Virus record (IMG/VR): IMGVR_UViG_3300020578_005505
Strand: one strand, 5' to 3'
Length of the DNA stretch: 64,000 bases
DNA from: a virus
Taxonomy: Duplodnaviria > Heunggongvirae > Uroviricota > Caudoviricetes
Positions 1-64,000 of the stretch are shown in pieces. The translations under genes and the position numbers were made by a program. How positions within the stretch are numbered: position 1 is the first letter of the stretch; each line of letters opens with the position of its first letter. Under the pieces are notes generated by a model. That model was given only the letters and a program-made list of their open reading frames with translations. It ran no database searches and had not been told where the DNA came from.

Positions 1-99
1 GAAGATCAACGATATCCTTTGAATGTAAGTGAGGAAAGTCTCCTCCGTCAATATGTATCCAATCGTTCCCGAAATCTCTTTTTCCGCAGCCTAAGTTTA
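1..99 (-). CDS. Partial CDS (N-terminus only; gene runs off the window start): class I SAM-dependent methyltransferase-like
   Basis: Minus-strand ATG at 99-97 then MLKINLGCGKRDFGNDWIHIDGGDF..., the Gly-rich LNLGCG motif I typical of SAM methyltransferases. Open to position 1. Confidence 0.4.
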
Positions 100-130
100 T
101 CTTTAACATTGAATATGAATATTATATTTC

Positions 131-754
131 TCACTTAAATTTAAATCCAGTTAATTTTTCTATTTTTTGAATATTAACTTTATTATTTTCTAATCCATCT
201 GCCTTAGTTGTATCATTATCAAATAAATAAGCTAACCATTCCTTTGTCTTTTTAACATAAATAACTTTCCAACATTGTTTAGGTACAGATACAGTTCCTA
301 TTTTTTTATCCTCACCTACTGAACCACACCATACTTTAGTTGAATCATTTTTTAAAGCTAGTTCACGAGTAAATGATTCTAATGTTTTCCAATCACCTCT
401 ATTTAAAGCTGGGTATTGAGCAGTCATATTACTAAAATAAAATGATTCATCATTAGCTACTTGATCACAAGCAGCATCAGCAGATGGAAAGTTATGTCCA
501 CGGTCAAATCCTTGTCCTGTATAACTTGATTGTAAATTAGTTTCATTAGCTAATTTAGGGTCAGAAATAAATTTATCACCACGTTTAGCTTTAGTATCAC
601 ATATTAACTTACTTTTAGTTAACCACCATTCTACTTTAACAGGATAGTGTTTTGATTTACTAAATGTAGTAGAATAAGCTTTATGATAAATTGTAATTGT
701 GTCTTGGGCAAAGACATTTGAAATAAGTAATAAAAATAATAATAATATTCTCAT
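131..754 (-). CDS. Secreted DNA/RNA non-specific endonuclease (Serratia nuclease/NUC1 family)
   Basis: N-terminal signal peptide MRILLLFLLLISNVFA and the DRGH active-site motif (FDRGHNFPSADAA). Confidence 0.7.
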   Translation of the reverse strand: MRILLLFLLLISNVFAQDTITIYHKAYSTTFSKSKHYPVKVEWWLTKSKLICDTKAKRGDKFISDPKLANETNLQSSYTGQGFDRGHNFPSADAACDQVANDESFYFSNMTAQYPALNRGDWKTLESFTRELALKNDSTKVWCGSVGEDKKIGTVSVPKQCWKVIYVKKTKEWLAYLFDNDTTKADGLENNKVNIQKIEKLTGFKFK

Positions 755-757
755 AGA

Positions 758-1171
758 TTAATCTATAAATGTTTTATCTAAAGCTTGTCCTTCATAAGGA
801 CCTGTTTTATACTCGTAAACCAAAGTATTGTCTTCTAGTATTAAATAATTATGTCCTCCTTGAAGAGTAAAGCTTGCATCTCCTGGTTCTAAAATACGCT
901 CAGCAATAATAGTATCATCTAAATCGTAGAAAATACATTTTACTTTGCCTTGAACTACAATCCAACTCTCTTGTGCAATTACATCTCTTGTTCTCTCTTT
1001 CCAAATATGTCTGTGAGGTCTAAAAGTTTTACCCTGTTCCATATTGAGGATAGAACATTGAATAAAATTCTCTTCAGAAACGATATCTTTTCTTCCAGGA
1101 GCCATATCTTCTTTTCGAACGATAATGTGAAGTAAAACTTCAGTCTCATGCTTACTGTAAATATTTTCCAT
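758..1171 (-). CDS. Cupin-fold sugar 3,4-ketoisomerase/epimerase-like protein (WxcM/FdtA-like)
   Basis: 137 aa, small beta-rich protein with His-containing cupin-like motifs, sitting in the glycosyltransferase cluster. Family assignment by resemblance only. Confidence 0.35.
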   Translation of the reverse strand: MENIYSKHETEVLLHIIVRKEDMAPGRKDIVSEENFIQCSILNMEQGKTFRPHRHIWKERTRDVIAQESWIVVQGKVKCIFYDLDDTIIAERILEPGDASFTLQGGHNYLILEDNTLVYEYKTGPYEGQALDKTFID

Positions 1172-1172
1172 G

Positions 1173-1976
1173 CTATAGTTTTATCCAAGTTTCAGGGATC
1201 AGATCTCGTGTATCTAGATCTATTCTTGCAGGACCGAACCACTCCTTAGGTGCTATGACTATTTTATTTTGATTTTGATTAAGCCATGCTCCCCACCAGC
1301 TGAAAGTACTATTGGCGATAATATTATGATTACAGTATGACATTAGGTATAGATCGATATAGTCTTCTTCTCTTTCAATATAAGTAATATCTTCTGATTC
1401 TCCAAATACTCCTTTACAGTAGTTTATATCATCACTAAAAATTACATAACTATCAATCTGAGTATTTGAAGTTAGATACTTGATTGCTCTTGTATAGTAC
1501 TCACTACTTGCAATCGGATGATGGTTAGGCAAGTTTACATAATCGCCTCTCCGTATATGAATTGATAAAGCATTACAGCTTAGAATTTTTCTGTATTTAT
1601 CTTCAATATACTTTTTTATCTGATCGGTAGGAGAAAATAGATCTAGGATTAATTGACGGTTATGAGCAAAATATCTTTCAGATTGCATATAACCTCTATA
1701 GATAATATCATCATGTGATTTGAGATCATGATATCCATAATTCAATTCTAGATAAAAAAACTTACTAGCATCAATATCTTCTCGAGGTACCTTAGAAAAA
1801 ATATTATGGTGATAGTTACCAAAAGAAGGATTCTTAATTTGAGGAAATGTAACTTTAAGGTTATTATCATAAGCATGACTATACAAAGCTGCTACCTGAA
1901 ACATTTGGTTACATAATCCGAAATTATACTTACCGTCTCCTGGACCTAAAATATCACAGGTTATGAATCCTGTCAT
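1173..1976 (-). CDS. Glycosyltransferase family 11 (alpha-1,2-fucosyltransferase-like)
   Basis: HIRRGDYV motif, matching the GT11 HxRRGDY signature. 267 aa. Confidence 0.6.
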   Translation of the reverse strand: MTGFITCDILGPGDGKYNFGLCNQMFQVAALYSHAYDNNLKVTFPQIKNPSFGNYHHNIFSKVPREDIDASKFFYLELNYGYHDLKSHDDIIYRGYMQSERYFAHNRQLILDLFSPTDQIKKYIEDKYRKILSCNALSIHIRRGDYVNLPNHHPIASSEYYTRAIKYLTSNTQIDSYVIFSDDINYCKGVFGESEDITYIEREEDYIDLYLMSYCNHNIIANSTFSWWGAWLNQNQNKIVIAPKEWFGPARIDLDTRDLIPETWIKL

Positions 1977-2712
1977 AGACTTTCTGCTTTGTTCTAATAA
2001 TCGCTTCTGTTTCTTTTTGTTTATTCAACCCTAATTTAGCTTCATTCATTTCATTCTCTCTATTCAAAATCAAGAGTATGTCATCTGTTTTAATAGCTCT
2101 TTTATTCCCAGCCATTTCAAGCATAGGAAACATAAGCGCTAGATCACTCGCTTCAGTATAAATCTTACCTGTTCTAGGATCTAACAGATCGTTCCTATCG
2201 ACTTTTTTAAAAAGGCCTGCTTTGTAAGTCCGTAAGTGACTGGATACAAAAGGATATTGCTTGTAAGCATTTGCATCACTTACTTCATTCGGAATAGAAA
2301 GAGATGCGTGTCCGCCTAATTGTCCGCTTGGGTACATTTGATAGTTACCATAAGTCAGCCAACATTGTGTGTTATTGTAGACGCTATTTAGATACTGTAA
2401 AACGAACACTGAAGCTAGCCAATCGTCCCCGTCTATATTAACAATGATATCTTCATCTGCAGGATTAGCATAATCGAAGGCTTTAACAATATTTTCTAAT
2501 GGGGATCCGGCATTAAATTCGTTTTTAAAAATATGAAACCTGGTATCTCCAGCTATCTCTTCTATCAACCTCCCTATAGTATTATCTGGAGATGCATCAT
2601 CAACAAAATACACCTCGAAGTTTTTATAGGATTGAAACTTAAGCATATTAACGTACATCTCAATCCATCTAGAAACCTTATATGCTGCTGTAAGAATAAT
2701 AAATTTATTCAT
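1954..2712 (-). CDS. Glycosyltransferase family 2
   Basis: FVDDASPDNT (DxD/DDxS-type GT-A motif) close to the N-terminus. Confidence 0.65.
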   Translation of the reverse strand: MNKFIILTAAYKVSRWIEMYVNMLKFQSYKNFEVYFVDDASPDNTIGRLIEEIAGDTRFHIFKNEFNAGSPLENIVKAFDYANPADEDIIVNIDGDDWLASVFVLQYLNSVYNNTQCWLTYGNYQMYPSGQLGGHASLSIPNEVSDANAYKQYPFVSSHLRTYKAGLFKKVDRNDLLDPRTGKIYTEASDLALMFPMLEMAGNKRAIKTDDILLILNRENEMNEAKLGLNKQKETEAIIRTKQKVYDRIHNL

Positions 2713-2714
2713 AG

Positions 2715-3293
2715 TTAATCAAAAAGAACTATACCTGTTCCGCTAAAATGTCCTAAATTAGTAATGTCTTTTTTTTCATAAGTTATTTCATTCCAATAAC
2801 TTACCATAGCATCATTTAAATAAATGTCATCGAGAAGTAAAATTCCTTTCCAGTTTATTTTTTTAAGATATTCATAAACGGCGTTTTCAAAAGGACCGTC
2901 ATGAGCTGTATCTAAAATTATTATACTACTTTTCTCAAACAGTTGAATCTTTTCAGTATCTAAAATATTCTCTACATAAAAATAGCAGTTATCAGTAGGC
3001 TGATTTACCATTCTTCTATCAACTAGGTCAAACGAATGAACAGTATTAGTTTTATTTGATGCTAGTGCTAAACATGAACATCCTATGTGAGTCCCTAGGT
3101 CTATAATAATTTCATTACTAACTAAACTGGCAATATTTACTAGCAGTCTATAATGCTCTCTTCCTGCTTTGTCAGTAAAAAAATTCCTATAATTATGATC
3201 TGTAATATTCAAGGATAGTTCCTCTACTTCAACATTATTAATTGTTTCAGGTGTAGTACTAATAATTGTTTCGTAAATTTTTTTTAGAATCAT
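2715..3293 (-). CDS. Putative SAM-dependent methyltransferase (FkbM-like)
   Basis: IIDLGTHIGCSCLALA resembles methyltransferase motif I. Confidence 0.35.
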   Translation of the reverse strand: MILKKIYETIISTTPETINNVEVEELSLNITDHNYRNFFTDKAGREHYRLLVNIASLVSNEIIIDLGTHIGCSCLALASNKTNTVHSFDLVDRRMVNQPTDNCYFYVENILDTEKIQLFEKSSIIILDTAHDGPFENAVYEYLKKINWKGILLLDDIYLNDAMVSYWNEITYEKKDITNLGHFSGTGIVLFD

Positions 3294-3304
3294 TTTGTAT
3301 AGTT

Positions 3305-3940
3305 TTATACAGTTCTATAATAACCTCCTATCTGGAATTTAGTTTTAGTATTTATAGAACCATACTCACTTGGCTTGTATCTAGAATAAGTCATAACCCT
3401 AAAGTCTACACTAACTCGGCACTTACCTGTTATATTAATTTTATTTCCATGTCTTAGATTGGCACCATCCCACTGTACCAATTCTCCATACTTACACTCT
3501 ATAGGTAGATAATCCCCTTTATCTTCTTCAGATTCTACCCAAATAGTATTAGTATCGAAGGCCTCAGTAAAAGGTAAGAAGAAATTATCTTCATCTACTT
3601 CTCCTGCCCATTTAACGTCTCTATAATTTTTATCCTTATGAAACTCTCCAACGGCAATATTATTAGGGTAAGCAACTCTGAAGGTAGGAATTGCTTGATA
3701 TACTATCTGTTCGCCATATAAAGGTTTAACTACTTTAAGAATGAAACTATTGTAGAGCTTTTCGAATGAATCTGTTCGCGCCCACTCGTAGAAAGCTTTA
3801 TGGTACTTTGTACTTTGATCATTCTCTCTCTTGAAAACATCTACTTCATCATTTAATAAAGCAAGATCATTAACCTCAAATAGTTTTTCAATAGCTTCTT
3901 TAAATGGAAAGGTAGTAGTATCGTAAGTTACTGTAGTCAT
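3305..3940 (-). CDS. Putative Fe(II)/2-oxoglutarate dioxygenase (PhyH-like)
   Basis: HKD (HxD) followed by a distal His/Arg (NLRHG...R), the arrangement of the 2OG oxygenase facial triad. Weak call. Confidence 0.3.
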   Translation of the reverse strand: MTTVTYDTTTFPFKEAIEKLFEVNDLALLNDEVDVFKRENDQSTKYHKAFYEWARTDSFEKLYNSFILKVVKPLYGEQIVYQAIPTFRVAYPNNIAVGEFHKDKNYRDVKWAGEVDEDNFFLPFTEAFDTNTIWVESEEDKGDYLPIECKYGELVQWDGANLRHGNKINITGKCRVSVDFRVMTYSRYKPSEYGSINTKTKFQIGGYYRTV

Positions 3941-3941
3941 A

Positions 3942-4874
3942 TCACTTGTTTGAAAGTATATTAAAAAATTCTATCATTCTTTGTTTCCATGTATGCTTTT
4001 CAAGACATATTTGATTTGCTCTTAATGCTAGCTCCGCTCTTAGATCAGGTTTATCTAAGTAAAAGTCAATAGCGTCTATCCAATCCTCTTTCGAAATATA
4101 AGGAATAGCCCCGTCAAAAACATTTAACACCTCGGGATGATCGCTTATTTGGAAATTATTACTTAATGCTATTTCATAAACCCTAGTATTAAAATCTAAC
4201 TTAAATCCTTCTTGGTCTAACTGCTCTCTTTTTTGTTGGTCGTAATGGAAGTTCAAATTTACTTTGGTAGCGTTATATACTTCATTTAAAAAAGAGTATT
4301 TAACGGTAGGATAGTTTATACCTTTATAATAGAAGCCTCCAAAGAAACCCTTATAACCTCTATCGATCACAGGAAATAAATAAACATCTTGATATCTATA
4401 TCCATGTCCTTGGCCTCCGAATCCTCCTACAAAGCTTACATCGTAGGTTTTACTAAATTCGTTTACAGTTTTATAGTAAATACTTTGAGTAGCTGCTAGA
4501 GGTAAGAATGCTACCGGCAGTCCATTTTCTTCAAACTTCTTTTTAACATATTCATGCTTCATAAATGGCTCTATCCAAAGATCTACTACCCCTTTTAATC
4601 TTAAAAAGTAATCTTTAAAGCCAGAAAAATTAACAATAATTTTAGTGCTTGGATGTTTGTCTTTAAACGTTAAAACAGGTATTAACATCTCAGGAGTTAT
4701 TCCCATAATAACTAAGAGATCTGGACTTTCTGGAAGCTCGTATGCGTTTAAGTCATATTTAAATTCAAGAATATAAGGTTCGTGACCTAGGTTTTCTAGT
4801 CCTTCATACCATCCAACTCCTCCAGGAACGAAATGATCTAATGATTCATATATTGCTACTTTTAAACTTTTCAT
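3942..4874 (-). CDS. CgeB-like/GT1-fold glycosyltransferase
   Basis: C-terminal NTRVYEIALSNNFQISD resembles the GT-B C-terminal domain of CgeB/DUF3880 proteins. Confidence 0.35.
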   Translation of the reverse strand: MKSLKVAIYESLDHFVPGGVGWYEGLENLGHEPYILEFKYDLNAYELPESPDLLVIMGITPEMLIPVLTFKDKHPSTKIIVNFSGFKDYFLRLKGVVDLWIEPFMKHEYVKKKFEENGLPVAFLPLAATQSIYYKTVNEFSKTYDVSFVGGFGGQGHGYRYQDVYLFPVIDRGYKGFFGGFYYKGINYPTVKYSFLNEVYNATKVNLNFHYDQQKREQLDQEGFKLDFNTRVYEIALSNNFQISDHPEVLNVFDGAIPYISKEDWIDAIDFYLDKPDLRAELALRANQICLEKHTWKQRMIEFFNILSNK

Positions 4875-5488
4875 TAAAATGTATTATAAAAAGCATTTTG
4901 ACTTTCTTGTCTCTCTATTCCTTTCTTATGTATTAAACAAAACTCTTCAGTTGCAGGAAGCATAACATAATTACTATGTCCGATAATTACTTCATGTACT
5001 TTACTTACCCAGCTAATCTTCGGGGAATTTTGGAGTATTCTTGTTTGGTAATCAGGGAAGTTAACATAGCCGGTATCGTTTACATGCCATCTCCATTTCT
5101 GAATATGCTCTTGAGTTAGACCTTCTACTAAATTTATTCTAGGTACCAAGAAAAGATCTACAGTAGGATTTGCAGCTAATATTTCAGGTAAATTCAATAA
5201 TAATTCAGGGTATAGATATTCATCTGCATCGATCTGGAATATCCATTCTCCAGTACATTTGCTCTTCAGATTATTCTTGAATGCAGCAAAGTTGCCCTTC
5301 AACGGAAACTGCCATAGTGAGAATGCCGGATACCTGCTTATAACTTCCAATACCTCTTTAGTTACAGAAGTATCAACTTGAATAACTACCTCGTCTACGT
5401 CTCTGATACCTCTATCTAGCTGATCAAGTAGACGAGCTAATTCCTCGTGCTCGTTATGAGCGGTAACAGCGTAACTTATTCTGAACAT
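4874..5488 (-). CDS. Glycosyltransferase family 2-like
   Basis: N-terminal ISYAVTAHNEHEELARLL and a DxD-like QIDADEY motif. Start overlaps the stop of the upstream ORF. Confidence 0.5.
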   Translation of the reverse strand: MFRISYAVTAHNEHEELARLLDQLDRGIRDVDEVVIQVDTSVTKEVLEVISRYPAFSLWQFPLKGNFAAFKNNLKSKCTGEWIFQIDADEYLYPELLLNLPEILAANPTVDLFLVPRINLVEGLTQEHIQKWRWHVNDTGYVNFPDYQTRILQNSPKISWVSKVHEVIIGHSNYVMLPATEEFCLIHKKGIERQESQNAFYNTF

Positions 5489-5931
5489 TATTCTTGATTA
5501 AATACTCCAATATAATCACACGCTTCTATAAAATCACTTCCAAAGTGCTTGATTGATTTAGCATCAGATTTATAGGATAAATTTTTATACTTCGGTTGCT
5601 TTTTTTCTTCCTCGGTTAAAGGAATTACTTTAATAGCCGACCATTGCGTTTCTTCTTTAGTCTTTCCATTCAGAAAAACAGTGCCTCTATCGGATATGTT
5701 GATACTAATTGGATACCATACTCTCTGTTGATTATCTACAAATTTAGTATCCTTATAAAGTTCAGGTAGAGTTTCTTCGTATTCTTCAAAATTAAACTCT
5801 CCTTGCTTCATTAAATCGTTAGTCTGAAAGCCACATCCCCAGCAGAAATAATTAAATTTAGTTTCGTTTATGGGTGTTACGTAGCAGCCGTCGCATCCAC
5901 ATTTAGGGCATATTATCATCTGATCAGTCAT
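5488..5931 (-). CDS. Hypothetical Zn-ribbon protein
   Basis: CPKCGCDGC...CWGCG cysteine pairs. Confidence 0.3.
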   Translation of the reverse strand: MTDQMIICPKCGCDGCYVTPINETKFNYFCWGCGFQTNDLMKQGEFNFEEYEETLPELYKDTKFVDNQQRVWYPISINISDRGTVFLNGKTKEETQWSAIKVIPLTEEEKKQPKYKNLSYKSDAKSIKHFGSDFIEACDYIGVFNQE

Positions 5932-6166
5932 TCAGTAGCGTTTTATCTTTTAGAAGTAGATTAGTGTTAGTAGAATGCCAAATCTTTATAGGTTCGGGCA
6001 TATCTGATGTTGCATTAGGCTTAGGACTATAATCAGGAAAAGACAACGTGTCTTGTACTTTATTAAGTTCTTCTAGAATAGTATCCCATTGCTCGGGAGT
6101 AATATTGTACGAATTAGCTGCTTTAGAAAATCCTTTTAACCAGGTAGTAAATTCTTTAGATGTCAT
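5924..6166 (-). CDS. Hypothetical protein
   Basis: ORF in an operon-like array, overlapping its neighbours by a few nucleotides. Confidence 0.3.
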   Translation of the reverse strand: MTSKEFTTWLKGFSKAANSYNITPEQWDTILEELNKVQDTLSFPDYSPKPNATSDMPEPIKIWHSTNTNLLLKDKTLLND

Positions 6167-7476
6167 AAAGTTAATTTTGTAAGTTTAGGAAGTTCAATTT
6201 TTTTTAGCTTAGGTAATACTATCTCTTTTTGTTCAGGTACGTAACGGTTTAAATATTCATTTAAAACTAAGACCATGTTGTCCCAGTTAAATTCATTTTT
6301 AATTTTATAAGCTTGCCTCTTAGCAGGTCCTTCAAATTTACTATAATTTTTATAAACGTCAACTAAAGCTTGGGCAGCTGCAGAATGATTGACTGAGAAC
6401 CAAGATGAGCCTTCTATAATTAGCCCTTTTGCAAATGCTGAAGGATGTACGGGAGTTATTTCTCCTGGGAGAAGGATGCTAAATTCAGGGTTCAAAAAAT
6501 CAGTATGACCGGACCATCCTGAAGCGATTAAAGGTTTTTTAGATAGACTGAATTCAGCTAATGGTCTACCGAAGCCTTCTCCTTTAGTTAGAGATACGAA
6601 AGCCTTCACTTTTGGATGATTATATAAATTGTTAATCTCCTTATCATCTAAATCACCGTGTACGAGATAAATATTTGGAAGTTTTTTTGCTTCTACGCTT
6701 TCTCTAATTATATCTATTTTTCTTAATACCTCATCTCTATCCATTATGCTAGCACCAGCTTGAGAAGTTTTTAAAATCAAGGCTGGTTGTTCTTTTTTAT
6801 CTTTAAACGATTCTAAAAATATCTTAATTAAAAGACTCGTATTCTTTCTATCTTCGCCGAAGTCTCCTGGGAGCCAATGCCCCACAAATAAGTAACTAAA
6901 TTGCTCTGAAATACTATTTAGATTATTGACAAGAGGAGTACACTCTAATTGTTCTTTAGGGATATAAAAATACTTATTTAAATCTACACCTTCAAATAAT
7001 ATCTCTACAGGGGCTTTTATTTTAATTATTTCAACTACAGCGTTACTATTTTTATCCCTCTGCTCATAAGTAGTACTTTCAAATACTTTTTTAGCATGAT
7101 TAGAAGATACTAAAACTAAATTCATTTTATTACATCCTATAATGAATTCGGGGTCGCATACAGTAGTCTCTATTCCGGCAGTTACTCCGATATTTACTTT
7201 ACCTACAGGCTGAAATTCATTTGGAACCGTAATCTGTATCCATACATCTGGTTGCTTAGGTAACTGATTGTTTATTAAAAGAGGTTTCATCCATCCCCAC
7301 TCCTCTAGATTATCATCTATAAAACCCCAAGGAGTACTACCCCATCTCTGAGACATAATTTTTATATCCCATTGATCTTTTTTTAGTTCGTAAACTGCTT
7401 TTATAAAATCCCTCGCTCTTGCTCCATAACCGCTATAAGTATCCGGCGGAGCTGAAATAACACAGAACTGCTTCAT
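6163..7476 (-). CDS. Glycosyltransferase family 4 (GT-B fold)
   Basis: TKGEGFGRPLAEF matches the EX7E-type GT4 motif. Confidence 0.6.
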   Translation of the reverse strand: MKQFCVISAPPDTYSGYGARARDFIKAVYELKKDQWDIKIMSQRWGSTPWGFIDDNLEEWGWMKPLLINNQLPKQPDVWIQITVPNEFQPVGKVNIGVTAGIETTVCDPEFIIGCNKMNLVLVSSNHAKKVFESTTYEQRDKNSNAVVEIIKIKAPVEILFEGVDLNKYFYIPKEQLECTPLVNNLNSISEQFSYLFVGHWLPGDFGEDRKNTSLLIKIFLESFKDKKEQPALILKTSQAGASIMDRDEVLRKIDIIRESVEAKKLPNIYLVHGDLDDKEINNLYNHPKVKAFVSLTKGEGFGRPLAEFSLSKKPLIASGWSGHTDFLNPEFSILLPGEITPVHPSAFAKGLIIEGSSWFSVNHSAAAQALVDVYKNYSKFEGPAKRQAYKIKNEFNWDNMVLVLNEYLNRYVPEQKEIVLPKLKKIELPKLTKLTL

Positions 7477-7477
7477 T

Positions 7478-8923
7478 TTAATAAGTTAGCTTATGTATAA
7501 TTTTTTTCTTAGGTAATTTTGATATCTTAATAAATTCGTGACTTGGTCTCGGCTTCCATTTAGCAAAAGTCTCTTCAAGTGTATCTATAACATTTTTACA
7601 CATAGCTCTAGCTGACATCATAGATTCGTCCGAAGTTACCCATTTTCGAGCTTCCGCTCCGATAAACTTACGGAAATTCTCGCCTGATTTATAACAAGCA
7701 GATATTTGAATAGCGATATCTCGGAAGTCGGCTTTGTCGTCAAAGATATACGGAGTAGGTACGGACCCTACAAGACTAATATTGCTAGGAAATATGGGGA
7801 ATGCCCAATTGCCGTGAGTCTTATAAGTTCCGAAATGATTGCTACAAAAGTTTTCGTTAAACTCTATCCAATTGCCTTGCTTATCTTCAAATCTAATTTG
7901 ATCTTGCATTCCTCCGGTAACTGTTGCAATTATAGGCCTACCACACATCATACCTTCAGTAAGCGACAGTCCCCATCCTTCATTAGAAGAGACGAGGGCT
8001 ACTACGTCACAGCAGTTATATAATATATTCATATCATAAGGAGAGTTTCTATCAGTAGAAAATACTACCCTATGTCTCTCAGGATCACATAACAGCTCGA
8101 TAACTGCCGGAAGATCGGTTCCGTTATCATCTACAGGCTGTGTGTGTAGGAGTAATGCACATTTTTTAGCTTCTTCTAGAGGCAACTGATTGCAAAATTC
8201 AACATAACCTACTATCAAATCAGGTACACACTTCCTTCTAATATTTCGCGCGTTATAAAGAATAACGAAATTAGGTTGATTTTCTCCAAAAAACTTCTTT
8301 TTCTTCTCTTTAACCTTACTATAGTCTTCTGTCATTTCAGGAGTAATGGGATAGAATACTTCCTCGTTGATACCGTGAGGAACATATTTTATTACTTTGT
8401 CCTTAGCTTTTTCTCCAAGTACTAGCTTATTAATATTAAAAGTTTGCTTTGAGATAGCCATCAATGCATCACAAGATTCATAATAAGCTTTATTATAGAG
8501 AGGTGCAGGTAAATCGTCCCATATATTAAGATATACCATTGGTATTTTCTTTCTTACTTCATTCTCTATCTGAAAAAGCCAGATCCAATATCTAGGATCA
8601 GTAAAGAAAACGATAGCATCAGGCTTTTCGATTTCAATTAATTGACGTAAGATCTCTTGAGATCCATAACCTGAGTGAGGATATATAAAAACCGAAGCAT
8701 CTTCGATCTTCGCTAAAGTGTTTGTATCTGCGCATAAATCAAGTTTTTTACCTGCTTCTGGGTGTGTAATAGCTGCGCCTAAGTTAACCCAGTTTAAGCG
8801 ATGAGAGGTTCCGATAACTATCTCTTTAGCCATTGTAGATATTCCAGAGGTAAATCGAATATCGTCTGCAAGCAAAAGTATTTTTTTTCTCTGCTCTTTT
8901 GGAATATAACCTTCTTTTGACAT
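7478..8923 (-). CDS. Glycosyltransferase family 4 (GT-B fold)
   Basis: NEGWGLSLTEGMMCGRPIIAT, the classic GT4 sugar-donor-binding motif. Confidence 0.65.
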   Translation of the reverse strand: MSKEGYIPKEQRKKILLLADDIRFTSGISTMAKEIVIGTSHRLNWVNLGAAITHPEAGKKLDLCADTNTLAKIEDASVFIYPHSGYGSQEILRQLIEIEKPDAIVFFTDPRYWIWLFQIENEVRKKIPMVYLNIWDDLPAPLYNKAYYESCDALMAISKQTFNINKLVLGEKAKDKVIKYVPHGINEEVFYPITPEMTEDYSKVKEKKKKFFGENQPNFVILYNARNIRRKCVPDLIVGYVEFCNQLPLEEAKKCALLLHTQPVDDNGTDLPAVIELLCDPERHRVVFSTDRNSPYDMNILYNCCDVVALVSSNEGWGLSLTEGMMCGRPIIATVTGGMQDQIRFEDKQGNWIEFNENFCSNHFGTYKTHGNWAFPIFPSNISLVGSVPTPYIFDDKADFRDIAIQISACYKSGENFRKFIGAEARKWVTSDESMMSARAMCKNVIDTLEETFAKWKPRPSHEFIKISKLPKKKIIHKLTY

Positions 8924-9089
8924 GTAATTTATAGATTTATATCTTTCACTTTTTTAATTGCTTGAGACAGTATATTATCATAGTATAATTCATAGAACTA
9001 TAATTAAAGTTTTCGTATAATTTTAAATAATTTTATAAGTTTCCAACAAAATATATAACAATCTCATGCCTATTTTTGAATACTTAAAC

Positions 9090-9296
9090 TTATTCTGTTG
9101 GTTTGATATAACGAGCACTTAATTGATTATTAATAGTTCTTTTGAAGTCTTCGTTTGTAAGGTAAAGGAACATAGCTCTTTCTAAAAGATTTCTCATTGT
9201 AATCCTATTCTTTAAGCCCTCTTGCTTAAAGGCTTCAAATAATTCATCTTGAAGCCTGACTGTTGTCAGGATATCTCCTTTTTTGCCGATATGCAT
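9090..9296 (-). CDS. Small hypothetical protein, possibly a ribbon-helix-helix DNA-binding protein
   Basis: 68 aa, basic/helical C-terminus. Speculative. Confidence 0.25.
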   Translation of the reverse strand: MHIGKKGDILTTVRLQDELFEAFKQEGLKNRITMRNLLERAMFLYLTNEDFKRTINNQLSARYIKPTE

Positions 9297-9347
9297 ATAC
9301 TTGGTTTATTAATAAATAGTACGATCTATATCTAAAACTATATATCA

Positions 9348-10217
9348 CTAGTTGTTTTTTCTGTCGCAAAGATCTGGTTTATCGAAATAGGGGCAAAATT
9401 TGCACTTAGCTATATTTTTAAAATAAATCTTTTCTTGATACCCTCCTTCTAAATTAAAGACATCATTTACGAAACTTTGAAAATCTTCAAAAGCATTCTT
9501 TACTTTCCTAATCCCGTGTGGGGGTATAAACTCCTGTACTCTCTTAGGGGCAAACTCAAGATTCTCATTGATTTTTCTACGTACTATAAAAAACTGTATG
9601 TCTATCTTATCTTCAGGAACATTGCGTAAAGCTGAGAAAAACCGTTTATACAAAAGAATTTGATTAATTTTAGTTTGATCTTTCTTCTCGTAGTCAGACC
9701 AGCCTCTTGTAGAAGTCTTAATATCGTAAATAGTATACTTATCGAGAATTTTATTATATATAACGAGATCAATGAAACCTTTCATCTTAACGAACTTCAA
9801 TTCTTCTACAATAGTCCCGTTAATAGGAATCTCTATACCAACGAGCTCGTGATTCTTTCTCTTAAAAAATAACCCTCGCTTTCTTTTAATAAAATTTAAT
9901 ATCGCTACTGCATCGTCATTGAACTCGCTTAGTTCTTCAGGATTTGAGAAATGGCTTACTACTGAGTTCTCCTTATATAATTCTATAAACCTAGTTTTAA
10001 AATAAGTAGGTAGATCGATCTTATCTGCTGCAGAGATCGATACCTCGAACATTACCTTTAAATAGTTTTGTAATGTTTCATGGAAGGCTGTACCGAAAAT
10101 TAAATGTACTGAAGGCTTAAAAGGTTGTAGCTTTTTAACATAAGATAGGTACCATTGGTGTGGACAAGTCTTATAGATTTGATATTGAGAAAATGATACA
10201 GTTTTATCTTTTGTCAT
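9348..10217 (-). CDS. Cas4-like PD-(D/E)XK exonuclease with Fe-S cysteine cluster
   Basis: N-terminal Cys (YKTCPHQWYLSY), D in GFIDLVIY, the DIK (E/DxK) motif, and a C-terminal CKFCPYFDKPDLC cluster. Confidence 0.6.
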   Translation of the reverse strand: MTKDKTVSFSQYQIYKTCPHQWYLSYVKKLQPFKPSVHLIFGTAFHETLQNYLKVMFEVSISAADKIDLPTYFKTRFIELYKENSVVSHFSNPEELSEFNDDAVAILNFIKRKRGLFFKRKNHELVGIEIPINGTIVEELKFVKMKGFIDLVIYNKILDKYTIYDIKTSTRGWSDYEKKDQTKINQILLYKRFFSALRNVPEDKIDIQFFIVRRKINENLEFAPKRVQEFIPPHGIRKVKNAFEDFQSFVNDVFNLEGGYQEKIYFKNIAKCKFCPYFDKPDLCDRKNN

Positions 10218-10515
10218 ATAACGCTCTTATTTTATTACCTAACTCTTGATCGTTAGGGTACTGTTTAACTAAATCCTGAACAGTATTAAGAGTCGTTATT
10301 TCTTTCTTTAAGTATTGAGCGAAATCTAAAGCTTCTTCATAAGCATGCTGAAGCATATTTTCGTGATTATTTTGACTAAGTGTTGAATTATACTTTTTCC
10401 AACCTCTATCAGCTCTACTGTTTAAATCGCTAATAACCGCTTTCGTAATACTATCCTCAGGTCTTCCAGGTCCGTTTGTAATTGTAATAGCCCCTAAATC
10501 TCTATTCCAAGTCAT
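10204..10515 (-). CDS. Hypothetical protein
   Basis: Shares the C-terminal motif PNDQELGxK(I/V)RxL with ORF 29421-29756. Confidence 0.3.
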   Translation of the reverse strand: MTWNRDLGAITITNGPGRPEDSITKAVISDLNSRADRGWKKYNSTLSQNNHENMLQHAYEEALDFAQYLKKEITTLNTVQDLVKQYPNDQELGNKIRALYDKR

Positions 10516-10735
10516 TAGCTAAATTTTTAGGTTGAAACTCTTTATTTACGTATCCGCATTTACTACAAGCAAAACTCGGAATAGGTATAAGAGCGTCGCT
10601 GTCAGTACCGGCAATGAATTTGCTTACTTTTCGTAAGAAGGTTACTTGCGTAAATTTATCATTTCCACACTCGTCGCATGTAATGGAAATAGTCTTATCA
10701 AGAGATATGTTAAGATTCACTTGCTTTTGCAGCAT
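10502..10735 (-). CDS. Hypothetical Zn-ribbon protein
   Basis: CDECGN...CSKCGY. Confidence 0.3.
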   Translation of the reverse strand: MLQKQVNLNISLDKTISITCDECGNDKFTQVTFLRKVSKFIAGTDSDALIPIPSFACSKCGYVNKEFQPKNLANDLE

Positions 10736-10792
10736 ATTATCTAGTTTATACTTTTATTATAAGAAAAAAGTTACTGCTCTTCAACTTGTTTT

Positions 10793-11092
10793 TTATTTTT
10801 TGTTAGTTAATTTATTTTCTAATCTATCAAAACGTGAATCCATTTGACTGTAAATATCTCTTTCAACATTATCAACATGTCTAGATACGTTTTGAATTTC
10901 AGTATTAATTATTCTGAGAATGTTTTCATTTTCACGAGATAATAACGTTTCTAGATCATTAACTCGTATTTGTACTTTATTTACCTTAACGAATGCGTAA
11001 ACAGCAACTATTGCCGTAGCAATAACCACCACAGACGCTATCCCTAAAATGAATGATAGTGTTTCCATAATTTGTCTCTCCTTATATGTCAA
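10793..11092 (-). CDS. Small membrane/coiled-coil protein
   Basis: N-terminal transmembrane helix followed by a coiled-coil-like segment. Confidence 0.3.
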   Translation of the reverse strand: MTYKERQIMETLSFILGIASVVVIATAIVAVYAFVKVNKVQIRVNDLETLLSRENENILRIINTEIQNVSRHVDNVERDIYSQMDSRFDRLENKLTNKK

Positions 11093-11106
11093 AGAGCAGT
11101 AACTTG

Positions 11107-11204
11107 GAACAGGGGAAGGAATCGAACCTTCACGCCTTGCGGCAGACTTTCGTCTACGTCTAACCTTCGGCGGTCATATGCCCGCTCTTTTTCGCCACCC
11201 TGTT
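11107..11204 (-). tRNA. tRNA-like gene of unusual length (about 98 nt), possibly with a long variable arm; anticodon unresolved
   Basis: Minus strand. 5' AACAGGG pairs with 3' CCCTGTT. Canonical T arm GAAGG-TTCGATT-CCTTC. The interior holds two GNRA-capped hairpins (AGAC-GAAA-GTCT and GCC-GCAA-GGC) and a GCGG/CCGC hairpin around a CATATG palindrome. No standard cloverleaf could be folded by eye. Confidence 0.35.
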
Positions 11205-11206
11205 CG

Positions 11207-11280
11207 TTGACTCTACTGGAATCGAACCAGTCACCTACTGATTATGAGTCAGCCGCTCTCACCAACTGAGCTAAGAGTCA
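11207..11280 (-). tRNA. tRNA-Met (anticodon CAT; could be initiator, elongator or a lysidine-modified Ile)
   Basis: Full cloverleaf on the minus strand: acceptor TGACTCT/AGAGTCA, D stem GCTC/GAGC with 9-nt loop, anticodon stem GCTGA/TCAGT, loop CTCATAA, T arm ACTGG-TTCGATT-CCAGT, discriminator A. CCA not encoded. Confidence 0.8.
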
Positions 11281-11287
11281 GTATAAG

Positions 11288-11360
11288 GTGACTATACTGG
11301 AATCGAACCAGTGGCACGGCCTGATTTAGGGCTTGCTCTAACCTTCTGAGCTAATAGTCA
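11288..11360 (-). tRNA. tRNA with atypical anticodon arm (anticodon ambiguous; possible 8-nt loop CTAAATCA)
   Basis: Acceptor TGACTAT/ATAGTCA, D stem GCTC/GAGC, T arm ACTGG-TTCGATT-CCAGT are all canonical. The anticodon stem AGCCC/GGCCG pairs only 3 of 5, leaving 3 bp with an 8-nt loop, or a mismatched stem around loop TAAATCA. Confidence 0.45.
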
Positions 11361-11580
11361 CTCCGTTTTGTAAACGCTTTCAAACCGTCTTCAGTATACT
11401 AATATAAGTATTTTATTTTAAATTACAAACATTTAAATAAAAAAAAAGAGTTTACAGCAAATCTCTTCTCTTAGATAGTGGCGTTTTCCTTTTTTGCCTC
11501 TTTGGTAGCATACTTTATACCCATAATTGTTCCGACTATTGCCTCTAACCTGCTTACCAACTCCTCTTTTGACAGATTTT

Positions 11581-11823
11581 TCATTTTTCGTCGCTTTTGT
11601 TCTTATTGATAAACTTGTCGACTGATGCAATACCAAAAGAGCCGAGAACTATTATCATAAAACCATCAAATACAAATTCATGTATAGGCATATCTTTTCC
11701 CATTACTCCTGTAATAATATCTATTACTAGAGTAATTACCATCATAATAAATGCACCAAATCCTACAACTGCTTTTTCATTAATTGTGTTGCTGTCATCA
11801 AACAGCGATTTAAACCATCTCAT
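11581..11823 (-). CDS. Small membrane protein
   Basis: 80 aa with two predicted transmembrane helices. Confidence 0.3.
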   Translation of the reverse strand: MRWFKSLFDDSNTINEKAVVGFGAFIMMVITLVIDIITGVMGKDMPIHEFVFDGFMIIVLGSFGIASVDKFINKNKSDEK

Positions 11824-11915
11824 ACTCTTGATTTTTGATTATTATTAATGACTATTTGTATGTAGTGTTATTTTTGATTATTATTTAGCTTGCTACATAA
11901 ACTTAATTCTTATTT

Positions 11916-12239
11916 TTATACTGCAAACGATTCTCCGCAACCGCAGGTTCTATTTGCATTTGGGTTTATAAATTGAAATCCTTTACCATTTAATCCATCA
12001 CTAAATTCTAATTCAGTGCCAAATAAATATAATAAAGATTTCATGTTAACTAAAATTTTTACGTTCTTATCTTCAAATAATTCATCACCTTGTTTTTTAT
12101 CCGTATCAAATTCTAATTCATAAGTTAAGCCTGAGCAGCCTCCACCTTTAACTCCAACACGAAGATATGGTTTATTGAATCCACTTTGATTTATTAATTC
12201 ATGGATTTTTTTACTTGCTGTTTCTGTTACTGTAATCAT
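11916..12239 (-). CDS. Iron-sulfur cluster insertion protein (IscA/HesB/ErpA family)
   Basis: GCSGLTYELEFD and a C-terminal CGCGESF motif, the hallmark of A-type Fe-S carriers. 107 aa. Confidence 0.75.
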   Translation of the reverse strand: MITVTETASKKIHELINQSGFNKPYLRVGVKGGGCSGLTYELEFDTDKKQGDELFEDKNVKILVNMKSLLYLFGTELEFSDGLNGKGFQFINPNANRTCGCGESFAV

Positions 12240-12240
12240 A

Positions 12241-13098
12241 TTAAAAATTAAACCCAGTTCCTAACCAAAACGTCTTTCTAAATGGGTCATAATCTGCAGA
12301 AATTGATACAAATTTATAATCATGAGTAATTCCAACACTTGTTGAAACGTAATTGTCTATAAAGTTTTTAAACGAGTATCTTCCATTATTAGAAAGTATT
12401 TTCAGCTCATCATAAAACTGAAAATTTTCCTGCTCGTTTCCTATACCAAATGATAAATTAACACCAAAATGTTTCATTTCCCTTCCTACTCCAAAATATA
12501 CTGACCATCCTTTAATTATATCTACTAATCTCTGGTCATTCCAAACTGTTGAAGCATTATAAAAATTCACATTTGAGTGATTATAAAATTCAGAGCGGTC
12601 ACCACTCATAATTTTGTTAAACTGCCCTTTTAAATAAACGCCTTTTCCAATTGTAAACCATGCTCCAAGTTCATTATTCGTTGATAAATTAATACCAACT
12701 CTAACTTTATTTTTTTTACTAATAATAGTATCTCTTTTACCATTTAAATGCTGAAATATTTTTGCAGGTTTTTTATATCCCCATCTGTCGTATACATTCC
12801 AATCATAAACATTATTGTAGAAATATGGAGCTCCCCATCTACGCCATTGATTCCATCCGCCAATTCCACCCCACATCGGTGGAGAAGGCGGTTTAAAAGT
12901 GTTTTGTTTAGACCTATATTGTTCTCTTTTTATTTCTTGTTTATCGAAACTTTCGGTGGTTGTGATTCGCGATGTAGCAGTAGTTGATTGTGAAGAAATA
13001 TTATTACGAATTGATAATTTCTGGTCTTTTTCAGTTTGAGAAAAAGTTGAAAATTGTAATAAGAATATTAAAAAAACAAATAAAATACATTTTTTCAT
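12241..13098 (-). CDS. Putative outer-membrane beta-barrel protein
   Basis: Signal peptide MKKCILFVFLIFLLQFSTFSQ, alternating aromatic/Gly-rich beta-strand pattern, and a C-terminal aromatic beta-signal (...WLGTGFNF). Confidence 0.45.
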   Translation of the reverse strand: MKKCILFVFLIFLLQFSTFSQTEKDQKLSIRNNISSQSTTATSRITTTESFDKQEIKREQYRSKQNTFKPPSPPMWGGIGGWNQWRRWGAPYFYNNVYDWNVYDRWGYKKPAKIFQHLNGKRDTIISKKNKVRVGINLSTNNELGAWFTIGKGVYLKGQFNKIMSGDRSEFYNHSNVNFYNASTVWNDQRLVDIIKGWSVYFGVGREMKHFGVNLSFGIGNEQENFQFYDELKILSNNGRYSFKNFIDNYVSTSVGITHDYKFVSISADYDPFRKTFWLGTGFNF

Positions 13099-13269
13099 AA
13101 TACTTTATTTAACTATGTATCATTTTTGTTACCTTTTATAGGCCCGGTCTTTAATTTATTTGAAAAATTTCCTGTATATACACCAGTAGGTTGTACTACT
13201 ATAAAGGTGCTTAATGAAAAAGATATAGATGTAAGTAACGTTTTCATACTCTTTTACATCTATAAATAG

Positions 13270-13677
13270 TGGAGGAGACGGGAATCGAACCCGTGTATCC
13301 ATAAGGAACAATAACACCAGCGTATCACATGCTTAGATCTGCAAGCTGATCAGTAGTTGGGGCCACTAGTTTTGGTTAGCGTGCCTTCCACCACCTAATT
13401 TTACTCTAAACTAGGAAACTCACGGCTCGCAATATGCGTCCGGATGCCGTCTCTATAGCGTACGACTCGCTGCTGTTCTGTTGCGAGGCTATCAGCTGCC
13501 CCAAGCTTACTAAGCCGCGTATGCGTACTCTTCAGCACCTACAAATGCCACTAGGTCATCATAGGTCATTGTTGACATTTCGTCATTTATTGTTTGAAAA
13601 TTTGTTTAAAGGCGACATATCCAAACGCCTGCATGTAGTATTACCTTCACATTACGGAGCAATACCTGGACTCCCCC
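13270..13677 (-). ncRNA. ssrA: tmRNA (SsrA); predicted tag GAEEYAYAA followed by two stop codons
   Basis: Minus strand. 5' GGGGGAG pairs with 3' CTCCTCC including a G3-U70 wobble, plus discriminator A73, which are the alanine identity elements. T arm ACGGG-TTCGATT-CCCGT. Internal reading frame GGT GCT GAA GAG TAC GCA TAC GCG GCT TAG TAA encodes GAEEYAYAA, the same pattern as Bacteroidetes tags such as GENNYALAA. Confidence 0.8.
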
Positions 13678-13756
13678 ATATTATAAAGAACTAACTATAA
13701 AGCAAAAGATATTGATCCTGCGTAGCCTTAGCGGCTGATTATTAGATGAAATCTTT

Positions 13757-14647
13757 TTACTTTACCTTTAAGGTTGAAGCACTATCACCTGAACCTGGTT
13801 GTAGGTCAGCTGTAAATCCTATAAATGTACAAATGACTTGACCACCTTGACCTTGTCTATTTGTTTGAGACGTATTTATTTGTCCCCATTTATCAGAACA
13901 TTTTACAGGATAGGAAGGATTACTACATGCTGGAGGTGGTGAATACTGTCTGTATCCCCAATCACATTGGTAAGGGAATACACCAGGAATATTTACACAT
14001 TCAGCAAAAGTAGCACCGTTTGTTGAACCAACGAATGGCTTAAGTTTTCCTGTGTTATCTTTATATCCGAAATCCCAAAATGCTCCGAAATTTGGAGAAA
14101 GGACGGAATCTACTCTCGGACCGAATGAAGTTACGTTTTGTTGTAGTATGGAATGTAGTCCATCAACACATGTGATATCAAATGATTCGCCCGCACCTGT
14201 TAGCTCACCGTTTTGCCACCATGTATTTACCGTAAATTCGAAATTATTAATACCGAATGGATAACCTGCAGCTTGTGCAGCTGTACACGCTTGGTTTTGA
14301 ACTCCCCATGTAACGATAACACCAGTTAAAGCGGTTGTATCGCCTAAGTGATATTCAATACCTTTTTTAGCCCAAAAGTTACCAACATCTGATTGACTGT
14401 TGAACATGTTCGAAGAGTCCATACCAAATAGACCAACAATTGATTCTCCTGCTTGGAGGGTAACCCACACTTGAACTGAATCAAGTTGTGATTTGTTTAC
14501 TAACACGACATCAGTGTATTGTGTTGTATCTACTGTTGGTAATGGTTGAGGTGGAGTTGGAGTTGGTTGATTCCAATTCCATAAAATTGCTCCTGCTATG
14601 AGAGAACCAATTCCGAGTGCAATTAAAATTTTTGCAATTTTTTTCAT
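13757..14647 (-). CDS. Secreted or membrane-anchored Cys-rich protein of unknown function
   Basis: N-terminal hydrophobic anchor/signal, Pro/Thr-rich linker (PTPTPPQPLPT), then a domain with about 10 Cys. Confidence 0.4.
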   Translation of the reverse strand: MKKIAKILIALGIGSLIAGAILWNWNQPTPTPPQPLPTVDTTQYTDVVLVNKSQLDSVQVWVTLQAGESIVGLFGMDSSNMFNSQSDVGNFWAKKGIEYHLGDTTALTGVIVTWGVQNQACTAAQAAGYPFGINNFEFTVNTWWQNGELTGAGESFDITCVDGLHSILQQNVTSFGPRVDSVLSPNFGAFWDFGYKDNTGKLKPFVGSTNGATFAECVNIPGVFPYQCDWGYRQYSPPPACSNPSYPVKCSDKWGQINTSQTNRQGQGGQVICTFIGFTADLQPGSGDSASTLKVK

Positions 14648-14783
14648 GATTTTATTTTATTTTTATTTTATGTGTAATTATTAGTTATAAATATATAAAA
14701 TTAGACTAAAAAGTAAAGATAAGGCTTGTAAGGTGTCAAGGTATTACAAGAATATAGATGGTTGCTAGAGTTTACGATATAAT

Positions 14784-15035
14784 TTACCTGAATTGTGATA
14801 AAGCTTGTTTTAATTGCGATTTTGATATAACGCCGGAATTTCTATATAAAACACTTCCGTTGTTTTCAATCATTATAGTTGGAACACTTGTTACACCGTA
14901 CTTCATCGCCATATCTCTCTGCTGATCTACGTCTACATAAACTATGCCGATTTCAAGTTCCGAGCTTACTTCTTGGACTATTGGCTTAAACATTTTACAA
15001 GGTCCACACCAGGCTGCAGTAAAATAATATACCAT
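14784..15035 (-). CDS. Thioredoxin
   Basis: WCGPCK active site, 83 aa. Confidence 0.7.
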   Translation of the reverse strand: MVYYFTAAWCGPCKMFKPIVQEVSSELEIGIVYVDVDQQRDMAMKYGVTSVPTIMIENNGSVLYRNSGVISKSQLKQALSQFR

Positions 15036-15052
15036 ACTTCTTTTTTGTAAAA

Positions 15053-15403
15053 TTAAGAATTTTTCTCTGATGAAACAATATCTACAGAATGTTTTTGCTG
15101 TTCACCTGGAATCGATACTATTTGTGGTTCAATTTTATAAGTAGAGTTAAGAGTTTTCACTAAATCATATCCTTCATGTTCCCAAATTTCTAAAACCTGT
15201 GATGTATGAAAGTAGCGGTCAGGTCCGTCTAGAATAAACACGCATTGGTACTTATTGGAATTCTCTAAATGAAGAAGTCCTTTTTCTACACGTCCGACCT
15301 CAACGCCATTAGGGTGATTATCAGAAAATCTTCTATCTTCTGTTTTAGTGAGTTTTAACAAGACTCCTTGATACTTTGCAAAATCAAAAGTTTTATTTTC
15401 CAT
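15053..15403 (-). CDS. Hypothetical protein
   Basis: ORF only. Confidence 0.3.
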   Translation of the reverse strand: MENKTFDFAKYQGVLLKLTKTEDRRFSDNHPNGVEVGRVEKGLLHLENSNKYQCVFILDGPDRYFHTSQVLEIWEHEGYDLVKTLNSTYKIEPQIVSIPGEQQKHSVDIVSSEKNS

Positions 15404-15405
15404 TA

Positions 15406-16170
15406 TTAATAAATTACATTTTTATTTTTAATATCAATATCAATTACAATAGGTTTATTTATAGGGTCATAAAATCGATCGCATATGCTAGCGTTTACAT
15501 ATACTGTACCGTTAACTATACTTTCTCCATACCCTTCGTGTATATGTCCACATACATGTAGTACTGGTTTTATTTCTTCAATCTTATTTCTTAATTCTTC
15601 ACATCCTGCATATTCTTTAGTAGATGGAACATAATCTAACCGACCTATAACAGGACAGTGGGTTATTATAATATCAGTATCTACTGGAATTTTATTCCAA
15701 ACCTCTTTTATTTCAGCTCCTCTTTGTTTATTGAAAGCCCACTTTTCTCCAAAAAACCAAGGCGTTACAGGAGATCCCCATATCTTAAGTTTATTTACAG
15801 TTACGTCCTGGTTTTCCAAATAAGTAACGCTAGAACTGCTAGATTTAAGATCAGATAAAATATTACAAACCCACTCGGGCTTTTTAAGGTGCGAAAAATC
15901 GCCCCATAAATCGTTATCTTCATACTCTCTAAAATATTTTGGATCAAAACTCCTATCATGATTTCCAGCTATAAAAATAGCTCCGTATGTATAGTTTTTT
16001 GATTGCTGGTCTAACCATTTAATAAAATTTTGAACTTCTCCTTTTTGACCAACACTAGAAAAATCTCCTGCATGTATTAACAAGTCGCCTTCTTTGAGAA
16101 TGTTTCCCGTTCCCTTCGAAGTTAAATACTTATGTCTAGTATGAGTATCACTTATAAGAACTACTCTCAT
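15406..16170 (-). CDS. Calcineurin-like metallophosphoesterase
   Basis: Motifs LISDTH, HAGD, GNHD and CGHIHEG (DxH...GD...GNH[DE]...GHxH). Confidence 0.65.
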   Translation of the reverse strand: MRVVLISDTHTRHKYLTSKGTGNILKEGDLLIHAGDFSSVGQKGEVQNFIKWLDQQSKNYTYGAIFIAGNHDRSFDPKYFREYEDNDLWGDFSHLKKPEWVCNILSDLKSSSSSVTYLENQDVTVNKLKIWGSPVTPWFFGEKWAFNKQRGAEIKEVWNKIPVDTDIIITHCPVIGRLDYVPSTKEYAGCEELRNKIEEIKPVLHVCGHIHEGYGESIVNGTVYVNASICDRFYDPINKPIVIDIDIKNKNVIY

Positions 16171-16258
16171 ACCTTAAATTTAAATTATTAAAAACTTAAT
16201 ATAAACATCCATAAATAAATAGGAATTCTAGTTAAATCAGAAGCTATTAGTATATTTT

Positions 16259-17881
16259 TTAAATTTCTTCATCTTTTTTCTTATCGTCTTTTTTTTCGAA
16301 AATTACTGATTCTGTTGTTAGTATAGTACCTGCTACGGAGGCAGCATTTTCAAGAGCAGTACGTGTGACTTTAGTCGGATCAAGAAGACCTGCTTCAGTT
16401 GCCTCTACTACTTTTTGATTTTTAGCATCATAAGTGTGAGCTGATTCTTGACTTTCATAATTCTTAATTTCACTTAAAATACGGTAGTGATCTTCAATAC
16501 CACAGTTTGTTAAAATTACTTTGAAAGGAGCATGACAAGCTCTTTTAACTATATTCCAACCTTTTTGCTCATCGCTTGATGTTAAAGGTAATTTAATATT
16601 TTCGAATGCTGTAATTAATGCAAGTCCTCCACCAGGAACTACGCCTTCTACTAGAGCTGCTTTAGTAGCAAACAAAGCATCTTCTACCCTATCTTTCTTT
16701 TCTTTAATCTCAATATCGGAATTTCCTCCTACTGAAATAATAGCTACTCCGCCAACTAATTTACCAAGCCTCTCCTGAAGCTTTTCTTTCTCATAAAATG
16801 ATGTAGCTTTTTCAATTTGATCTTTTATCTCTTCAGCTCTTAAGCTTATAGCATCTATATTACCTTTGCCATCAACTATAGTAGTGGTTTCTTTAGATAC
16901 CGTAACAGTTCTTGCGACTCCGAAAAATTCCGTTAACTGTAACGGGGTTATTTTCTCTAGTTTATGTCCTTTATTTTTAGAAATTACCTGTCCCCCGGTT
17001 AAAATAGCTAGATCTTCTAAGATTAAAGTACGGCGTTCCCCAAAGTCAGGAGCTTTTACTCCTGCTACATAAACTATACCGCGCATTTTATTTACTATCA
17101 AAGTAGCAAGCGCTTCGTCTTCTATATCTTCAGCTACTATTAGTAAAGCTTTTTGATCGGAGTTGGCTTTAGTTAACGAATTTAAAATATCAGCAGCTTT
17201 AGTGATACGGCCATCGTAAATAAGAATATAAGGTTCATTCAAGACTGCATGCATTGTAGTATTATTAGTAACGAAGTATGGGGATTTGTATCCTCTATCA
17301 AACTGCATACCTTCTACTATCTCCAAAGCAGTTTCACCTGTTTTAGATTCTTCAATAGTAACAATACCTTCTCTTCCTACTTTTTCAATAGCAGCTGATA
17401 TTAGATTGCCTATCTCAATATCGTTATTTGCAGAGATAGCTGCTACTTGACGAATTTGATCTTGAGAGGAAATATCTTTCGATATTTTTTTTAAGTTATC
17501 GATAACTTCTTTTACGTAAACCTCAATAGCTTTCTTAACCTCTACTGGGTTAGATCCTTGATTAATAAGCTTTAATCCTTCTTCAACCATTGTTGTAGCA
17601 AGAAGAGTAGAGGTAGTAGTTCCGTCTCCTGCTTCATTAGCAGACTTTATGGATACCTGCTTTACTAGCTGGGCACCAAGGTCTTCAACCTGGTCTTCAA
17701 GTTCGTGAAAGGAACGAGCTACTGTAACTCCGTCTTTAGTTACTTTTACTTCGCCAGATTTTTCTTTAATTAACACTGTACGGCCTCCTGGCCCTAAAGT
17801 GGAAGTTACCGATTCATTTAATTTTTTAATACCCGCAAGTAACTTATTTTTTAATTCAATTCCAAATACTGTTGTTGTCAT
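16259..17881 (-). CDS. groEL: Chaperonin GroEL (Cpn60)
   Basis: Full-length GroEL homology, including a GGM-type C-terminal tail variant. The likely true start is [13 protein letters not shown] at 17881, one nucleotide after the GroES stop. The track ORF extends to 17926 through an in-frame upstream ATG. Confidence 0.9.
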
Positions 17882-17882
17882 T

Positions 17883-18254
17883 TTATGATACTTTACTGTT
17901 GTTGTATTTTTCAAAATCAGGATCAACTACTGTCTCTTTAAGAACTGATAAAACACTTAATTGTCCGCTTAATTTTGCGTAGACGTCTTGCTCTTTGCAA
18001 ATAAAATATTCTTCGCTTTCTACAGTGATTCTTAGAGAACCTAGTTTAGGGATAAGAACTTTGTCTCCTAATTCAAGATTTGAAAGTACTAGTTTATCAG
18101 AATTAAAATTATACGTAGCAGAGACAGCAATCACTTCTCCCATCTCAGGCCTCTCTTTTCCTAAATCTGGAATAACAATATTACCATACATTTGTTCCTC
18201 TTCTTCTATAGGTCTTAAAATTAAATACCCATTTAACGGTTGTAACTTCGACAT
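17883..18254 (-). CDS. groES: Co-chaperonin GroES (Cpn10)
   Basis: GroES-like N-terminus (LQPLNGYLILRPIEEEE...GNIVIPD...GEVIAV), directly upstream of groEL. Longer than usual at 123 aa. Confidence 0.65.
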   Translation of the reverse strand: MSKLQPLNGYLILRPIEEEEQMYGNIVIPDLGKERPEMGEVIAVSATYNFNSDKLVLSNLELGDKVLIPKLGSLRITVESEEYFICKEQDVYAKLSGQLSVLSVLKETVVDPDFEKYNNSKVS

Positions 18255-18274
18255 ACTTTTTATTTTAATTTAAT

Positions 18275-18463
18275 TTAAGAAATAATCTCCAAATCTTCAA
18301 CTGTTACTAAAAAATAAAGTAATCCTTCTTTCTTTAATATTGTATCGGCCTGAAGATACTCTTTCCAGACTTCTATTACGGGAAAATCATCTTCCTTAAT
18401 AATTTTTTTAATTAAAAAGAGTTTGCTATTAAATGGAATAAACTGCTTAGTAAGTGTAAACAT
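18275..18463 (-). CDS. Small hypothetical protein
   Basis: 62 aa ORF. Confidence 0.25.
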   Translation of the reverse strand: MFTLTKQFIPFNSKLFLIKKIIKEDDFPVIEVWKEYLQADTILKKEGLLYFLVTVEDLEIIS

Positions 18464-18488
18464 AACTGGTACTTAGTAGGCTACTTAT

Positions 18489-18926
18489 TTAATTCTCAAG
18501 AAAAGCTTTAGGTGTAGTAATAGAAATTTTTCGAGTAGCTTTACCTACAGCAATTGGTATATTTAAAGTCAAAAGACCTTTATCGAGAGATGCTTCAAGG
18601 TTACTTAAGTCGAACTTAGTTGAAATTTTCCAAGTAAGATCAAAACTTGATCTCTTAATACCCTTATAAATTGGATGATTTTCTTCCTGTTGTGCAGGTT
18701 TATCGTAACAAATTCTAAGAGAATCATTCTCAACAGAAATAAGAATATCCTCGACACTAAGGCCTACTGCGGCTATTTCAAAACGAATACCGCTTTTAGT
18801 TTCGAAAATATCAACAGGATGGGTTACTCTCTGCGTAATTGCAGAAAAATGTGCTTGTGCTTCTTTTAGGTCTTTCCATAGCAAGTCAAACGGATCGAGC
18901 TCGAACGCACGAAAAAGTGCTGTCAT
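18489..18926 (-). CDS. Small heat-shock protein (Hsp20/alpha-crystallin family)
   Basis: Alpha-crystallin domain pattern (DIFETKSGIRFEIAAVGLSVEDILISVENDSLRI...GLLTLNIP). Confidence 0.6.
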   Translation of the reverse strand: MTALFRAFELDPFDLLWKDLKEAQAHFSAITQRVTHPVDIFETKSGIRFEIAAVGLSVEDILISVENDSLRICYDKPAQQEENHPIYKGIKRSSFDLTWKISTKFDLSNLEASLDKGLLTLNIPIAVGKATRKISITTPKAFLEN

Positions 18927-19034
18927 AGTTTTAAATTTGTGTTCCCTTACGGTGAACGATTAATAAATGTTTCAAAACTTAAGGCCTACTAAGTACCTTA
19001 TTTATTTATAATAAATATATCTGTTTAAAGAAAA

Positions 19035-21344
19035 CTAGTGTCCATCACGAAAATTAACCGAAACTTCCGGATCGGCAATAAGTTGCACACCTTCTAGCTT
19101 AGTTGTATTCTCCATACAGTCTTGTACTATTTCGCATGCACGTTTTACGTCTTCTTCTTTAACTTGGCATACTAGTTGGTCATGAATTTGACAAATTACC
19201 TGCCCTCTAATGCCTTCTCCCTTGAATCTCCTATTGATTTGTAGGGCTGCACGGTTTACTATGCTTGCTGAATAACTCTGAATTTGAAAGTTTAAACAGT
19301 TGTTAAGTGCATTTTTATAATCTCTATACAAACCAGTTGTGTACTCTACTCCATACTCTCTCTCCAAATCTTTTCTAAACCTCCAGTCTTCAATAAGCCT
19401 ATCCCCTAGGGCAGAATAGATTTCCTTAGCCTGTGGCAAATGCCTGATTCGACCTACCTTATTCTTAATATAGCCGTTCTCTTTAACAAACTTTCTAGAA
19501 TTCTCTCTCCACTTTCTTAATTCAGGAAATCCATCTAAGTAACCTTCTACAAGTCTTTCTCCTTCTTTCCTATCTACTCCTAACGACATTGCTAGGGCAT
19601 ATCCGGACATTCCGTACGGTACACCTAACGCATAACCTTTTGCAGTCTGTCTTTTGACGGGATCTATTTTTTTAAGAAAATTAGGAGCTTTGGTATGGGC
19701 ACTTACTCCTTCAAGCTTTTCGGTTTTTATAGCAATATGAGAATAAAAATCTAAATCATTATTAAAAATATCTTTCAGACCTTGATCACCTGCTACTGTA
19801 GCAAATACCCGAGGTTCCAGAGATGCATAATCAGTATCAAGTATCTTAGTGCCTTCGTCAGCAATAAAGAAAGCTCTTACAAGGTTTGTATATCCAATAA
19901 TTAAATCTTCCTCTTGACCTGGCTCTAGTGGCTTAGGCAACTGCTGCATATCTGATCCGTATCTTCCTGATACAGTACCGTTCTGCTTGAAATAAGGATA
20001 AAATCTACCATCCTCAGCTGAATCAAAAAATCGATCTACGTATGCAGTTTTAATTTTAGTAAGTTTATTGTATAAGCGTAAATGATTTGCCCATAAATAT
20101 TTGTCCTTTATGGATTGGATCATATCTTCGTCAAATTGAGCCTTTCCTTTAGTAGTTGTTGAAATCGATTTCTCACCTAATACATCAAAAGCTATCTTAC
20201 CCATTTGATCTTTAGACTGTATATTAAAGAACTGGCCGTCATTATCCTCTTTCCATAAAGATAAACTAACTTTAACAATTTGATCTTTAGTGAGATTTTC
20301 TATATCACCAGTCATCAAGTAATCCTTTATAGTAGAAGGAGATAGAGCTAATATAGCCGCTTTATTTATAGTAAATTTACCTGTCTTATTTGATTTAGGT
20401 AGATCGATATTATTTTGCTCGAGTAGACGTTGGGCAAATATACCTTTGCTTTTTGGAGGATACGCTTCTACCGCTTGATCAATAATCCATTTGCGTACTT
20501 TAGGCTCTTTTAATAACTCTTTGAGTACTGCTGTTGCCTGCACTTCGAGGTCTTTAGTTATTCTATCTTTAGTTTCTTTAATAAGAGAGATATCTAATCT
20601 AATACCGTGTTTCTCCATCGGTATAGTAACCTCTCTATAAACAGGCATCACCTCGTCTTCAAAGAAAAACTTTTCAAGACCTTCCTCTACTAATATTTTG
20701 TAAAAGTGATGATAGATACGTAGCGTCAAGTCGGTATCGGCTGCTGCATACTTTGATAGTACCACTAAATCAGCTTTGTATATCTCATAATTCTCCTTAG
20801 AAGTTGAACCGCCATTTGCTTTTATACTCTCTTTAAGAGCTATTTGTTCTTCATTAGCTTCAGTTTCTACATCTAAACCGATTTCCTTTTGAACCATTAT
20901 AGCAATACTTTTTAATCCAAAAGGATTACCGTATCCAAATGCTCCTTCTTCTTTTACTGTATGCACAAGTAGAGAAGTATCAGCATGCAAATAATTTAAC
21001 AAGTTAATTCCGTAAAAATTCTCTATATAACGTAAGTCGAAAGAAGCGTTATGACAAATAACTTTCTTCCCTATTAATTGCTTAATAACATATTTAGCTA
21101 AAACGTTAGCGTTTTTTCCTTCAATAACTACTTCTTCGAGTCTATCAGTATTCCATACCATTATAGGCATATAGTAACCTTTACCTACTTCACCAGAAAT
21201 AGAAAAGCCGATAATTCGACCCTTTCTAGGATTCAAACTATCGGTTTCAGTATCTAACGCTACGTACTCGCTAGTTGCTATATGCTGAACTAACTCTTTT
21301 AACGTTTCTTTATTATTTACTATAACATAACTTTTTTGCTGCAT
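19035..21344 (-). CDS. Family A DNA polymerase with 3'-5' proofreading exonuclease domain (no 5'-3' exonuclease domain)
   Basis: Exo I motif ALDTETDSL. Pol motif B RQTAKGYALGVPYGMSGYALA, motif C CQIHDQLV. 769 aa. Confidence 0.85.
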   Translation of the reverse strand: MQQKSYVIVNNKETLKELVQHIATSEYVALDTETDSLNPRKGRIIGFSISGEVGKGYYMPIMVWNTDRLEEVVIEGKNANVLAKYVIKQLIGKKVICHNASFDLRYIENFYGINLLNYLHADTSLLVHTVKEEGAFGYGNPFGLKSIAIMVQKEIGLDVETEANEEQIALKESIKANGGSTSKENYEIYKADLVVLSKYAAADTDLTLRIYHHFYKILVEEGLEKFFFEDEVMPVYREVTIPMEKHGIRLDISLIKETKDRITKDLEVQATAVLKELLKEPKVRKWIIDQAVEAYPPKSKGIFAQRLLEQNNIDLPKSNKTGKFTINKAAILALSPSTIKDYLMTGDIENLTKDQIVKVSLSLWKEDNDGQFFNIQSKDQMGKIAFDVLGEKSISTTTKGKAQFDEDMIQSIKDKYLWANHLRLYNKLTKIKTAYVDRFFDSAEDGRFYPYFKQNGTVSGRYGSDMQQLPKPLEPGQEEDLIIGYTNLVRAFFIADEGTKILDTDYASLEPRVFATVAGDQGLKDIFNNDLDFYSHIAIKTEKLEGVSAHTKAPNFLKKIDPVKRQTAKGYALGVPYGMSGYALAMSLGVDRKEGERLVEGYLDGFPELRKWRENSRKFVKENGYIKNKVGRIRHLPQAKEIYSALGDRLIEDWRFRKDLEREYGVEYTTGLYRDYKNALNNCLNFQIQSYSASIVNRAALQINRRFKGEGIRGQVICQIHDQLVCQVKEEDVKRACEIVQDCMENTTKLEGVQLIADPEVSVNFRDGH

Positions 21345-22363
21345 TAAAAACCTTCTTGATTTTCTATCAATTTTTTTGCTTGATCGTAAGACATAGTTAA
21401 CTCTTTTTTTCTACCCCTAGACTCTCTAGCGATTTCGAGCTCTTGACATAAAGTAGTAAACGCTTTTAGGTCTTTCTGAAAGCAGTATAAGCCTGCAGTC
21501 TGTACAAGAGATTGAAATTTGCTGAAAGATAGAGTAGGGTCACCAGCTAACTTCTTACCGTTTTGATAGTACAATTTAAGTAGTTTTAAGTTAAGCTCCA
21601 ACTGCTTGAATTTGGGAGTTTGTAGGAGTTTCTTAGTTTCGTCGTAACTCCCTATAGTATAGTATGCGTTAAAACCTACGCCTACTAAGATTAATAATTC
21701 CAAAAATACAGTTATAAAGAAAAATGCTGTTGAATTCTCGCTACTTACGTCCAGCTTGCTAGCCGTTTTTTCTTTAGACTTATCCTCTATTTCGTTTAAT
21801 TTCGTCTCTTTACTTTTTTGCAGGGAAGCAACTATTGAATCCCTATATTGTCTATCTACCCTTGACTTAGAAGGCTGGGTTCTGTAATAATTAATCTCTT
21901 TATCGTAATATTTCGCAATAGAATCGGCTTTCAATGAAATACTAGTTTCAAGAGTGGTTTGAATAGTCTCTGAATCATCAATTAATCTATGAGCTCCTTT
22001 TATTGATAGGTAGAAGCTTCCTGCCATTAATCCCATAAAAATAACTGATCCTACAGCTATAGAATAAGTAAATTTTTTTATTTGCAAAATGCTAATTGAC
22101 AATTGTTCTAAGACAAACCTTTTAGTTAGTTCATAGCCAGTAAGGAAAAGTGCTACGAAAATAGCAAAAAAAGTATCCTGAAAAGGAAATAAAGGAGGGA
22201 TACTATCAGTAATTGACTTTACAAAAAAGTATCCAAAGTAAATAAGGAATATATTACCAAGAAAAGAAAAGTAGTAGAGTATTCTATCTAAAGTAAAATA
22301 GTTTTGCTCAAGCTTATGCACCTCAAGCTTTACTCTTAGCTTATTATATTTATCTATCTTCAT
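21344..22363 (-). CDS. Membrane protein of unknown function
   Basis: Several transmembrane helices in the N-terminal half. Its start overlaps the bS21 stop (ATGA). Confidence 0.35.
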   Translation of the reverse strand: MKIDKYNKLRVKLEVHKLEQNYFTLDRILYYFSFLGNIFLIYFGYFFVKSITDSIPPLFPFQDTFFAIFVALFLTGYELTKRFVLEQLSISILQIKKFTYSIAVGSVIFMGLMAGSFYLSIKGAHRLIDDSETIQTTLETSISLKADSIAKYYDKEINYYRTQPSKSRVDRQYRDSIVASLQKSKETKLNEIEDKSKEKTASKLDVSSENSTAFFFITVFLELLILVGVGFNAYYTIGSYDETKKLLQTPKFKQLELNLKLLKLYYQNGKKLAGDPTLSFSKFQSLVQTAGLYCFQKDLKAFTTLCQELEIARESRGRKKELTMSYDQAKKLIENQEGF

Positions 22364-22539
22364 TTTATTTTTTTAGACTCTACGTATCGAGCCTTTAAAA
22401 TTTCAGTTCTACGTTTAACTGAAGGTTTAATAAAGGTCTTTCTATCTCTTAATTCTTTTATTATTCCTATTTTATTATGTTTATTTTTATATTGCTTCAA
22501 AGCATGTTCAACTGAGCCATTTATATTTACTATTATCAT
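22360..22539 (-). CDS. rpsU: Ribosomal protein bS21 homolog; 59 aa, so below the ORF-track cutoff
   Basis: Manual translation MIIVNINGSVEHALKQYKNKHNKIGIIKELRDRKTFIKPSVKRRTEILKARYVESKKIK. Matches the bS21 pattern ALK(R)YK(R)K...G...ELR.R..F.KPS.KRR...K. Confidence 0.65.
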   Translation of the reverse strand: MIIVNINGSVEHALKQYKNKHNKIGIIKELRDRKTFIKPSVKRRTEILKARYVESKKIK

Positions 22540-22542
22540 ATT

Positions 22543-22866
22543 TTATACTTCTTCTAATATTCCGTCCCTTACTAAATTTAATATATTATTACGAATTTTA
22601 CTTGTTTTAGCTACGTGTATAGTTGTACCTTGCTTAAATAGAGTACTATCGTGCTTAAAATCTTTTAAGACTTTAAATTCTCTGACGGAGTGATTATATG
22701 GAAACAATTCGTTAAGTAGATCCTTACGTCTACTACAACCACAATCTTTAGCCCCCGCTAATTTAGCTAAACCTTCAGCTACTTTATCTATACCTAGAAA
22801 ATTAGTAACCTTAGCAATGGTGTCGCCAAGACCTTCAGATTCTTTATTTGGATCAAAATTTTCCAT
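22543..22866 (-). CDS. Hypothetical protein
   Basis: 107 aa ORF. Confidence 0.3.
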   Translation of the reverse strand: MENFDPNKESEGLGDTIAKVTNFLGIDKVAEGLAKLAGAKDCGCSRRKDLLNELFPYNHSVREFKVLKDFKHDSTLFKQGTTIHVAKTSKIRNNILNLVRDGILEEV

Positions 22867-23023
22867 ATCAAGGGTTACTGCTGTCTAAATTTACTAATAA
22901 TCCGTTCGTAACCACTGCAGTAGAGATTTAAAATTTATCTGAACGCTACTAGTTTGATTCTTTAATGAATAGACCTGTTTCTTAAAGTGTTTAAAAATGT
23001 TTTTACAAATATAAATATATACT

Positions 23024-23560
23024 TTACAGGGAAGATCGCTGCTTATCGTTTTGCCACTGACCGTTATATTCTTCAGCTGGAGTGCATTCGTGAAAATATA
23101 TTTGAGCTACACGAGCGTCTTTTTCGATAAAAATCGTTTGAGTTACTAACATAATTGTTCCTATATTTTCAGTCTCAAAACCAGGATCAAATACGGGCGA
23201 ATTAATTAAAGTACCGTTACGCCATAATGATGATCGTTGTTTAATAAAAGCTACACGATTATCTGGAATTCTACAGCCTTCCCAAAATGCAATATCATAT
23301 GTACCTGGATGCAAAAGCCATCCTTGAACTTCTTCAAGACGAATAGTTTCAACTGGAGTATAAGTAGTTAATTCAGTTTTATTCTTTAAAACTTTACCTA
23401 TCTTGAATTTTCTATATACAAGTTTTTCGTCGATTCCGTTTGGATCACCTACTCTATTTACCTCTTTAAGGGTTATATCATAACCAACTTGAGCTACTTT
23501 ACCTTTAGTATTATCTAACTTAAGTAATCCTTCTTCGAGGATTTGTTGTGCATTTAACAT
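23024..23560 (-). CDS. dCTP deaminase / dUTPase-superfamily protein
   Basis: VGYDITL, DPGFETENIGTIMLV and RVAQIYF resemble the Dcd motifs GYDLRL, DPGF.G and RIAQL.F. Confidence 0.55.
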   Translation of the reverse strand: MLNAQQILEEGLLKLDNTKGKVAQVGYDITLKEVNRVGDPNGIDEKLVYRKFKIGKVLKNKTELTTYTPVETIRLEEVQGWLLHPGTYDIAFWEGCRIPDNRVAFIKQRSSLWRNGTLINSPVFDPGFETENIGTIMLVTQTIFIEKDARVAQIYFHECTPAEEYNGQWQNDKQRSSL

Positions 23561-23569
23561 TTTTGTAAA

Positions 23570-24280
23570 TTATTTCCTAGGGTAACCTTTAATAAACTCA
23601 TAAAATTCAGCTCGTGCAGCATCTTCTACTAAAAAGCATCCTGATAGCTTAGAGGTCTTCATATTAGCACCTTGATGCTTTACACCTCTACAGCTTACAC
23701 AGTTATGAGTTGCTTCAATCATTACTGCAACACCAATATTATCTTCGCAAATTTTATCTACAGCATTATGAATAGCTACAGTTAATTGTTCTTGAATTGA
23801 ACCTCTTCTACTAAAATGCTCTACAATTCGGTTAAGTTTACTTAGACCTACTACCCTACTTTTAAGGGTCGGCACGTAAGCGATATGACACAGGCCGTTA
23901 ATAGTCTGATGATGGTGACTACACATACTCGTAATAGGGATACCTCCTTCAAATACTACTCCGTCATAACCGTCAGCCGGAAAGCTAGTCACAGAATCTA
24001 GCTGCTCATATCTACCTTTCCATAAGTCGTTTACGTAGGCCTTAGCCACTCTCATAGGAGTATTCGAGCTATTAGGGTCGTTTTCCCAGTCAACTCCTAA
24101 AGCAGTTAGAAAATTGCCGTAATGTAAAGAAGCAGCTTCAATAATAAGCTTCTTTTCACCTTCAGTTAAACAATTTCTTCCTTCTTTAATTGCGTCTCGC
24201 AAAAAAGTACTAATACCGTTAGCATGGCCAGCTTGTGCAAGCTCTAGTTTTTCAATTTTAATATGTTTATCTCTACTCAT
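23570..24280 (-). CDS. folE: GTP cyclohydrolase I (FolE)
   Basis: CSHHHQTINGLCHIAYVP...VGLSKLNRIVEHFSRRGSIQEQLT, the conserved FolE core with the Cys/His zinc ligands. Confidence 0.8.
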   Translation of the reverse strand: MSRDKHIKIEKLELAQAGHANGISTFLRDAIKEGRNCLTEGEKKLIIEAASLHYGNFLTALGVDWENDPNSSNTPMRVAKAYVNDLWKGRYEQLDSVTSFPADGYDGVVFEGGIPITSMCSHHHQTINGLCHIAYVPTLKSRVVGLSKLNRIVEHFSRRGSIQEQLTVAIHNAVDKICEDNIGVAVMIEATHNCVSCRGVKHQGANMKTSKLSGCFLVEDAARAEFYEFIKGYPRK

Positions 24281-24283
24281 AAT

Positions 24284-24793
24284 TCAAAGATATAAGGATA
24301 TCGATTTTAAACGTTCTTCTACTGTACCTTTTAATATAACTACTTTTTCTTTAGGAATATAATTTATCATAAATTCTCTTATAACTTGATCTATTTTTAA
24401 TTGCAATTCTTGACTTAAGCGATCAGGATCGGCTTCAAAATCAAACTCAACAGGTATATAAAAAAAACGTTCTACTTGATCTTTAGTTTCTTCAAATAGA
24501 GTAATAAGGTTTTCAATATCAAGATTAGGGGCTAAAATTTGGGAGTAAATAATACAATCAACAATACTTCGAGTACTAATTACATTTTTATGTGTTAAGT
24601 AATTTTGATAAGCCCAAGCAGATAGTTCATTTATTACGTATTGCTTTTCATAACCTGATAATTCCAGCTGCTTGCCTATCTTAATAACAGGTCTTGAGAA
24701 ACCATCAGTAACATAATACCCGGGATAATTAGTAGCAACCTCTTTAAGTAAGGTAGTTTTTCCGGTCCCGTGAGATCCAAGTAATATTTTCAT
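24284..24793 (-). CDS. P-loop NTPase (kinase/ATPase-like) of unknown role
   Basis: Walker A GSHGTGKTTLL at the N-terminus. 169 aa. Embedded in the deazaguanine gene run. Confidence 0.4.
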   Translation of the reverse strand: MKILLGSHGTGKTTLLKEVATNYPGYYVTDGFSRPVIKIGKQLELSGYEKQYVINELSAWAYQNYLTHKNVISTRSIVDCIIYSQILAPNLDIENLITLFEETKDQVERFFYIPVEFDFEADPDRLSQELQLKIDQVIREFMINYIPKEKVVILKGTVEERLKSISLYL

Positions 24794-24821
24794 TTAAATA
24801 TTTTATATAATATATGAATAT

Positions 24822-25388
24822 TTACTGAAAGGTCCAAGTATTCTTAAAAAATTCTACCCAAGTAAGAAGAGACGTAGTCCGTAAAATAGAATATGCTTCG
24901 TCTACAGTTTTTGCGGTATTTTCGATACTAGCTGTTATTATAACTTCCCCTGAATCTAATTCCGGAATTACTTCGTGAATTACTGAGCCGCAAACGGGGT
25001 ACTTTTCATGATTTTTAACAATATCTTCTTGTTTATTAAAGCCTTTTAATTCAGGATAGCGAGTAATGAGTGCAGGATGACCGTTATAAATTTTGCCTTT
25101 GTATTCACTAAAAAACCCAGTAGGTAATATTCTCAAAAATCCATGTAAAGTAATTAGCTTTTTTTCAAGTAGTTCAGGAAAAAGATAATCTTTTAATACA
25201 GGCTTAAACGGTATTGTCTTTATTGTTACACTATTTTCTCCAAAGAATCTCAGGTTATCATCAGATATCTTACTTAATCTATTAGTAACAAGGAGACTAG
25301 GGAGAAACCCGGTTTCTTTAGCTATAGCAATAATCTCGGATCCGGTCTGAGATATTAGTATTCCCCAGTTTTCTTGAACTTTTATCAT
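24822..25388 (-). CDS. PurN/Fmt-like formyltransferase (candidate preQ1-DNA formyltransferase, DpdN-like)
   Basis: NGHPALI resembles the NxHPSLLP motif. GSVIHEVIPELDSGEVIIT carries the catalytic His and Asp region of formyltransferases. Overlaps queF by ATGA. Confidence 0.55.
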   Translation of the reverse strand: MIKVQENWGILISQTGSEIIAIAKETGFLPSLLVTNRLSKISDDNLRFFGENSVTIKTIPFKPVLKDYLFPELLEKKLITLHGFLRILPTGFFSEYKGKIYNGHPALITRYPELKGFNKQEDIVKNHEKYPVCGSVIHEVIPELDSGEVIITASIENTAKTVDEAYSILRTTSLLTWVEFFKNTWTFQ

Positions 25389-26302
25389 TGCCCCATTGCT
25401 TTTGTACTAAACATTCTAACGTTATTTAAAACGCTATTAAGAAGTCTTTCGTTTGAAACACGTACTGGACAGATATCTAAAGAACCTCTACGGGCATATA
25501 ATAACATTACGCTACAGTCTTCTACGTTAGGGTTCGACATAATTTCAGTAAATAACTTCTCGGCACAGAATTCATGAAATTCGTTTACCTCGCGTAAGGA
25601 AATAACAAGCTTTAGCAGTTCTAATTTATTTACAACACCTTGCTTAGTTTTAATAGCAAAGTAAGCAGCTCCAGTATCTTTTTGCTTTGTATGTCGACAT
25701 CTAGATCTTAGAATATTAGTAAAGTACATATACATATTAGGACCACTACCTTCTTTAGTTACTACATTATACTTTCCTTGTCCTTTATAATCAGCAATTT
25801 CCATAGACTCTAATTCTTGGGAGTTTATTTCAGTAAACAAGTCACTATAACCACGGCCTGGATCTTGATTCAATCTAGTATCGTCTCCTGATCTAAAGAA
25901 GCCTACTCTCACTTCAGCTCCAATTGCTTTACTGATATCTTTTTTTACCTGTTTTTCGTAATTGTCGATAGCTTCTTCTAAAGTATCTCCCATCTTACAC
26001 ATATCAAAGGTATTCAAATAGAGTTTAAAAGATTTAGATTCTACCATGAATTCTGAATTTGCAGGGCAGATAACTTTTAAGGTACCTGCTACTGGAAGTC
26101 CATTGCTAAGTAGAAAAGTAGCTTCGTGACAATGCCAAGTATCAAAGCCTACAAATTCATCTCCTTTAATACCCCAATCTTGACGTGCAAGAATACGTGG
26201 CATAGGATTTAACTGTGAAGGATCAAATGTATCTGTATAAACAGCATAGGAATTAGCCGAACCAAGGGTTTTAGAGGCTACATCGGTCATATTACTTAAC
26301 AT
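25385..26302 (-). CDS. queF: NADPH-dependent 7-cyano-7-deazaguanine reductase (QueF, preQ0 to preQ1)
   Basis: VESKSFKLYLNTF, the QueF signature E(S/L)K(S/A)hK(L/Y)(Y/F/W). Confidence 0.7.
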   Translation of the reverse strand: MLSNMTDVASKTLGSANSYAVYTDTFDPSQLNPMPRILARQDWGIKGDEFVGFDTWHCHEATFLLSNGLPVAGTLKVICPANSEFMVESKSFKLYLNTFDMCKMGDTLEEAIDNYEKQVKKDISKAIGAEVRVGFFRSGDDTRLNQDPGRGYSDLFTEINSQELESMEIADYKGQGKYNVVTKEGSGPNMYMYFTNILRSRCRHTKQKDTGAAYFAIKTKQGVVNKLELLKLVISLREVNEFHEFCAEKLFTEIMSNPNVEDCSVMLLYARRGSLDICPVRVSNERLLNSVLNNVRMFSTKAMGQ

Positions 26303-27071
26303 AGGAGCGGAAGGTTTTTACGTTTTCGAAAATTAAATTTATTTGTTCTTCTTTTAGCTTAATATCTAAATTATCAGCTAATTTATCTTTTGGTTTAGAG
26401 GATGTAAGTCCGTTAGGTCCTAATCTATTACCGGACCAGCCGTTGACGATTGGTGAGCTAGTATCAAGAGAATAAATGTAGCGTTGCAAATGACTTTGAT
26501 TATACCTATAGAGTTGAAACTCTACAGGGTTTTGACATCCTAAAAGATGAAACCTATAGGAACCTCCAAAAAACTTATACCTACTGGCATACCACCAATT
26601 CAAAAACCTAAACCGTACAGTTACATGATCAGAATCAGGTACTAGATCGAAAGGCAAGGCAATAATATCAATATCTTTTTCAACATAAAAATCGATACAA
26701 TCAGCAATTTGCTCAAAAGTATCTCCTTGACATACCCCGATATACTTTAAATTATCGGATTTATATTTACCTAAGTACTCTACTGCATTTGCAATAGTTT
26801 GCCTGTAGTCGTTAACCTTATCAGGTAATACAAGGTGGCTAGGTCTAAATTCTTCTCCTAGTTCGTACAACTCTTCCCCGGATATTGATTGACCTAATTC
26901 AAATGCAGAATTATCGAGAATAGAATAAGAGGCTTCTTTAAGCTTCTTTTTATAAAACTCAGTATAACCTCTATCGTTATTTAGTAAATGCCCTAGTACA
27001 TAAGGGTAGTCACTGATTAGGTCATGATAAGGAAATAACTGTTTAGGTATTTCGTGACTTATTTTTGTCAT
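26292..27071 (-). CDS. Putative DpdA-like (tRNA-guanine transglycosylase-fold) DNA 7-deazaguanine transglycosylase
   Basis: 259 aa between queC and queF, with Asp-containing LDNSAFE and LDTSSP segments reminiscent of the TGT fold. Context-driven assignment. Confidence 0.4.
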   Translation of the reverse strand: MTKISHEIPKQLFPYHDLISDYPYVLGHLLNNDRGYTEFYKKKLKEASYSILDNSAFELGQSISGEELYELGEEFRPSHLVLPDKVNDYRQTIANAVEYLGKYKSDNLKYIGVCQGDTFEQIADCIDFYVEKDIDIIALPFDLVPDSDHVTVRFRFLNWWYASRYKFFGGSYRFHLLGCQNPVEFQLYRYNQSHLQRYIYSLDTSSPIVNGWSGNRLGPNGLTSSKPKDKLADNLDIKLKEEQINLIFENVKTFRSYVK

Positions 27072-27958
27072 ATGTTTACTTTTTTATGTTCTAATAATAC
27101 TTGCTCAACATGTGCTCTAGCTACTTCCCAACTTACAGGCCCGTTTTCATCAGCATATTCTACAGGATCGGGACGATCTAGTTTAATAAATGCTTCAATA
27201 CGTTCTACTGATGCAGCTGATTTATAATCTGAATACCATTTAAATGCGTAGGTCTCTGGACGGTAATAATGCTTAATTGGTTTATATGAAGTATTAGTAC
27301 GCTTGTATACTTCGTTAAAGTCTAAGCCTAATTCTTCACAGCAGTCTTCACCATCTACCAGGATATCGTACTTATTCATTTCAAGATAGGGAGTGTAGAC
27401 GCTGACTAACTCTGAATTCCAATTGCCGATTCTAAATGCTTCCATATCAGCGTCTCTAAATTCTTGACGGCAATCCGGATAGATGTCATGATCGCCCGCA
27501 TGCACACCTAATGCAATCATAACATTCTGTCCTATAGTGCAATCATCAGTTATTGGCCTGGTAGCAATAGATAAAGCTACTGCCTGTATAATTGAACTAA
27601 AGATCTTATTCCGGTTAGGAACTACTGTCTCTTTCATATTCTCTTGTTGATAGTGGCCCTCCGGTACATCTTGTCCGCCTTCAACTAATGCTGAATTAAG
27701 TAGTTCTTGTAATCCTTTTAATTTAATAGTTTGATGTGTTACAAAATAAGGATAATCTACTGTTTTAGATTCTTCGTCTACAACACAATATGAATTGATG
27801 TACTTTACTAATGATTGAGCACGCTCTAATTCAACACGATGTTTTTGTCCATAATCAAAAGATAGAGCTGTTACTTCGTAACCGTTAGCTAATAAATGAA
27901 GAAGTAATGACGAAGAATCCATCCCGCCACTAAGTGAAAGCACAACTTGTTTTTTCAT
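27068..27958 (-). CDS. queC: 7-cyano-7-deazaguanine synthase (QueC-like PP-loop ATPase)
   Basis: PP-loop VLSLSGGMDSSSLL (SGGxDS) at the N-terminus. Longer C-terminal region than the bacterial enzyme. Confidence 0.65.
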   Translation of the reverse strand: MKKQVVLSLSGGMDSSSLLLHLLANGYEVTALSFDYGQKHRVELERAQSLVKYINSYCVVDEESKTVDYPYFVTHQTIKLKGLQELLNSALVEGGQDVPEGHYQQENMKETVVPNRNKIFSSIIQAVALSIATRPITDDCTIGQNVMIALGVHAGDHDIYPDCRQEFRDADMEAFRIGNWNSELVSVYTPYLEMNKYDILVDGEDCCEELGLDFNEVYKRTNTSYKPIKHYYRPETYAFKWYSDYKSAASVERIEAFIKLDRPDPVEYADENGPVSWEVARAHVEQVLLEHKKVNI

Positions 27959-28009
27959 CTGTTAAAAATTTAAATAAAGAGCGTATTATTTTATTATCCG
28001 ATTAGCTCC

Positions 28010-28222
28010 TTAACCGGCTTTTTTATCTTCTTTACTACCGAGATCTTTCTGAATAGAAATTATTTGATTGGTAACACCAGATACTAAGGTACCTAATTGC
28101 TCCCAAATCCTGTCACATTCGTTCTGCAGTTTTTTAATTGCTACCCATTGAATTACTTGTAAAACAATTAAAAGTACTATTATACCTATATAAATTGTTT
28201 CTTTTGTTAAAGTTATTGTCAT
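28010..28222 (-). CDS. Small membrane protein
   Basis: Single transmembrane helix, 70 aa. Confidence 0.3.
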   Translation of the reverse strand: MTITLTKETIYIGIIVLLIVLQVIQWVAIKKLQNECDRIWEQLGTLVSGVTNQIISIQKDLGSKEDKKAG

Positions 28223-28233
28223 CTTTTAATATA

Positions 28234-28491
28234 CTAATTTTCTACTGAGTCTTCAAAATCTCCACGCATAAATTCGTAAGCTTCAGGCGTTCCAGGAAAG
28301 GCTATAAAATCGGGACGCTCCATAACTCTCTTTAAAATCTTTATTGTAAGATCTCTGTCCTTAGTGTCTATGACTAAGGGTTCGAAAACAAATTCAGATT
28401 CTACATCATTTTTATAAGTCAGATAGTATAGGCTACCGGCACCGACGTGCTTAATTGCTTCGTAAAAACTTTCAGCTGTTGTCTTTTTCAT
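28234..28491 (-). CDS. Hypothetical protein
   Basis: 85 aa ORF. Confidence 0.3.
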   Translation of the reverse strand: MKKTTAESFYEAIKHVGAGSLYYLTYKNDVESEFVFEPLVIDTKDRDLTIKILKRVMERPDFIAFPGTPEAYEFMRGDFEDSVEN

Positions 28492-29419
28492 ATAACGAAT
28501 TTATATATTCTTTTAAACGATCTACAGGCTGCCATCCTAGACGCTCAATAGCGTCGTTATTTAGTCTAATAGTTTCACGGTAATTTCCCTTTTGCTCAGA
28601 TATTAATATTTTTTCGCATTTAAACTTTTTAATAAACATATCTGCTACCTCATTGATCGAATAATTTTTACCTGTACCAAGCTCCCAAGCATCCTCATGC
28701 TTTTCATTCGATTCGGCTACTCTAATCAATCCGTCTACAATATCATCTATATAGGTAAAGTCACGGCGTTGTTCTCCGTCACCTATAATTGTTATAGGAT
28801 TATTTTTTCTAATTTGTGCTCTCCAAACTCCAATGACTGCAGCCATATGCGAATCTACTAATTCGCCTCTTCCATATACGTTATAGAATCTGACTATCTC
28901 TGCATTTAAACCATATACTCCTTTAAGCATCTTAATCCATTCTTCTCCCATATGTTTTGTTAATGCATAAGGAGAAATCAACGGATCATGGTGTCTTGAA
29001 GACGATCCTGCATATATTAACTTAGCATTAGCTTTTTTTGCATATCGAGCTACTTCTACTGTTCCGACTGTATTGATTGAGATTGTTAGCTGCTCAGCCT
29101 TAAATGATGGTTGTATTCTACTTAATGCTGCTAAATGAAATATATACTTATACTCTTTTAAAGGTATATTTTCCATTGCTCTCACATCACCTCCTAAAAA
29201 GCTTGAACCTTTAGCTATTTTTGCTTCTCTACCAATATAAAAGTTATCGATAATATCTACTTCGTAACCCCTGCGCAATAAGTCTTTTGTTAAAGCATAG
29301 CCAATAAATCCACATCCGCCTGTTACAAGTACTTTTCTATTTACCATACCCCTACCGCTCTTTTTAGTAATCCACTTATACATAAAGTTAGCATCTAGAG
29401 TTGGTTGTGTAGCTATCAT
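28472..29419 (-). CDS. NAD-dependent nucleotide-sugar epimerase/dehydratase (SDR family)
   Basis: VLVTGGCGFIGYAL Rossmann motif and a YxxxK-type catalytic region. 315 aa. Confidence 0.7.
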   Translation of the reverse strand: MIATQPTLDANFMYKWITKKSGRGMVNRKVLVTGGCGFIGYALTKDLLRRGYEVDIIDNFYIGREAKIAKGSSFLGGDVRAMENIPLKEYKYIFHLAALSRIQPSFKAEQLTISINTVGTVEVARYAKKANAKLIYAGSSSRHHDPLISPYALTKHMGEEWIKMLKGVYGLNAEIVRFYNVYGRGELVDSHMAAVIGVWRAQIRKNNPITIIGDGEQRRDFTYIDDIVDGLIRVAESNEKHEDAWELGTGKNYSINEVADMFIKKFKCEKILISEQKGNYRETIRLNNDAIERLGWQPVDRLKEYINSLYEKDNS

Positions 29420-29420
29420 T

Positions 29421-29756
29421 TTAATTAAAAGTATCCCAAAATAATTTTCTAACCTTTGCTCCTAACTCTTGATCATTAGGTGTAGATTTAACTGTATGAA
29501 ATGATACTAAAAAATGTTTTAAGTGATCATTTGGTGGATCAATAGGTTCTATTAACTTATTGCAAACTTGGGGTTGATAGCAACCTTGTCCTGCTCCTTC
29601 TACATATCCATACCTTAGATCAATATGAGTTGATCTTGTATAAGGTGTCTTTTTACCACATATCAAACACTCATCATAGTTATCATCGTTAACTGATCCT
29701 ACAGCTATAACATAGCCTTTATCATCAATTTTAAGAGGTACGTGTTGTTGTCCCAT
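29421..29756 (-). CDS. Cys-containing hypothetical protein
   Basis: CLICGKK...C...C. The C-terminus shares PNDQELGAKVRKLF with ORF 10204-10515. Confidence 0.3.
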   Translation of the reverse strand: MGQQHVPLKIDDKGYVIAVGSVNDDNYDECLICGKKTPYTRSTHIDLRYGYVEGAGQGCYQPQVCNKLIEPIDPPNDHLKHFLVSFHTVKSTPNDQELGAKVRKLFWDTFN

Positions 29757-29922
29757 ATTATAAAGAATTTAAAAGTTCTTTAATTCTCTCTTCTAATACA
29801 TTGACTGTAGTGCGAAGATGACCTGTATCAGTAGGTTCAAATCTTGATCTTAATACTTGTATCTCAGCAAGTAAAAATTCAATATGTTGTTTTTTGTCTT
29901 TAATTTCCATTTCGTAAAATTT

Positions 29923-30129
29923 TTAATTTATTACAATTATTTCTCCGGGATTATGAGCTGGAGTGTGATATTTAAATTTATGTTTATCTAATATATTTAT
30001 AGTTAGTTTTTTCATTCTTTCAGAATATCCTGTTATTATTCTAAACGGAGTATTATTTATTAAAATAAAATTTTCAACTAAATCTTGTAAATCATAACGG
30101 GATATACCATGAAGATCTAACTCTTTCAT
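29923..30129 (-). CDS. Hypothetical protein
   Basis: 68 aa ORF. Confidence 0.3.
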   Translation of the reverse strand: MKELDLHGISRYDLQDLVENFILINNTPFRIITGYSERMKKLTINILDKHKFKYHTPAHNPGEIIVIN

Positions 30130-30700
30130 AAATCCTTAGTTTGATTGAAAACATCTACGATCATATAAATCATAAGAGCAGATATTCCAATAATAAAAAT
30201 TAAAAATATAATATCATCCATTTATTGTTTTTTACTATTAATAAAATTTATTAAGCTTAACATTGTTGGGGGCCATAAACCAATAAATATTGCTTTATGT
30301 GGTTCATTTTGAACTAAGTAAATATATTCAGTAACGAAAATACAAGCTATAGTTACTATAAGAATAAGAAGTTCACTAGTGCTGAATTTTTTCATGTTTT
30401 ATTTTTTTATAGAGTTATTAATATCTTCTATTGTTATTAATGTAAGGTAGGATAGTATTATAATTATAAAAAATTTTGATAATCCAATTCCTATCATAAT
30501 TTTAATTTTTATCAATTAATGTATCAACTAATACATAACCAAAGAACATAAAGCCTATTGGTAAACTAATCTCAAAACCTATTCCTACTGATAATCCTAG
30601 TCCAATAATTAATTTAATTGCTTTTAAAGCATCACTAATAATTCGTTTTGACCAGAAACTATAATAGTTTTTCATATTATACATTTAATGTTATTTTATA
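30130..30700 (-). other. Cluster of four or more tiny hydrophobic single-TM peptide genes (about 30-60 aa each)
   Basis: Manual minus-strand translation gives MDDIIFLIFIIGISALMIYMIVDVFNQTKDL (stop overlapping the next ATG), MKKFSTSELLILIVTIACIFVTEYIYLVQNEPHKAIFIGLWPPTMLSLINFIN..., MIGIGLSKFFIIIILSYLTLITIEDINNSIKK, plus the 60-aa track ORF 30502-30684. Confidence 0.45.
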
Positions 30701-30883
30701 ACTAGCATCAAATACTTCTTCCCAAAACGGCTTTTCTTCTGTTCCATAATTCTCATATACCTTTCCATCTAAACCTAGTACTATTGTTCCCGGTCCAAAA
30801 TTATTACCTTGTATAAAATTATTTTCATTAAATATACATTTTCTTTCTACTGTTTCTTCATCAAATATTACTGTTATTTTCAT
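30677..30883 (-). CDS. Hypothetical protein
   Basis: 68 aa ORF. Confidence 0.3.
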   Translation of the reverse strand: MKITVIFDEETVERKCIFNENNFIQGNNFGPGTIVLGLDGKVYENYGTEEKPFWEEVFDASYKITLNV

Positions 30884-30884
30884 A

Positions 30885-31721
30885 TTATACGTTTAATGTT
30901 TTATTCCAAGCGGCAATATGTAAACGTGTTAATCCTCTGAATCTATACTTCTTAGCCATCTCTAAACAGAATTGAGTACGCTCTTCAAAATCCTTAACAT
31001 CATCTAAACCAGGCATACACACTACATTTTTAAGTGGTATATCTAACGGTTTAACAAAATCTTCAAATATTTCTATAACATCATTTTCAGTACTAATAAC
31101 AAATTTAAACTGGTAATTACTATGTTCCATAATACGTCTAAGACCAGCTTCAACAAAACGTTGCTTTTTAGTCATACCTGAATTAGCTAGTTTAGGTGAG
31201 CAGTTAATTTGATCTAAAATATTAAAGAGATCTTCTTCAATAACTACAGTGCCATTTGTTTCAACTTCATTAAAGACTTTGTAGTTTTCAAAGTTTTCTA
31301 TAGTACTCCAATACTTAAAGAAGTTAGTTATAGCTTCCTGATGACCTTTAATTGTAGGCTCACCACCAGTCCAAATGATATGTATATTACCGTTTTTAAT
31401 ATCGTCATATACGCCTTGTCCTTTCCATCTATTAATTAAATACTGGAACTCTTTTTCTTCTCCTCTCCATAACCACTGACTTGTAGAATCACAAGTCCAA
31501 GTTGCTTTACCTTCTTTAACTAAATCACCTTCAAATATTTCTCCATCTTCTAATGATGCTTCTTTTGCTAAATTATTAGCAAATGCTCTACTCATGCCGC
31601 AGGTTAGATTACATATACCTAAACGGACAAAGTATGAAGGTACACCTGATGATATACCTTCACCTTGGATAGAGTAAAAGTCACTAGAAATTAATAGTTT
31701 ATGCGGATCGATTTTGCTCAT
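30885..31721 (-). CDS. queE: 7-carboxy-7-deazaguanine synthase (QueE, radical SAM)
   Basis: YSIQGEGISSGVPSYFVRLGICNLTC and WTGGEPT, the QueE N-terminal signature and cluster-binding region. Confidence 0.65.
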   Translation of the reverse strand: MSKIDPHKLLISSDFYSIQGEGISSGVPSYFVRLGICNLTCGMSRAFANNLAKEASLEDGEIFEGDLVKEGKATWTCDSTSQWLWRGEEKEFQYLINRWKGQGVYDDIKNGNIHIIWTGGEPTIKGHQEAITNFFKYWSTIENFENYKVFNEVETNGTVVIEEDLFNILDQINCSPKLANSGMTKKQRFVEAGLRRIMEHSNYQFKFVISTENDVIEIFEDFVKPLDIPLKNVVCMPGLDDVKDFEERTQFCLEMAKKYRFRGLTRLHIAAWNKTLNV

Positions 31722-32263
31722 ACGCTTTCGTTTACTGGAATTATTTTAGACTGGTGTGTTGCATCTTGAATTATACGTATAGAACTGGCAATTTGTAGAT
31801 CAGTTAATGTAACTTTTTCTACTTTGATTCCCCATTTTTTTACAAACTTTCCTACCTCAAAGGTTAACTTTTTATCAATTTCAATAATATTAACCCACTC
31901 CGTATCTTCTATAATATCTCGAATCATTCCCCCGGTAGTATCAGTAAGGACGTCTTGGGGCTGGGTTATAGTTAGCAGAAAAGTTTTTATGTCAACTATT
32001 GTAAATCGAATAATACCTTTTACTACTACATTTTTGTTATCGGCAGTAGTTATCGATTGAGGGGGTATATCGATTGACTGTGTAATTGTTGCATGTTTCC
32101 AAACAGAATCAAAGAATGGCATTTTAAAATATAGTCCTGGTTTGACTGTTTTAATATATTTTCCATTACGTAATACAATAGCCTCCTCCCATTCATCAAT
32201 AATGAATACAGGCCACAGTTCGTATATGAACTGCTGTATAAGGGATATTAATTTATCAAACAT
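31718..32263 (-). CDS. SPFH/Band-7 (stomatin/prohibitin-like) domain protein
   Basis: GLYFKMPFFDSV...QSIDIPPQSITTADNKNVVVKGIIRF...WGIKVEKVTLTDLQI fits the SPFH domain pattern. Confidence 0.5.
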   Translation of the reverse strand: MFDKLISLIQQFIYELWPVFIIDEWEEAIVLRNGKYIKTVKPGLYFKMPFFDSVWKHATITQSIDIPPQSITTADNKNVVVKGIIRFTIVDIKTFLLTITQPQDVLTDTTGGMIRDIIEDTEWVNIIEIDKKLTFEVGKFVKKWGIKVEKVTLTDLQIASSIRIIQDATHQSKIIPVNESV

Positions 32264-32613
32264 TATTGACGTTGCTTCGCTTTAAGCTTTTTGCGCTTAA
32301 GAGCCTTCTCGCTAATAGTCTGCCCTTTTTTTCCCATCTCTACCTCATATTTTTCAGTTTTACGGCTAACAGCTTTCCATTCAGACTTAGGAATAAACTT
32401 CCAAATACTACCGACCTTAGCATCGGCTTGACGATCGTCTACTCGTTGGATATCACCAGTATTGATATTTTTAATGCACTTCATAGGTTTTAACCTCCAT
32501 GTTTTAATATAATTAAATATATGATTAATCTGCGGATATTCCAAAAAAATACCTAAAATAGTTGGATGCTGTTCTCCGCAAAGACCGAGGGAGTGTATAA
32601 CTGATTCAAACAT
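32263..32613 (-). CDS. Hypothetical protein
   Basis: 116 aa ORF. Confidence 0.3.
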   Translation of the reverse strand: MFESVIHSLGLCGEQHPTILGIFLEYPQINHIFNYIKTWRLKPMKCIKNINTGDIQRVDDRQADAKVGSIWKFIPKSEWKAVSRKTEKYEVEMGKKGQTISEKALKRKKLKAKQRQ

Positions 32614-32617
32614 TTTT

Positions 32618-32884
32618 TTATTTATAAGATTGTAGTTTCATTTTTAATCTATTGATCATAATTTGACAATACCATTTTCCCATATTACTAGAAGCATTTT
32701 TGTATTTTTTTTCCCACTCTACTATCTTACGCATGATAGGCACATTAGCTTTATTCTTAATATCATTATAGTAGTAACAGTTATTTTCTAACATAGCTTC
32801 TTCCAAATTTCCTTCACTGCACGGAGGAGGTTGCTGTACCATAAGTTCCTTACCTTCGGCTTTTTTAGATTTTTTTATAGGCAT
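32618..32884 (-). CDS. Hypothetical protein
   Basis: 88 aa ORF. Confidence 0.3.
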   Translation of the reverse strand: MPIKKSKKAEGKELMVQQPPPCSEGNLEEAMLENNCYYYNDIKNKANVPIMRKIVEWEKKYKNASSNMGKWYCQIMINRLKMKLQSYK

Positions 32885-32893
32885 ATAGCTAGT

Positions 32894-33358
32894 TTATTCG
32901 AAATAAGATGCTGAATTTTTATTGTTCTCCATAAATTCTACTTTTACTACTCTAACTCTACCGCTAGATTCTTCTTGAACAAATCTATTAACCCTCTCGA
33001 AAATAAATTTCGCAAACTGTTCGGCGCCGACTGTTGGAAGTATCCTTAGTTGGATAATCCCCTCTTTATCCATATTATGAAAATAAGAACGATATGGATC
33101 ATCTTCAGCTATAACAGTTGTATGATCAAACATATAATCCATCCATTCTTTAGGCTTCATACCATCAATATTACCTTTAGCACGCTTCATACCTCCAAAA
33201 TCCCAAACCCAATTGCGTTCATCTAGTTCACCCTCAAACCATACTCTGAATGATACTCCATAGCCATGCAAAAAGCGGCAATGGGTCGCGTCTGCTTTCC
33301 ATTGACGAAATACGCAGCTATATCCGTCAAATAACTTAGTTGATTGGAATATAGTCAT
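32894..33358 (-). CDS. queD: 6-carboxy-5,6,7,8-tetrahydropterin synthase (QueD)
   Basis: CRFLHGYGVSF, the CxxxHGH zinc/catalytic motif of QueD/PTPS. 154 aa. Confidence 0.7.
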   Translation of the reverse strand: MTIFQSTKLFDGYSCVFRQWKADATHCRFLHGYGVSFRVWFEGELDERNWVWDFGGMKRAKGNIDGMKPKEWMDYMFDHTTVIAEDDPYRSYFHNMDKEGIIQLRILPTVGAEQFAKFIFERVNRFVQEESSGRVRVVKVEFMENNKNSASYFE

Positions 33359-33378
33359 AATAGATTATTTATAATAAT

Positions 33379-33576
<198 letters not shown>

Positions 33577-33585
33577 TTACTCTGT

Positions 33586-35925
33586 TTAGATTCCAAGGCT
33601 TGCTGTTACCCATCCGGTTACACTGTTTCCTGTATAGATCCATAGCTCGTTAGCGGCAGGATTAACATACATACTACCGGTAGCTGGATTTGCATCTGTT
33701 TGAGCAGGTACTATAAAGCTTCCAGTCACGATGAAAGAACCGGTTACTGTTAGAGGGCCGCCAACTATACCTACGGATCCGCTAATTATATGGCTATCTG
33801 TGAGGCTAGTACCTAACGATACCGCGTTTTTAGATAGAATGCTTCCTGAAACTGTTAATACGTGGTCTCTTCCATTTTGTTGTGAATAAGTGTAGTTGGT
33901 ACTGCCGTCTTCGAGAGAAAAGTTGTTACTTATGATAGTATAGATCGGAATTTTTCCTTCGCCAGCTCCAAAAGATCCTCCAATTAGAGTATCTGCTTGT
34001 TGCCTTACGAGTTTAATTGCACCGGCGGGGATATTTCCTGCAGCATTTGGTACTGCGTGTCCTATATTAGTATCGTTATAATAAAAAGTATATCCTAGCG
34101 TGCTTGCAGTACTAAGATAAACGTCTCCGCGGAGAATAGTACCAAAAGCAGGTACTTGTGTTCCGCCAAACTTAATACTTGCCCAGTTAGTTCCTACTAC
34201 TGAATTGCCTTGAATGTAATCAGTGCCTATTATCGAGCCGGTTACTGTTAGTCCGTTTGCATAGTTACCGCTTCCGCTTACGTCTAATGTATATTGAGGT
34301 AGTGATTTATTGATGCCTACCTTTGCTTGAGTCATTGATCCAGAGAAGCCAGTATTATTAATGTCTCCATAAGAGCCGGTTGCAAAAATTACACCACCTA
34401 TATTTATAGAATCTTTTCTATTATTTTGCAGGGTTATACCGGTTCCGATAATAATATTGTTAGTACCTATCTGATTTTCTCCCGGATTTCCTGGGAATAA
34501 ATATCCAGCTCTATACCCTATTATTGTAGAGTAAGAAGCAGTACTAGCTTGATTCCCTGCAAACTGTCCGATAAAGGTTGAATTAGAAGCAGAAACGGCT
34601 GCATATCCTGCATTCTCACCAACAAAGAAAGAGCCTTCAGCTTCTCTTGCTCCTGATCCAGCAGAAGTACCTAGGAATGTTGCTCCGGCAGCATTTGTAG
34701 CTTCGTTTCCTGCATTAGCACCTATGAAAATAGAGGTTTGAGCATTAGTAGCAAAATGGCCTGCTTGATATCCTATAAAAGTAGAATTGCTAGCGTTAGT
34801 TGCTCCTTGACCTGCCGAGTTACCTAGGAAGTTAGATAGATGAGCAGAGGTCGCATTAACTCCTGCATTTGGTCCTATGAAGTTAGAATTATAAGCATTA
34901 GTAGAGCCGGATCCTGCAAACTCGCCTAAAAAGTTTGAGTGATTTGCCCCGTTTGCTCCATATCCAGCCTGGTTGCCTAAGAAGTTGGAATCGGTGGCAG
35001 TAGTGGCTTGAAAACCTGCCGAGTTACCTAGGAAGTTGGAATCGGTGGCATTAGTGGCTTGAAAACCTGCCGAGTTACCTAGGAAGTTAGAGTGATTAGC
35101 ATTGGTCGCATCAACTCCTGCCGAGTTACCTAGGAAGTTAGATTGATTAGCATTGGTCGCATTATTTCCTGCATTTGTTCCAATGAAACTTGAAAAACTT
35201 GCGGTTGCTGCTCCTGCTCCTGCGTTTAATCCAATAAAATTTGAATTATTGGCTTCTCCTGCATTTTGACCGGCATTAGTACCGATAAAATTTGAGAACT
35301 GTGCGTTGGTAGCTGTATATCCTGCTGCATTGCCGATCATCACAGAGTTACCGGCTCCTGGTACAATATACCCTGCTACATCCCCAATAAACACCGAAGA
35401 CGAAGCGTTAGTAGAGTTTTGACCGGTTCCGTTATTTCCAATAGCTACAGTTCTAATTGCATTAGTAGCAGATTGTCCGGCTGCATATCCTATAAAAATA
35501 CCTTGGCCAGCATTACTGTTACCTGCTCCTGCAGCTACTCCTATAGCTACCATATTATCTGATCCGTTACTACCGTTACCGGCATTGAGCCCTAAAAATA
35601 TACCGTCTGTAGTATCGAACGCAGTTGTAGGAGGGATCGTTGAATATATTGAAGATCCGCTACTTGATACTGCAAGTACTACGTTAGCTCCTGGTGCATA
35701 CGATGCTGATACGGCAAACGAGCTGCTTACTGCAAAAGAAGCTGATACAGCATTCAATACGAAGCTAGCCGTTTGTGCAGTTATAGACGATGTTACTTGT
35801 GGTAACGAGTTTGCTAGATTCGTTATAGATAATTTCGAAGTCGTAGCTGTAGCTACTACAGGTAACACATCAGTACTTGTTACTGAAGTAACTGCAGGAA
35901 GTTGGGATATTCTTACGTTTGCCAT
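33586..35925 (-). CDS. Gly/Asn/Ala-rich repetitive tail fiber or fibrous virion protein
   Basis: 779 aa. The central region is built from about 17-aa repeats (NFLGNSAGFQATNATDS...) and the DNA shows perfect 51-bp periodicity. N- and C-terminal domains are unique. Confidence 0.55.
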   Translation of the reverse strand: MANVRISQLPAVTSVTSTDVLPVVATATTSKLSITNLANSLPQVTSSITAQTASFVLNAVSASFAVSSSFAVSASYAPGANVVLAVSSSGSSIYSTIPPTTAFDTTDGIFLGLNAGNGSNGSDNMVAIGVAAGAGNSNAGQGIFIGYAAGQSATNAIRTVAIGNNGTGQNSTNASSSVFIGDVAGYIVPGAGNSVMIGNAAGYTATNAQFSNFIGTNAGQNAGEANNSNFIGLNAGAGAATASFSSFIGTNAGNNATNANQSNFLGNSAGVDATNANHSNFLGNSAGFQATNATDSNFLGNSAGFQATTATDSNFLGNQAGYGANGANHSNFLGEFAGSGSTNAYNSNFIGPNAGVNATSAHLSNFLGNSAGQGATNASNSTFIGYQAGHFATNAQTSIFIGANAGNEATNAAGATFLGTSAGSGAREAEGSFFVGENAGYAAVSASNSTFIGQFAGNQASTASYSTIIGYRAGYLFPGNPGENQIGTNNIIIGTGITLQNNRKDSINIGGVIFATGSYGDINNTGFSGSMTQAKVGINKSLPQYTLDVSGSGNYANGLTVTGSIIGTDYIQGNSVVGTNWASIKFGGTQVPAFGTILRGDVYLSTASTLGYTFYYNDTNIGHAVPNAAGNIPAGAIKLVRQQADTLIGGSFGAGEGKIPIYTIISNNFSLEDGSTNYTYSQQNGRDHVLTVSGSILSKNAVSLGTSLTDSHIISGSVGIVGGPLTVTGSFIVTGSFIVPAQTDANPATGSMYVNPAANELWIYTGNSVTGWVTASLGI
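34930..35190 (-). repeat. In-frame 51-bp tandem repeats within the tail-fiber gene
   Basis: gaagttggaatcggtggca recurs at 34981 and 35032. aggaagttag recurs at 35081 and 35132. Units are near-identical. Confidence 0.7.
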
Positions 35926-35949
35926 TTTTAGCTATTAGTTTAACTTATA

Positions 35950-36237
35950 CTATTCTATATTAGTACCTGTTATTAGATTATCGTCGTTTTCAGTCATTAA
36001 AAAGTGATCTATTTCCGTAACCATATAATATGTAACTTCTACAGGAGCTGGTGACCCAGCGACAGCGCCTGTCTCTTCGTACCTTATATATTGATCAAAG
36101 TTTGTGCCTGGTGAAATATTTGCTGGGAATTTTATATTCCTTAATTTTAATATTCCGTCTTGATATGGGGTAGGTTTGTTACCATCAGGGGTATTAATCT
36201 TTAACCTACTTTTTCTGAATAAATCAAGGAGACTCAT
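35950..36237 (-). CDS. Hypothetical protein
   Basis: 95 aa ORF. Confidence 0.3.
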   Translation of the reverse strand: MSLLDLFRKSRLKINTPDGNKPTPYQDGILKLRNIKFPANISPGTNFDQYIRYEETGAVAGSPAPVEVTYYMVTEIDHFLMTENDDNLITGTNIE

Positions 36238-36269
36238 GTTAATAAATAGCGAGAAAACTAACTCTAAGC

Positions 36270-36869
36270 TTATTTAACCCATGTTCTTTGATTATAGTGA
36301 TAAGCGAGGCTACAGTTTTGATCATCGTAGATCTGACTGCTATCAAAAAATTTAACATCATCTCTACTTAAACACCACTCAGTAAGTGCGTATACGCTGA
36401 ATGGTTCAGCCTGATCTTCTCTTAAATTAGTACGAGCTAAACAATACTCTATATATTTTTTAGTTAATCCAGGTCTAGCTAAGATAACATAATCATCTAA
36501 AAGATATATCTTTTTAGGGGGGGTGTAAGAATAGTAGCTATTCCTTCGGACGAAAATTAAATTACAATTATCAAAAAGACTATAAACTGAATCGAAATTC
36601 GCTTTCCATTCTATATCAAAATCACAGCAGATACCGCCTTTATAATTTAATACTAAATACTTTGCAAGCTGTAGCTTATGGAAAACCGTAGAGGATAAAA
36701 ATAAATTGCTAAACTCTCCAAGAATCGGGATCAACTTATCCTCAGTCCAGATTTCGAAATTGTATCCTGTATTCGATTCTTTAGCTCTATTATAATTCTT
36801 AATAAAACGTTCAGGAATATCTTTATCGCCAACCCATATATAATGTACAAAATTATTATACGATTTCAC
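36270..36869 (-). CDS. Putative glycosyltransferase (GT32/DXD sugar-binding region-like)
   Basis: N-terminal HYIWVGDKDIPE resembles the Gly_transf_sug motif. DxD-like CDFD. Confidence 0.4.
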   Translation of the reverse strand: MKSYNNFVHYIWVGDKDIPERFIKNYNRAKESNTGYNFEIWTEDKLIPILGEFSNLFLSSTVFHKLQLAKYLVLNYKGGICCDFDIEWKANFDSVYSLFDNCNLIFVRRNSYYSYTPPKKIYLLDDYVILARPGLTKKYIEYCLARTNLREDQAEPFSVYALTEWCLSRDDVKFFDSSQIYDDQNCSLAYHYNQRTWVK

Positions 36870-38712
36870 AAGCCCCTCCTGCGCATGCTAACTCTCCCAT
36901 AAGATTTGTAGTATCAAAAAATTCTACTACCTTTGATAAGTCAATATCATTCAAACTCTTTATAAGTTCATCGTATTGTTCTTTTGAACAATCTTGAAAA
37001 GGTGCTTGTTTGTAGGTATGATCAGAAAATGGAAGTACTGATAATCCGTTGTAAAATTTGCGATTTTGCCACATCCACTTGCCTACTTCATCCCATTCGT
37101 TATCCTTAATTGAAACTGTTGCTGAGATATTATGAGTATTCTGTCCAGTTCTATGACCGGGTTTTATCCAGTGCTGATAGAAAAATTTAACTCTTTCTAG
37201 CAATTGCAAAGCCGATTCATGACGTAAGATAGATCCTTCAGGTGCTTTTTGAGGAACAGAAATTACTGCTGTATCGTGAGGACGAAAATACTCGTCTTCA
37301 ACAAGCTCTGGATGATAGATTGAAAGGTATGAGTAAATAGCTTCATTCTTACCTACACGAACCCTACGAATATAGTAATCATTGTGCCATGCATGAATAC
37401 CGCTTGATGTCCCTAGGGTTAAGGAAGAGGTACCGGAGGGTTTGATAGTAGTACATCTTGCAGCAGGATTAATACCGATCAGCTTAGCAACTCTTTCATT
37501 TTCTTCTTTTGTGACCTGAGCTGCTTGTTTGAGGTCTAATTTCAGTACCGCACCCGAACCTATCCCCGTCATACCTACTCCAATTAATGCGTCTTTTTCA
37601 GTCGTACGCTGCCATACAGGACGTAAGTAGTGAAAATTGGTGTAAGAAGTCTGCAGGGTACCTATAAATGCTGCTGCTTTAACTCTTTGGTTTAGATCTT
37701 CTTGATCATTAACGTCAGAAACGTTTACTTCGCATAAGTTACAAAACTGATAAGGACGCAAAGCGATTTCACAGCACGGGTTAGTTCCCCAATCTTTATC
37801 GTTGCTAAAATAAATCCCGGGCTCGCCAGCTCCCGATGCTTTAATTTTATCCCAGAGTGCTGTAAAAAACTCTTCAGTAACCTTGCTACGTAAAAGTACA
37901 GCAGAATTATTAGCGCGACCTCTTTGAGGATGGCGTTCCCACCATGCACCAGACTTGGCAGCAATCATGTCTTCATCGTCGGCGCTAAAAAGGCTAATTA
38001 AAGCAGCTCTACGGATACCCCCTGTTAGTACTGCATCTGCTATATGACATACAATATCGTGAACCTCGATAGGATTTAATTTTTCGTTATCCTCCTTGCT
38101 ATCTAAAACTCCTTGAATCTTAAGTAAACATTCTTTTAGAGGTTGAGGGCCAGGCGCTTTACCACCAGATGTAATTAATTGTGTGCCTTTAGGTCTTATA
38201 TCAGAAAAATCAAATACCGGTGTGGATCCGCCTTCGAAGTAAGTTCGCACTAATACCTTAACAGCATCAGCCCAACCTTCAATACTATCACCAATTAAAA
38301 AACGGCGATGTTTTTTAGGGTCAGGTTTTCTAATCTCAGGTAGTTTATCGACGTGATGTTTTTGTACAGAGTAGCCTACTCCAGTACCGCCAAGAAGTAA
38401 GAACATCGTTTCGCCAAAAGCACGCCAATCATCTATAGGTAAGTAAGCACAATTATATATACGATTAGGGCTAATTTCAATAGGCTTGCCAGCAAACTGC
38501 ATAGAGCGCATTGAAGGTAAAGCCTTTTTATTATAAACAAAAATGTAAGCATCTTCAATTTCCTTTTTTAACTTAGGAAATTTTTTTAAGTGCATTTGCT
38601 TATTTCTATCAACTAAATCACGCCAGGTCTCTCTTTTTTTTAGCTCTTGATTGAATTTCGCGTATTTCATATACACGGTAATGTCACTTAAGATACTCCG
38701 GGAAATATCCAT
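36856..38712 (-). CDS. Ribonucleotide reductase catalytic chain (likely class II adenosylcobalamin-dependent, monomeric)
   Basis: TNPCCEIALRPYQFCNLCEVNVS matches the RNR active-site signature NPCGE...CNLGS.NL. C-terminal Cys pair (ACAGGACEIV). No small-subunit gene nearby. Confidence 0.7.
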   Translation of the reverse strand: MDISRSILSDITVYMKYAKFNQELKKRETWRDLVDRNKQMHLKKFPKLKKEIEDAYIFVYNKKALPSMRSMQFAGKPIEISPNRIYNCAYLPIDDWRAFGETMFLLLGGTGVGYSVQKHHVDKLPEIRKPDPKKHRRFLIGDSIEGWADAVKVLVRTYFEGGSTPVFDFSDIRPKGTQLITSGGKAPGPQPLKECLLKIQGVLDSKEDNEKLNPIEVHDIVCHIADAVLTGGIRRAALISLFSADDEDMIAAKSGAWWERHPQRGRANNSAVLLRSKVTEEFFTALWDKIKASGAGEPGIYFSNDKDWGTNPCCEIALRPYQFCNLCEVNVSDVNDQEDLNQRVKAAAFIGTLQTSYTNFHYLRPVWQRTTEKDALIGVGMTGIGSGAVLKLDLKQAAQVTKEENERVAKLIGINPAARCTTIKPSGTSSLTLGTSSGIHAWHNDYYIRRVRVGKNEAIYSYLSIYHPELVEDEYFRPHDTAVISVPQKAPEGSILRHESALQLLERVKFFYQHWIKPGHRTGQNTHNISATVSIKDNEWDEVGKWMWQNRKFYNGLSVLPFSDHTYKQAPFQDCSKEQYDELIKSLNDIDLSKVVEFFDTTNLMGELACAGGACEIV

Positions 38713-38802
38713 TTTTTACTCTTTTTTTTTATAATTTTAAAGATAAGTAATTCTATCGGTTATCTTACGATACCGTCAAAATCGTAACTGTGATCATTAA
38801 TA

Positions 38803-39018
38803 CTAGCTCAAATTGGAATTAAGTCCTTTTTGAAATCTTTGGGCTTGATAGCTATCAGAAGCTTGCGGAGGGCGAAAGGTAGGATCGACCATATCTCTTT
38901 CTACTAGGTCGTTAGTACCGTTTCTTTCCATGTTAAATACAAACTGCTCATAAGTTGTCTGATTAGCAGGAGGTGCTAGGGGAGTTCTCTTTTCAACGTA
39001 TAATTCAGCAATATTCAT
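38803..39018 (-). CDS. Hypothetical protein
   Basis: 71 aa ORF. Confidence 0.25.
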   Translation of the reverse strand: MNIAELYVEKRTPLAPPANQTTYEQFVFNMERNGTNDLVERDMVDPTFRPPQASDSYQAQRFQKGLNSNLS

Positions 39019-39046
39019 AGTAATAACTTTTGTAATAATAAATAGC

Positions 39047-40420
39047 TTATTTCCCTAATTCAAAAAACCTTTGCTGTAAAAAATTTCGTTCTTCTGCACT
39101 AAATCTAGTAACAGGCTTCATAGGTACTGCAGCACCTTCCTGAACAAACTCTTCTTCGCCCATCTCACGTGATTGTATCTCGATATTCCCATTTTCAGTA
39201 TTAATTTTTACAGGATATGTCATACCGTCCCCTCCATAACGGTTTTTCATAATATGTGCTCTACCTGTACCGTTAACTTTATCTAACCTCTTCCTAGACA
39301 AGGACATCGCAAAGTCTGCAATCATTATTTTATTATAACTACCAGCAGCCTTATCTCCTTCTATTACATCATCTTTTGCGCCAGCTCGATTTACTTGAGA
39401 TACGGTCCAAACAGGAATCTTTAAATCTCTAGCCAAGGCTTTAGTTGAAACATAAATATCGTCTATTTCGTCTTTTCTCTCAACTGATTTTCTTTTTGAT
39501 TTCAAAAGATCAACATAGTCAATAATAATGAGATTAGGTCTGTTTCCTAGATCAGTAAGTTTCTGAATATGACTCTCAATAGTAGATATAGATGCTTTAC
39601 CCATAGTAAATTCTTTGATAATAAGTTTACCGGGCAGTTTGCTGACTGCTTCATCTACTTCTTTTCTATGTAAGTAAAGATCCTGAATTCTTATACCAGT
39701 AAATATAGAGTCATATCTTTTACCCATATATGTTTCTGAAAGTTCGAGAGTATAGTGAGCTACAGTCCCTCCGCTTGAAACTATCATTGCTCCTAAAGCT
39801 ACGAGCATCCAACTCTTACCCCCTCCGGGATTGCCGAATATAATACCTAAATCCCCTGAACCTAATCCGCCCTGTAGTAGCCCGTTTATATGCTCCCATG
39901 GAGTAGGTTGAGGGCTTCTCTCTTCCGTTCTATAACGAGTCTCAGCATCTTTTTCATACTCGTGGCCAATATTTTTATCTTGACCCGCCTTAAGGGCAGT
40001 ATCAATAAGGTAACGAATATCATCATATTGACCTTTTTCGAGTAATTCAACAGATGATAGTAATGCTTTTTTTAACTGCTGATTTTTGCAGAAGTTAGAA
40101 AATTCTTGCTCAACAAAATCTCTATCTTCGTTTGATGCTTTATAAGCCTCTTTTAATTGCTCAATTACAGATACTTTCAGTATTTCATTTTCAATTTTTT
40201 TTATTTCTACAGTTAATACATCTAGTGTTGGTGTAGTATGAAATTTATAATGGTATTTTAAAATTTCCTCTACAATCCATTTATGAGCTGGATTATCGAA
40301 ATAGTCTTCTTCGAGAATATCGAATATACTAAGCAGAAATTCTCTATGCTTAAGAAGACTAGATAGGACTTTTATTTGAAAGCTTACGCCGTACTGGTTC
40401 AGCTGATTTAAAACACTCAT
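39047..40420 (-). CDS. DnaB-like replicative DNA helicase
   Basis: Walker A GNPGGGKSWMLVALGA, Walker B IIIDYVDLL, and a DnaB N-terminal domain. Confidence 0.8.
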   Translation of the reverse strand: MSVLNQLNQYGVSFQIKVLSSLLKHREFLLSIFDILEEDYFDNPAHKWIVEEILKYHYKFHTTPTLDVLTVEIKKIENEILKVSVIEQLKEAYKASNEDRDFVEQEFSNFCKNQQLKKALLSSVELLEKGQYDDIRYLIDTALKAGQDKNIGHEYEKDAETRYRTEERSPQPTPWEHINGLLQGGLGSGDLGIIFGNPGGGKSWMLVALGAMIVSSGGTVAHYTLELSETYMGKRYDSIFTGIRIQDLYLHRKEVDEAVSKLPGKLIIKEFTMGKASISTIESHIQKLTDLGNRPNLIIIDYVDLLKSKRKSVERKDEIDDIYVSTKALARDLKIPVWTVSQVNRAGAKDDVIEGDKAAGSYNKIMIADFAMSLSRKRLDKVNGTGRAHIMKNRYGGDGMTYPVKINTENGNIEIQSREMGEEEFVQEGAAVPMKPVTRFSAEERNFLQQRFFELGK

Positions 40421-40439
40421 ATTCTAATATAACAATCTT

Positions 40440-41837
40440 TTATTGATCTTTTAACTTATATTGAATTAATTTTGCAAAAGTTTCATTAAGCCATAATTGA
40501 GGATTTAGCAATGTTTTTCCTAGCTGATCTTCTTTGTATAATCTTACAAAACAATTAGGGTCGAAATTATTTTTAGGATTTGCAACAATATTTTCAAGAG
40601 CTAACTTATCGGAATCGGGAATATTTGGATTCTCTAAGTCCATTAACTGTTTATTTATAAGAAGTTGATTTCTGAAGTTATAAATGTTAGCATACTTCTT
40701 ATCTTTTCCTTCGCACTCCTTTATCAGTTCCTCTATAGTAAATCTATCTTCAGTTGCAATCGCAGGAAATAATTTTATAAGGGTTTTTGCTGCTATACCT
40801 CTTACCCCAGGTACGTTATCTCCTTTATCCCCTACTATAATTTTATGGGTTAAAAAGTTATGGGGTGGTATACCGTAATCGGTCAGGACTTGATATGGGT
40901 TGTAAATAATTTTCTTTACTGGACTGAAAACAGTAACATCTTTCTTTACCAATTGGAGGTAATCTTGATCAGTCGATATAATAAATACTTTATCTTTAAA
41001 TTTCCCTGTTAAGAAGCCTATTACGTCGTCAGCTTCAATTTTATCTACGACTACGAGATCAACAGGGAGACATTTGAGATAATCAATTAGACGTACTATT
41101 TGAGCAGTTATCGATTCTGACTCCTCTTCTTGGTCGTCAAAAGCATCCCAATTAGAAATTTTTGTAATATGTCTATTAGCTTTATACTCTGGATAAAGAT
41201 ATCTCTTGTTAGTAGACCCCCCTTGTCCGTCAAACACTAAAATAACTCTTGTCGGATGCAATTGTTTTATCAGAGACCCTATAGATTTTAAAAATCCCCC
41301 TAAACCTCCGATATGTGCCCCGCTTAGATTGATATGACTAATAGCTGTAAAGCTACGAAGGAAAGTATTTAAAGAATCAACAATAAGTACTCTACTATTC
41401 TTATGTAACTCTACCGGCTCTTGCTTCTCCATCTGTTCAAAGATTTTCCTGTAGTCCATTTTTTTTTGTTTTGCGATTGGATTTGCAAGCCTGTCCGCTA
41501 TCCTTTCACGTATTATATGAATATCTTTTTCGGTAGGCGTATAACCGTTCATTAACTCTTGAGGTATACAGTCCCATGACTTTAAGTAATTCTGTACATT
41601 AAATCCTCTTGATATGCATTCGTTGTATAATTCAATATACCTCTCTTTTAAATGCCCTAATTTATCGTAGAAAAAAGATACATGACCTTTTCCTAAGCTA
41701 AATTCTTGAGGTATACTACTAAGATTAAATCTACCTTTAGCTACAACGTTCGGTATACGTTTTAACTCTCTATGTTCAGCAATAAGATGCTTATTTGTTA
41801 GTTCTTTAGGTGGTATACCTAAGTTTATTCTTGTCAC
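40440..41837 (-). CDS. 5'-3' exonuclease / flap endonuclease (RNase H-like, PIN domain) with an N-terminal extension
   Basis: VILVFDGQGGSTNKRYLYPEYKANR, the FEN/Pol I 5'-exo signature. 465 aa. Confidence 0.6.
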   Translation of the reverse strand: MTRINLGIPPKELTNKHLIAEHRELKRIPNVVAKGRFNLSSIPQEFSLGKGHVSFFYDKLGHLKERYIELYNECISRGFNVQNYLKSWDCIPQELMNGYTPTEKDIHIIRERIADRLANPIAKQKKMDYRKIFEQMEKQEPVELHKNSRVLIVDSLNTFLRSFTAISHINLSGAHIGGLGGFLKSIGSLIKQLHPTRVILVFDGQGGSTNKRYLYPEYKANRHITKISNWDAFDDQEEESESITAQIVRLIDYLKCLPVDLVVVDKIEADDVIGFLTGKFKDKVFIISTDQDYLQLVKKDVTVFSPVKKIIYNPYQVLTDYGIPPHNFLTHKIIVGDKGDNVPGVRGIAAKTLIKLFPAIATEDRFTIEELIKECEGKDKKYANIYNFRNQLLINKQLMDLENPNIPDSDKLALENIVANPKNNFDPNCFVRLYKEDQLGKTLLNPQLWLNETFAKLIQYKLKDQ

Positions 41838-41862
41838 AACTTTAATTCAAACCGAACATAAG

Positions 41863-42939
41863 CTATTCTTCAGTAGGATCAAAAACGTCTTTGTTATCTT
41901 CGTCAGTTTCAATAATTACATCGAAATCTTTAGAGCCAAGAGTTTTAAGCCAATCTTTTGAATATTGCTTCTTATAAGCATCAATTGCTTGTTTTGTATC
42001 ATCAATAAAGCCATGAGCAGTCATAATTACCCGTCCAGTAGATGTAACATCATTTACGTGATTCTTATCGCAACTTATTTTAGTACGTTTAGCAAATTCA
42101 ACGTCCTTTCCGTTCTTAGTTGCTTTAATCTTATTAGTTCCTGAATTAGTTACATTACCAAAAGTAATAATTAGAGAAGCATCAAAATACATTGTATCAC
42201 CGCCTTTATTTTTCATCTTAGGCTGGGCCATAATATTCTCAGCTTTAGCAACCCAGATTTTATTAACCGCAAGCATAGTATTAGTATAAGGTTGGCTTTG
42301 TTTGCGTGATAAAACAATCTTTTGATTGATAAAATTACCAAACTGCTGTGACATAGAACCTGCATTCCACTCATTATTATTTTTATTAGACTCGACTGAT
42401 AAACGGCAAGGAATAGATCCTACTGAATCCCAAAGAAACAGTAAGTTGTAGGGTAGATTACCTTTCTTTTGTTCATCAAGAAGATCTGCAATAAATGCTG
42501 CTACATCTTCGATAGTATTTAGTCTTTCTCTATCTATATAAATAAAAAACCCTTTGTAATCAGCAACCTCACCTTCCTCGTTAGGGACTTCTTCGAATAC
42601 AAGTCCCATTTGCTTAGCATGATCCCAATTCCATTTCATCTCAGTAATAATAAATACAGGTAAGATACCAGTCTTTTGAGCGCTAACTGCAGCTTCTAAA
42701 AGAGCAGTAGTCTTACCAGTATCTGAATGTCCACGTAGCAACGAGATATGCCCAACCGGAATACCGGGGATAGAAAGACAGTCTTGAAAAGCCTTTGATA
42801 AAGGAATCCAAGTTTGCTCTTTCATTTTTATTGAGGTACTTGAAAGATTTTTAGATTGAATAAACTTTTCTAAATTAAAAGTACCTTTAACAGCTCCCGC
42901 TATACTTTCGTTTAACGAGGCTTTAGCTAGTTTAACCAT
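41863..42939 (-). CDS. RecA/UvsX-like recombinase ATPase (putative)
   Basis: Walker A GHSDTGKTT and Walker B-like LLFLWDSVGS. Size and gene neighbourhood (SSB, helicase) are consistent. Confidence 0.45.
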   Translation of the reverse strand: MVKLAKASLNESIAGAVKGTFNLEKFIQSKNLSSTSIKMKEQTWIPLSKAFQDCLSIPGIPVGHISLLRGHSDTGKTTALLEAAVSAQKTGILPVFIITEMKWNWDHAKQMGLVFEEVPNEEGEVADYKGFFIYIDRERLNTIEDVAAFIADLLDEQKKGNLPYNLLFLWDSVGSIPCRLSVESNKNNNEWNAGSMSQQFGNFINQKIVLSRKQSQPYTNTMLAVNKIWVAKAENIMAQPKMKNKGGDTMYFDASLIITFGNVTNSGTNKIKATKNGKDVEFAKRTKISCDKNHVNDVTSTGRVIMTAHGFIDDTKQAIDAYKKQYSKDWLKTLGSKDFDVIIETDEDNKDVFDPTEE

Positions 42940-42945
42940 AAATAT

Positions 42946-43749
42946 TTACTTAAATAGATCATCGAATTCTTCGTCAATGCTAGGTTTAGCCTTTGGAGTA
43001 TTTAGAGAAAGAGAGCTTGGTTTTGCAGGAGGTGTAGCTTCCTGTTTAGCGGTAGGAGGAAGCTCTTCAGAGGTTTCTTCTGGATTCAACCATCCAAGTA
43101 GGGCTTCTTTCATATCTTCGTAGCTATACTTCCTGAAACTACTAAATAAATCCGGTTGATTTGCTAGCCACTTCTCTACCTCTTTTGAATCTTCAGATAG
43201 TGGTGTTGTTTTTGTACGTACTCGTACTTTCGATTGGTTAAAAGAAGTACCGTTAGTTTCAGGCCCGGTGGTTTCGATAGTTATATCGCGGCCTTGAATA
43301 ATGTCAGTAAAGTCTCCGATATCAGGATCATCAGCTAGACTTAATAATTCAGCATAAATTTGCTTGCCGAATTCCCAAAGGCGTACACCTTTTTCTTCTT
43401 CGCTGCGTACGATAACAGGAGTAAATACACGCATCTTTGGTTCTAATTTACGAGACATAATCCAGTTCTCTTTATCGCCGCTAGAAGCAAGCTGTTTGGA
43501 AAACTCTACAATAGGATCCTTTTCCCCGTAGTTAGTTAAGGCTAGCATTACCTTGTTTCCAATACCGTAATGGAACATTACCTCTTTAAAAGGATTTGAT
43601 TTATCCCATAAAGCCGGAACAATACGGACAACATGCTTACCTATTGACGGTTTCCATAAAATAAGAGACATATCTCTCTTTTGACCGCTTTGCCTTTGAT
43701 TTTGCAAGGCGGTTAGTTTAGACTTAATTGCGCCTAAATCCATACCCAT
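42946..43749 (-). CDS. gp32-like single-stranded DNA-binding protein
   Basis: ILWKPSIGKHVVRIVP...PFKEVMFHYGI and VRLWEFGKQIYAEL parallel T4 gp32 (KLKLDNAGNGQAVIRFLP...PFAILVNHGF; VFKYRFGKKIWDKI). Acidic C-terminal tail EEFDDLFK. Confidence 0.6.
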   Translation of the reverse strand: MGMDLGAIKSKLTALQNQRQSGQKRDMSLILWKPSIGKHVVRIVPALWDKSNPFKEVMFHYGIGNKVMLALTNYGEKDPIVEFSKQLASSGDKENWIMSRKLEPKMRVFTPVIVRSEEEKGVRLWEFGKQIYAELLSLADDPDIGDFTDIIQGRDITIETTGPETNGTSFNQSKVRVRTKTTPLSEDSKEVEKWLANQPDLFSSFRKYSYEDMKEALLGWLNPEETSEELPPTAKQEATPPAKPSSLSLNTPKAKPSIDEEFDDLFK

Positions 43750-43815
43750 AACTTATAGTTTTAATTAAAAATAGGTTTAAATGAGAATATAAGAAAAGGT
43801 CCTCAAACTAACAAC

Positions 43816-44235
43816 TTATAGATTGATTATTTTGTGAATCTTTGTGGAAAGCTTTTTAAGTTCGTCGCCTTGAGAAAGGAGGACAGTATTTCTGAAATCA
43901 TTCCAGTTTATTCTAAATGATATATCAAGTACACCTTCGTTAAGTGATTTTATAAGAAGATTAAGACTGTTAATAGTATATAACGTATTTGTCTCTTTCT
44001 TTCGATGTAAAAGAATTGTATTAGGTAAAACTTTTGTAGTGGAATTTTCAACTTCAATATTATAAGTACACAGAAGCTCTTCAGAATCATAAGATTCAAG
44101 CACAAAGATCTTACTGTACATTATTGAGTACTCTTTCTGGATTATAGCTAATGTATCTTCTAGCTTGTTTTTAGGAGAAAACGTACAAAATAACTTATTT
44201 TTCAATTGTTCCTGCGTTAATTCAATGTATGCCAT
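43816..44235 (-). CDS. Hypothetical protein
   Basis: 139 aa ORF in the replication module. Confidence 0.3.
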   Translation of the reverse strand: MAYIELTQEQLKNKLFCTFSPKNKLEDTLAIIQKEYSIMYSKIFVLESYDSEELLCTYNIEVENSTTKVLPNTILLHRKKETNTLYTINSLNLLIKSLNEGVLDISFRINWNDFRNTVLLSQGDELKKLSTKIHKIINL

Positions 44236-44256
44236 AATAAATATCTATAATTACTT

Positions 44257-45552
44257 CTAAAAGTTATAGTTGTATCCTTTTTGTGCTTTAACCCTATATC
44301 CATCTTGTTCTAGCACTTCTTTTATTTGCTTTAGAAATCCTTTTCCGTCCTCAGTTGAATAGTCAACAAGAATTGAGTCGTAAACTATTAAAATTACTTT
44401 GCTTTTTTTACCTTTGAATAATATACGTAAATCATTTAGCTTTTTTACGTTATTAACAGTTTCTAGGCATTGAACATAGTAATTAAAAAGTTTTTGCGGG
44501 TTAGCATTCTCTATCTTTAATTTTCTTTTATTTGGTAGTTCTAAAAAACTATTTCTTTTATATTTTACCCATACTGCTTCTAGTAACTGATCAACCTTAA
44601 AAAACAACTCTATATTTTTATATTTCTCTTCGATTCCGTTATAGAGTTGCCTGAAGGTTATTTTCTTAGATTCTTGGTACTCTTCAGGTGATAGTTCTTG
44701 CTTTCCGAAGTATTGCTTACCTAGTATTACATGTATAGATTCGTCAGAGGGAAGCGGTACGTTTAACATGTTAGCTATTAACCTTATGTGATAACCATCA
44801 AAATCAAATTCAATTAAGATATCATTTTGAGGTATAAAACTTGCTCTAGAACCATTTTCTTTATTTAAAGCAAGAAAATTAATTCCATTAAAAGCATTAG
44901 TAGGTCTAGAAGTAATATTATAAAGGTTGTAGCTTGTATAGATTCTATTATCTTTAAAAGATCTAGCCTTCCATGTAGGTTCAAAAAACTTATCAAATAC
45001 CCGTTCATTTACTGTTATACCTTGTTCTTCTACCCATTTATAGGCTTCGACATACTCATTTTGCCATTTCTGATCGTTTTCAGATCCTACATAGCTCTTA
45101 ACTGTTTCAAATATAGATTCACTCTTTTCATAATGCTTTGAAATAGGTATAAGAGTATTTACTTGCTCTTTATATTTAAACTTATTATAAAAGTCAAGAT
45201 GTACGGGTGTATTAAATTGGAGATCTTTTATTTCTCCTGCTTTATCTAGGATATTAAAATACAGATCTATTCCTTGCGGAATATGAAAAAAATAAGAATG
45301 CCATTTTTTATCTAGTAAATATACTTTTTTAATATCAAAAATTAAATTTTGTATATCGTCAAGACTTAAGGAAAACCCTTCAGAATGGTTTATAGGAAAA
45401 ATGTATCCTTTTTTAAAATCGTTATAATACAGGACGCATGGAGATGTTAGTAGTGGGTGGGTTTCTTCGGAAAGTGAAACTAGATCTATAAAACATTGAT
45501 TTGTTTTTGGAAGATGTTTTAATTGTTCTATAGTTTCGACTATATAGTACAT
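44257..45552 (-). CDS. Hypothetical replication-module protein
   Basis: 431 aa. No confident motif. FDFDGYHIR is only vaguely primase-like. Confidence 0.3.
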   Translation of the reverse strand: MYYIVETIEQLKHLPKTNQCFIDLVSLSEETHPLLTSPCVLYYNDFKKGYIFPINHSEGFSLSLDDIQNLIFDIKKVYLLDKKWHSYFFHIPQGIDLYFNILDKAGEIKDLQFNTPVHLDFYNKFKYKEQVNTLIPISKHYEKSESIFETVKSYVGSENDQKWQNEYVEAYKWVEEQGITVNERVFDKFFEPTWKARSFKDNRIYTSYNLYNITSRPTNAFNGINFLALNKENGSRASFIPQNDILIEFDFDGYHIRLIANMLNVPLPSDESIHVILGKQYFGKQELSPEEYQESKKITFRQLYNGIEEKYKNIELFFKVDQLLEAVWVKYKRNSFLELPNKRKLKIENANPQKLFNYYVQCLETVNNVKKLNDLRILFKGKKSKVILIVYDSILVDYSTEDGKGFLKQIKEVLEQDGYRVKAQKGYNYNF

Positions 45553-45608
45553 AACATTTATTTATAACCTTTATTAAAGGTAAATGAAAACAAGGTCTAA
45601 TTCAACTT

Positions 45609-46277
45609 TTAAGGAGTTATTTTTGCAAACTTCGTGTAATCTTCACCTATAAATTCAAGCAATCCGTTAAAGACTTTGTTTTTTGCTTCAGTAACCCGTT
45701 TATTAGTATTATATACTCCGCCCTTAATTTGATACTGAGATACTCTTGTATCTTTTAGCGGACCGGTTAATTGCCACAGCATATCTATACTTTCATAACC
45801 TAAAATATTTTCAACAGCAATATCACCGTTTTGTATTTTTGTCCAATTGATTTTTGATATTTCAAAAACATACCCGGGACCACTAACTGTCTTTGCAAAA
45901 TACCGTGTAAAATAACCACGTGCATAATCATCAGCTTGCGGATCAGGAAAATAAGATGTAAGCTCAGTAAGTACTAAACTACTTCCTTGGCTATTCTGTA
46001 TTCTTGACGCTGCATAAGGTCCTGATATTTCAAGATTCTGTCCTGATAAAAGGGATCTTTGGGAGGCTAGTAAAGATGCATCAGTTAGTTCGGGTTCATT
46101 GATAGGTGTTAGAGGTAAGTTTGCACCTAGTACTGGATTTATTCCTGTAAAAGATCTACCGTTATACAGTGTATAATATCTCCCTGTATACGGAGTTTTA
46201 TCAGGAAGCAAAAATTGATTACCTCTAGTGTATTTATTTTGCTGAATTGCTGCTAATGGATAATATCTTAGTGGCAT
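45609..46277 (-). CDS. Hypothetical protein (possibly virion-associated)
   Basis: 222 aa, adjacent to the large tail proteins. Confidence 0.3.
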   Translation of the reverse strand: MPLRYYPLAAIQQNKYTRGNQFLLPDKTPYTGRYYTLYNGRSFTGINPVLGANLPLTPINEPELTDASLLASQRSLLSGQNLEISGPYAASRIQNSQGSSLVLTELTSYFPDPQADDYARGYFTRYFAKTVSGPGYVFEISKINWTKIQNGDIAVENILGYESIDMLWQLTGPLKDTRVSQYQIKGGVYNTNKRVTEAKNKVFNGLLEFIGEDYTKFAKITP

Positions 46278-46279
46278 AT

Positions 46280-49200
46280 TTAAATCGTTATTCCTATAGT
46301 TCCGTAGTATTGTCTAAGTCTTGGAATAGCGCTAGCGGTAGTTTCTTTCCACTTATTATCACTCCATAGCTTATATTCCTCATTTGCTTTACTTATTATC
46401 GCCTGTACTAAACTAGCAGGGGGTCTTAAAATAACAAAAAACTTAGGGTTTTGAGCAGTACCGGTCTGAAGTTTTCCATCTATAAGCGGAATAGAATATT
46501 TGCTTACCGTTTCGCTTAAATTACCTCCCACACCGCTAGCGCTATTGCCGCTTACGCTAACTACTATATCCCCGTGGGAACTTCCTGACCATGGATTTGT
46601 ATTAAACGTAAGATTATTGTCTCGGTTTGCTACTATTATATCACCTGCTTTTACTATATTGGTTGCTGGATTTAAAATCTCAAAGCTTCTGCTACTGTTT
46701 CTTAACGATTGTGCATAAACCGTATGTTGTGCGTTAAAAGGAAATGATACTCCTGCTTGCTTCATAACATAGCTTATAAATCCAGCACTCCATGGCGTTG
46801 TTCTAATTTTTTCAACTACACTATTTCCGGCAGAAGCAGGTGCTGCGTATTCGCTTTGTTTTTTCTTGAGTGCGAAAGTTGTAAAAGTACGTAAAAGTGA
46901 ATCATCTCTCAATTTAATCATCTGACCTTTTATCTTTGTTAGCCATTGATTACTGTCGACAGTATGTGAGAGTCCAGTAACAATAAATCCTACTTTTGTA
47001 TATCCGTCTTCAGCTCTCAAAGATAAAGGCAATCTACTTTCCGGTATTGTAAAAGCATTCCCCATTATTATTCCGCTTATACCATCTATTTCAATTTCGA
47101 GATCGGCGGGTATAAACGGTGCTGCTGTAGTTGTAATATCTGAAGACTTAACTTTAGACATTCTTTCGATATAATAGTTTTTTGCCATCTCGATTCTATC
47201 TTCAGCAAGCTGAGCGTTAGAATAAATACTAGCGACATGGGCATTGAAAGTATCGGCTGCTTTTTGATCGTTAGATGCTTGGTTTACTTTACTAGTGTCA
47301 TTATTGTTAGTTCCTTTATTTTTATTAGAAGGGTCTTGAATAATCGGTTTATATCTGTCTTGAAAATTTCTATTTAAATAGCTTAAAGAAGAATGATCTT
47401 TTGCATTAATTGATCCGGTAGCAGCTTGAGCAGATATTGCTATCATACTAGCTAGCTTAGTAGACATAGTTGTCCTAAATTGAAAATCTCTAGCTAAACT
47501 GAAAGTTCCATTAGGTTGATCAAGTCCAAGACTTGGTGCTTCAAATACCGGTAACTGTCCGGATAAAATAGGATCTTTAGCCTGGTTAAGAGTATCTAAA
47601 TATTTTTGTCTATCTATGAGGGACTTTTCTCCTTGCAAGTTAGGTACCCATTGATCATCTACTATTTGAACTACGTTAGCATCGTCCCTATAAGCAACCC
47701 TTAAGGTATTTATATTACCTAATGATTTATTAACATCAGCAACTATTCTCTCAAGAAAAGGCTGTAAGTTTACTGCATGTTCTTTATCTGCTCCGGCATA
47801 TTCTCTGACAAGTCTTAATAAATAATCAACGTTTAAAAGAATATTCATTATTTTACCTTGGTAGGGATTAGATAAAGATTTATAAAATAGTTTATAGCTA
47901 TTTAAGGCTGCAGTAATTATATTCTGGTTTTCGGGATCAAAAAAACCGTTAGTTTTTATTCCTTCTCCAAAAAGTGATTTATAATCGGTGTCAGATGAAT
48001 TAAAAGGTATCAAGCAAATGTTAGGATCGATCGACATCTGCTGTGGAGAACTTAAACAAAAATTCGTTTCAGGATTAAAATCAATATAAATGTATGGTCG
48101 CTTTTCGGTTCCTGCTGCTTCTTGAAAAGTAGATGTTTGTAACTTTGAATCGTATATCAAACACATATTATTTAGGAAGGCAAGTAAGTATCCAAATTGC
48201 AGATATACAGGTAAGCGTACGGTATCTAAACTACCGTCCGGTGCCTGTTTTGGATATCTAACTACGTAAGCTTTGCTGAGAGCTTTGAAGTCAACGTCTG
48301 GGATAATAGTTAATCCATCCAAAAATCCGCCTTCAACCACTTTGTCGTCAGGATATGCCAACAAATCACTATTAAAGCCTCTCTTTGCGTATTGAGTAAT
48401 ATCAAATCTACTGCCTGGTATTATCTTATTGACTGATGTATCAAAAACTTTATCAAATATTCCGGCTTTATAAAAATCTTGCGTAATTGTCGATATATCG
48501 GCTTGTATAACAGGTTTTTCGAGCTTTTCACCAGCAGCAATAACTTGACTCTCTGACTGCACTATCGCAAGCATAGCATGTAAAGCTGATTGAAATCCTT
48601 CAGCAGAGTCTATCTGCTCTGTATCAGGTTGATTAACTTGCCCAGCAGTATCACCAGAATTAGGTTCCTGTGCTGGTTGAGATGTAGGTTGTTGTGTTTG
48701 ACTAGACTCAGCTGATGACAATATAAAGCCTGGATTGTTAGTTTCAAAATACCAGTTGATCTGTACTGGTGTTGTTCTATTTCGAACAGTAACCGGAATA
48801 GATATTTGGAAAAATCCTTCTATTTTTACTAATCCTCCACTCGTTGCTTCGACGCTAGAAACAGTTGCACTTCTATCGTTCAGAGCCCATTTAGCTAGTG
48901 CTTCGAGTGCTAGTCTTCTTGAAACAGGAAAATTAGGTTCCGGTCTAGGTATTTCTGCCCGTAAATTAAAGAAAATCTCTTTCTTTATACCTGTAGCTCC
49001 TAGTTCTACAGGGTATTTTATAAACAATCCTGCTTTATTATCTTCTTTATTACCGCGTAAAGAGGTAGTTAGTATATCATCAAGATTTAGGTCAAGAACT
49101 TGGCTTCCTAATACATAAAAACTAGAAGCATCTTGAAAAAGTTTAACTAAAGGAACTTCAGGTGCAATTTGATCTTCAGCGGCATTACTGATTCTTTCAT

Positions 49201-50509
49201 TTATTCGTGCAAGATTTGGAAAGTTATCTAAAAAATTACTTATTGAACCTCCACCGTTTAGATTGAATGTAATTAATGTAGGAGTAACAGTATTAATGTT
49301 ATAATAAACGTTACCTCTAGAGATCCATAAGCCGCCAAATTTTAAATTTGCAGCTTCTAATTTCCCAAGATTTATACCGGCTGCTGGTTTTTTTAAATCA
49401 ACAAATTGAGCATCAGAGTAGGTAGCTGTATTTGAACTATTGAAACTACTGATCTCAATTGCTCTATAATCCAGTATAAACTGTTCAAATGAAAGGTTGC
49501 TAGGTCCTGAATATTTTTTTACTATTTCCCATAATTGGGTAGAGTTACCTGGTAACGACTCTAGGTTATTATCATCTTGAGTATCAGCTGCTGTTTGTGT
49601 TACTAGTGCTGCTACTGTTTTAGTAAGTTCCGCTAAAGCATTTTGTTGCTCTTTAAATTTTTTTATTTGCCCATCAGGAAGGGTGTAGGATTGATTGATC
49701 CTGACTGAATCCATAATAGCTCCAAGACCAATTAGCCTTAAAGTACAGTCATAGCCTCCATCTTGGTTAAAAGCCCAATTAAAATTTGAAACTATACCCA
49801 ACATTCCATCATAGTTACCAGAAGTTCTTTTCGACTTTCTAGCAATATCTTGTTGAACAGTTTCTTTAGTTCTTCCTTCGCTAAAAGGATTATCAATACC
49901 ATAGATATCATTAGAAACGAATATTCCTGTTGGAATTTGACTGTTATTAGAGTCTTTATTACTAAAGTACTGTGAATGTCCCCATTCTAATAGCATCGAA
50001 TACCCTAATCTAAAGTAGAGTGCTTCAATTGCGTTAAGTTGGTTCATATTCCAGACTTTTAAGCTTATAGTTGCTTGCCGTAAAGAACCTAAGCGTCCGG
50101 TCGTTTCTACTTGTACAGAAACTAATCCGGGTATTGGCCTGAAGCCTAATTCTTCAGTTCCGCCCAATCCGTAAGCACCGTTCAAGCCTATACCTTTTCT
50201 TAGTGAGATACCATTACCTTTCTGTATAGAAGTACCAGCTTCGAGAATCCAATTCTGTGCTAGTGAATTAGGATTTTGATAATCGCCTGGATCAAGATTA
50301 AGTCTTGAAAAAAAATTTTTTCTTTCGTTGCCACTGAGTATAATATCGACTGAAGATGTAAGGCGTGCCCATCCAGTTTTATTTGCAAGAAATAAAACCT
50401 CTTCGTCGGACCTACTGACAGTACTATTACGACGTGCTCTTATTGCGAGCTGTCTTAAAACGTCATCATTGAAAGGCGCTCCAATAACGTTTGATAACTT
50501 AATAGCCAT
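46280..50509 (-). CDS. Very large (1409 aa) virion-associated protein, possibly baseplate/central-fiber with a C-terminal cell-wall-hydrolase-like region
   Basis: Size and position downstream of the tape measure protein. C-terminal SAGFISYVMKQAGVSFPF segment is only loosely amidase/CHAP-like. Speculative. Confidence 0.3.
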   Translation of the reverse strand: MAIKLSNVIGAPFNDDVLRQLAIRARRNSTVSRSDEEVLFLANKTGWARLTSSVDIILSGNERKNFFSRLNLDPGDYQNPNSLAQNWILEAGTSIQKGNGISLRKGIGLNGAYGLGGTEELGFRPIPGLVSVQVETTGRLGSLRQATISLKVWNMNQLNAIEALYFRLGYSMLLEWGHSQYFSNKDSNNSQIPTGIFVSNDIYGIDNPFSEGRTKETVQQDIARKSKRTSGNYDGMLGIVSNFNWAFNQDGGYDCTLRLIGLGAIMDSVRINQSYTLPDGQIKKFKEQQNALAELTKTVAALVTQTAADTQDDNNLESLPGNSTQLWEIVKKYSGPSNLSFEQFILDYRAIEISSFNSSNTATYSDAQFVDLKKPAAGINLGKLEAANLKFGGLWISRGNVYYNINTVTPTLITFNLNGGGSISNFLDNFPNLARINERISNAAEDQIAPEVPLVKLFQDASSFYVLGSQVLDLNLDDILTTSLRGNKEDNKAGLFIKYPVELGATGIKKEIFFNLRAEIPRPEPNFPVSRRLALEALAKWALNDRSATVSSVEATSGGLVKIEGFFQISIPVTVRNRTTPVQINWYFETNNPGFILSSAESSQTQQPTSQPAQEPNSGDTAGQVNQPDTEQIDSAEGFQSALHAMLAIVQSESQVIAAGEKLEKPVIQADISTITQDFYKAGIFDKVFDTSVNKIIPGSRFDITQYAKRGFNSDLLAYPDDKVVEGGFLDGLTIIPDVDFKALSKAYVVRYPKQAPDGSLDTVRLPVYLQFGYLLAFLNNMCLIYDSKLQTSTFQEAAGTEKRPYIYIDFNPETNFCLSSPQQMSIDPNICLIPFNSSDTDYKSLFGEGIKTNGFFDPENQNIITAALNSYKLFYKSLSNPYQGKIMNILLNVDYLLRLVREYAGADKEHAVNLQPFLERIVADVNKSLGNINTLRVAYRDDANVVQIVDDQWVPNLQGEKSLIDRQKYLDTLNQAKDPILSGQLPVFEAPSLGLDQPNGTFSLARDFQFRTTMSTKLASMIAISAQAATGSINAKDHSSLSYLNRNFQDRYKPIIQDPSNKNKGTNNNDTSKVNQASNDQKAADTFNAHVASIYSNAQLAEDRIEMAKNYYIERMSKVKSSDITTTAAPFIPADLEIEIDGISGIIMGNAFTIPESRLPLSLRAEDGYTKVGFIVTGLSHTVDSNQWLTKIKGQMIKLRDDSLLRTFTTFALKKKQSEYAAPASAGNSVVEKIRTTPWSAGFISYVMKQAGVSFPFNAQHTVYAQSLRNSSRSFEILNPATNIVKAGDIIVANRDNNLTFNTNPWSGSSHGDIVVSVSGNSASGVGGNLSETVSKYSIPLIDGKLQTGTAQNPKFFVILRPPASLVQAIISKANEEYKLWSDNKWKETTASAIPRLRQYYGTIGITI

Positions 50510-50807
50510 TATTTACTAAGTTATAATTATTTAGTATGGTCGATATATTAGTTGGTATTCTTAATTGAACTCCAATAGGTGGATAGATAGAATCTCCTGG
50601 TAAAGAGTTAGCGGAAGCGATTACCCACCAGAGACTTGAATCTTGATAGAAATCGAATGCAATCAAATCTAATCTATCGTTTACAGTAGTAATTACGTAA
50701 TAATCAGTATCTGTGGGCTGAACGGTTGGATAAACGTTTGTTTGATAATAAACACTCCCTGTTAAGTTTAACTTAGTAATCGGTATATTTTGATATCTTG
50801 ATTGCAT
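50499..50807 (-). CDS. Hypothetical tail-module protein
   Basis: 102 aa. Confidence 0.3.
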   Translation of the reverse strand: MQSRYQNIPITKLNLTGSVYYQTNVYPTVQPTDTDYYVITTVNDRLDLIAFDFYQDSSLWWVIASANSLPGDSIYPPIGVQLRIPTNISTILNNYNLVNNGY

Positions 50808-50814
50808 ATACTAA

Positions 50815-52803
50815 CTAAAACGGGCTATTAATATTTTCTAGGGCTTCACGTGCTACTGATAGTTGAGCTCTTGTGCCGCCTCTACCGCTTACTCCCCTTG
50901 GCGTGGTGTCTACTTCTTGCTGTACACGAGCGCTGTCAGCCGTTCCTCCTCTACTATTTTCATTTGCAGTAGGTGCGCTAGTTATAGGTGTTATAGGGTT
51001 GGGATTTCTAGCAGTATCTTTTGCTCTATCAGCAGGTGTTTTTGCGGTAGGATCAATAAAGTGATCTTTATTTGCAATAAGAGGTACAAAAGGATTACTC
51101 TTATTGACTCTTCTCGGAAGGATATCCATAATTGGTTTGAAACTACACTGAACAGTCACCATATGAGGTAGCTGTCTTACATCATCTTCGGGTCCAAACT
51201 GGTTTAGTAATATCTCCCATGGAGTATTTGAATTATCGATAGTTACATTTACGTTTTCTAAGAAGCCTGGCACTCTATAAAGATAGTCTCCAATAGTTAG
51301 TCTAACAACATTACCACGCATTAAATTATACTCAGGTGAATAGTCGGGATAAACTTGAGATATAAGCTGATTTAACTTTGTATACATCGGTAGCATTTCT
51401 TGTCTGCTCTGGGCAAACATCTTAAAACCGAATCCTATAGTTCTATCAAATCCTTGATAGGTTCTAAAATTCTCACCCCTCCCTAAATACTTAAAGGTAT
51501 TATACTCGCCAGTATTAGTATCGCTGATTTGACCTTCTATGAACGCTCTAAAAATTAACGCAGTAGTAAAGCTTAAATTATCATTATCTATACACTCGAA
51601 CGCAAATTTTATGATATCCTTCGATTCATTACCTGCTACTACCCACGGGTCTTTGTTTGAAGGATCGTAGAAGAACTGGTTTGGATTCTCGGCTCCCTTA
51701 GCTAGTAGGTTAAGCATATTCAACGAATCTTCTCCGTTGTTAGTAGTATCAATATACCTAGCTCTGACTCTAGCAGCACCTGGATTACCGATACCTAAAC
51801 CTCCTGTACCGGTAAATGGATTAGCGATATTAAAAACAAAGTAATCAGATCTAGGGGTTCCAGCAGGTAGTATGTCTCTAAAATCTCGTATAGGTTGATC
51901 GATAGGTGTACGGGTATTAGTTCCTTGTTTTGCTATCTGTTGGTAAGTAAGAGCGATAGTCGAATAAGCTACTCCTAATTTTCCTTGTACTGCAAATTTA
52001 GGATCAGGAATGGTTTCACTAGTCTTAGTTATATTAGTATCAGTGTATCTTGATATTCTAGTAAAACCTATACCGTATACGGAACCCGGCCCTCCTAAGT
52101 AATTAAAAATTTGATTTTGTACTGGAGAGATTCCTAATCTATCTACTAGAGTAGGGTCAATACCAGTACCCCCTACTTGATTTGGGTTTACTATGAAGTC
52201 AGTTGATCCTACTAGTTTAAGAGCTCTTAGAATCGAAAGTCTATTAGTAGCTTGTGTATTATTCTGTGGTGCACCTACAATATAAGCATATGTTTGTTGA
52301 GGTCTTTCGTAGATAGCAGGTCCAGTACCGTGTCTATTAAAGTGAGCACCAATACCTTGAAATTGTACTTGAGCTAGAGTGTTTAATGGATTATAAACGT
52401 TAGTGACAGGTAAAAAAGCATTACCTAAACTAGTACCTGCAAAAATCAATGCATTAGGTACCTGTATTCTAGGGTTAGTTAGCTGTAAACCTAGTTGTTT
52501 TTCTATAAAAGCAGTACCGCGCGGAGAATCTTTAAAAAATTTTTGTATTCTTTCTCTATCAATAGTAGATGTAATGATAGCTGAACCTCCAGTCAATCCA
52601 TTTAATAGCTGGGTTATTGCACCTCCGCGTACTGGAAAATCAAGAGCTGTTCTGTTTGTTTGATAAAAGCGTTTTATTGAATTAGGTGTATCATTATTAT
52701 CGATAGGGAACTGCACATATGGCTGTCCGCTATCGCCGCCTCCTGGTCTGTCGCCTCCGAATCTAAGGCTAGTTAAATCTGTCTTGAAATTAATTAGGGG
52801 CAT
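50815..52803 (-). CDS. Hypothetical tail/baseplate protein
   Basis: 662 aa, immediately after the tape measure protein and a small ORF. Confidence 0.35.
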   Translation of the reverse strand: MPLINFKTDLTSLRFGGDRPGGGDSGQPYVQFPIDNNDTPNSIKRFYQTNRTALDFPVRGGAITQLLNGLTGGSAIITSTIDRERIQKFFKDSPRGTAFIEKQLGLQLTNPRIQVPNALIFAGTSLGNAFLPVTNVYNPLNTLAQVQFQGIGAHFNRHGTGPAIYERPQQTYAYIVGAPQNNTQATNRLSILRALKLVGSTDFIVNPNQVGGTGIDPTLVDRLGISPVQNQIFNYLGGPGSVYGIGFTRISRYTDTNITKTSETIPDPKFAVQGKLGVAYSTIALTYQQIAKQGTNTRTPIDQPIRDFRDILPAGTPRSDYFVFNIANPFTGTGGLGIGNPGAARVRARYIDTTNNGEDSLNMLNLLAKGAENPNQFFYDPSNKDPWVVAGNESKDIIKFAFECIDNDNLSFTTALIFRAFIEGQISDTNTGEYNTFKYLGRGENFRTYQGFDRTIGFGFKMFAQSRQEMLPMYTKLNQLISQVYPDYSPEYNLMRGNVVRLTIGDYLYRVPGFLENVNVTIDNSNTPWEILLNQFGPEDDVRQLPHMVTVQCSFKPIMDILPRRVNKSNPFVPLIANKDHFIDPTAKTPADRAKDTARNPNPITPITSAPTANENSRGGTADSARVQQEVDTTPRGVSGRGGTRAQLSVAREALENINSPF

Positions 52804-53034
52804 CTATTTCTTATTGACAGTTTTAAGATAATTGAGATAGGTTGGTTGCGGAAGAGAATTATAAGTTACGTCAATAGGATCTTGTATTACAGGTACTACC
52901 GAGGAGGCGAGAGGTACAGAAGATCCTCTTATCACTGTAGCTACATTAGCGGGCGTACCCTCGAAAATACCCGAAGGGTTTGTTTTACCTTGTTTACTTA
53001 ATTTAGATTCTTTTATTTGATTAATTAGACTCAT
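52804..53034 (-). CDS. Hypothetical protein
   Basis: 76 aa. Confidence 0.3.
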   Translation of the reverse strand: MSLINQIKESKLSKQGKTNPSGIFEGTPANVATVIRGSSVPLASSVVPVIQDPIDVTYNSLPQPTYLNYLKTVNKK

Positions 53035-53037
53035 AGT

Positions 53038-55410
53038 TTACGCTTTATCTAATCCTGGAATTTGATTACTTTTATTAAATATAATCGCTCCTACCTTTTG
53101 TCCGTCTAAGTATACGTTTCCTACGCCGCCATTACTTACGCTAGAAGTTTCTTTACCAGTCATCTTAGTAGTACCTGATGTGTTTATACTTGGTTGTCTT
53201 ACACCTTGTTGTACGGTATTTCCTATAGAAGGAGCTGCTTCGCCAAAGTTCATGCCCCCTATAGTTTCAGATGCGCCTCTTAATCCTCCTGCAAATCCCG
53301 CAGTACCTGCTCTTACAGAGCTTGCAAGACCTCTAAACTTTTTTGAGTTACCGCCAAAAAATCCTGTCACGTCGGCTATAAGATCTAATATTGAAGCTAT
53401 CATACTACCTATTATTTCAACAGCTCCAGCTAGTCTATTTATTAACCCTGTAACGAAGCCTTGTATCTTTTGGGGGTTAGTTATAAAATCTAGTATTCCG
53501 GACTTTTCAATAAACTCAATGAATATTGTTTTAATTCTATTCATCGTCTCGGTAAGACGTTCGGCAGTTGAAGTTTGTGTAATATAATTATAGGCATCCT
53601 CTCCAATCTTTTTACTTATTTCAGCTTGTGTTAAGCCTCTTTCTTTCATTATACGAAGTTCTTCGGCAGCTTGCTTTAAATTACTTGCACCAAGTCTTCT
53701 AAAATATTCCTGTTGCTTAAGAACATCTGCTAAACCATCTCTAGTCATGCCTACTGATTCAGCTATCGCCTCTTGCTGAATCCTATTCATCTTCAAATAC
53801 TCATCTGCACTACCTACTTGTGTATTAATCTCTTTTGCCAGTGTTACAAGATCGTTATTAAGCGCAGCCTCTCTAGCTCTAGTTAAATTTAATTCTTTAC
53901 CGGTTAGAACCTGTGCTTCCATCTCTTTAGAAATACTACCTTCAAAATCAAGAAAGCTACTAGCAAGTCCATCTAGCTGTTTTATTTCAAAGCCCATAGC
54001 TTTGGTTATTACCAACGACTTGGCAAGTTTTTCAGGATACTTCGTAAATGTTAATCCCAATATACCGGCTTGTTTACTAGCTTGATTTAATACATCTCTG
54101 AATTCGAAAGCAACACCAGTCTCAAACTCAAACGCTTTTGACTGGGCTAAAATACTCTTTGTAAGTTTTTCGGCGCTTCTACCTGTTGTTATACTAGTCT
54201 GTGCAAGAGCCTTTCTAGTTTCTAATTCAAGACCGGCAATTTCTTTAAGCTTAATATTATTTTGAAGTATATCGCCAGTAAACTTATTTCTTACACCAAA
54301 TGCTTTTGTAAGTTCAACTTGGGACTCCATTAATCTGGTCTCGTTAACTACTATGTTATCGCTAGCCTTAGCTATAGCTCTGAACTCTTCTTTTACTCCA
54401 CTGGCTCTATCCTTTGAAATTCCAATATTACGTGCAAAATTAGTTAATGCCTGATCCTGACCTAATACTAAATCTACAACACCTTTTAGTATACCGACTA
54501 ACCCGCCAAGTAGACCGCCTATAACAGGAATCTTGCTAATTATATCTTGAAAGCCTCCAAGGAGACTTGTAGCGCCAGTACCTGAAATAGCTCCGCCACC
54601 GATTCCTACTCCACCGCCAATTCCTCCTGATACGAGATTGGATGCTTGTGCTAAAGGAGCTGTAAGATTACTCTTTACTAGTCCTCCTAAAGCTTTAAAT
54701 GGAGCAGATATCTTACTTAGACCTGCTGAGATGCCAGCTACTAGCCCAGCAATACCTAGTGCTCCTAAAATTCCGGCTCCTATCTTTTTACCCCCGCCGC
54801 TACTGCCTCCTGCTCCAGTAGCACCAGTTGTGGTTGCGCCTCCACCAGGAGGTAGATTTGCACCGCCGCCTACTTTTGCACGAGCGAGATCAATTTGTCG
54901 CTGTCTTTCTTCTTTTGTTCTAAAAAGATTTGCAAGTCTACCGCCAATACCTCTCTCTTTATTTATGTCTGCAATTAATTTTTTTTCAGCAATAAGGGCA
55001 TCTTTTTTCTTCTTCGCTTCGAATTCCATAGCCTTCAACTGCCCGCCTGCAGTTCTCTGTAAAGCTGTTTGTTTCTTTTTCTCTTCAGATAATTCTCTCT
55101 CAATTCGCTTAATTAAGTTTTTATTAGATGTAGTAGAATTTTGCTTTTTTCTTTCAGCTAATTCTTCTTCTAATTTCTTTATTTCTAAAGTTACCTTACT
55201 ATATTTGTTTGCATCTATTACGGCTTTTCTTCCTAGTTCTTTTATTTCTTTTTGTAGACCTAATTCTTCTTGCTTTGCCTTTTTAATTTTTAGAGACATA
55301 AGAAGATACTGATTCATCAGACTTAGGTCTTCTTCTCTTATGGTACCTACTTGGCTTCTTTCAAGAGCTTCCTGTTCTTCTCTTTGTTTCTTGTTCATTT
55401 TATCAGCCAT
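53038..55410 (-). CDS. Tail tape measure protein (putative)
   Basis: 790 aa. Long N-terminal coiled coil (EELGLQKEIKELGRK...), then Gly-rich hydrophobic segments (GGSSGGGKKIGAGILGALGIAGLVAGISAGL), then a helical C-terminus. Sits after the frameshift chaperone. Confidence 0.55.
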   Translation of the reverse strand: MADKMNKKQREEQEALERSQVGTIREEDLSLMNQYLLMSLKIKKAKQEELGLQKEIKELGRKAVIDANKYSKVTLEIKKLEEELAERKKQNSTTSNKNLIKRIERELSEEKKKQTALQRTAGGQLKAMEFEAKKKKDALIAEKKLIADINKERGIGGRLANLFRTKEERQRQIDLARAKVGGGANLPPGGGATTTGATGAGGSSGGGKKIGAGILGALGIAGLVAGISAGLSKISAPFKALGGLVKSNLTAPLAQASNLVSGGIGGGVGIGGGAISGTGATSLLGGFQDIISKIPVIGGLLGGLVGILKGVVDLVLGQDQALTNFARNIGISKDRASGVKEEFRAIAKASDNIVVNETRLMESQVELTKAFGVRNKFTGDILQNNIKLKEIAGLELETRKALAQTSITTGRSAEKLTKSILAQSKAFEFETGVAFEFRDVLNQASKQAGILGLTFTKYPEKLAKSLVITKAMGFEIKQLDGLASSFLDFEGSISKEMEAQVLTGKELNLTRAREAALNNDLVTLAKEINTQVGSADEYLKMNRIQQEAIAESVGMTRDGLADVLKQQEYFRRLGASNLKQAAEELRIMKERGLTQAEISKKIGEDAYNYITQTSTAERLTETMNRIKTIFIEFIEKSGILDFITNPQKIQGFVTGLINRLAGAVEIIGSMIASILDLIADVTGFFGGNSKKFRGLASSVRAGTAGFAGGLRGASETIGGMNFGEAAPSIGNTVQQGVRQPSINTSGTTKMTGKETSSVSNGGVGNVYLDGQKVGAIIFNKSNQIPGLDKA

Positions 55411-55439
55411 ACTATACTATTCTCTAAATAAATAGCTAT

Positions 55440-55718
55440 TTACTTCTTTTTTACCTTCGAGAAATAGGTAGGCGTTTCTGCCTTCGATTTAATGTCTGGC
55501 TTAGAAATTAAGGGTTTATCAGCTGTAACGGTTTGTCGTTCGTTCCGGATTTCTTGGAGCTTTTCTAAATGCTCATTGATAAACTTGATATTGAGACGGC
55601 GTTCGTTGATCGGCATATCCATGACTTCAGACCATGAAAAGCCTCCGCCGCCATGATAGGTAAGCTCGAAAACCTCTCTTTTATAAATTTGACGATATTC
55701 AACTCCCGGGAAAAAAAA
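55440..55718 (-). CDS. +1-frame extension of the tail assembly chaperone (frameshift product, putative)
   Basis: From the T9 run at 55711-55719 the +1 frame is open without stops through the track ORF 55440-55622 (FFFPGVEYRQIYKREVFELTYHGGGGFSWSEVMDMPINERR...). Confidence 0.4.
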   Translation of the reverse strand, partial: FFFPGVEYRQIYKREVFELTYHGGGGFSWSEVMDMPINERRLNIKFINEHLEKLQEIRNERQTVTADKPLISKPDIKSKAETPTYFSKVKKK

Positions 55719-56451
55719 ATTCCGCCGTTAGCGGTAGGCTCTCCTCAACCTCTTTTCCCGATGATAATGTAAAGTTAACTGTTAGATCAATATCAGGAGT
55801 AATTTTAGTGATATATGCCCTTAGTGGGTTAGAGTCTTTGGCAATTAATGCATTATCAACAAATTCTCTAACTGTTTTAGGTTCATAATCTCCGTTAACA
55901 GATATTATTTGTCTTTTTAGTCTTGTAGTAATCTCGCCGGCAGTTAGGTTGGCTTTCTTGAGACTTTTTATTTCGGCTTCAATAGCCTTTTCATCTTCTA
56001 CAGTAAACAGCTTAAATGATAGAGTATTTTTTGAATGAGGCAACTGAAAAGTAAATTCGTTTTTATTTTTAAAAATGCTAGTATCTACAGCTTTATTTTT
56101 TAAAGTCTGCAAATTAATAGTAATTGTTTCTTTAGTATCAGTTTCAGAATCTGTATACTCAAAGCTATACTGGGAGCCATAAGCGAGAATACGTGCTGCA
56201 ATTAATAAAGCATTTCTATCACCTAATAAAAGATCCTCGAATTTTATAGGGGATTTAATAAGAGATTGAAGCATTCTTTCGATTGCTACACCTTGCTTTA
56301 ATAAATTAACGTTTGTGAGAATATCTTCTTCACGTGCAGTCATGTATTTCATTTCTAAAGTTCCGGAAGAGAGAGGATTGGTGGTTTCGTAAACTTTACC
56401 TTGGGAAGGTAATTCGATAGTTTCAGTCGGGATTGTAAACTTTTCGGCCAT
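55699..56451 (-). CDS. Tail assembly chaperone (upstream frame), putative
   Basis: Sits between the tube gene and the tape measure protein. Ends ...LPLTAEFFFPGS with a T9 slippery run 10 nt before the stop. Confidence 0.4.
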   Translation of the reverse strand: MAEKFTIPTETIELPSQGKVYETTNPLSSGTLEMKYMTAREEDILTNVNLLKQGVAIERMLQSLIKSPIKFEDLLLGDRNALLIAARILAYGSQYSFEYTDSETDTKETITINLQTLKNKAVDTSIFKNKNEFTFQLPHSKNTLSFKLFTVEDEKAIEAEIKSLKKANLTAGEITTRLKRQIISVNGDYEPKTVREFVDNALIAKDSNPLRAYITKITPDIDLTVNFTLSSGKEVEESLPLTAEFFFPGS

Positions 56452-56499
56452 AATCTTAATTTAGTTATATATTGATAAATATATCAAATATAACTTTTC

Positions 56500-56889
56500 T
56501 TACTTGATCTTAAAAATATCTCGTACAAAACTTACGCCGTACTTATAGAGATCAAAGATTATAACTAAAATTATTCCAAGGATAGTTGAGTAGAGTATAA
56601 AGAAAAATATCCAGGTTTGTTGCCATCCATCAGTCTTACCTTCAATAAAGGCTACCCAGATTAAAGTAGAAGCACCTGATATCGTCGTTAGCACAAATAT
56701 AGTGCGTATAACGATAAAGATTAATGCAATCTCTAACCAGAATCTAGCTACTAGATACCCTAAAGCGATTACTGATAAACTAACGATAAATAATGTTAAC
56801 CAATTCATAACTTTTATTTTATACCTAAATATACGGATTCTCCGCTTTGGAAACAACTTTTTATAGTAAAATAACCTATTGAAAATCAA
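56500..56889 (-). CDS. Membrane protein
   Basis: 129 aa with 3-4 predicted transmembrane helices. Confidence 0.35.
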   Translation of the reverse strand: MIFNRLFYYKKLFPKRRIRIFRYKIKVMNWLTLFIVSLSVIALGYLVARFWLEIALIFIVIRTIFVLTTISGASTLIWVAFIEGKTDGWQQTWIFFFILYSTILGIILVIIFDLYKYGVSFVRDIFKIK

Positions 56890-56923
56890 TAAGTTATAAA
56901 CATTAATATTTCCGTAATACTAT

Positions 56924-56948
56924 AAAAAAAGCCGCTTTTTAGGCGGCT
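56924..56948 (-). terminator. Rho-independent terminator downstream of the tail tube gene
   Basis: Minus strand AGAGCCGCC-TAAAAA-GGCGGCT stem-loop followed by TTTTTTT. Flanked by the direct repeat TTGAAAATCAAT. Confidence 0.5.
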
Positions 56949-56976
56949 CTCTAACTCGTTGAAAATCAATTAGATA

Positions 56977-57462
56977 CTAGTAGTTTAATATACAATAATC
57001 CATTCCAATACCTAATTCAACTGTAATTGCGTCTTGATTGGACCAGTCATAAGATCCGAAGTTTGCAGTCTTAACGAAAGCTCCTTTAATAATCCATTCA
57101 GAAACTACATCTCCTACAGGACCTAGAATCGAAAGGTTCAAATCTTTCTTATAAAAGTCAGAATATCCGTCGCGTCCTGTTACAGACTCATGTGATAGAC
57201 GAATCCATTCCATACAAGCTTGTTGTCCGGAAGGTGAAATAGGATTGTAAAGATTTAAGGTCATATCTTGCCATTCAGCCTTACCTTTAATTTTACGATA
57301 TACGTTAATATGGTCTAGCTTTACTTCATTCAAGTTTATATTGGGTGCGGTAGCACTTTTAATCATGAAAGAAGGAATGCCGTCAATATACATAATAAAC
57401 CGGTTCTGAACGGTAGGTTCGTATGCGGTAAACATTATTTCGTTAGCGTCTAGTACTGGCAT
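56977..57462 (-). CDS. Tail tube protein (putative)
   Basis: 161 aa, the size of gp19-like tube proteins. Downstream of the sheath in the conserved sheath-tube order, and followed by a strong terminator. Confidence 0.45.
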   Translation of the reverse strand: MPVLDANEIMFTAYEPTVQNRFIMYIDGIPSFMIKSATAPNINLNEVKLDHINVYRKIKGKAEWQDMTLNLYNPISPSGQQACMEWIRLSHESVTGRDGYSDFYKKDLNLSILGPVGDVVSEWIIKGAFVKTANFGSYDWSNQDAITVELGIGMDYCILNY

Positions 57463-57505
57463 TTTATTCTATGTTTTATATAAATATCTATTAGTACAGA
57501 ACCTA

Positions 57506-58330
57506 TTACTTTTTGAGTGCTACAATAATTTTTGGATCTAATTTTGCTAGCGGATTCTTTCCTTCTCCTTCTTGTACATTACCGCCGCCTTTTGCTAGAT
57601 TTTTTAATGCTTGAGCAGCTTTTTTGATACCTGATTTAATATTATCGGCATACATTGCAAGTCCGAGGCCACCTAAACCAGCTATTCCGGTTGCTGCTGT
57701 TAATATATCGCCACCAAGTGTCATTAAGCCTTGCTCGTCTTTAACAGACAGGTTTAAAAGATCATTTGCCCATTGTCCAACTTCAATTAATCCTGTTTCA
57801 GCTGTAAGTACTTCGTTAACTTTCTCTTCAGCTGTCATAGTCTCCATTTCCCCTATTTCTTTCTTTTCAGCTACTTTACTCTTAATATTCCTTGTTGCAT
57901 TTTGAAACGCTTTATCAGCAATATTGATTTGATTTGCAACGCTCCCGTCCTTCAGCTTATTCATAATGTCGTCTATGAGTTTTCCAATAGCACTAGCTTC
58001 AGCATTATCAAAATTTTTCATCATATTAATCTTACGGCCAAGATCAATAAACTTTGCTTTTAAATCTTCCTTAGAGTAAAGCGTATTCGGTGTTTTATTT
58101 TTTGATATATTAAGTCCTCCTGATTTGACTTTTCCGGCGTCGTATCTAATCTCTTTTACACCTACTTCTTTCTCTTTATGCTCTTTTTCTTTTTTCTCTT
58201 TAGTTGCTTTTACTTCCTCCATACCTGCACCAAGGTTTTGCTTAGTCTTAGCTTCAGTTAATACTTGCTTGGCAAGAGATTCAAACAATTGCTTTGATAA
58301 ATGTAATCTAATCTTTGTACTATTTTTCAT
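57506..58330 (-). CDS. Lys/Glu-rich hypothetical protein
   Basis: 274 aa, between the sheath and tube genes. Confidence 0.3.
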   Translation of the reverse strand: MKNSTKIRLHLSKQLFESLAKQVLTEAKTKQNLGAGMEEVKATKEKKEKEHKEKEVGVKEIRYDAGKVKSGGLNISKNKTPNTLYSKEDLKAKFIDLGRKINMMKNFDNAEASAIGKLIDDIMNKLKDGSVANQINIADKAFQNATRNIKSKVAEKKEIGEMETMTAEEKVNEVLTAETGLIEVGQWANDLLNLSVKDEQGLMTLGGDILTAATGIAGLGGLGLAMYADNIKSGIKKAAQALKNLAKGGGNVQEGEGKNPLAKLDPKIIVALKK

Positions 58331-58349
58331 TTAGAATTTTTTTTTATTT

Positions 58350-60119
58350 TTATGCACCGAACGTTACTCCAGTTGGTAGAATGTTAAAGTCGAGTTGAAT
58401 AAATTCTGCAGTTCTAGTAGGTTGTAAGAAAATAGCACCTACAAGTAGATTGCGATCAATTACATCAGGTGTATTGTTGGTTTCGTCCATTACTACACGG
58501 AAAGCATAAAGACCTTGACGTTGCTGTACGTAATCTAGATATGGATTAACTTGAGAAAGAAACTTGTTGCGTGTGACAGCAGTGTTTTGTTCAAATACTA
58601 ATGTTTGTGCGATCTGACCAATAAATCCTTTTAAGGCTATTAGTAGACGACGAACATTTACTCTATCAAGTGCAGAAGCGCGAGCTTGTAGAGTCTTCTG
58701 CCCGTAGACTACTGTACCTTGTCCTGGAAATACTGCTATAGGGTTAACTCTGCCGCTGTATAATGTATTGCGTTGACCTACAGTTAAACGTCTTTCAGGC
58801 TGAATTACAGTAGGTAGGCCTCCGCGATTCAATCCTGCAGGAGCAAACCATTCAGCAGATACCTTATCATTATACTCGTATACTCCGGGGATGATTACTG
58901 AAGCAGGGACAAAGTTTAATTTTCCGGTTTCGTTAGAACGAACCTGTACCCATGGCCAATAAGTAGCACCATAACTGTTATCATAAGACTGCGCTGCTAT
59001 AGTTACAGAGCTAATAGATTGGTTATATCCGACCATATCTACTACTGCGATAGCGTCGCCGCGATTTTGTACTGTTGAAAGTAAACTACTAATTATTGTG
59101 CTAGCGTTTTGATTTGATATCCCTGGTGCGTAGATTGAATCGTAAACGTACTGATCTTGGTTGGATAGTAAGTTTATTGCAGTTGTATAGTTGTCGGGGA
59201 ATACGCCTTGAATATTAGTACCTGAGCTAGCGCCTGTAGAGCTAACGGTTGGAATAGCTTCAAATAGATTGAGAGCTGCTAAACCGAAGCATCCAAATAA
59301 AGGACCGCTTGCTGCACCAAATGAACCGTTCTCAGATCCGCTTCCGTTTATAGGAATGGATGCAGTATATTGTTGATAAGCAACACCTTGAGGATTCAAG
59401 TAGTTTGGCGTAGGTAAATTAACATTCTTTACTCTTACATACAATGAAGCATTTGGATAGCTTCCAGTAATCTCTAAATATTTTTGACCGTCACTATCAG
59501 TTGCTACGTTTTGAGTTTGATCTCCAATTACGTAAGCTATATAGTTATTTTGGTTAGGATCTAATGAAAGATTAGTCCAGGTTTCAAGTACTGTTTGATT
59601 TGAAGTATAATCATCACCTCTTCTAATTAATAAAGTAAACAAGCCAGAAGCTGAATCCGCTTGTGTGATCTGCCATCTAATATTACTTGCTGATCCAGAA
59701 GGTAAAATACCGTTAGTAGCCGTAGATGCACCTTGACTGTTGTTCATGATAGTTCCTACTGAAAGAGTCTCGAGAACAAAAGGAGATGTATTGGCTATAC
59801 TACATGATATAAGAGATGAAGTTGCTGCAGTATAAGACCCGCTAGCAACTCTAGTCACCAATAAAGACGTACCTCCTTGCTGGAAATAATTAAAAGCAGC
59901 TTGAGAGGTCAAATATTCGTAAGTATTGCTATGGGAAATAAAAGTAGTTCCGAATTTAGCTTTATACTGAGAATATGAAGTAACGAGGGTAGGGATATTA
60001 GGCTTTCCTATTACAGTAGGACCGATTAGAGCTGCGCCTACGGTTACTGGGCCTGCTGTTACTTGAGAAAGGTCGTTTTCTCTCAGGAATACGCCTGGTG
60101 AAATTAATGCTTCTGCCAT
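58350..60119 (-). CDS. Contractile tail sheath protein
   Basis: N-terminal MAEALISPGVFLRENDLSQV matches the conserved sheath start (LSPGVY.EE.D.S). 589 aa. Confidence 0.75.
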   Translation of the reverse strand: MAEALISPGVFLRENDLSQVTAGPVTVGAALIGPTVIGKPNIPTLVTSYSQYKAKFGTTFISHSNTYEYLTSQAAFNYFQQGGTSLLVTRVASGSYTAATSSLISCSIANTSPFVLETLSVGTIMNNSQGASTATNGILPSGSASNIRWQITQADSASGLFTLLIRRGDDYTSNQTVLETWTNLSLDPNQNNYIAYVIGDQTQNVATDSDGQKYLEITGSYPNASLYVRVKNVNLPTPNYLNPQGVAYQQYTASIPINGSGSENGSFGAASGPLFGCFGLAALNLFEAIPTVSSTGASSGTNIQGVFPDNYTTAINLLSNQDQYVYDSIYAPGISNQNASTIISSLLSTVQNRGDAIAVVDMVGYNQSISSVTIAAQSYDNSYGATYWPWVQVRSNETGKLNFVPASVIIPGVYEYNDKVSAEWFAPAGLNRGGLPTVIQPERRLTVGQRNTLYSGRVNPIAVFPGQGTVVYGQKTLQARASALDRVNVRRLLIALKGFIGQIAQTLVFEQNTAVTRNKFLSQVNPYLDYVQQRQGLYAFRVVMDETNNTPDVIDRNLLVGAIFLQPTRTAEFIQLDFNILPTGVTFGA

Positions 60120-60200
60120 TTTTATAATTTATTTCTAGTAATAAATATCAGTCCATAAAGGCAAAACCTAATTTATTCCCAAGGAGTAACTTATATTAGC

Positions 60201-60467
60201 TTATGCACGAGCTATTTCGCCAGTTTCTGGGTTTATAGTGCCATCTCCATACTTTTGACCAAACTCGTTTAGCTGTGTTCGTTGTTTTACAGCGTTAGCT
60301 TTTACAGCTTCTTTTAGGTTCTCTAATTCGAGATCGAGTAATGTTCTTTGAAAATGTAACTCGCCAAGTATTGCAGCTAGGCGATTGGCTTCTGTTCGGT
60401 GAATTTGAAACTCTTGTAACTCTTCAGGAGTTAATTTTTGATTTTGCATATTATTTTTTATTTGCAA
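60201..60467 (-). CDS. Hypothetical protein (start more likely the ATG at 60449)
   Basis: The track uses a TTG start at 60467, which overlaps the upstream small ORF. The ATG at 60449 directly follows that ORF's stop. Confidence 0.3.
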   Translation of the reverse strand: MQIKNNMQNQKLTPEELQEFQIHRTEANRLAAILGELHFQRTLLDLELENLKEAVKANAVKQRTQLNEFGQKYGDGTINPETGEIARA

Positions 60468-60585
60468 CTTTTTTAGTTAATTTTTTAGCTTTTTCAGGCT
60501 TTACTTCCACAACAGGAGCTTCCTTTGCAGGCTCAGGCTTTACAAAAAAGCTCTTTAATTTGTTGAGAATGTTTGCTAGCTTCAT
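60451..60585 (-). CDS. Small Lys-rich protein (44 aa, not in track)
   Basis: Manual translation MKLANILNKLKSFFVKPEPAKEAPVVEVKPEKAKKLTKKVANKK. Confidence 0.3.
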   Translation of the reverse strand: MKLANILNKLKSFFVKPEPAKEAPVVEVKPEKAKKLTKKVANKK

Positions 60586-60713
60586 GATTTTGAGGTTTTT
60601 TATAAATAGTAAGATTAATTAGTAGGTCTAATATATAAATATCAAAATATACGGTAGAATCAACTTACTGTAACTAGTTTTATAGAATCTATATCTACTT
60701 TATAATCAGCCGT

Positions 60714-61307
60714 TTATTGAAAATGTTCTCCGCCTACCCAGAATACTAGAGATCTACGTAAGCCTCTAGTAACTCTAGTAACTCTATGCATCATGTAAGA
60801 AGGGAATACAAATACAGCGCCTTTGTCTCTTGAAGCAGTAACGTAGTTGTCTCCGCCTAACCAATACTGTAAATCGCCTCCTCCATATTCATCAGGTCCA
60901 GCAAGCTGTACAACTAGAGAAACTTTTCTTAAAGATGCAGAACCAGGTCCGATGTCTTGATGCCATACGTAATGTCCGCTTTCAGATGCTAAATACTCAG
61001 TATACTGAATGTTATCAACTATATGGTGTAAATTAAAATTCCATAGAACGTCATTTGCTTCAATAACGCATGCCATTAAACGTTCATAAAGCCATTCCCA
61101 TTGAGTGTTTTTTGGAATCCATTTCAAACGTGAAGATCGTATTTTCTTAGCTTCGTTGCCATCCCCAATTACAGTAGCTTCTTCAAAATTAAGAGAATTT
61201 AAATCTTGATCGATTTTACCTAACTCTTCTATACTAAACTTAGTCAAGTAGTAGTAGTAATTTTGCGGATCGTTTTCCTTCTTGGGAAAGGTGTAGGTTG
61301 TTAACAT
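60714..61307 (-). CDS. Fe(II)/2-oxoglutarate dioxygenase-like (prolyl-hydroxylase/PKHD-type)
   Basis: HxD (VWHQDIG) with downstream His (YMMHRVTRVTRGLRRSLVFW). Confidence 0.45.
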   Translation of the reverse strand: MLTTYTFPKKENDPQNYYYYLTKFSIEELGKIDQDLNSLNFEEATVIGDGNEAKKIRSSRLKWIPKNTQWEWLYERLMACVIEANDVLWNFNLHHIVDNIQYTEYLASESGHYVWHQDIGPGSASLRKVSLVVQLAGPDEYGGGDLQYWLGGDNYVTASRDKGAVFVFPSYMMHRVTRVTRGLRRSLVFWVGGEHFQ

Positions 61308-61317
61308 TGCTTTTATT

Positions 61318-62097
61318 TTAAATATTGATTTGTTTGCTTCTAACGAATTCTAGATCAAAAGTAGTTGCTGAAATAGGAAAAGCCTCGTTATTGAAAGGAT
61401 TCTTATATGGATCAGTCATTCTCCAACCTTTACCCCATTTTTTATTCAAATATTCGAAATTAATTTTATTTATCTCTGAGAGACGGGTTTGAAGTTCTAA
61501 ACTTGATTTTACTGTTTGACTTCCGTGTTTATAGTATTCATGTGCGAATCCATCACCATGGTAATAAGATCTAGTCAAGCTATATATACGTTTGAGAGGT
61601 TTTGCCCAGACTCTCATAGTATAATCAGCATCTTCACAGTAAGCGGGAGATAGGTTCTCATCGAATAGTCCATATTCCTGTATTACCCAGTCTTTAATTA
61701 AAAATAAGTCCCATGAACCATCGTCAAAGTCTCCGCCATATCCGTGAACTATCCCTACATCCTGTTGTTGAGAGGCTTGTACCATCTCCTTCAAAAAGCC
61801 TTCAGTAAATGCTACATCGTCGTTTGTAATAATCCAGAAAGGGGCTAGTATATACGACTTTAATATAAGATTCCATACACAAGGGATCCCTAAATTAGAC
61901 GGTAGATGACAGATAGTTAGTTTATCTACAAAATAATTTTTATTCATATGCAGGTCTTCTAACTGCTGTGTTATCTCCCCTTTACCGTTGTTATTAAAAA
62001 TCACGAAATTCTCTACTGGATAATCGATACTATAATATAGTCGCTGAACCCACCGAGGATTTTTCATAACTGGAGCTCCTATAACTGGTATTTTCAT
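61318..62097 (-). CDS. Putative GT-A fold glycosyltransferase
   Basis: DxD-like EDADY and NDDVAF motifs. Weak. Confidence 0.3.
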   Translation of the reverse strand: MKIPVIGAPVMKNPRWVQRLYYSIDYPVENFVIFNNNGKGEITQQLEDLHMNKNYFVDKLTICHLPSNLGIPCVWNLILKSYILAPFWIITNDDVAFTEGFLKEMVQASQQQDVGIVHGYGGDFDDGSWDLFLIKDWVIQEYGLFDENLSPAYCEDADYTMRVWAKPLKRIYSLTRSYYHGDGFAHEYYKHGSQTVKSSLELQTRLSEINKINFEYLNKKWGKGWRMTDPYKNPFNNEAFPISATTFDLEFVRSKQINI

Positions 62098-62101
62098 ATC
62101 A

Positions 62102-63352
62102 TTAATTTAAATCTATGATTTTGATCCTTGGTAATAAAATAATAAATTTTGCTTGAATTTCCAACGCCAAGGACTTAATTATATACTCTGCAAAATTATG
62201 TGCAAGTATTAGTATGTAATCTGGGGGAAATACTTTAAGGGCAGATCTATCCACAACTTTTATTCCGGTACCGGGTATATACTTACCTTGCTTTAAATTA
62301 GTATCATCTACTACATAGTCTATATGTTCATCGGTAAGTTGCATAGCATTAAGATAGATACATCCTTTAGCGGCAGCCCCGAAACCTGCTATACTCTTTC
62401 CTTCTCTTTTTAAATTTAAAATAAAGTCTCTTGACTGTTCAATATGTAGCTTAACTTCTCTTCCCCATTCTAGATACTCTTCTATTGAAGACTTCTCATT
62501 CTCTAAAATAGGTTTAACACTATAATCACATGTTTGAAAAGCCTCACCTACCCCCCCTTTATGTGTAATAAGTAGTCTCATAGTACCGCCATGAATAGGA
62601 TAGTTAACGGCTTTTATGACTCTGAGATTATATTTATCAAATAATTTTGTTAACGGACCTACATTATAATAATAAACGTGTTCGTGATATACTTGATCGA
62701 ATTGGTTAGTTTCGATATTAGTTTTTAAATAAGGGAATTCAAGGCACCAAATTCCGAACTTCTCTAAGCTAGCTGAAATACCCTCAACGAAACTCTCTAT
62801 AGGTTCAGTATGCTGAAAGCAATTAGTAGTAACTATTAATTTGAACTGCTTATTAAGATCGCAAGCTGTTTTCGAATTCCAAAACGTATTGATAGAGTTT
62901 ATCCCGTTTTTGACTGCTATTTCAGTTAGATTTTTAGATGCGTCTACATTCAAAACATCTAGTCCGGGTTTTAATTTAAGAAACGTCTTTAGTAACGTAC
63001 CATCGTTTCCTCCTATATCTAAAATCTTATCTCCCTGTTTAAGTTGGAGATATACATTTAGGTAGTTAAACATCTCTTCACAATGTTCTATATAAGGATA
63101 AGATATACCTGATTTATAGGTATAGTTTGTATAAAGAATTTCTGGATTAATAATATGAGTTAAAGTGCAAAGTTCGCTTTCAGGAAAATATTGAACTGCT
63201 AACGGATAGCGGGGACAGTTCAAAGATTCTAGCCGGCTATAACATAAATTATTTACTAACGGTAGATCTCCTAAGTTAAAAAATTCAACAGGATTTTTAT
63301 CACCAGTTATAGGACAGACTCGTAAACCTTTTTTAATATTCATTAATCCCAA
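62102..63352 (-). CDS. NDP-hexose C-methyltransferase-like (Zn-ribbon + SAM-MTase + C-MeT C-terminal domain)
   Basis: N-terminal CPITGDK...C Zn-binding region, SAM motif I LDIGGNDGTL, and a size of 416 aa typical of the TylCIII-like family. Confidence 0.55.
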   Translation of the reverse strand: MGLMNIKKGLRVCPITGDKNPVEFFNLGDLPLVNNLCYSRLESLNCPRYPLAVQYFPESELCTLTHIINPEILYTNYTYKSGISYPYIEHCEEMFNYLNVYLQLKQGDKILDIGGNDGTLLKTFLKLKPGLDVLNVDASKNLTEIAVKNGINSINTFWNSKTACDLNKQFKLIVTTNCFQHTEPIESFVEGISASLEKFGIWCLEFPYLKTNIETNQFDQVYHEHVYYYNVGPLTKLFDKYNLRVIKAVNYPIHGGTMRLLITHKGGVGEAFQTCDYSVKPILENEKSSIEEYLEWGREVKLHIEQSRDFILNLKREGKSIAGFGAAAKGCIYLNAMQLTDEHIDYVVDDTNLKQGKYIPGTGIKVVDRSALKVFPPDYILILAHNFAEYIIKSLALEIQAKFIILLPRIKIIDLN

Positions 63353-64000
63353 ACTTGATCAAAAAAGAATATATGAAATAATCTACTATTTTCCATATTG
63401 TATCCAAAATAGTTAACACCGGAGTGAATAAGTCCGCCATCAAATATTACTAGTCTATTAAAGATGTTTCCCACTGTATCTACCATTTCATAAGGTGTAC
63501 CATCTAAGAAAGTATGCCCGGGAAACACTTTAAATCCATCGCCTAGCGGACCCCAGTCCATTTGAGTATTGTGGTGTATTTTTGTTTCTCTATGACGGTA
63601 GAAACAGGTTCCAGACTGTGGTGGTGCATCAGGCGTTAGGTAAATTACAGCTGCCCATTTTTGAGAATCACAATGGAATACTGAAGGCGTTCCTCCTGAA
63701 CAGTATTGAAAGCGTCCGTTAATACCTTCATCGTACCATCCTAGACCTGTTTCGGTATGATCGGCTATTTTTACACCGATAATACTCTCAAACCTTTCCT
63801 TCAATCCGTCAAAGAAAAATTGCTTACGAGTACGCATTCCTACAGAACCTTCTCCGGGAAAGTAAGTTTGTTTTAGTGCAAAATCTCTTACTCCAAAAGG
63901 ATCGTCGTAGAAGTGATCGACTACGAAAAAGCGCTTATCCTTGGCTCGGGATACGGTAAAATTATCGGCTTCAATTATTCCCCATTCTGAATCGGGATTA
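63343..64000 (-). CDS. Partial CDS (runs off the window end): 2OG-Fe(II) oxygenase-like protein
   Basis: The frame stays open upstream of the track ATG at 63837 through position 64000 (...NPDSEWGIIEADNFTVSRAKDKRFFVVDHFYDDPFGVRDF...). HxD in SVFHCDSQ and a distal His LIHSG. Confidence 0.4.
   Translation of the reverse strand, partial: NPDSEWGIIEADNFTVSRAKDKRFFVVDHFYDDPFGVRDFALKQTYFPGEGSVGMRTRKQFFFDGLKERFESIIGVKIADHTETGLGWYDEGINGRFQYCSGGTPSVFHCDSQKWAAVIYLTPDAPPQSGTCFYRHRETKIHHNTQMDWGPLGDGFKVFPGHTFLDGTPYEMVDTVGNIFNRLVIFDGGLIHSGVNYFGYNMENSRLFHIFFFDQVWD

Follow-up and report, generated by a model that had tools for sequence, protein, structure and literature searches.

A phage gene module predicted to replace guanine in DNA by a formylated 7-deazaguanine of the DpdA3–DpdN type

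Introduction

Eight genes of the window, the 64,000-nt stretch of phage DNA that was analyzed here, probably swap guanine in the phage's own DNA for a 7-deazaguanine, a reading to which we assign a probability of about 0.8. Homology places the module in the DpdA3 + DpdN type, with 2'-deoxy-7-(formylamino)methyl-7-deazaguanosine (fdPreQ1) as the predicted product. All of the enzymes of the module are present and their catalytic residues are kept; we infer the product itself and the order of base exchange and formylation.

This base is known from the related Flavobacterium phage immuto, in which LC-MS found all dG to be replaced by fdPreQ1, with no dPreQ1 (Cui/Hutinet, NAR 2023; PMC10516641); its mass was that of dPreQ1 + 27.995 Da, and a 45 Da formylamino fragment was lost in MS/MS. 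DpdA3 and DpdN were proposed as the responsible enzymes, the activity of DpdN being a prediction, and reconstitution of DpdA3 in E. coli was unsuccessful in the authors' hands (PMC10516641). Other DpdA subfamilies give partial replacement (0.1–30%), whereas that by DpdA3 is complete, as the same paper also reports for the DpdA3 phages CP220 (Firehammervirus, dADG) and phiST (dDG). In the published view, DpdA3 acts post-replicatively, on finished DNA (PMC10516641).

A preliminary description of the window had recognized a 7-deazaguanine gene set including queF and a formyltransferase, and had regarded the modification as rare. Family assignments bear out all eight genes, and the interpretation is correct for the most part. 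It is not novel, however: fdPreQ1 and the genes for it have been in the literature since 2023 (PMC10516641), so the modification is of a kind already known.

Results

Gene content and layout

All of the ORFs named in the preliminary description are present on the minus strand between positions 23570 and 33358. They are listed below together with one syntenic neighbour.

23570..24280 (-), FolE, GTP cyclohydrolase I (GTP to dihydroneopterin triphosphate); PF01227, E 6e-44; 71% identity to immuto FolE
24284..24793 (-), P-loop protein with a predicted nucleoside/nucleotide-kinase fold; AAA_28, E 1.5e-9
24822..25388 (-), DpdN-like PurN-family formyltransferase (FT), 188 aa, assigned by homology; Formyl_trans_N, 38.5 bits; 36% identity to DpdN
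25385..26302 (-), QueF, two-domain NADPH-dependent preQ0 reductase (preQ0 to preQ1); QueF_N and QueF domains
26292..27071 (-), putative DpdA3-subfamily guanine transglycosylase, 259 aa (G exchanged for 7-deazaguanine); DpdA3 homology and TGT/DpdA fold
27068..27958 (-), QueC, preQ0 synthase; PF06508, E 3.5e-36; 63% identity to immuto QueC
30885..31721 (-), QueE, radical-SAM 7-carboxy-7-deazaguanine synthase; PHROG QueE-like, E 1.3e-36
32894..33358 (-), QueD, 6-carboxytetrahydropterin synthase; PTPS, E 1.8e-14; 70% identity to immuto QueD
23024..23560 (-), dCTP deaminase/dUTPase-family protein, syntenic neighbour and possible accessory; PF22769, E 6e-15

The overlap of queF and the FT gene by ATGA, noted previously, is real. 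The split layout had been considered unusual and the P-loop gene an insertion, neither of which holds: the order QueC–DpdA3–QueF–FT–kinase–FolE recurs in loci L002–L007 and in most of 80 IMG/VR loci, and this synteny is kept in lake-metagenome and IMG/VR relatives, dozens overall. Presence was counted in the 54 related loci with sufficient flanking sequence, all of which contain QueF, with the kinase in 52 and FT in 50. The split layout with a central P-loop gene is the norm for the clade. An NAD-dependent epimerase (28472–29419) was considered as part of the module and rejected, as it is a variable insert found in few relatives only. The phage also encodes one tRNA and one tmRNA.

The protein encoded at 23024..23560 scores 84.5 bits against an archaeal-type dUTPase NCBIfam model, below its cutoff, and in the PDB it is closest to 9w59, a probable dUTPase. 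A gene of this dCTP deaminase/dUTPase family occurs in 14 of the 32 relatives covered on both flanks, and 12 have a MazG-like protein in its stead. A role as a dGTPase was rejected because the closest matches are dUTPases and the gene is present in only these 14 loci; it is treated as a possible accessory rather than an established module gene.

Synthesis of preQ1

As had been proposed, FolE, QueD, QueE and QueC provide a complete preQ0 pathway in the window (Pfam, NCBIfam, PHROG and orthologue alignment), and FolE, QueD and QueC are 63–71% identical to those of immuto. The QueE ORF has no Pfam match and only weak NCBIfam QueE matches, and was assigned through the PHROG match listed above; its residues C37, C41 and C77, which form an unusual cluster motif (C-x3-C-x35-C), are invariant in 35 of 35 orthologues. 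The earlier assignment of QueF is upheld by alignment with Vibrio cholerae QueF (PDB entry 3bp1; E 4.5e-33), in which the catalytic Cys and Asp are conserved, as are EFHE and the ESKSFKLYLN motif. The scores for both QueF Pfam domains exceed their cutoffs, while the NCBIfam QueF equivalog cutoff is missed (175.7 versus 293).

The formyltransferase and its slot

Homology suggests that the 188-aa ORF is DpdN-like, with N-formylation of the aminomethyl group of preQ1 or dPreQ1 as its predicted activity. It aligns over its full length (183 aa) with immuto DpdN YP_010114479.1 (36% identity, E 1e-26), and its Formyl_trans_N score of 38.5 bits lies above the cutoff of 26.1. The formyltransferase Asn/His/Asp, the absence of which would have spoken against the preliminary description, was found as N102/H104/D145, aligned with N106/H108/D144 of PurN, and the SQTGSE loop aligns with SGNGSN of PurN. 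The divergent N-terminal half and a score far below the PurN equivalog cutoff count against this activity. In public metagenomes, 373 clusters of this formyltransferase were found (E ≤ 1e-5).

The module could instead end at dPreQ1, the PurN-like gene being an ordinary auxiliary GAR transformylase that happens to sit there. PurN is indeed the top NCBIfam and PDB match of the ORF, the catalytic triad is that of PurN and purN-like genes occur in some phages without deazaguanine genes (for example an Acinetobacter phage). However, this explanation is very unlikely. The PurN model (TIGR00639) matches only residues 75–160, at 53.3 bits versus an equivalog cutoff of 150.1, and the ORF is closer to DpdN than to phage PurN (36% versus 25% identity). 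Furthermore, the FT gene keeps its place between queF and the kinase gene in 50 of the 54 loci, a natural DpdA3–FT fusion exists (P0475) and the DNA of immuto carries fdPreQ1 and no dPreQ1 (PMC10516641). GNAT acyltransferases occupy the same slot in L063 and L065/L067, which is also consistent with a role of the slot in acylation of the preQ1 amine.

Marginally less probable still is a 7-deazaguanine in DNA with a one-carbon or acyl decoration other than formyl, owing to a different donor or position in this divergent clade. The identity to DpdN of just 36% and the chemical flexibility of the slot, in which a GNAT may replace FT, would allow this, but LHGFLRI, NGHP and D145, which comprise the catalytic triad and the folate-binding core, are invariant across the family and common to PurN.

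The DpdA3 transglycosylase

The preliminary description had placed a TGT-fold, DpdA-type protein between queC and queF, and would have been contradicted by the lack of such a fold in the 259-aa ORF. The AlphaFold model of this ORF (pLDDT 93.6) has a TGT/DpdA fold, its top four PDB fold matches being tRNA-guanine transglycosylases and the DNA preQ0 insertase DpdA (7ui4). The HMM searches suggested for both ORFs identified the 188-aa ORF only; with the 259-aa ORF, searches of Pfam, of NCBIfam and of the PDB using phmmer gave no match, and it is recognized only through the predicted fold, the family profile and homology to phage DpdA3s. Over its full length it is homologous to the DpdA3s of immuto (34%) and Campylobacter phage CP220 (33%) and also to that of Cellulophaga phage phiST. 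A search of the PDB with the family profile gave 7ui4, a DNA-guanine transglycosylase, as the best match, aligning HLLG..P and SID..P, and D53, N54, D84 and D203 are invariant in the DpdA3 family alignment. Together, homology and model assign the ORF to the DpdA3 subfamily.

That the genes serve queuosine/tRNA metabolism rather than DNA (host or phage tRNA modification, or supply of preQ1) is highly improbable: although the tRNA and the tmRNA mentioned above would fit this reading, the transglycosylase resembles Tgt (PF01702) in fold alone, with no Pfam or NCBIfam match and no invariant Cys for the Tgt zinc site in the family alignment, groups with DpdA3s from phages having fully modified DNA and has a DNA-acting enzyme as its best PDB sequence match.

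Public metagenomes contain 4861 DpdA3-family cluster representatives (E ≤ 1e-3). The longer proteins among the best 150 of these comprise a DpdA3–formyltransferase fusion, a weak DpdA3–GNAT fusion, an intein-containing DpdA3 and homing-endonuclease tails, with no DpdA3–kinase fusion. The isoelectric point was dropped as a proxy for DNA binding, as it is uninformative (pI 4.7–6.1 for DpdA3s and 5.6 for the DNA-acting DpdA1 of phage 9g).

The kinase-fold P-loop protein

The P-loop protein has a Walker A motif (GSHGTGKT) and matches the PHROG 'thymidylate kinase'. The top PDB matches of its AlphaFold model (pLDDT 87.4) are all dTMP, deoxyadenosine, UMP-CMP or nicotinamide-riboside kinases (TMq 0.6–0.72), and the Walker A motif combined with a dTMP kinase/dNK/NadR-RNK-type fold places it among the nucleoside/nucleotide monophosphate kinases. 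It is homologous to immuto gp203 and CP220 gp057 (AAA_28; 26.5% identity). A small kinase directly adjoins DpdA3 in nine phage lineages, irrespective of the final base; these kinases come from at least three unrelated families, and in L088 the kinase is fused to a GNAT. No small kinase is adjacent in the DpdA1 locus of phage 9g. By these genomic comparisons, the P-loop protein is a conserved partner of DpdA3 and not an insertion. The family is not exclusive to DpdA3 phages, an idea that was rejected on finding homologues in 89 Streptomyces phage records and six Bacteroides phages; a profile search found no DpdA3 among their neighbours, and the Streptomyces phage homologues adjoin an FkbM-like methyltransferase. 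The protein most likely transfers phosphate to an intermediate, either a nucleoside or a nucleotide, or returns recycled guanine to GTP.

Discussion

In the proposed pathway, FolE would convert GTP to dihydroneopterin triphosphate, from which QueD would form 6-carboxytetrahydropterin, QueE 7-carboxy-7-deazaguanine, QueC preQ0 and QueF, with NADPH, preQ1. DpdA3, whose compact TGT fold lacks a zinc site, would swap guanine for the deazaguanine, and the PurN-like DpdN homologue would formylate the exocyclic aminomethyl nitrogen, presumably from N10-formyl-tetrahydrofolate by analogy with PurN. The resulting DNA would be uncuttable by G-dependent restriction enzymes.

All eight functions have homologues in immuto (FolE, QueD, QueE, QueC, QueF, DpdA3, a DpdN-type formyltransferase and an AAA_28-type P-loop protein), and both modules adjoin DNA polymerase A and GroES/GroEL. 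In immuto, however, the order is FolE–MazG-like–DpdA3–DpdN–kinase–QueF, with QueC 10 kb away. Furthermore, the QueEs are 24% identical, the insert between cluster cysteines 2 and 3 being 27 residues longer in the window, which has the dCTP deaminase/dUTPase-family gene in place of the MazG-like (PRA-PH) hydrolase and no phosphoribosyltransferase in its module. Beyond the well conserved FolE (71%), QueD (70%), QueC (63%) and PolA (55%), DpdN, QueF and DpdA3 are merely 36%, 35% and 34% identical, respectively, so that their specificity could differ from that in immuto. CP220 and phiST share DpdA3 homologues (33% and about 25%) with a directly adjoining small P-loop kinase, but they lack QueF and a formyltransferase and end in other bases; in addition, CP220 has an HD-phosphohydrolase/kinase fusion and phiST a MazG-like pyrophosphatase. 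A TGT-fold transglycosylase that acts on DNA guanine and is supplied by the preQ0 pathway is also found in the bacterial Dpd system, which pairs DpdA with the ATPase DpdB, and in the DpdA1/DpdA2 systems of phages (9g, CAjan); DpdA3 is much shorter (259 versus 436 aa) and lacks conserved zinc-site cysteines.

As a tentative proposal, which we hold at somewhat below even odds, DpdA3 systems, including that of the window, may build the modified guanine partly at the nucleoside or nucleotide level rather than purely post-replicatively. The substrate of DpdA3 would be a deoxyguanosine nucleotide or nucleoside, whose base it would exchange. The modified small molecule would next be acylated by the formyltransferase (in some relatives by a GNAT), and the always adjacent kinase would phosphorylate it towards the triphosphate; the phage polymerase would then incorporate it, with MazG-, HD- or dUTPase-family neighbours depleting the competing nucleotide. 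Such a route would account for both complete replacement with DpdA3 only and the failed reconstitution of DpdA3 alone in E. coli. It is suggested by the recurrent adjacency of unrelated kinases to DpdA3, the L088 fusion, the kinase fold of the P-loop protein, retention of the PurN phosphate-binding loop in the formyltransferase and the phage 9g locus, with its DpdA1 and no adjacent kinase. Pre-replicative nucleotide-pool pathways exist in T4 (dCTPase gp56, dCMP hydroxymethylase gp42 and dNMP kinase gp1) and S-2L (DatZ/MazZ). Like these, DpdA3 systems combine a base-modifying enzyme with a dedicated nucleotide kinase, and many loci add a predicted dNTP (pyro)phosphohydrolase-type gene. However, to our knowledge all characterized DpdA/TGT enzymes act on a polynucleotide, and we know of no TGT-fold member that acts on mononucleotides. 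That phages of Streptomyces and Bacteroides carry the same kinase family but no DpdA3 also counts against synthesis in the nucleotide pool, and guanine recycling (G to GMP, GDP and GTP, feeding FolE) accounts for the kinase equally well.

The window represents a divergent member of the only known formyl-dPreQ1 DNA system, from an abundant uncultivated clade. Three observations are absent from the main text of the paper describing that system (PMC10516641): the nucleotide-kinase-fold protein as a near-universal partner of DpdA3, an acyl decoration that appears to be interchangeable (formyltransferase, GNAT or none) and natural gene fusions linking DpdA3, acyltransferase and kinase. The GNATs of L063 and L065/L067 predict a further DNA base, N-acetyl-dPreQ1, which is likewise absent from the 2023 paper (PMC10516641). 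The findings on the kinase, the acyl slot and the fusions make the mechanism by which DpdA3 phages replace 100% of their guanine directly testable.

Gene content of the module

The module at 23570-33358 is a divergent new example of a DNA-modification system published in 2023 for the Flavobacterium phage immuto (Cui/Hutinet, NAR 2023, PMC10516641). Immuto DNA contains zero dG and 345,000 residues of 2'-deoxy-7-(formylamino)methyl-7-deazaguanosine (fdPreQ1) per 10^6 nucleotides, and it is resistant to restriction enzymes whose recognition sites contain G (PMC10516641). The neighbouring PF00551 protein, DpdN, was predicted to be a preQ1 or dPreQ1 formyltransferase (PMC10516641). The preliminary description, which had predicted a formyl-preQ1 base in the window phage from sequence alone, was essentially correct in its interpretation; both base and gene set had already been published (PMC10516641). 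Among 50,697 phage records, the window has a DNA-level match only to queD of immuto (74%), indicating a distant relative of immuto and a different phage.

Every gene between 19 and 36 kb of the window lies on the minus strand. Family assignments bear out the proposed set of FolE, QueD, QueE, QueC, QueF, TGT-fold protein and formyltransferase, which comprises the following genes together with a P-loop protein.

Genes of the modification module in the window
32894-33358 (-), QueD; PTPS, E 1.8e-14
30885-31721 (-), QueE; PHROG "QueE-like radical SAM", E 1.3e-36, full length; NCBIfam QueE matches weak, Pfam search without match
27068-27958 (-), QueC; PF06508, E 3.5e-36
26292-27071 (-), 259-aa ORF (DpdA3); homology to published DpdA3 proteins and predicted TGT/DpdA fold; Pfam and NCBIfam searches without match
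25385-26302 (-), QueF; QueF_N and QueF domains
24822-25388 (-), 188-aa formyltransferase; Formyl_trans_N, 38.5 bits; top NCBIfam model PurN, 53 bits (cutoff 150)
24284-24793 (-), 169-aa P-loop protein; AAA_28
23570-24280 (-), FolE; PF01227, E 6e-44

queF and the formyltransferase gene do overlap at an ATGA, as described. In an alignment to Vibrio cholerae QueF (3bp1; E 4.5e-33), the window QueF keeps ESKSFKLYLN, the Cys that forms the thioimide, the subsequent Asp and EFHE. Cys37, Cys41 and Cys77 of QueE are shared by all 35 orthologues aligned and form a variant radical-SAM motif, C-x3-C-x35-C; the immuto orthologue has C-x3-C-x8-C. The gene for an NAD-dependent epimerase inside the cluster (28472-29419) was rejected as a module member because few relatives have one.

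The transglycosylase and the formyltransferase

Over its full length, the 259-aa ORF is homologous to three DpdA3 proteins from the literature, including those of the Campylobacter phage CP220 and the Cellulophaga phage phiST, with 33% identity over 98% coverage to DpdA3 of CP220 and its relatives. AlphaFold modelling with 31 homologues as input (pLDDT 93.6, pTM 0.91) gave a structure whose four top PDB matches are tRNA-guanine transglycosylases (2ash, 5i07) and DpdA, a bacterial enzyme that inserts preQ0 into DNA (7ui4), with E values of 3e-7 to 9e-7 and TM scores of 0.63-0.65; generic TIM barrels rank next, at E > 2e-4. The top PDB sequence for the DpdA3-family profile is likewise 7ui4 (E 0.0035), in an alignment that pairs HLLGcqnP with HLLGIARP and SiDtssP with SIDSTTP. 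The TGT-fold homology expected of this ORF is thus supported by the model, the DpdA3 homology and the profile match.

Residues D53, N54, D84, T92, R153, H175, G178, S201, D203 and N250 are invariant in an alignment of family members from the window, immuto, CP220, phiST, Bacillus and the environment. The same alignment contains no invariant Cys, and the zinc site of Tgt is therefore absent. In the family member P0373, an intein with a LAGLIDADG endonuclease lies directly after the conserved LDNS motif. Such sites are typical intein insertion points, so that this position marks LDNS as functionally critical. Two further family members are unusual: P0475 (447 aa) is a natural fusion of DpdA3 to a formyltransferase (Formyl_trans_N), and P0459 (419 aa) is a DpdA3 with a weakly GNAT-like C-terminus.

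The 188-aa ORF shares 36% identity with DpdN (YP_010114479.1) over 183 residues (E 1e-26); the second-ranking phage matches are PurN-like proteins at 25%. All of its 373 homologue clusters at E <= 1e-5 are metagenomic, and most are 55-99% identical. Aligning the ORF to DpdN, environmental homologues and PurN of E. coli places N102, H104 and D145 opposite N106, H108 and D144 of PurN, and the N-terminal SQTGSE loop opposite the PurN SGNGSN loop, the binding site for the glycinamide ribonucleotide phosphate. Both triad and loop were independently confirmed in HMMER alignments to the PDB PurN chains 3kcq and 1c3e, and the catalytic Asn/His/Asp anticipated for this ORF are therefore in place. Both sequence checks that the preliminary description had named as able to refute it thus came out in its favour.

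Gene order in relatives

A split layout with a P-loop gene inside had been called unusual, which is contradicted by the conserved order in relatives. Contigs of up to 190 kb carrying formyltransferase homologues share the window's order: QueD, small ORFs, QueE, small ORFs, an epimerase in some, QueC, DpdA3, QueF and formyltransferase, continuing with AAA_28, FolE, DCD-like, DNA polymerase A, HSP20, GroES and GroEL. A search of IMG/VR with the DpdA3 profile gave 527 confirmed relatives, from which 80 loci were retained and their ORFs labelled by phmmer. Where at least 3.5 kb was available downstream of DpdA3 (n = 54), QueF was found in 54/54 loci, the P-loop protein in 52/54 and the formyltransferase in 50/54. 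The order in the immuto-like clade is phosphoribosyltransferase, FolE, MazG-like, DpdA3, DpdN, P-loop and QueF.

A phage gene for ribosomal protein S21 (22360-22539, -; PF01165, E 7e-13) is kept in the related loci L006 and L007. Genes for GroEL, GroES and HSP20 adjoin the DNA polymerase gene, with an A-type iron-sulphur carrier (16259-18926 and 11916-12239, both -); relatives additionally carry NifU, and the iron-sulphur genes of the window might serve the radical-SAM QueE. Directly upstream of queD lies a small Cys-rich DUF5522 protein (33379-33570, -), which in L002 and L004 keeps its position, between class II ribonucleotide reductase and queD. The 779-aa product of 33586-35925 (-) consists of many degenerate NSNFLGNSAG-type repeats and is encoded where the G+C content of the window peaks (0.416); the Pfam search gave no match, and the protein is missing at the matching position in L002 and L004.

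A kinase partner of DpdA3

The window P-loop protein is a homologue of immuto gp203, annotated as thymidylate kinase (25% over 117 aa), CP220 gp057, likewise AAA_28 (26.5% over 181 aa, E 2e-6), and a CC_R7 "thymidylate kinase" (28%); gp057 and gp203 are 32% identical (E 2e-18). The PDB matches of its AlphaFold model (pLDDT 87.4) are nucleoside/nucleotide kinases only, namely dTMP kinases, deoxyadenosine kinase, UMP-CMP kinase and the nicotinamide-riboside kinase domain of NadR, for which the TM score is highest (0.72).

Nine lineages were compared, and in every one a Walker-A kinase gene directly adjoins the gene for the DpdA3-like protein: the window clade, the immuto clade, CP220, CC_R7, phiST (an AAA_18 protein), Bacillus phage BSTP12, Weizmannia phage Youna2, Aeromonas phage Ahp1 and Vibrio phage D479 (annotated as a deoxynucleoside monophosphate kinase). 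These kinases belong to at least three families without mutual matches. The kinase is retained without the formyltransferase in L064, L065/L067 and L088, as it is in phages with dADG or dDG as final base, and so tracks DpdA3 and not the decoration. The DpdA1 locus of phage 9g, a control with partial replacement, has no such kinase neighbour. The P-loop kinase is thus a partner of DpdA3; kinase, P-loop and ATPase go unmentioned in the main text of PMC10516641.

The kinase family extends beyond DpdA3 phages: Streptomyces and Bacteroides phages encode members whose neighbours, by profile search, do not include DpdA3. In the Streptomyces phage LukeCage (L096:4210-5621) and 88 further Streptomyces phage records, from phages of ~133 kb, the AAA_28 kinase gene lies directly downstream of, and overlaps, an FkbM-like methyltransferase gene; this pair may represent another kinase-linked nucleotide modification.

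Level of base insertion

Judging from family membership and catalytic residues, preQ1 would be made from GTP by the standard pathway. Base exchange by DpdA3 would follow, and the DpdN homologue would transfer the formyl group, before or after insertion of the base, for which N10-formyl-THF is the probable donor by analogy with PurN.

Insertion into finished DNA was concluded from homology alone (PMC10516641). In favour of this view, all DpdA/TGT enzymes so far characterized work on polynucleotides. Insertion by DpdA3 at the deoxynucleoside or deoxynucleotide stage is nevertheless a tentative possibility, rated at somewhat less than even, to which the universal adjacent kinase, a kinase-GNAT fusion, the retained PurN phosphate loop of the formyltransferase and the restriction of complete replacement to DpdA3 all point. 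Frequent neighbours are of the same tenor: MazG-like (immuto gp208, a PRA-PH), HD (CP220 gp055), MazG (phiST) and dUTPase-family proteins. Furthermore, DpdA3 alone failed in E. coli (PMC10516641), and free ADG nucleoside in CP220-infected cells is mentioned at second hand by the same source. In keeping with the published view, the kinase could alternatively act with a phosphoribosyltransferase, encoded in 13/32 fully flanked loci, to return the guanine that is released to the GTP pool.

Other features of the window

A phage tmRNA (13267-13677, -; Rfam RF00023, 56.2 bits, gathering score 47) has the tag peptide AEEYAYAA according to ARAGORN. A tRNA-Met lies beside a tRNA-like gene with an ARAGORN-called four-base anticodon, aaat (11287-11360 and 11207-11280, both -); Rfam confirmed only tRNA-Met of the pair. 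The sugar-modification repertoire is large for a phage, with a run of glycosyltransferase genes at 1173-8923 (-; GT11, two GT2, and GT1-like or Glyco_trans_1_2 types) and, elsewhere (28472-29419, 36270-36869, 62102-63352), an NAD-dependent sugar epimerase/dehydratase, a DXD-motif glycosyltransferase-like ORF and a sugar C-methyltransferase. A 5'-3' exonuclease (40440-41837, -) has an N-terminal pyrimidine-dimer DNA glycosylase domain (PF03013, E 4.5e-13).

Alternative acyltransferases

Between queF and the kinase gene, the related loci L065/L067 and L063 encode a GNAT acetyltransferase in place of the formyltransferase; these slot GNATs match Acetyltransf_1 (48.7 bits) and Acetyltransf_10 (25.7 bits), both above the cutoff. 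In L088, which lacks DpdN, the C-terminal domain of the kinase resembles the L063 GNAT (36%, E 4e-21). L064 has neither acyltransferase type.

GNAT genes in related loci
L065:7752-8135 (+), GNAT in the slot (the same in L067)
L063:7708-8205 (+), GNAT in the slot
L088:6123-7079 (+), kinase-GNAT fusion

This pattern of GNAT swaps and fusions supports the assignment of the window formyltransferase as acylating the preQ1 amine. Of the whole system, the conserved kinase partner and the acyltransferase variants deserve further attention. From the variability of the slot, both acetyl-dPreQ1 and plain dPreQ1 are predicted among relatives, and the N-acetyl-dPreQ1 DNA base predicted from L063, L065/L067 and L088 would lie outside the bases described in PMC10516641.

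Follow-up and report, generated by a model that had tools for sequence, protein, structure and literature searches.

The formyltransferase gene of the window, by which we mean the whole 64,000-nucleotide stretch of viral DNA analysed here, is placed by sequence comparison as a divergent member of the DpdN family and encodes a predicted preQ1/dPreQ1 formyltransferase. We consider it probable that this protein formylates the amine of preQ1 with N10-formyl-THF and that, combined with the phage preQ1 pathway and a DpdA3-type transglycosylase, it gives rise to fdPreQ1 in place of guanine. The idea of a formylated preQ1 is not new and was published in 2023 for phage immuto, in whose DNA fdPreQ1 amounts to 345,000 per 10^6 nt, while neither a dG peak nor dPreQ1 was detected (NAR 2023, PMC10516641). 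In that study, Cui, Hutinet et al. gave the name DpdN to the PF00551 protein in the immuto cluster and proposed it to be a preQ1 or dPreQ1 formylase (PMC10516641). DpdN was described there from four sequences, and its function is a prediction from annotation and context (PMC10516641). Our literature search found no paper after 2023 that names DpdN or fdPreQ1.

Gene organization of the deazaguanine cluster

The 188-aa ORF extends on the minus strand from an ATG start to a TAA stop. It matches 373 database clusters (90% identity) at E<=1e-3 in a word-indexed search, with a best value of E=1.8e-119, and is therefore a real gene and not a chance ORF. The surrounding gene string encodes the complete FolE-QueD-QueE-QueC-QueF pathway together with DpdA3 within 23570..33358 (Table 1). 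The QueF protein carries the motif ESKSFKLY at residue 88 and matches TIGR03138 with E=1.4e-51, which is below the cutoff of that model. The DpdA3-type ORF gave no match in the Pfam search; it is homologous to the DpdA3 proteins of phages with complete guanine replacement, namely immuto, the Campylobacter phage CP220 (E=2e-22 by tblastn), and the Cellulophaga phage phiST (E=8e-5 by tblastn).

Table 1. Annotated features of the window, in order of position
Feature	Position	Strand	Evidence and remarks
tRNA-Met (CAT), followed after 6 nt by a further tRNA call with a four-base anticodon (aaat)	11206..11360	-	Second call by ARAGORN only; Rfam confirms tRNA-Met only
tmRNA, phage-encoded	13267..13677	-	ARAGORN, tag peptide AEEYAYAA; Rfam RF00023, 56.2 bits vs gathering score 47
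Chaperone set: GroEL-like Cpn60, GroES-like, HSP20-like	16259..18926	-	Adjoins family A DNA polymerase
dCTP-deaminase/dUTPase-superfamily protein, cluster end	23024..23560	-	Pfam DCD E=6.4e-15; in most related loci
FolE, GTP cyclohydrolase I	23570..24280	-	Pfam GTP_cyclohydroI E=6.1e-44
AAA_28 P-loop protein, nucleoside/nucleotide-kinase fold (predicted)	24284..24793	-	Pfam AAA_28 E=1.5e-9
DpdN-like formyltransferase, 188 aa	24822..25388	-	PF00551; 36% identity to YP_010114479.1; AF2/Foldseek
QueF, 305 aa, bimodular preQ0 reductase (makes preQ1)	25385..26302	-	Pfam QueF_N E=6.6e-25, QueF E=1.8e-9
DpdA3-type transglycosylase, 259 aa	26292..27071	-	34% identity, E=1e-41 to immuto DpdA (pairwise)
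QueC, preQ0 synthase	27068..27958	-	Pfam QueC E=3.5e-36
NAD-dependent epimerase/dehydratase	28472..29419	-	Between QueC and QueE
QueE, 7-carboxy-7-deazaguanine synthase	30885..31721	-	phrog_2076 'QueE-like radical SAM' E=1.3e-36; no Pfam match
SPFH/Band 7 family protein	31718..32263	-	Directly upstream of QueE, 4-nt overlap
QueD, 6-carboxytetrahydropterin synthase	32894..33358	-	Pfam PTPS E=1.8e-14
Weak glycosyltransferase match (DXD sugar-binding region)	36270..36869	-	Under Pfam cutoff; overlaps 5' end of class II ribonucleotide reductase gene

The initial annotation stated that the ORF overlaps queF by 4 nt, and this is borne out. The minus-strand junction reads ...GCA ATG GGG CAA TGA TAA AAG TTC..., in which the formyltransferase ATG and the TGA stop of the upstream ORF, identified as QueF by Pfam, share the four nucleotides ATGA. 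Since QueC/DpdA3 and DpdA3/QueF in the same string overlap as well (by 4 and 11 nt, respectively), the overlap with queF is nothing distinctive in this tightly packed phage gene string. Operon boundaries were not obtained from a promoter and terminator scan of 22500..34000, because the predicted sites were no more numerous than in shuffled sequence. A search for near-identical DNA with the segment 22000..28000 against isolate phages gave no match. The G+C content of the window is ~34%, and its source phage is known from metagenomes only.

Fold and active site of the formyltransferase

The 188-aa protein matches the Pfam family PF00551 (Formyl_trans_N) with 38.5 bits against a gathering score of 26.1 (E=1.3e-9), and all significant matches in a PDB sequence search were PurN, with 3KCQ at the top (E=4e-12). 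The AlphaFold2 model, for which 54 homologues served as input, comprises one domain with a mean pLDDT of 93.5, and its top 25 Foldseek matches in the PDB were all GAR transformylases (TM 0.71-0.74 for the best). The protein thus represents the short single-domain form and not the longer 'group 3' formylase type. Residues N102, H104, and D145 align with N106, H108, and D144 of PurN and are invariant in the alignment of the 54 family sequences and in that with the Acinetobacter PurN. The folate-binding segment G83-x-L85-R86 is kept as well, and its G83, L85, and R86 are invariant across the 54 family members. The previous description of the gene as a PurN-like formyltransferase therefore stands: the PF00551 match is significant, the predicted fold is that of a GAR transformylase and not a different one, and the alignment with PurN retains the catalytic Asn, His, and Asp.

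The E. coli PurN sequence used for comparison scores 186 bits against the database-derived Acinetobacter PurN. The latter comes from a record named 'Acinetobacter phage MD-2021a' (L091, CAKLQF020000007.1), in which the bacterial-type genes purM-purN, hda, htrB, and sppA were found at the purN match. This 'phage purN' is probably a cellular gene, and it served as a PurN outgroup only.

PurN takes its formyl group from N10-formyl-THF. Because the fold, the Asn-His-Asp triad, and the folate-binding strand-loop of the window protein match those of PurN (E. coli 1CDE/1GAR, human GART, and Anaplasma 3KCQ), N10-formyl-THF is by analogy the likely formyl donor of the window protein too.

Relationship to DpdN of phage immuto

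Among isolate phages, the best match of the window protein is YP_010114479.1, the DpdN prototype from phage immuto, which aligns over 94% of the query with 36% identity (E=1e-21); the next-best E-value among the matches is 6e-9. The protein scores 87 bits against immuto DpdN compared to 40 bits against PurN, and DpdN outscores PurN for all of the 150 best cluster representatives; this placement refers to scores against PurN and the immuto prototype, the latter a member of group 1 in the 2023 paper (PMC10516641). The motifs SQTGSE, TLHG[FWY]LRI, YNGHP[AG]LI, and YPELKG are common to the window protein and immuto DpdN and absent from PurN.

Both phages encode the short single-domain PF00551 protein together with DpdA3, the FolE-QueF pathway, and an AAA_28 kinase-like gene, and in both the cluster lies near the genes for a family A DNA polymerase and for GroES/GroEL. 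This arrangement of chaperone and family A DNA polymerase genes recurs in immuto and in related metagenome contigs. The gene order differs, being DpdA3-QueF-DpdN-AAA_28 in the window and DpdA3-x-DpdN-AAA_28-QueF in immuto. Moreover, the DNA chemistry was measured for immuto, whereas that of the window phage is predicted from its genes. The earlier prediction of a tailored base gains support from the best isolate match being the DpdN of an fdPreQ1 phage and from the complete deazaguanine cluster of the window.

Distribution and genomic context of the DpdN family

When 1.84 billion representatives (clusters at 50% identity) were searched exhaustively with phmmer, 273 matched at E<=1e-10, of which 17 reached E<=1e-30. 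A relative of the window DpdN is encoded on 433 IMG/VR viral contigs, and a survey of 185,579 species with one genome per species revealed only eight DpdN loci, six of them in MAG records. DpdA3 lies beside the gene in five of these eight loci, four of which also contain QueF. The DpdN family is almost exclusively viral.

In 85 loci, genes were annotated by comparison with the window and immuto proteins; many of these loci are close relatives, and the following counts are therefore not independent. Flanking DNA of at least 2.5 kb was available on either side of the gene in 54 related loci, of which 52 contain DpdA3 and all 54 contain QueF. QueF is located directly upstream of DpdN, as in the window, in 31 of these 54 loci, and DpdA3 takes that position, as in immuto, in 16. 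The AAA_28 gene directly follows DpdN in 62 of the 76 loci with at least 1.5 kb downstream. The stable neighbours of DpdN are therefore DpdA3 and the AAA_28 gene, and adjacency to QueF is one of two arrangements. As for the proposed coupling to queF, the 4-nt overlap is present in the window, but coupling is not a trait of the family, since QueF is directly upstream in 31 and DpdA3 in 16 of the 54 loci.

DpdN-like genes with 37-38% identity were also found on two cyanobacterial (Microcoleus) contigs of 130-154 kb (L099 and L100, match at 8001..8519), where DpdA3, QueF, and AAA_28 were not detected within 8 kb of the gene. These Microcoleus genes may belong to a different functional group.

Kinase-like partner and fusion proteins

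The AAA_28 protein encoded next to DpdN has a PHROG match annotated as 'thymidylate kinase'. A PDB sequence search with this protein returned noise only, and matches were obtained by the fold search: its AF2 model (pLDDT 88) resembles thymidylate kinase, the ribosylnicotinamide-kinase domain of NadR, and deoxynucleoside kinases (TM 0.6-0.72). According to this model, the AAA_28 partner has a small-molecule kinase fold.

Several proteins join these partners in one chain. DpdN is fused to AAA_28 in the metagenome proteins P0180, P0217, and P0231, and a P-loop domain is fused to DpdN in P0150. DpdA3~DpdN fusions of ~447-454 aa occur as single ORFs in P0199, P0209 (L094 554..1897), and L098 (7212..8576); the contig with the L098 fusion is 130 kb long and was assigned to the bin of a Lachnospiraceae MAG, and AAA_28 and a DCD-like gene flank the fusion. 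Two of the fusions were looked up and each is on one short contig. A frameshift artefact is possible, though there are several mutually distant examples.

An AAA_28 homologue, with 27% identity along the entire protein (E=8e-8), directly follows DpdA3 in the Campylobacter phages CP220 and CC_R7 (L087 6813..7355 and L086 5989..6531), and neither phage is among the isolate-phage matches to DpdN. There are other partner genes as well: in CP220, a gene for an HD+AAA_33 kinase lies a short way upstream of DpdA3; in phiST, DpdA3 is closely preceded by a MazG-like gene and a P-loop gene of the AAA_18 type; and the immuto cluster contains a PRA-PH/MazG-like gene and a phosphoribosyltransferase. Matches to AAA_28 in Bacteroides phages sit among unannotated genes. 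A gene of predicted dNTP-pyrophosphatase type is present in every DpdA3 cluster examined, being DCD/dUTPase-like in the window, MazG-like in phiST, PRA-PH-like in immuto, and HD+kinase in CP220 (23024..23560 on the minus strand of the window, L089 3555..4142, L001 7320..7844, and L087 4862..5893). Kinases go unmentioned in the 2023 DpdN paper (PMC10516641), and a literature search for kinases or a nucleotide-pool route in connection with 7-deazaguanines brought up no publication; the literature searched contains no discussion of the kinases and pyrophosphatases that recur as partners of DpdA3 and DpdN.

Proposed function of the DpdN-like protein

[quoted passage not shown] DpdA3, encoded two genes upstream, would act together with DpdN to yield phage DNA with guanine replaced by fdPreQ1, and restriction enzymes would be blocked by such DNA. 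A preQ1 species as the acceptor is suggested by analogy with the fdPreQ1 chemistry of phage immuto, and from this combination of genes we infer fdPreQ1 in the DNA of the window phage. A different acceptor in the window clade is possible because the identity to the prototype DpdN is 36%. In the section 'Prediction of a preQ1 formyltransferase' of the 2023 paper, the likely formyl donor is given as '5-methyl-5,6,7,8-tetrahydrofolate' (PMC10516641); this name is probably a slip that goes back to the ligand in the M. tuberculosis structure cited there.

We lean towards a small molecule as the substrate of DpdN, formylated before its incorporation. A small-molecule substrate is favoured because DpdN is a minimal PurN fold with no added nucleic-acid-binding domain, because both DpdN (pI 6.4) and DpdA3 (pI 5.2-6.1) are slightly acidic, because DpdN has a nucleoside/nucleotide-kinase-like protein as a linked or fused partner, and because formylation in immuto is complete, with no dPreQ1 left, whereas methylation by DpdM affects only ~5% of dPreQ1 (PMC10516641, Table 1 therein). 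None of these arguments is decisive. DpdM, the dPreQ1 N-methyltransferase of the Cellulophaga phage phiSM and the Vibrio phage VH7D, likewise decorates the 7-aminomethyl nitrogen of preQ1 (PMC10516641), but its fold is unrelated, its chemistry is of the SAM type, and DNA is its proposed substrate.

Alternative functions

Public annotations ('phosphoribosylglycinamide formyltransferase') and PHROG 9240 describe proteins of this kind as PurN, and the fold and the catalytic triad of the window protein are those of PurN; the gene would in that case be an auxiliary metabolic gene for an ordinary GAR transformylase that boosts purine synthesis. However, the score of the protein against TIGR00639, the equivalog model of PurN, is 53.3 bits where the cutoff is 150.1, and the protein is ~20 residues shorter than PurN. 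Differences also concern the GAR site, for which we take from the E. coli structure literature that the phosphate loop G11-S12-N13 of PurN binds GAR and that E173 contacts the ribose hydroxyls. With these roles assumed, the window protein has T15-G16-S17-E18 at the GAR-phosphate loop, E18 replacing N13, and R170 at the position aligned with E173, which is basic in most family members. The replacement by E18 could argue against phosphate binding at the loop and for recognition of the deazaguanine ring. The genomic context differs as well, since no pur genes were seen near the window gene, a genuine purM-purN pair looks different, and a deazaguanine cluster surrounds the gene in essentially every related locus. 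In its predicted structure, the window protein has the PurN/GAR-transformylase fold, yet it is not PurN, and we regard a role in purine synthesis as extremely unlikely.

The remaining explanations assign another reaction or another acceptor to the same catalytic core. Weak matches to the PurU profile, PurU structures among the Foldseek matches, and the use of the same triad by PurU would fit a PurU-like hydrolase or deformylase of formyl-THF or of a formylated intermediate, or else a transferase of another one-carbon or acyl unit. Such an activity is highly improbable, given that the protein attains 16 bits against a PurU cutoff of 286 and contains no ACT domain, and that no chemistry other than N-formylation has been observed in a phage that encodes a homologue (PMC10516641). 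Formylation of another amine, such as that of an amino-sugar nucleotide by WbkC or ArnA, could draw on the epimerase/dehydratase encoded between QueC and QueE in the same gene string, a gene that could point to glycosylated DNA or a surface modification, and on the sugar N-formyltransferases among the lower Foldseek matches. The epimerase, however, is missing at that position in two related contigs (L002 and L004), which have only small ORFs without a Pfam match there, whereas DpdA3 and QueF are nearly always present. In the Foldseek ranking, the sugar N-formyltransferases come much lower than PurN (TM ~0.6 for the query and ~0.5 for the target), and they possess a further C-terminal subdomain, which is missing from the window protein. 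We therefore consider a sugar substrate very unlikely, and formylation of preQ1 remains the preferred function of the window DpdN.

Nucleotide-pool model and implications

The published model of DpdA3 action is a post-replicative exchange of bases in DNA (PMC10516641). A tentative alternative, which we consider rather unlikely at present, is that the complete replacement of guanine by 7-deazaguanines takes place before replication, at the level of the nucleotide pool, rather than through an exchange of bases in finished DNA. We put it forward because the trio DpdA3-DpdN-AAA_28 is conserved and sometimes fused, and is accompanied by a dNTP-pyrophosphatase-type gene and a phage DNA polymerase. 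Under this model, DpdA3 would act on dG or dGMP and exchange the guanine for preQ1. DpdN would formylate the dPreQ1 nucleotide, which as a 5'-phospho(deoxy)ribosyl amine is similar to GAR, the substrate of PurN. The kinase would then phosphorylate the product towards the triphosphate, and an enzyme of the DCD, MazG, or HD type would remove dGTP.

Pre-replicative nucleotide-modification pathways are represented by phage T4, with dCTPase, dCMP hydroxymethylase, and dNMP kinase, and by the Z-genome phages, with MazZ, PurZ, and DatZ. Like these systems, DpdA3 clusters combine a base-changing enzyme, a small kinase-like protein, a dNTP-pyrophosphatase-type protein, and a phage DNA polymerase. Unlike in these systems, the action of DpdA3-cluster proteins on nucleotides is putative, and the published DpdA3 model is post-replicative.

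The DpdN family is much larger than the four sequences of 2023, and its members are almost always encoded by viruses, together with DpdA3 and QueF. The wider family and its context strengthen the published functional prediction and supply many sequences for assay. The kinase and pyrophosphatase partners make the question of pre- versus post-replicative modification directly testable, and should the AAA_28 partner prove to be a genuine kinase that acts on deazaguanine nucleosides or nucleotides, the post-replicative model now accepted for complete guanine replacement would have to be revised.

Follow-up and report, generated by a model that had tools for sequence, protein, structure and literature searches.

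Four minus-strand genes at the end of the 64-kb stretch of viral DNA analysed here (the window) appear to be the 3′ part of a late operon in the structural region whose products make a tailored glycan and attach it, most probably to the phage's own collagen-like tail fibre, an explanation that we hold with moderate confidence. Because a C-methyltransferase, a glycosyltransferase (GT) and two oxygenases end a module found beside collagen-like fibre genes, this phage is likely to put an unusual branched sugar on its own fibres. A role of the cluster in sugar tailoring is well supported by gene context in other phages; the fibre as acceptor is suggested by gene neighbourhood and by analogy with BclA, which carries dense GalNAc-Rha3-anthrose glycosylation on its collagen-like region (PMC10050317).

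The four-gene cluster that a preliminary description had placed at 60714-64000 is present as described, with all four ORFs on the minus strand (Table 1). It reads DUF6445, C-methyltransferase, GT2 and P4H/PKHD-like 2OG oxygenase, with the tail sheath gene a short way downstream, and it is tightly packed, its genes being separated by 4 and 10 nt or, at one junction, overlapping in TAATG. Family matches of its proteins are far above chance expectation, and synteny is kept in four related loci (L003, L004, L005 and L008), where the 88-aa ORF before the sheath gene is also syntenic and 77-99% identical; this ORF had no significant family match in Pfam or PHROG searches. A scan for sigma-70 promoters and terminators gave no score exceeding shuffled expectation. 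The sheath protein is 52% identical over its full length to that of Flavobacterium phage immuto, in which the cluster is not present upstream of the sheath.

Table 1. Coordinates of the features discussed, numbered from the first base of the window.
Feature	Position	Strand	Remarks
DUF6445 2OG/Fe(II) oxygenase-fold protein	63343..64000	-	5′ end cut by window end; 218 of ~222 codons visible
Predicted NDP-sugar 3-C-methyltransferase, TylC3/MtmC/TcaB9 type, degenerate zinc site	62102..63343	-	413 aa
GT2-family (GT-A fold) glycosyltransferase, module core gene	61318..62097	-	259 aa
2OG-Fe(II) oxygenase, prolyl-4-hydroxylase/PKHD (PiuC/YbiX) branch, lineage-specific accessory	60714..61307	-	197 aa
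Conserved 88-aa ORF between cluster and sheath gene, downstream boundary marker	60201..60467	-	
Tail sheath gene, puts cluster inside structural region	58350..60119	-	
First glycosyltransferase cluster of window (GT11, two GT2, three GT1/GT4-like, several unknowns)	1173..8923	-	Pfam
NAD-dependent NDP-sugar epimerase/reductase-type SDR, window's only sugar-nucleotide SDR	28472..29419	-	PF01370 5.5e-41
7-deazaguanine gene cluster	23024-31721		

Judged by sequence comparison, the 413-aa protein is a true TylC3/MtmC/TcaB9-family NDP-sugar 3-C-methyltransferase, SAM-dependent and with an intact active site. It matches MtmC (4rv9; 1e-56, 30% identity), TcaB9 (3e-31, 27%) and KijD1 (2e-29) over their full length, and all TcaB9 catalytic residues (Y77, N177, H181, Y222, E224 and H225) are kept and invariant across 118 homologues, bearing out the earlier assignment to the TylCIII type. 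Of the two Methyltransf profiles proposed for checking it, Methyltransf_14 matched strongly (3.5e-32) but Methyltransf_13 fell under its gathering score (25.3 against 31.3 bits); Methyltransf_23 matched at 2.5e-12. The Zn-ribbon also attributed to the protein did not survive inspection: where MtmC binds zinc through C13/C16/C56/C59, this protein and each of its 118 close homologues have C13/T16/F56/S59, and with three of four zinc cysteines lost the enzyme has no real Zn-ribbon. Identity as an O-methyltransferase or tRNA methyltransferase was rejected, the sole such match being phrog_4752 at 0.0069, in the SAM domain only. Translation probably begins at ATG 63343, in overlap with the stop codon of DUF6445, which gives the same length as in L004; the ORF list instead begins at TTG 63352 (416 aa). 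The implied sugar had been called rare in phages, which holds for isolates (enzyme homologues in 7 of 50,697 records) but not for metagenomes, where more than 120 clusters at ≥54% identity occur, none on a contig longer than ~226 kb. IMG/VR viral contigs yielded eight relatives, and both long contigs that were inspected look phage-like.

The neighbouring GT-like protein proved to be a GT2 enzyme of GT-A fold. Its Pfam matches are weak (GT21, 0.027), but it matches phrog_29879 'galactosyl transferase' at 1.2e-19, many of its 340 homologues are already scored as PF00535, and its AlphaFold model (pLDDT 82.6) retrieves the GT-A/GT2 enzymes AvpGT, TarS, TarP, WrtF and ppGalNAcT with Foldseek (2e-8 to 1e-6). 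D94, within an NDD motif, and E155-D156-x-D158 are invariant. The two HxD...H oxygenase-like proteins noticed around the methyltransferase are both shown to be 2OG/Fe(II) oxygenases with complete HxD...H...R sites. The first, listed as a 164-aa ORF at 63343-63837, is cut by the window end, since no stop codon occurs up to base 64000; its L004 orthologue has 222 aa. It matches DUF6445 (2.6e-10; 41 bits, gathering score 24) and has 535 homologues, with H109, D111, H192 and R206 invariant in 23 aligned sequences, and its AlphaFold model (pLDDT 89.5) resembles DSBH oxygenases in Foldseek (3dkq, PHD2, P4H, HygX and OGFOD1; E ~1e-4, TM 0.45-0.56). The second carries H116-x-D118...H174 followed by an Arg-rich stretch and matches 2OG-FeII_Oxy_3 (PF13640; 5.3e-11; 43.8 bits, gathering score 27), phrog_61 '2OG-Fe(II) oxygenase' (6.8e-26) and, under its cut-off, an NCBIfam Fe2+-dependent dioxygenase (1.1e-13), with weak PDB sequence matches to PiuC, Sbal_3634 and a prolyl 4-hydroxylase.

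What precedes the cluster is visible in L004, which shares 97.3% DNA identity with the window. There the first gene of the operon encodes a collagen-like fibre (at least 972 aa, with GPT/GPQ/GTT/GIQ repeats and an S74 chaperone domain at the end), and after it come genes for a conserved protein of 327 aa, a hexapeptide acyltransferase, an MT_24-TPR-FkbM-like methyltransferase and a radical SAM/SPASM enzyme. Relatives of the GT2 are encoded on 451 IMG/VR contigs, and in many of these contexts, as well as in two cultured cyanophages, a module recurs that comprises the 325-aa protein (327 in L004), the TPR-FkbM methyltransferase, the GT2, less constantly DUF6445 and sometimes the radical SAM/SPASM enzyme. 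The 325-aa protein is 51-66% identical between the cyanophages and the window's lineage, and TPR-FkbM is fused variously to rSAM/SPASM (L012, DSL-LC02), DUF6445 (S-SCSM2R) or MT_24 (L004, L011). TPR and SPASM domains are characteristic of enzymes with protein substrates. At the 46 loci with sufficient upstream sequence, the GT2 co-occurs with the 327-aa protein (p327) in 40, with p623 in 40, with DUF6445 in 31 and with the C-methyltransferase in 2, an 87% co-occurrence for the 327-aa and TPR-FkbM genes. As both occur without a C-methyltransferase in 44 of the 46, DUF6445 and the GT2 are not its dedicated partners; they are core parts of a conserved module tied to collagen-like tail fibres, which the first reading overlooked. 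The C-methyltransferase is a rare cassette inserted in this module, and it and the P4H-like oxygenase, whose orthologues of >90% identity occur only in L003, L004/L023, L005/L025 and L008/L024, are lineage-specific additions.

Collagen runs occur at 19 of 40 long GT2 loci, compared with none of 47 DNA-polymerase controls (p=1.9e-8) and 2 of 21 module-free sheath loci (OR 8.6, p=0.004), in Fisher tests that overstate independence, given the shared ancestry of the loci; roughly one in two long GT2 loci has no collagen run within 10 kb. PF01391 matches directly downstream of the GT2 at 7e-110 in L012 and at 5e-55 in L043, and in DSL-LC02 an annotated collagen-like protein adjoins the module. For the window, which contains no collagen-like gene in its 64 kb, the fibre gene is inferred from L004. 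The GXY repeats are rich in Thr (X=T 32%, Y=T 24%; Y=T 53% in L004) and contain next to no Lys and scarcely any Pro at Y, so that classical collagen hydroxylation sites are absent.

In the pathway that we propose, an NDP-4-keto-6-deoxyhexose, supplied by the host or encoded elsewhere, would be methylated at C-3 by the C-methyltransferase and then reduced at the 4-keto group, here by the window SDR or a host enzyme; in L043 an RmlD-like reductase lies directly upstream of the C-methyltransferase homologue. As in Bacillus BclA, the branched sugar would be moved onto the Thr-rich GXY repeats, or onto a glycan already being extended on them, in this case by the adjacent GT2. Extension and decoration of the glycan would fall to the FkbM/MT_24 methyltransferases, the acyltransferase and the GTs of the first cluster in the window, and the two oxygenases would hydroxylate fibre residues or the sugar. 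The first GT cluster is probably devoted to the same glycan: L007 and L019 have clusters 31-63% identical to its core (PDDEXK nuclease, GT1, GT1, 147 aa, GT2), and within these lies the C-methyltransferase homologue (62-64% identity).

In those two loci the GT cluster is distant from fibre genes, a placement that fits a different acceptor, and it is possible, though we think it considerably less likely, that the genes remodel the host cell surface, altering LPS O-antigen or capsule during infection and, for example, blocking superinfection. Such is the customary interpretation of the 'LPS gene clusters' in T4-like cyanophages and pelagimyophages: the large GT/NDP-sugar clusters of S-SSM7, P-SSM2 and S-SCSM2R have been interpreted as host-surface modifiers (PMC3037559; PMC12801897; PMC7029224), tail-fibre regions are hotspots of GT genes read by others as O-antigen modifiers (PMC7029224), and in Coxiella the LPS sugars made by TylC3-type enzymes include virenose (PMC3539893). 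In the S-SSM7 cluster, moreover, DUF6445 lies between GT11 and GT25 genes. Against this, a search of the window found no flippase, polymerase, ligase or polyprenyl-phosphate initiating transferase, a crude Kyte-Doolittle scan predicted 0 TM helices in the cluster proteins, the TPR and rSAM/SPASM domains of the module are unusual in LPS pathways, and the module is enriched beside collagen-like fibre genes relative to two controls.

The preliminary description had envisaged synthesis of a branched C-methyl deoxysugar of natural-product type and proposed a search for 4,6-dehydratase and nucleotidyltransferase genes upstream, past the window. On that view the pathway would be self-contained and natural-product-like. 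Sugar tailoring is upheld by context: Synechococcus phage DSL-LC02 groups GMD, a methyltransferase homologue and GDP-fucose synthase with at least eight GTs, L043 combines an RmlD-like reductase, C-methyltransferase, GT2 and DUF6445, and homologues in L007, L006 and L019 lie amid GT, SDR and fucosyltransferase-like clusters; the L020 homologue stands alone among small ORFs. Self-containment fares poorly and seems improbable, even though the best structural homologues belong to antibiotic pathways and a dehydratase or reductase adjoins the homologue in DSL-LC02 and L043. Neither an SDR 4,6-dehydratase nor a nucleotidyltransferase was found in the 64-kb window or in the 10 kb upstream in L004, no dedicated 4-ketoreductase lies next to the C-methyltransferase in the window's lineage, and the 44 loci noted above have DUF6445 and GT2 without this enzyme. 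The window's SDR is not clearly a 4,6-dehydratase, its catalytic region (AGSSS...YALTK) having no TDE motif; its best PDB matches are GalE (1.6e-29) and UDP-glucuronate decarboxylase, all NCBIfam equivalogs score well under their cut-offs, and it is a candidate 4-ketoreductase or epimerase.

Equally doubtful is a collection of four independent morons in a hypervariable region, with generic oxygenases serving in DNA repair or in control of 2OG levels, roles that have been proposed for cyanophages. T4-like cyanophages have many 2OG oxygenases of sporadic distribution (PMC3037559), module position differs among close relatives, L182 and L183 lacking the module ahead of a 90% identical sheath, and DUF6445 lies away from GTs in L015-L017. 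A common function is favoured, however, by the tight spacing and start/stop overlap, by the DUF6445 fusion in S-SCSM2R, by the 87% co-occurrence, and by the return of C-methyltransferase/GT2 adjacency, with a 4-nt overlap, in a second lineage (L043) whose C-methyltransferase is only 45% identical. Glycosylation of hypermodified DNA bases, which might be read from the 7-deazaguanine cluster, from DUF6445 adjoining a 347-aa ThyA-family gene in L015-L017 and L043, and from the top Foldseek match of the GT to the nucleoside-glycosylating AvpGT, is very improbable, since the ThyA match is a normal full-length thymidylate synthase (1.8e-92) in a differing gene order, the AvpGT match is generic GT-A similarity at 12% identity, the module tracks fibre rather than deazaguanine genes, and the total GT count is, to our knowledge, well beyond the needs of any known DNA-glycosylation system.

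Glycosylation of a collagen-like fibre, the explanation we prefer, has partial parallels in several systems. With TylC3/EryBIII, MtmC, TcaB9 (3ndi) and KijD1 (5t64) the methyltransferase shares the full-length three-domain layout, the SAM motif and the TcaB9 active-site residues, but it is 27-30% identical, has lost the Cys4 zinc site across the phage clade, and is phage-encoded with no adjacent dehydratase. The DSL-LC02 triplet places the same enzyme family within a phage GT cluster, although its homologue is 26% identical and the window lineage has no flanking dehydratase and reductase. DUF6445 has the fold alone in common with P4H/PHD. Mimivirus L230 is a lysyl hydroxylase and glucosyltransferase, and chlorovirus PBCV-1 has a prolyl 4-hydroxylase; these too pair viral 2OG oxygenases and GTs with collagen-like or Pro-rich structural proteins, but hydroxylysine-linked or 4-Hyp chemistry is unlikely here given the near absence of Lys and of Y-position Pro. 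The S-SSM7, P-SSM2 and S-SCSM2R clusters and pelagimyophage tail-fibre regions, likewise from large myoviruses, combine many GTs with NDP-sugar SDRs, methyltransferases and 2OG oxygenases, and the cyanophage 'LPS/cell-wall' clusters contain DUF6445 homologues; the papers on them describe neither the 325-aa/TPR-FkbM/rSAM-SPASM/DUF6445/GT2 module, nor its collagen-like link, nor a C-methyltransferase, and the literature searched contained no mention of 'DUF6445'. The Coxiella virenose pathway, one of the GDP/TDP-based routes to 3-C-methyl sugars of LPS (PMC3539893), offers a TylC3-type enzyme serving a surface glycan, not an antibiotic. Another analogue is BclA of the Bacillus exosporium, with GPT repeats that bear O-linked GalNAc-Rha3-anthrose; the phage likewise has Thr-rich GXY repeats (GPT GPT GPQ GTT in L004) encoded next to putative genes for the synthesis and transfer of unusual methylated deoxysugars, the phage glycosylation being inferred; to such a system the phage module would add TPR-FkbM, rSAM/SPASM and 2OG oxygenases.

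The right end of the window holds four closely packed genes which, like all genes of the 64-kb window, lie on the minus strand; their ORFs are separated by gaps of 4 and 10 nt and by one TAATG stop/start overlap. Family evidence from profile matches, motifs and structural models confirms the cluster observed at 60714-64000 in the preliminary description, and the four proteins are a C-methyltransferase, a GT-A/GT2-type glycosyltransferase and two proteins of 2OG oxygenase type. Beyond the cluster and a conserved 88-aa ORF comes the tail sheath gene, whose product is 52% identical to the sheath of Flavobacterium phage immuto; in immuto, the region upstream of the sheath gene does not carry the cluster. 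Cultured phages gave no near-identical DNA match to the window, and exact-protein look-up of its DUF6445 protein and C-methyltransferase returned no database record. A Kyte-Doolittle scan found no transmembrane segment in any cluster protein, and a scan for sigma-70 promoters and terminators found nothing exceeding shuffled sequence. The locus is a variant, not seen before, of phage glycan gene clusters.

Positions of features in the window
Feature	Position (nt)	Strand	Remarks
First glycosyltransferase cluster	1173-8923	-	GT11, GT2, GT1/4 (profile matches)
GroEL-type chaperonin and Hsp20 small heat-shock protein	16259-18926	-	chaperonin 555 aa, Cpn60_TCP1 4.6e-62
dCTP-deaminase-like	23024-23560	-	
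FolE	23570-24280	-	
AAA_28	24284-24793	-	
PurN-like formyltransferase	24822-25388	-	
QueF-like	25385-26302	-	two-domain
259-aa protein in deazaguanine set	26292-27071	-	no assignment
QueC	27068-27958	-	
NDP-sugar SDR, GalE/UXS-like	28472-29419	-	no dehydratase TDE motif; sole SDR in window
QueE	30885-31721	-	
129-aa ORF	56500-56889	-	strongly hydrophobic segments (max Kyte-Doolittle 2.9)
Tail sheath gene	58350-60119	-	after cluster and 88-aa ORF
P4H-like oxygenase	60714-61307	-	197 aa; 2OG-FeII_Oxy_3 (PF13640)
Glycosyltransferase	61318-62097	-	259 aa; GT-A/GT2
C-methyltransferase	62102-63343/63352	-	413/416 aa; TylC3/MtmC/TcaB9 family
DUF6445	63343 to beyond 64000	-	ORF runs off window end

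As judged from its sequence, the C-methyltransferase is a real member of its family and a predicted NDP-sugar C-methyltransferase, so that the TylCIII-type enzyme announced earlier was borne out. Methyltransf_14 covers the C-terminus with its whole profile (1-160 of 160), scoring 111.9 bits where the gathering score is 23.5 (E=3.5e-32), the central class I SAM-binding domain is recognized by Methyltransf_23 (2.5e-12) and Methyltransf_12 (4.4e-07), and full-length matches extend to MtmC (1e-56, 30% identity), TcaB9 (3e-31, 27% identity) and KijD1 (2e-29). Alignment with 118 homologues shows invariant residues at G115 and D117 in the SAM motif DIGGNDG and at D137, and the numbering coincides with that of TcaB9, with Y77, N177, H181, Y222, E224 and H225 likewise invariant. 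The residues that we take to form the TcaB9 active site, Tyr76/77, His181, Tyr222, Glu224 and His225, are identical in the window enzyme, MtmC and TcaB9 in our alignment, and invariant in the 118 homologues. The Zn-ribbon, on the other hand, was not borne out: Methyltransf_13, the N-terminal Cys4 zinc domain, scores 25.3 bits, under its gathering score of 31.3, and the MtmC zinc ligands C13/C16/C56/C59 correspond to C13/T16/F56/S59, both in the window's enzyme and in every one of the 118 homologues. The N-terminal domain is homologous but, on this alignment, cannot bind zinc in the canonical way; since three of the cysteines are replaced in all 118 sequences, the "Zn-ribbon" is best read as a relic, and the phage protein would be a naturally occurring member of the TcaB9/MtmC enzyme family that does without zinc.

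Exact 70-mer searches of IMG/VR and of metagenome contigs matched nothing, and for sequence past the window end we used as proxy a relative, the IMG/VR contig L004, which has the same gene order and 97.3% DNA identity over the shared 8 kb. Between the window (62102-63352) and L004 (10010-11251), the C-methyltransferase is 93% identical in amino acids, clearly more diverged than its neighbours (DUF6445, 99%; GT2, 99.6%; P4H-like oxygenase, 98.5%; sheath, 98.8%), a sign that the gene may have recombined locally or evolved faster. The hydrophobic 129-aa ORF, situated between the tail tube and baseplate-hub-like genes, is 98% conserved in L004.

The 259-aa cluster protein is predicted to be a GT-A/GT2 glycosyltransferase. 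It misses PF00535 itself (its only Pfam match is GT21, at 0.027), homologues 53-76% identical to it carry that domain, and PHROGs gave a match at 1.2e-19. The motifs N92-D93-D94 (NDD) and E155-D156-x-D158 (EDxD) are conserved, and the AlphaFold model (pLDDT 82.6) matches GT2 enzymes at 2e-8, with AvpGT, TarS, TarP and WrtF at ~1e-8. The DUF6445 protein (PF20043, 41 bits against a gathering score of 24) has the invariant residues H109, D111, H192 and R206, and its confident model (pLDDT 89.5) matches 2OG oxygenases only, so that it reads as a predicted 2OG/Fe(II) oxygenase with a DSBH fold. PDB sequence searches with the glycosyltransferase, the DUF6445 profile and the profile of the 325-aa module protein discussed below found no match; only fold comparison or PHROGs were informative. 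The second oxygenase belongs to the P4H/PKHD branch (PF13640, 43.8 bits against a gathering score of 27), with an iron triad, H116-x-D118...H174, followed by the Arg-rich stretch RVTRVTRGLRRS; it reaches no NCBIfam equivalog cut-off, and we therefore claim no specific orthology, for example to PiuC/YbiX. In two sheath-related contigs, L182 and L183, 2OG matches were only 32%-identical paralogues. The literature searched contained no mention of DUF6445 and nothing relevant on phage C-methyltransferases.

The pathway picture of the preliminary description was not borne out, and the locus does not appear to encode a self-contained deoxysugar pathway: neither a 4,6-dehydratase nor a nucleotidyltransferase, which that description proposed to seek upstream, turned up in the 64-kb window or, for L004, over the 10 kb that lie upstream, and in both a 4,6-dehydratase or 4-ketoreductase is absent next to the C-methyltransferase gene. 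Such partners adjoin homologues elsewhere, as GMD and GDP-fucose synthase in cyanophage DSL-LC02 and as an RmlD-like reductase in contig L043. There the genes follow one another as reductase, C-methyltransferase (45% identical), GT2 (58%) and DUF6445 (61%), with those of the C-methyltransferase and GT2 overlapping; these are the enzymes that would be expected to methylate and then reduce an NDP-4-keto-6-deoxyhexose and transfer the product. In two further contigs, L007 and L019, a C-methyltransferase homologue 62-64% identical belongs to a cluster that shares a homologous core with the first glycosyltransferase cluster of the window; from this homology, the two glycan clusters of the window probably serve one glycan, with the C-methyltransferase moving as a cassette. 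The stretch around that first cluster (1173-10217, minus strand) encodes a PD-(D/E)XK nuclease, two GT1/GT4-like proteins (481 and 437 aa), a 147-aa protein, two GT2 proteins, a Glyco_trans_1_2 protein, unknowns of 211 and 192 aa, and a GT11 fucosyltransferase-like protein. The GalE/UXS-like SDR gene lies between QueC and QueE, in neither glycosyltransferase cluster, and inside a 7-deazaguanine DNA-modification gene set (23024-31721, minus strand). Immuto-type Flavobacterium phages carry formylated dPreQ1, which the formyltransferase beside QueF would fit by analogy.

The preliminary description called the methylated sugar rarely seen in phages; the C-methyltransferase gene is rare in isolates (7 of 50,697 records) and common in metagenomes, where over 120 clusters sharing 54% identity or more were found, on contigs up to 226 kb, and the two long contigs inspected look phage-like. 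On another phage contig (L006, 3264-12003), a 63%-identical C-methyltransferase follows a DegT aminotransferase, two FabH-like ketosynthases, a FabG-like reductase, a PhyH dioxygenase and a PglD-like acetyltransferase, neighbours that hint at phage-encoded synthesis of an N-acylated amino sugar.

Upstream, L004 reveals a larger assemblage. It starts with a collagen-like tail fibre ORF, 972 aa long or more, that contains 232 GXY triplets (GPT GPT GPQ GTT GAQ GIQ) and ends in a Peptidase_S74 chaperone, and continues through ORFs of 214, 180 and 327 aa, a hexapeptide acyltransferase, a 266-aa weak GT2, a 623-aa MT_24-TPR-FkbM-like protein and a radical SAM/SPASM protein to DUF6445, the C-methyltransferase, the GT2 and the P4H-like oxygenase. 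Genes for the 327-aa, TPR-FkbM, radical SAM/SPASM, DUF6445 and GT2 proteins recur as a module in unrelated contexts: in contigs L011 and L012-L014, in DSL-LC02, flanked by a collagen-like protein and a tail fibre gene, and in cyanophage S-SCSM2R, where they follow a tail-pin gene. Across these contexts the 325-aa protein shows 51-66% identity, and TPR-FkbM occurs fused with radical SAM/SPASM, with DUF6445 or with MT_24. Relatives of the GT2 are present on 451 IMG/VR contigs; among 46 GT2 loci that extend 6 kb or more upstream, the 327-aa and TPR-FkbM proteins each occur in 40 and DUF6445 in 31, with the C-methyltransferase in two and the P4H-like oxygenase in one. Annotations of module genes look unreliable in S-SCSM2R (2750-5582) and DSL-LC02 (1869-5579), where they are labelled "MGP protein", "cytochrome c-type biogenesis protein CcmH/NrfG" and "beta-mannosyltransferase"; a DUF6445 protein is labelled "FkbM family methyltransferase", and DUF6445 homologues in S-SSM7 and phrog_1644 "minor coat protein". 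DUF6445 directly adjoins a gene for a 347-aa thymidylate synthase in contigs L015-L017 (~7001-7609) and in L043 (10770-12794), and its further neighbours in L015-L017 are a 4HBT thioesterase and a Por_Secre_tail (T9SS) protein, whose T9SS domain points to Bacteroidota hosts for this phage group.

Collagen-like genes are linked to these enzymes in L004, L011-L014, L043 and DSL-LC02; about half of the long loci have none within 10 kb. In L012, the ORF right after the GT2 encodes a 1160-aa collagen protein (PF01391, 7e-110), and L043 has one of 1477 aa (5e-55); the window itself has no collagen-like repeats in any frame. Counting GXY runs of at least eight triplets per locus, we found them in 24 of 80 GT2-anchored loci and in none of 80 loci of the same phage group anchored on DNA polymerase. 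For loci of at least 15 kb, the counts were 19/40 and 0/47 (Fisher p=1.9e-8). Module-free sheath-anchored loci gave 2/21 (OR 8.6, p=0.004 against the long GT2 loci). Both p-values are optimistic because the loci are related to each other.

A fibre-modification module with a recruited C-branched-sugar enzyme is plausible. We tentatively propose, as a possibility, that a widely distributed and previously undescribed phage module (the 325-aa, TPR-FkbM, radical SAM/SPASM, DUF6445 and GT2 proteins) modifies collagen-like tail fibres post-translationally, and that in the window's lineage it recruited an NDP-sugar 3-C-methyltransferase that places a C-branched deoxysugar on them. The data presented here show the elements from which this mechanism is built: the families of the enzymes, their intact active sites, the structure of the operon, the conservation of the module and its association with collagen-like genes. 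The host would supply an NDP-4-keto-6-deoxyhexose, which the C-methyltransferase would methylate at C-3 before reduction; the GT2 would then transfer the methylated sugar to the fibre, or to a glycan growing on it, which further methyltransferases, the acyltransferase and additional glycosyltransferases could elaborate. DUF6445 and the P4H-like oxygenase may hydroxylate protein or sugar. The TPR and SPASM domains of the module speak for a protein as substrate. We speculate, from a single lineage, that the P4H-like oxygenase is tied to Pro-rich repeats of the window's lineage.

The main rival is that these enzymes modify host LPS or O-antigen, which is the customary reading of such phage genes (PMC3037559, PMC12801897, PMC7029224); LPS sugars such as virenose are also made by TylC3-type enzymes (PMC3539893), and, set beside the collagen association, we judge this rival somewhat unlikely. 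Less likely still are glycosylation of DNA by the glycosyltransferase and sugar enzymes, and the mere co-location of unrelated morons. If the host-surface rival is right, the locus adds modestly to the auxiliary glycan genes already known. If the module decorates collagen-like fibres, a gene set of hundreds of environmental myoviruses and of cultured cyanophages gains a function, the phage "LPS clusters" would in part act on the virion and not on the host, and swaps of tailoring cassettes would diversify receptor-binding fibres chemically (C-methyl, O-methyl, acyl, hydroxyl). To our knowledge, phage virion glycosylation is documented in few groups only and, among viruses, we know only of giant viruses that build elaborate rare-sugar glycans with their own enzymes. 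Fibre decoration by the module, if true, would make this the first viral glycan known to contain a C-branched sugar and would be the phage equivalent of the BclA/anthrose system; the sugar could influence how the host is recognized or act as a shield for the fibres.

The composition of the repeats (2,548 triplets) bears on what such chemistry might be. Position X is mostly T (32%) and I (24%) and position Y mostly Q (63%) and T (24%), with Pro at 0.3% and Lys at 0.5% of Y positions and almost no Lys in the repeats. Classical collagen modification to Hyp or Hyl therefore does not fit and was rejected, and in this the phage repeats differ from classical Hyp/Hyl systems, in which Pro and Lys at Y are there to be hydroxylated. 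O-glycosylation of Thr, as in BclA (PMC10050317), fits the composition, and by analogy the phage system may work like BclA.
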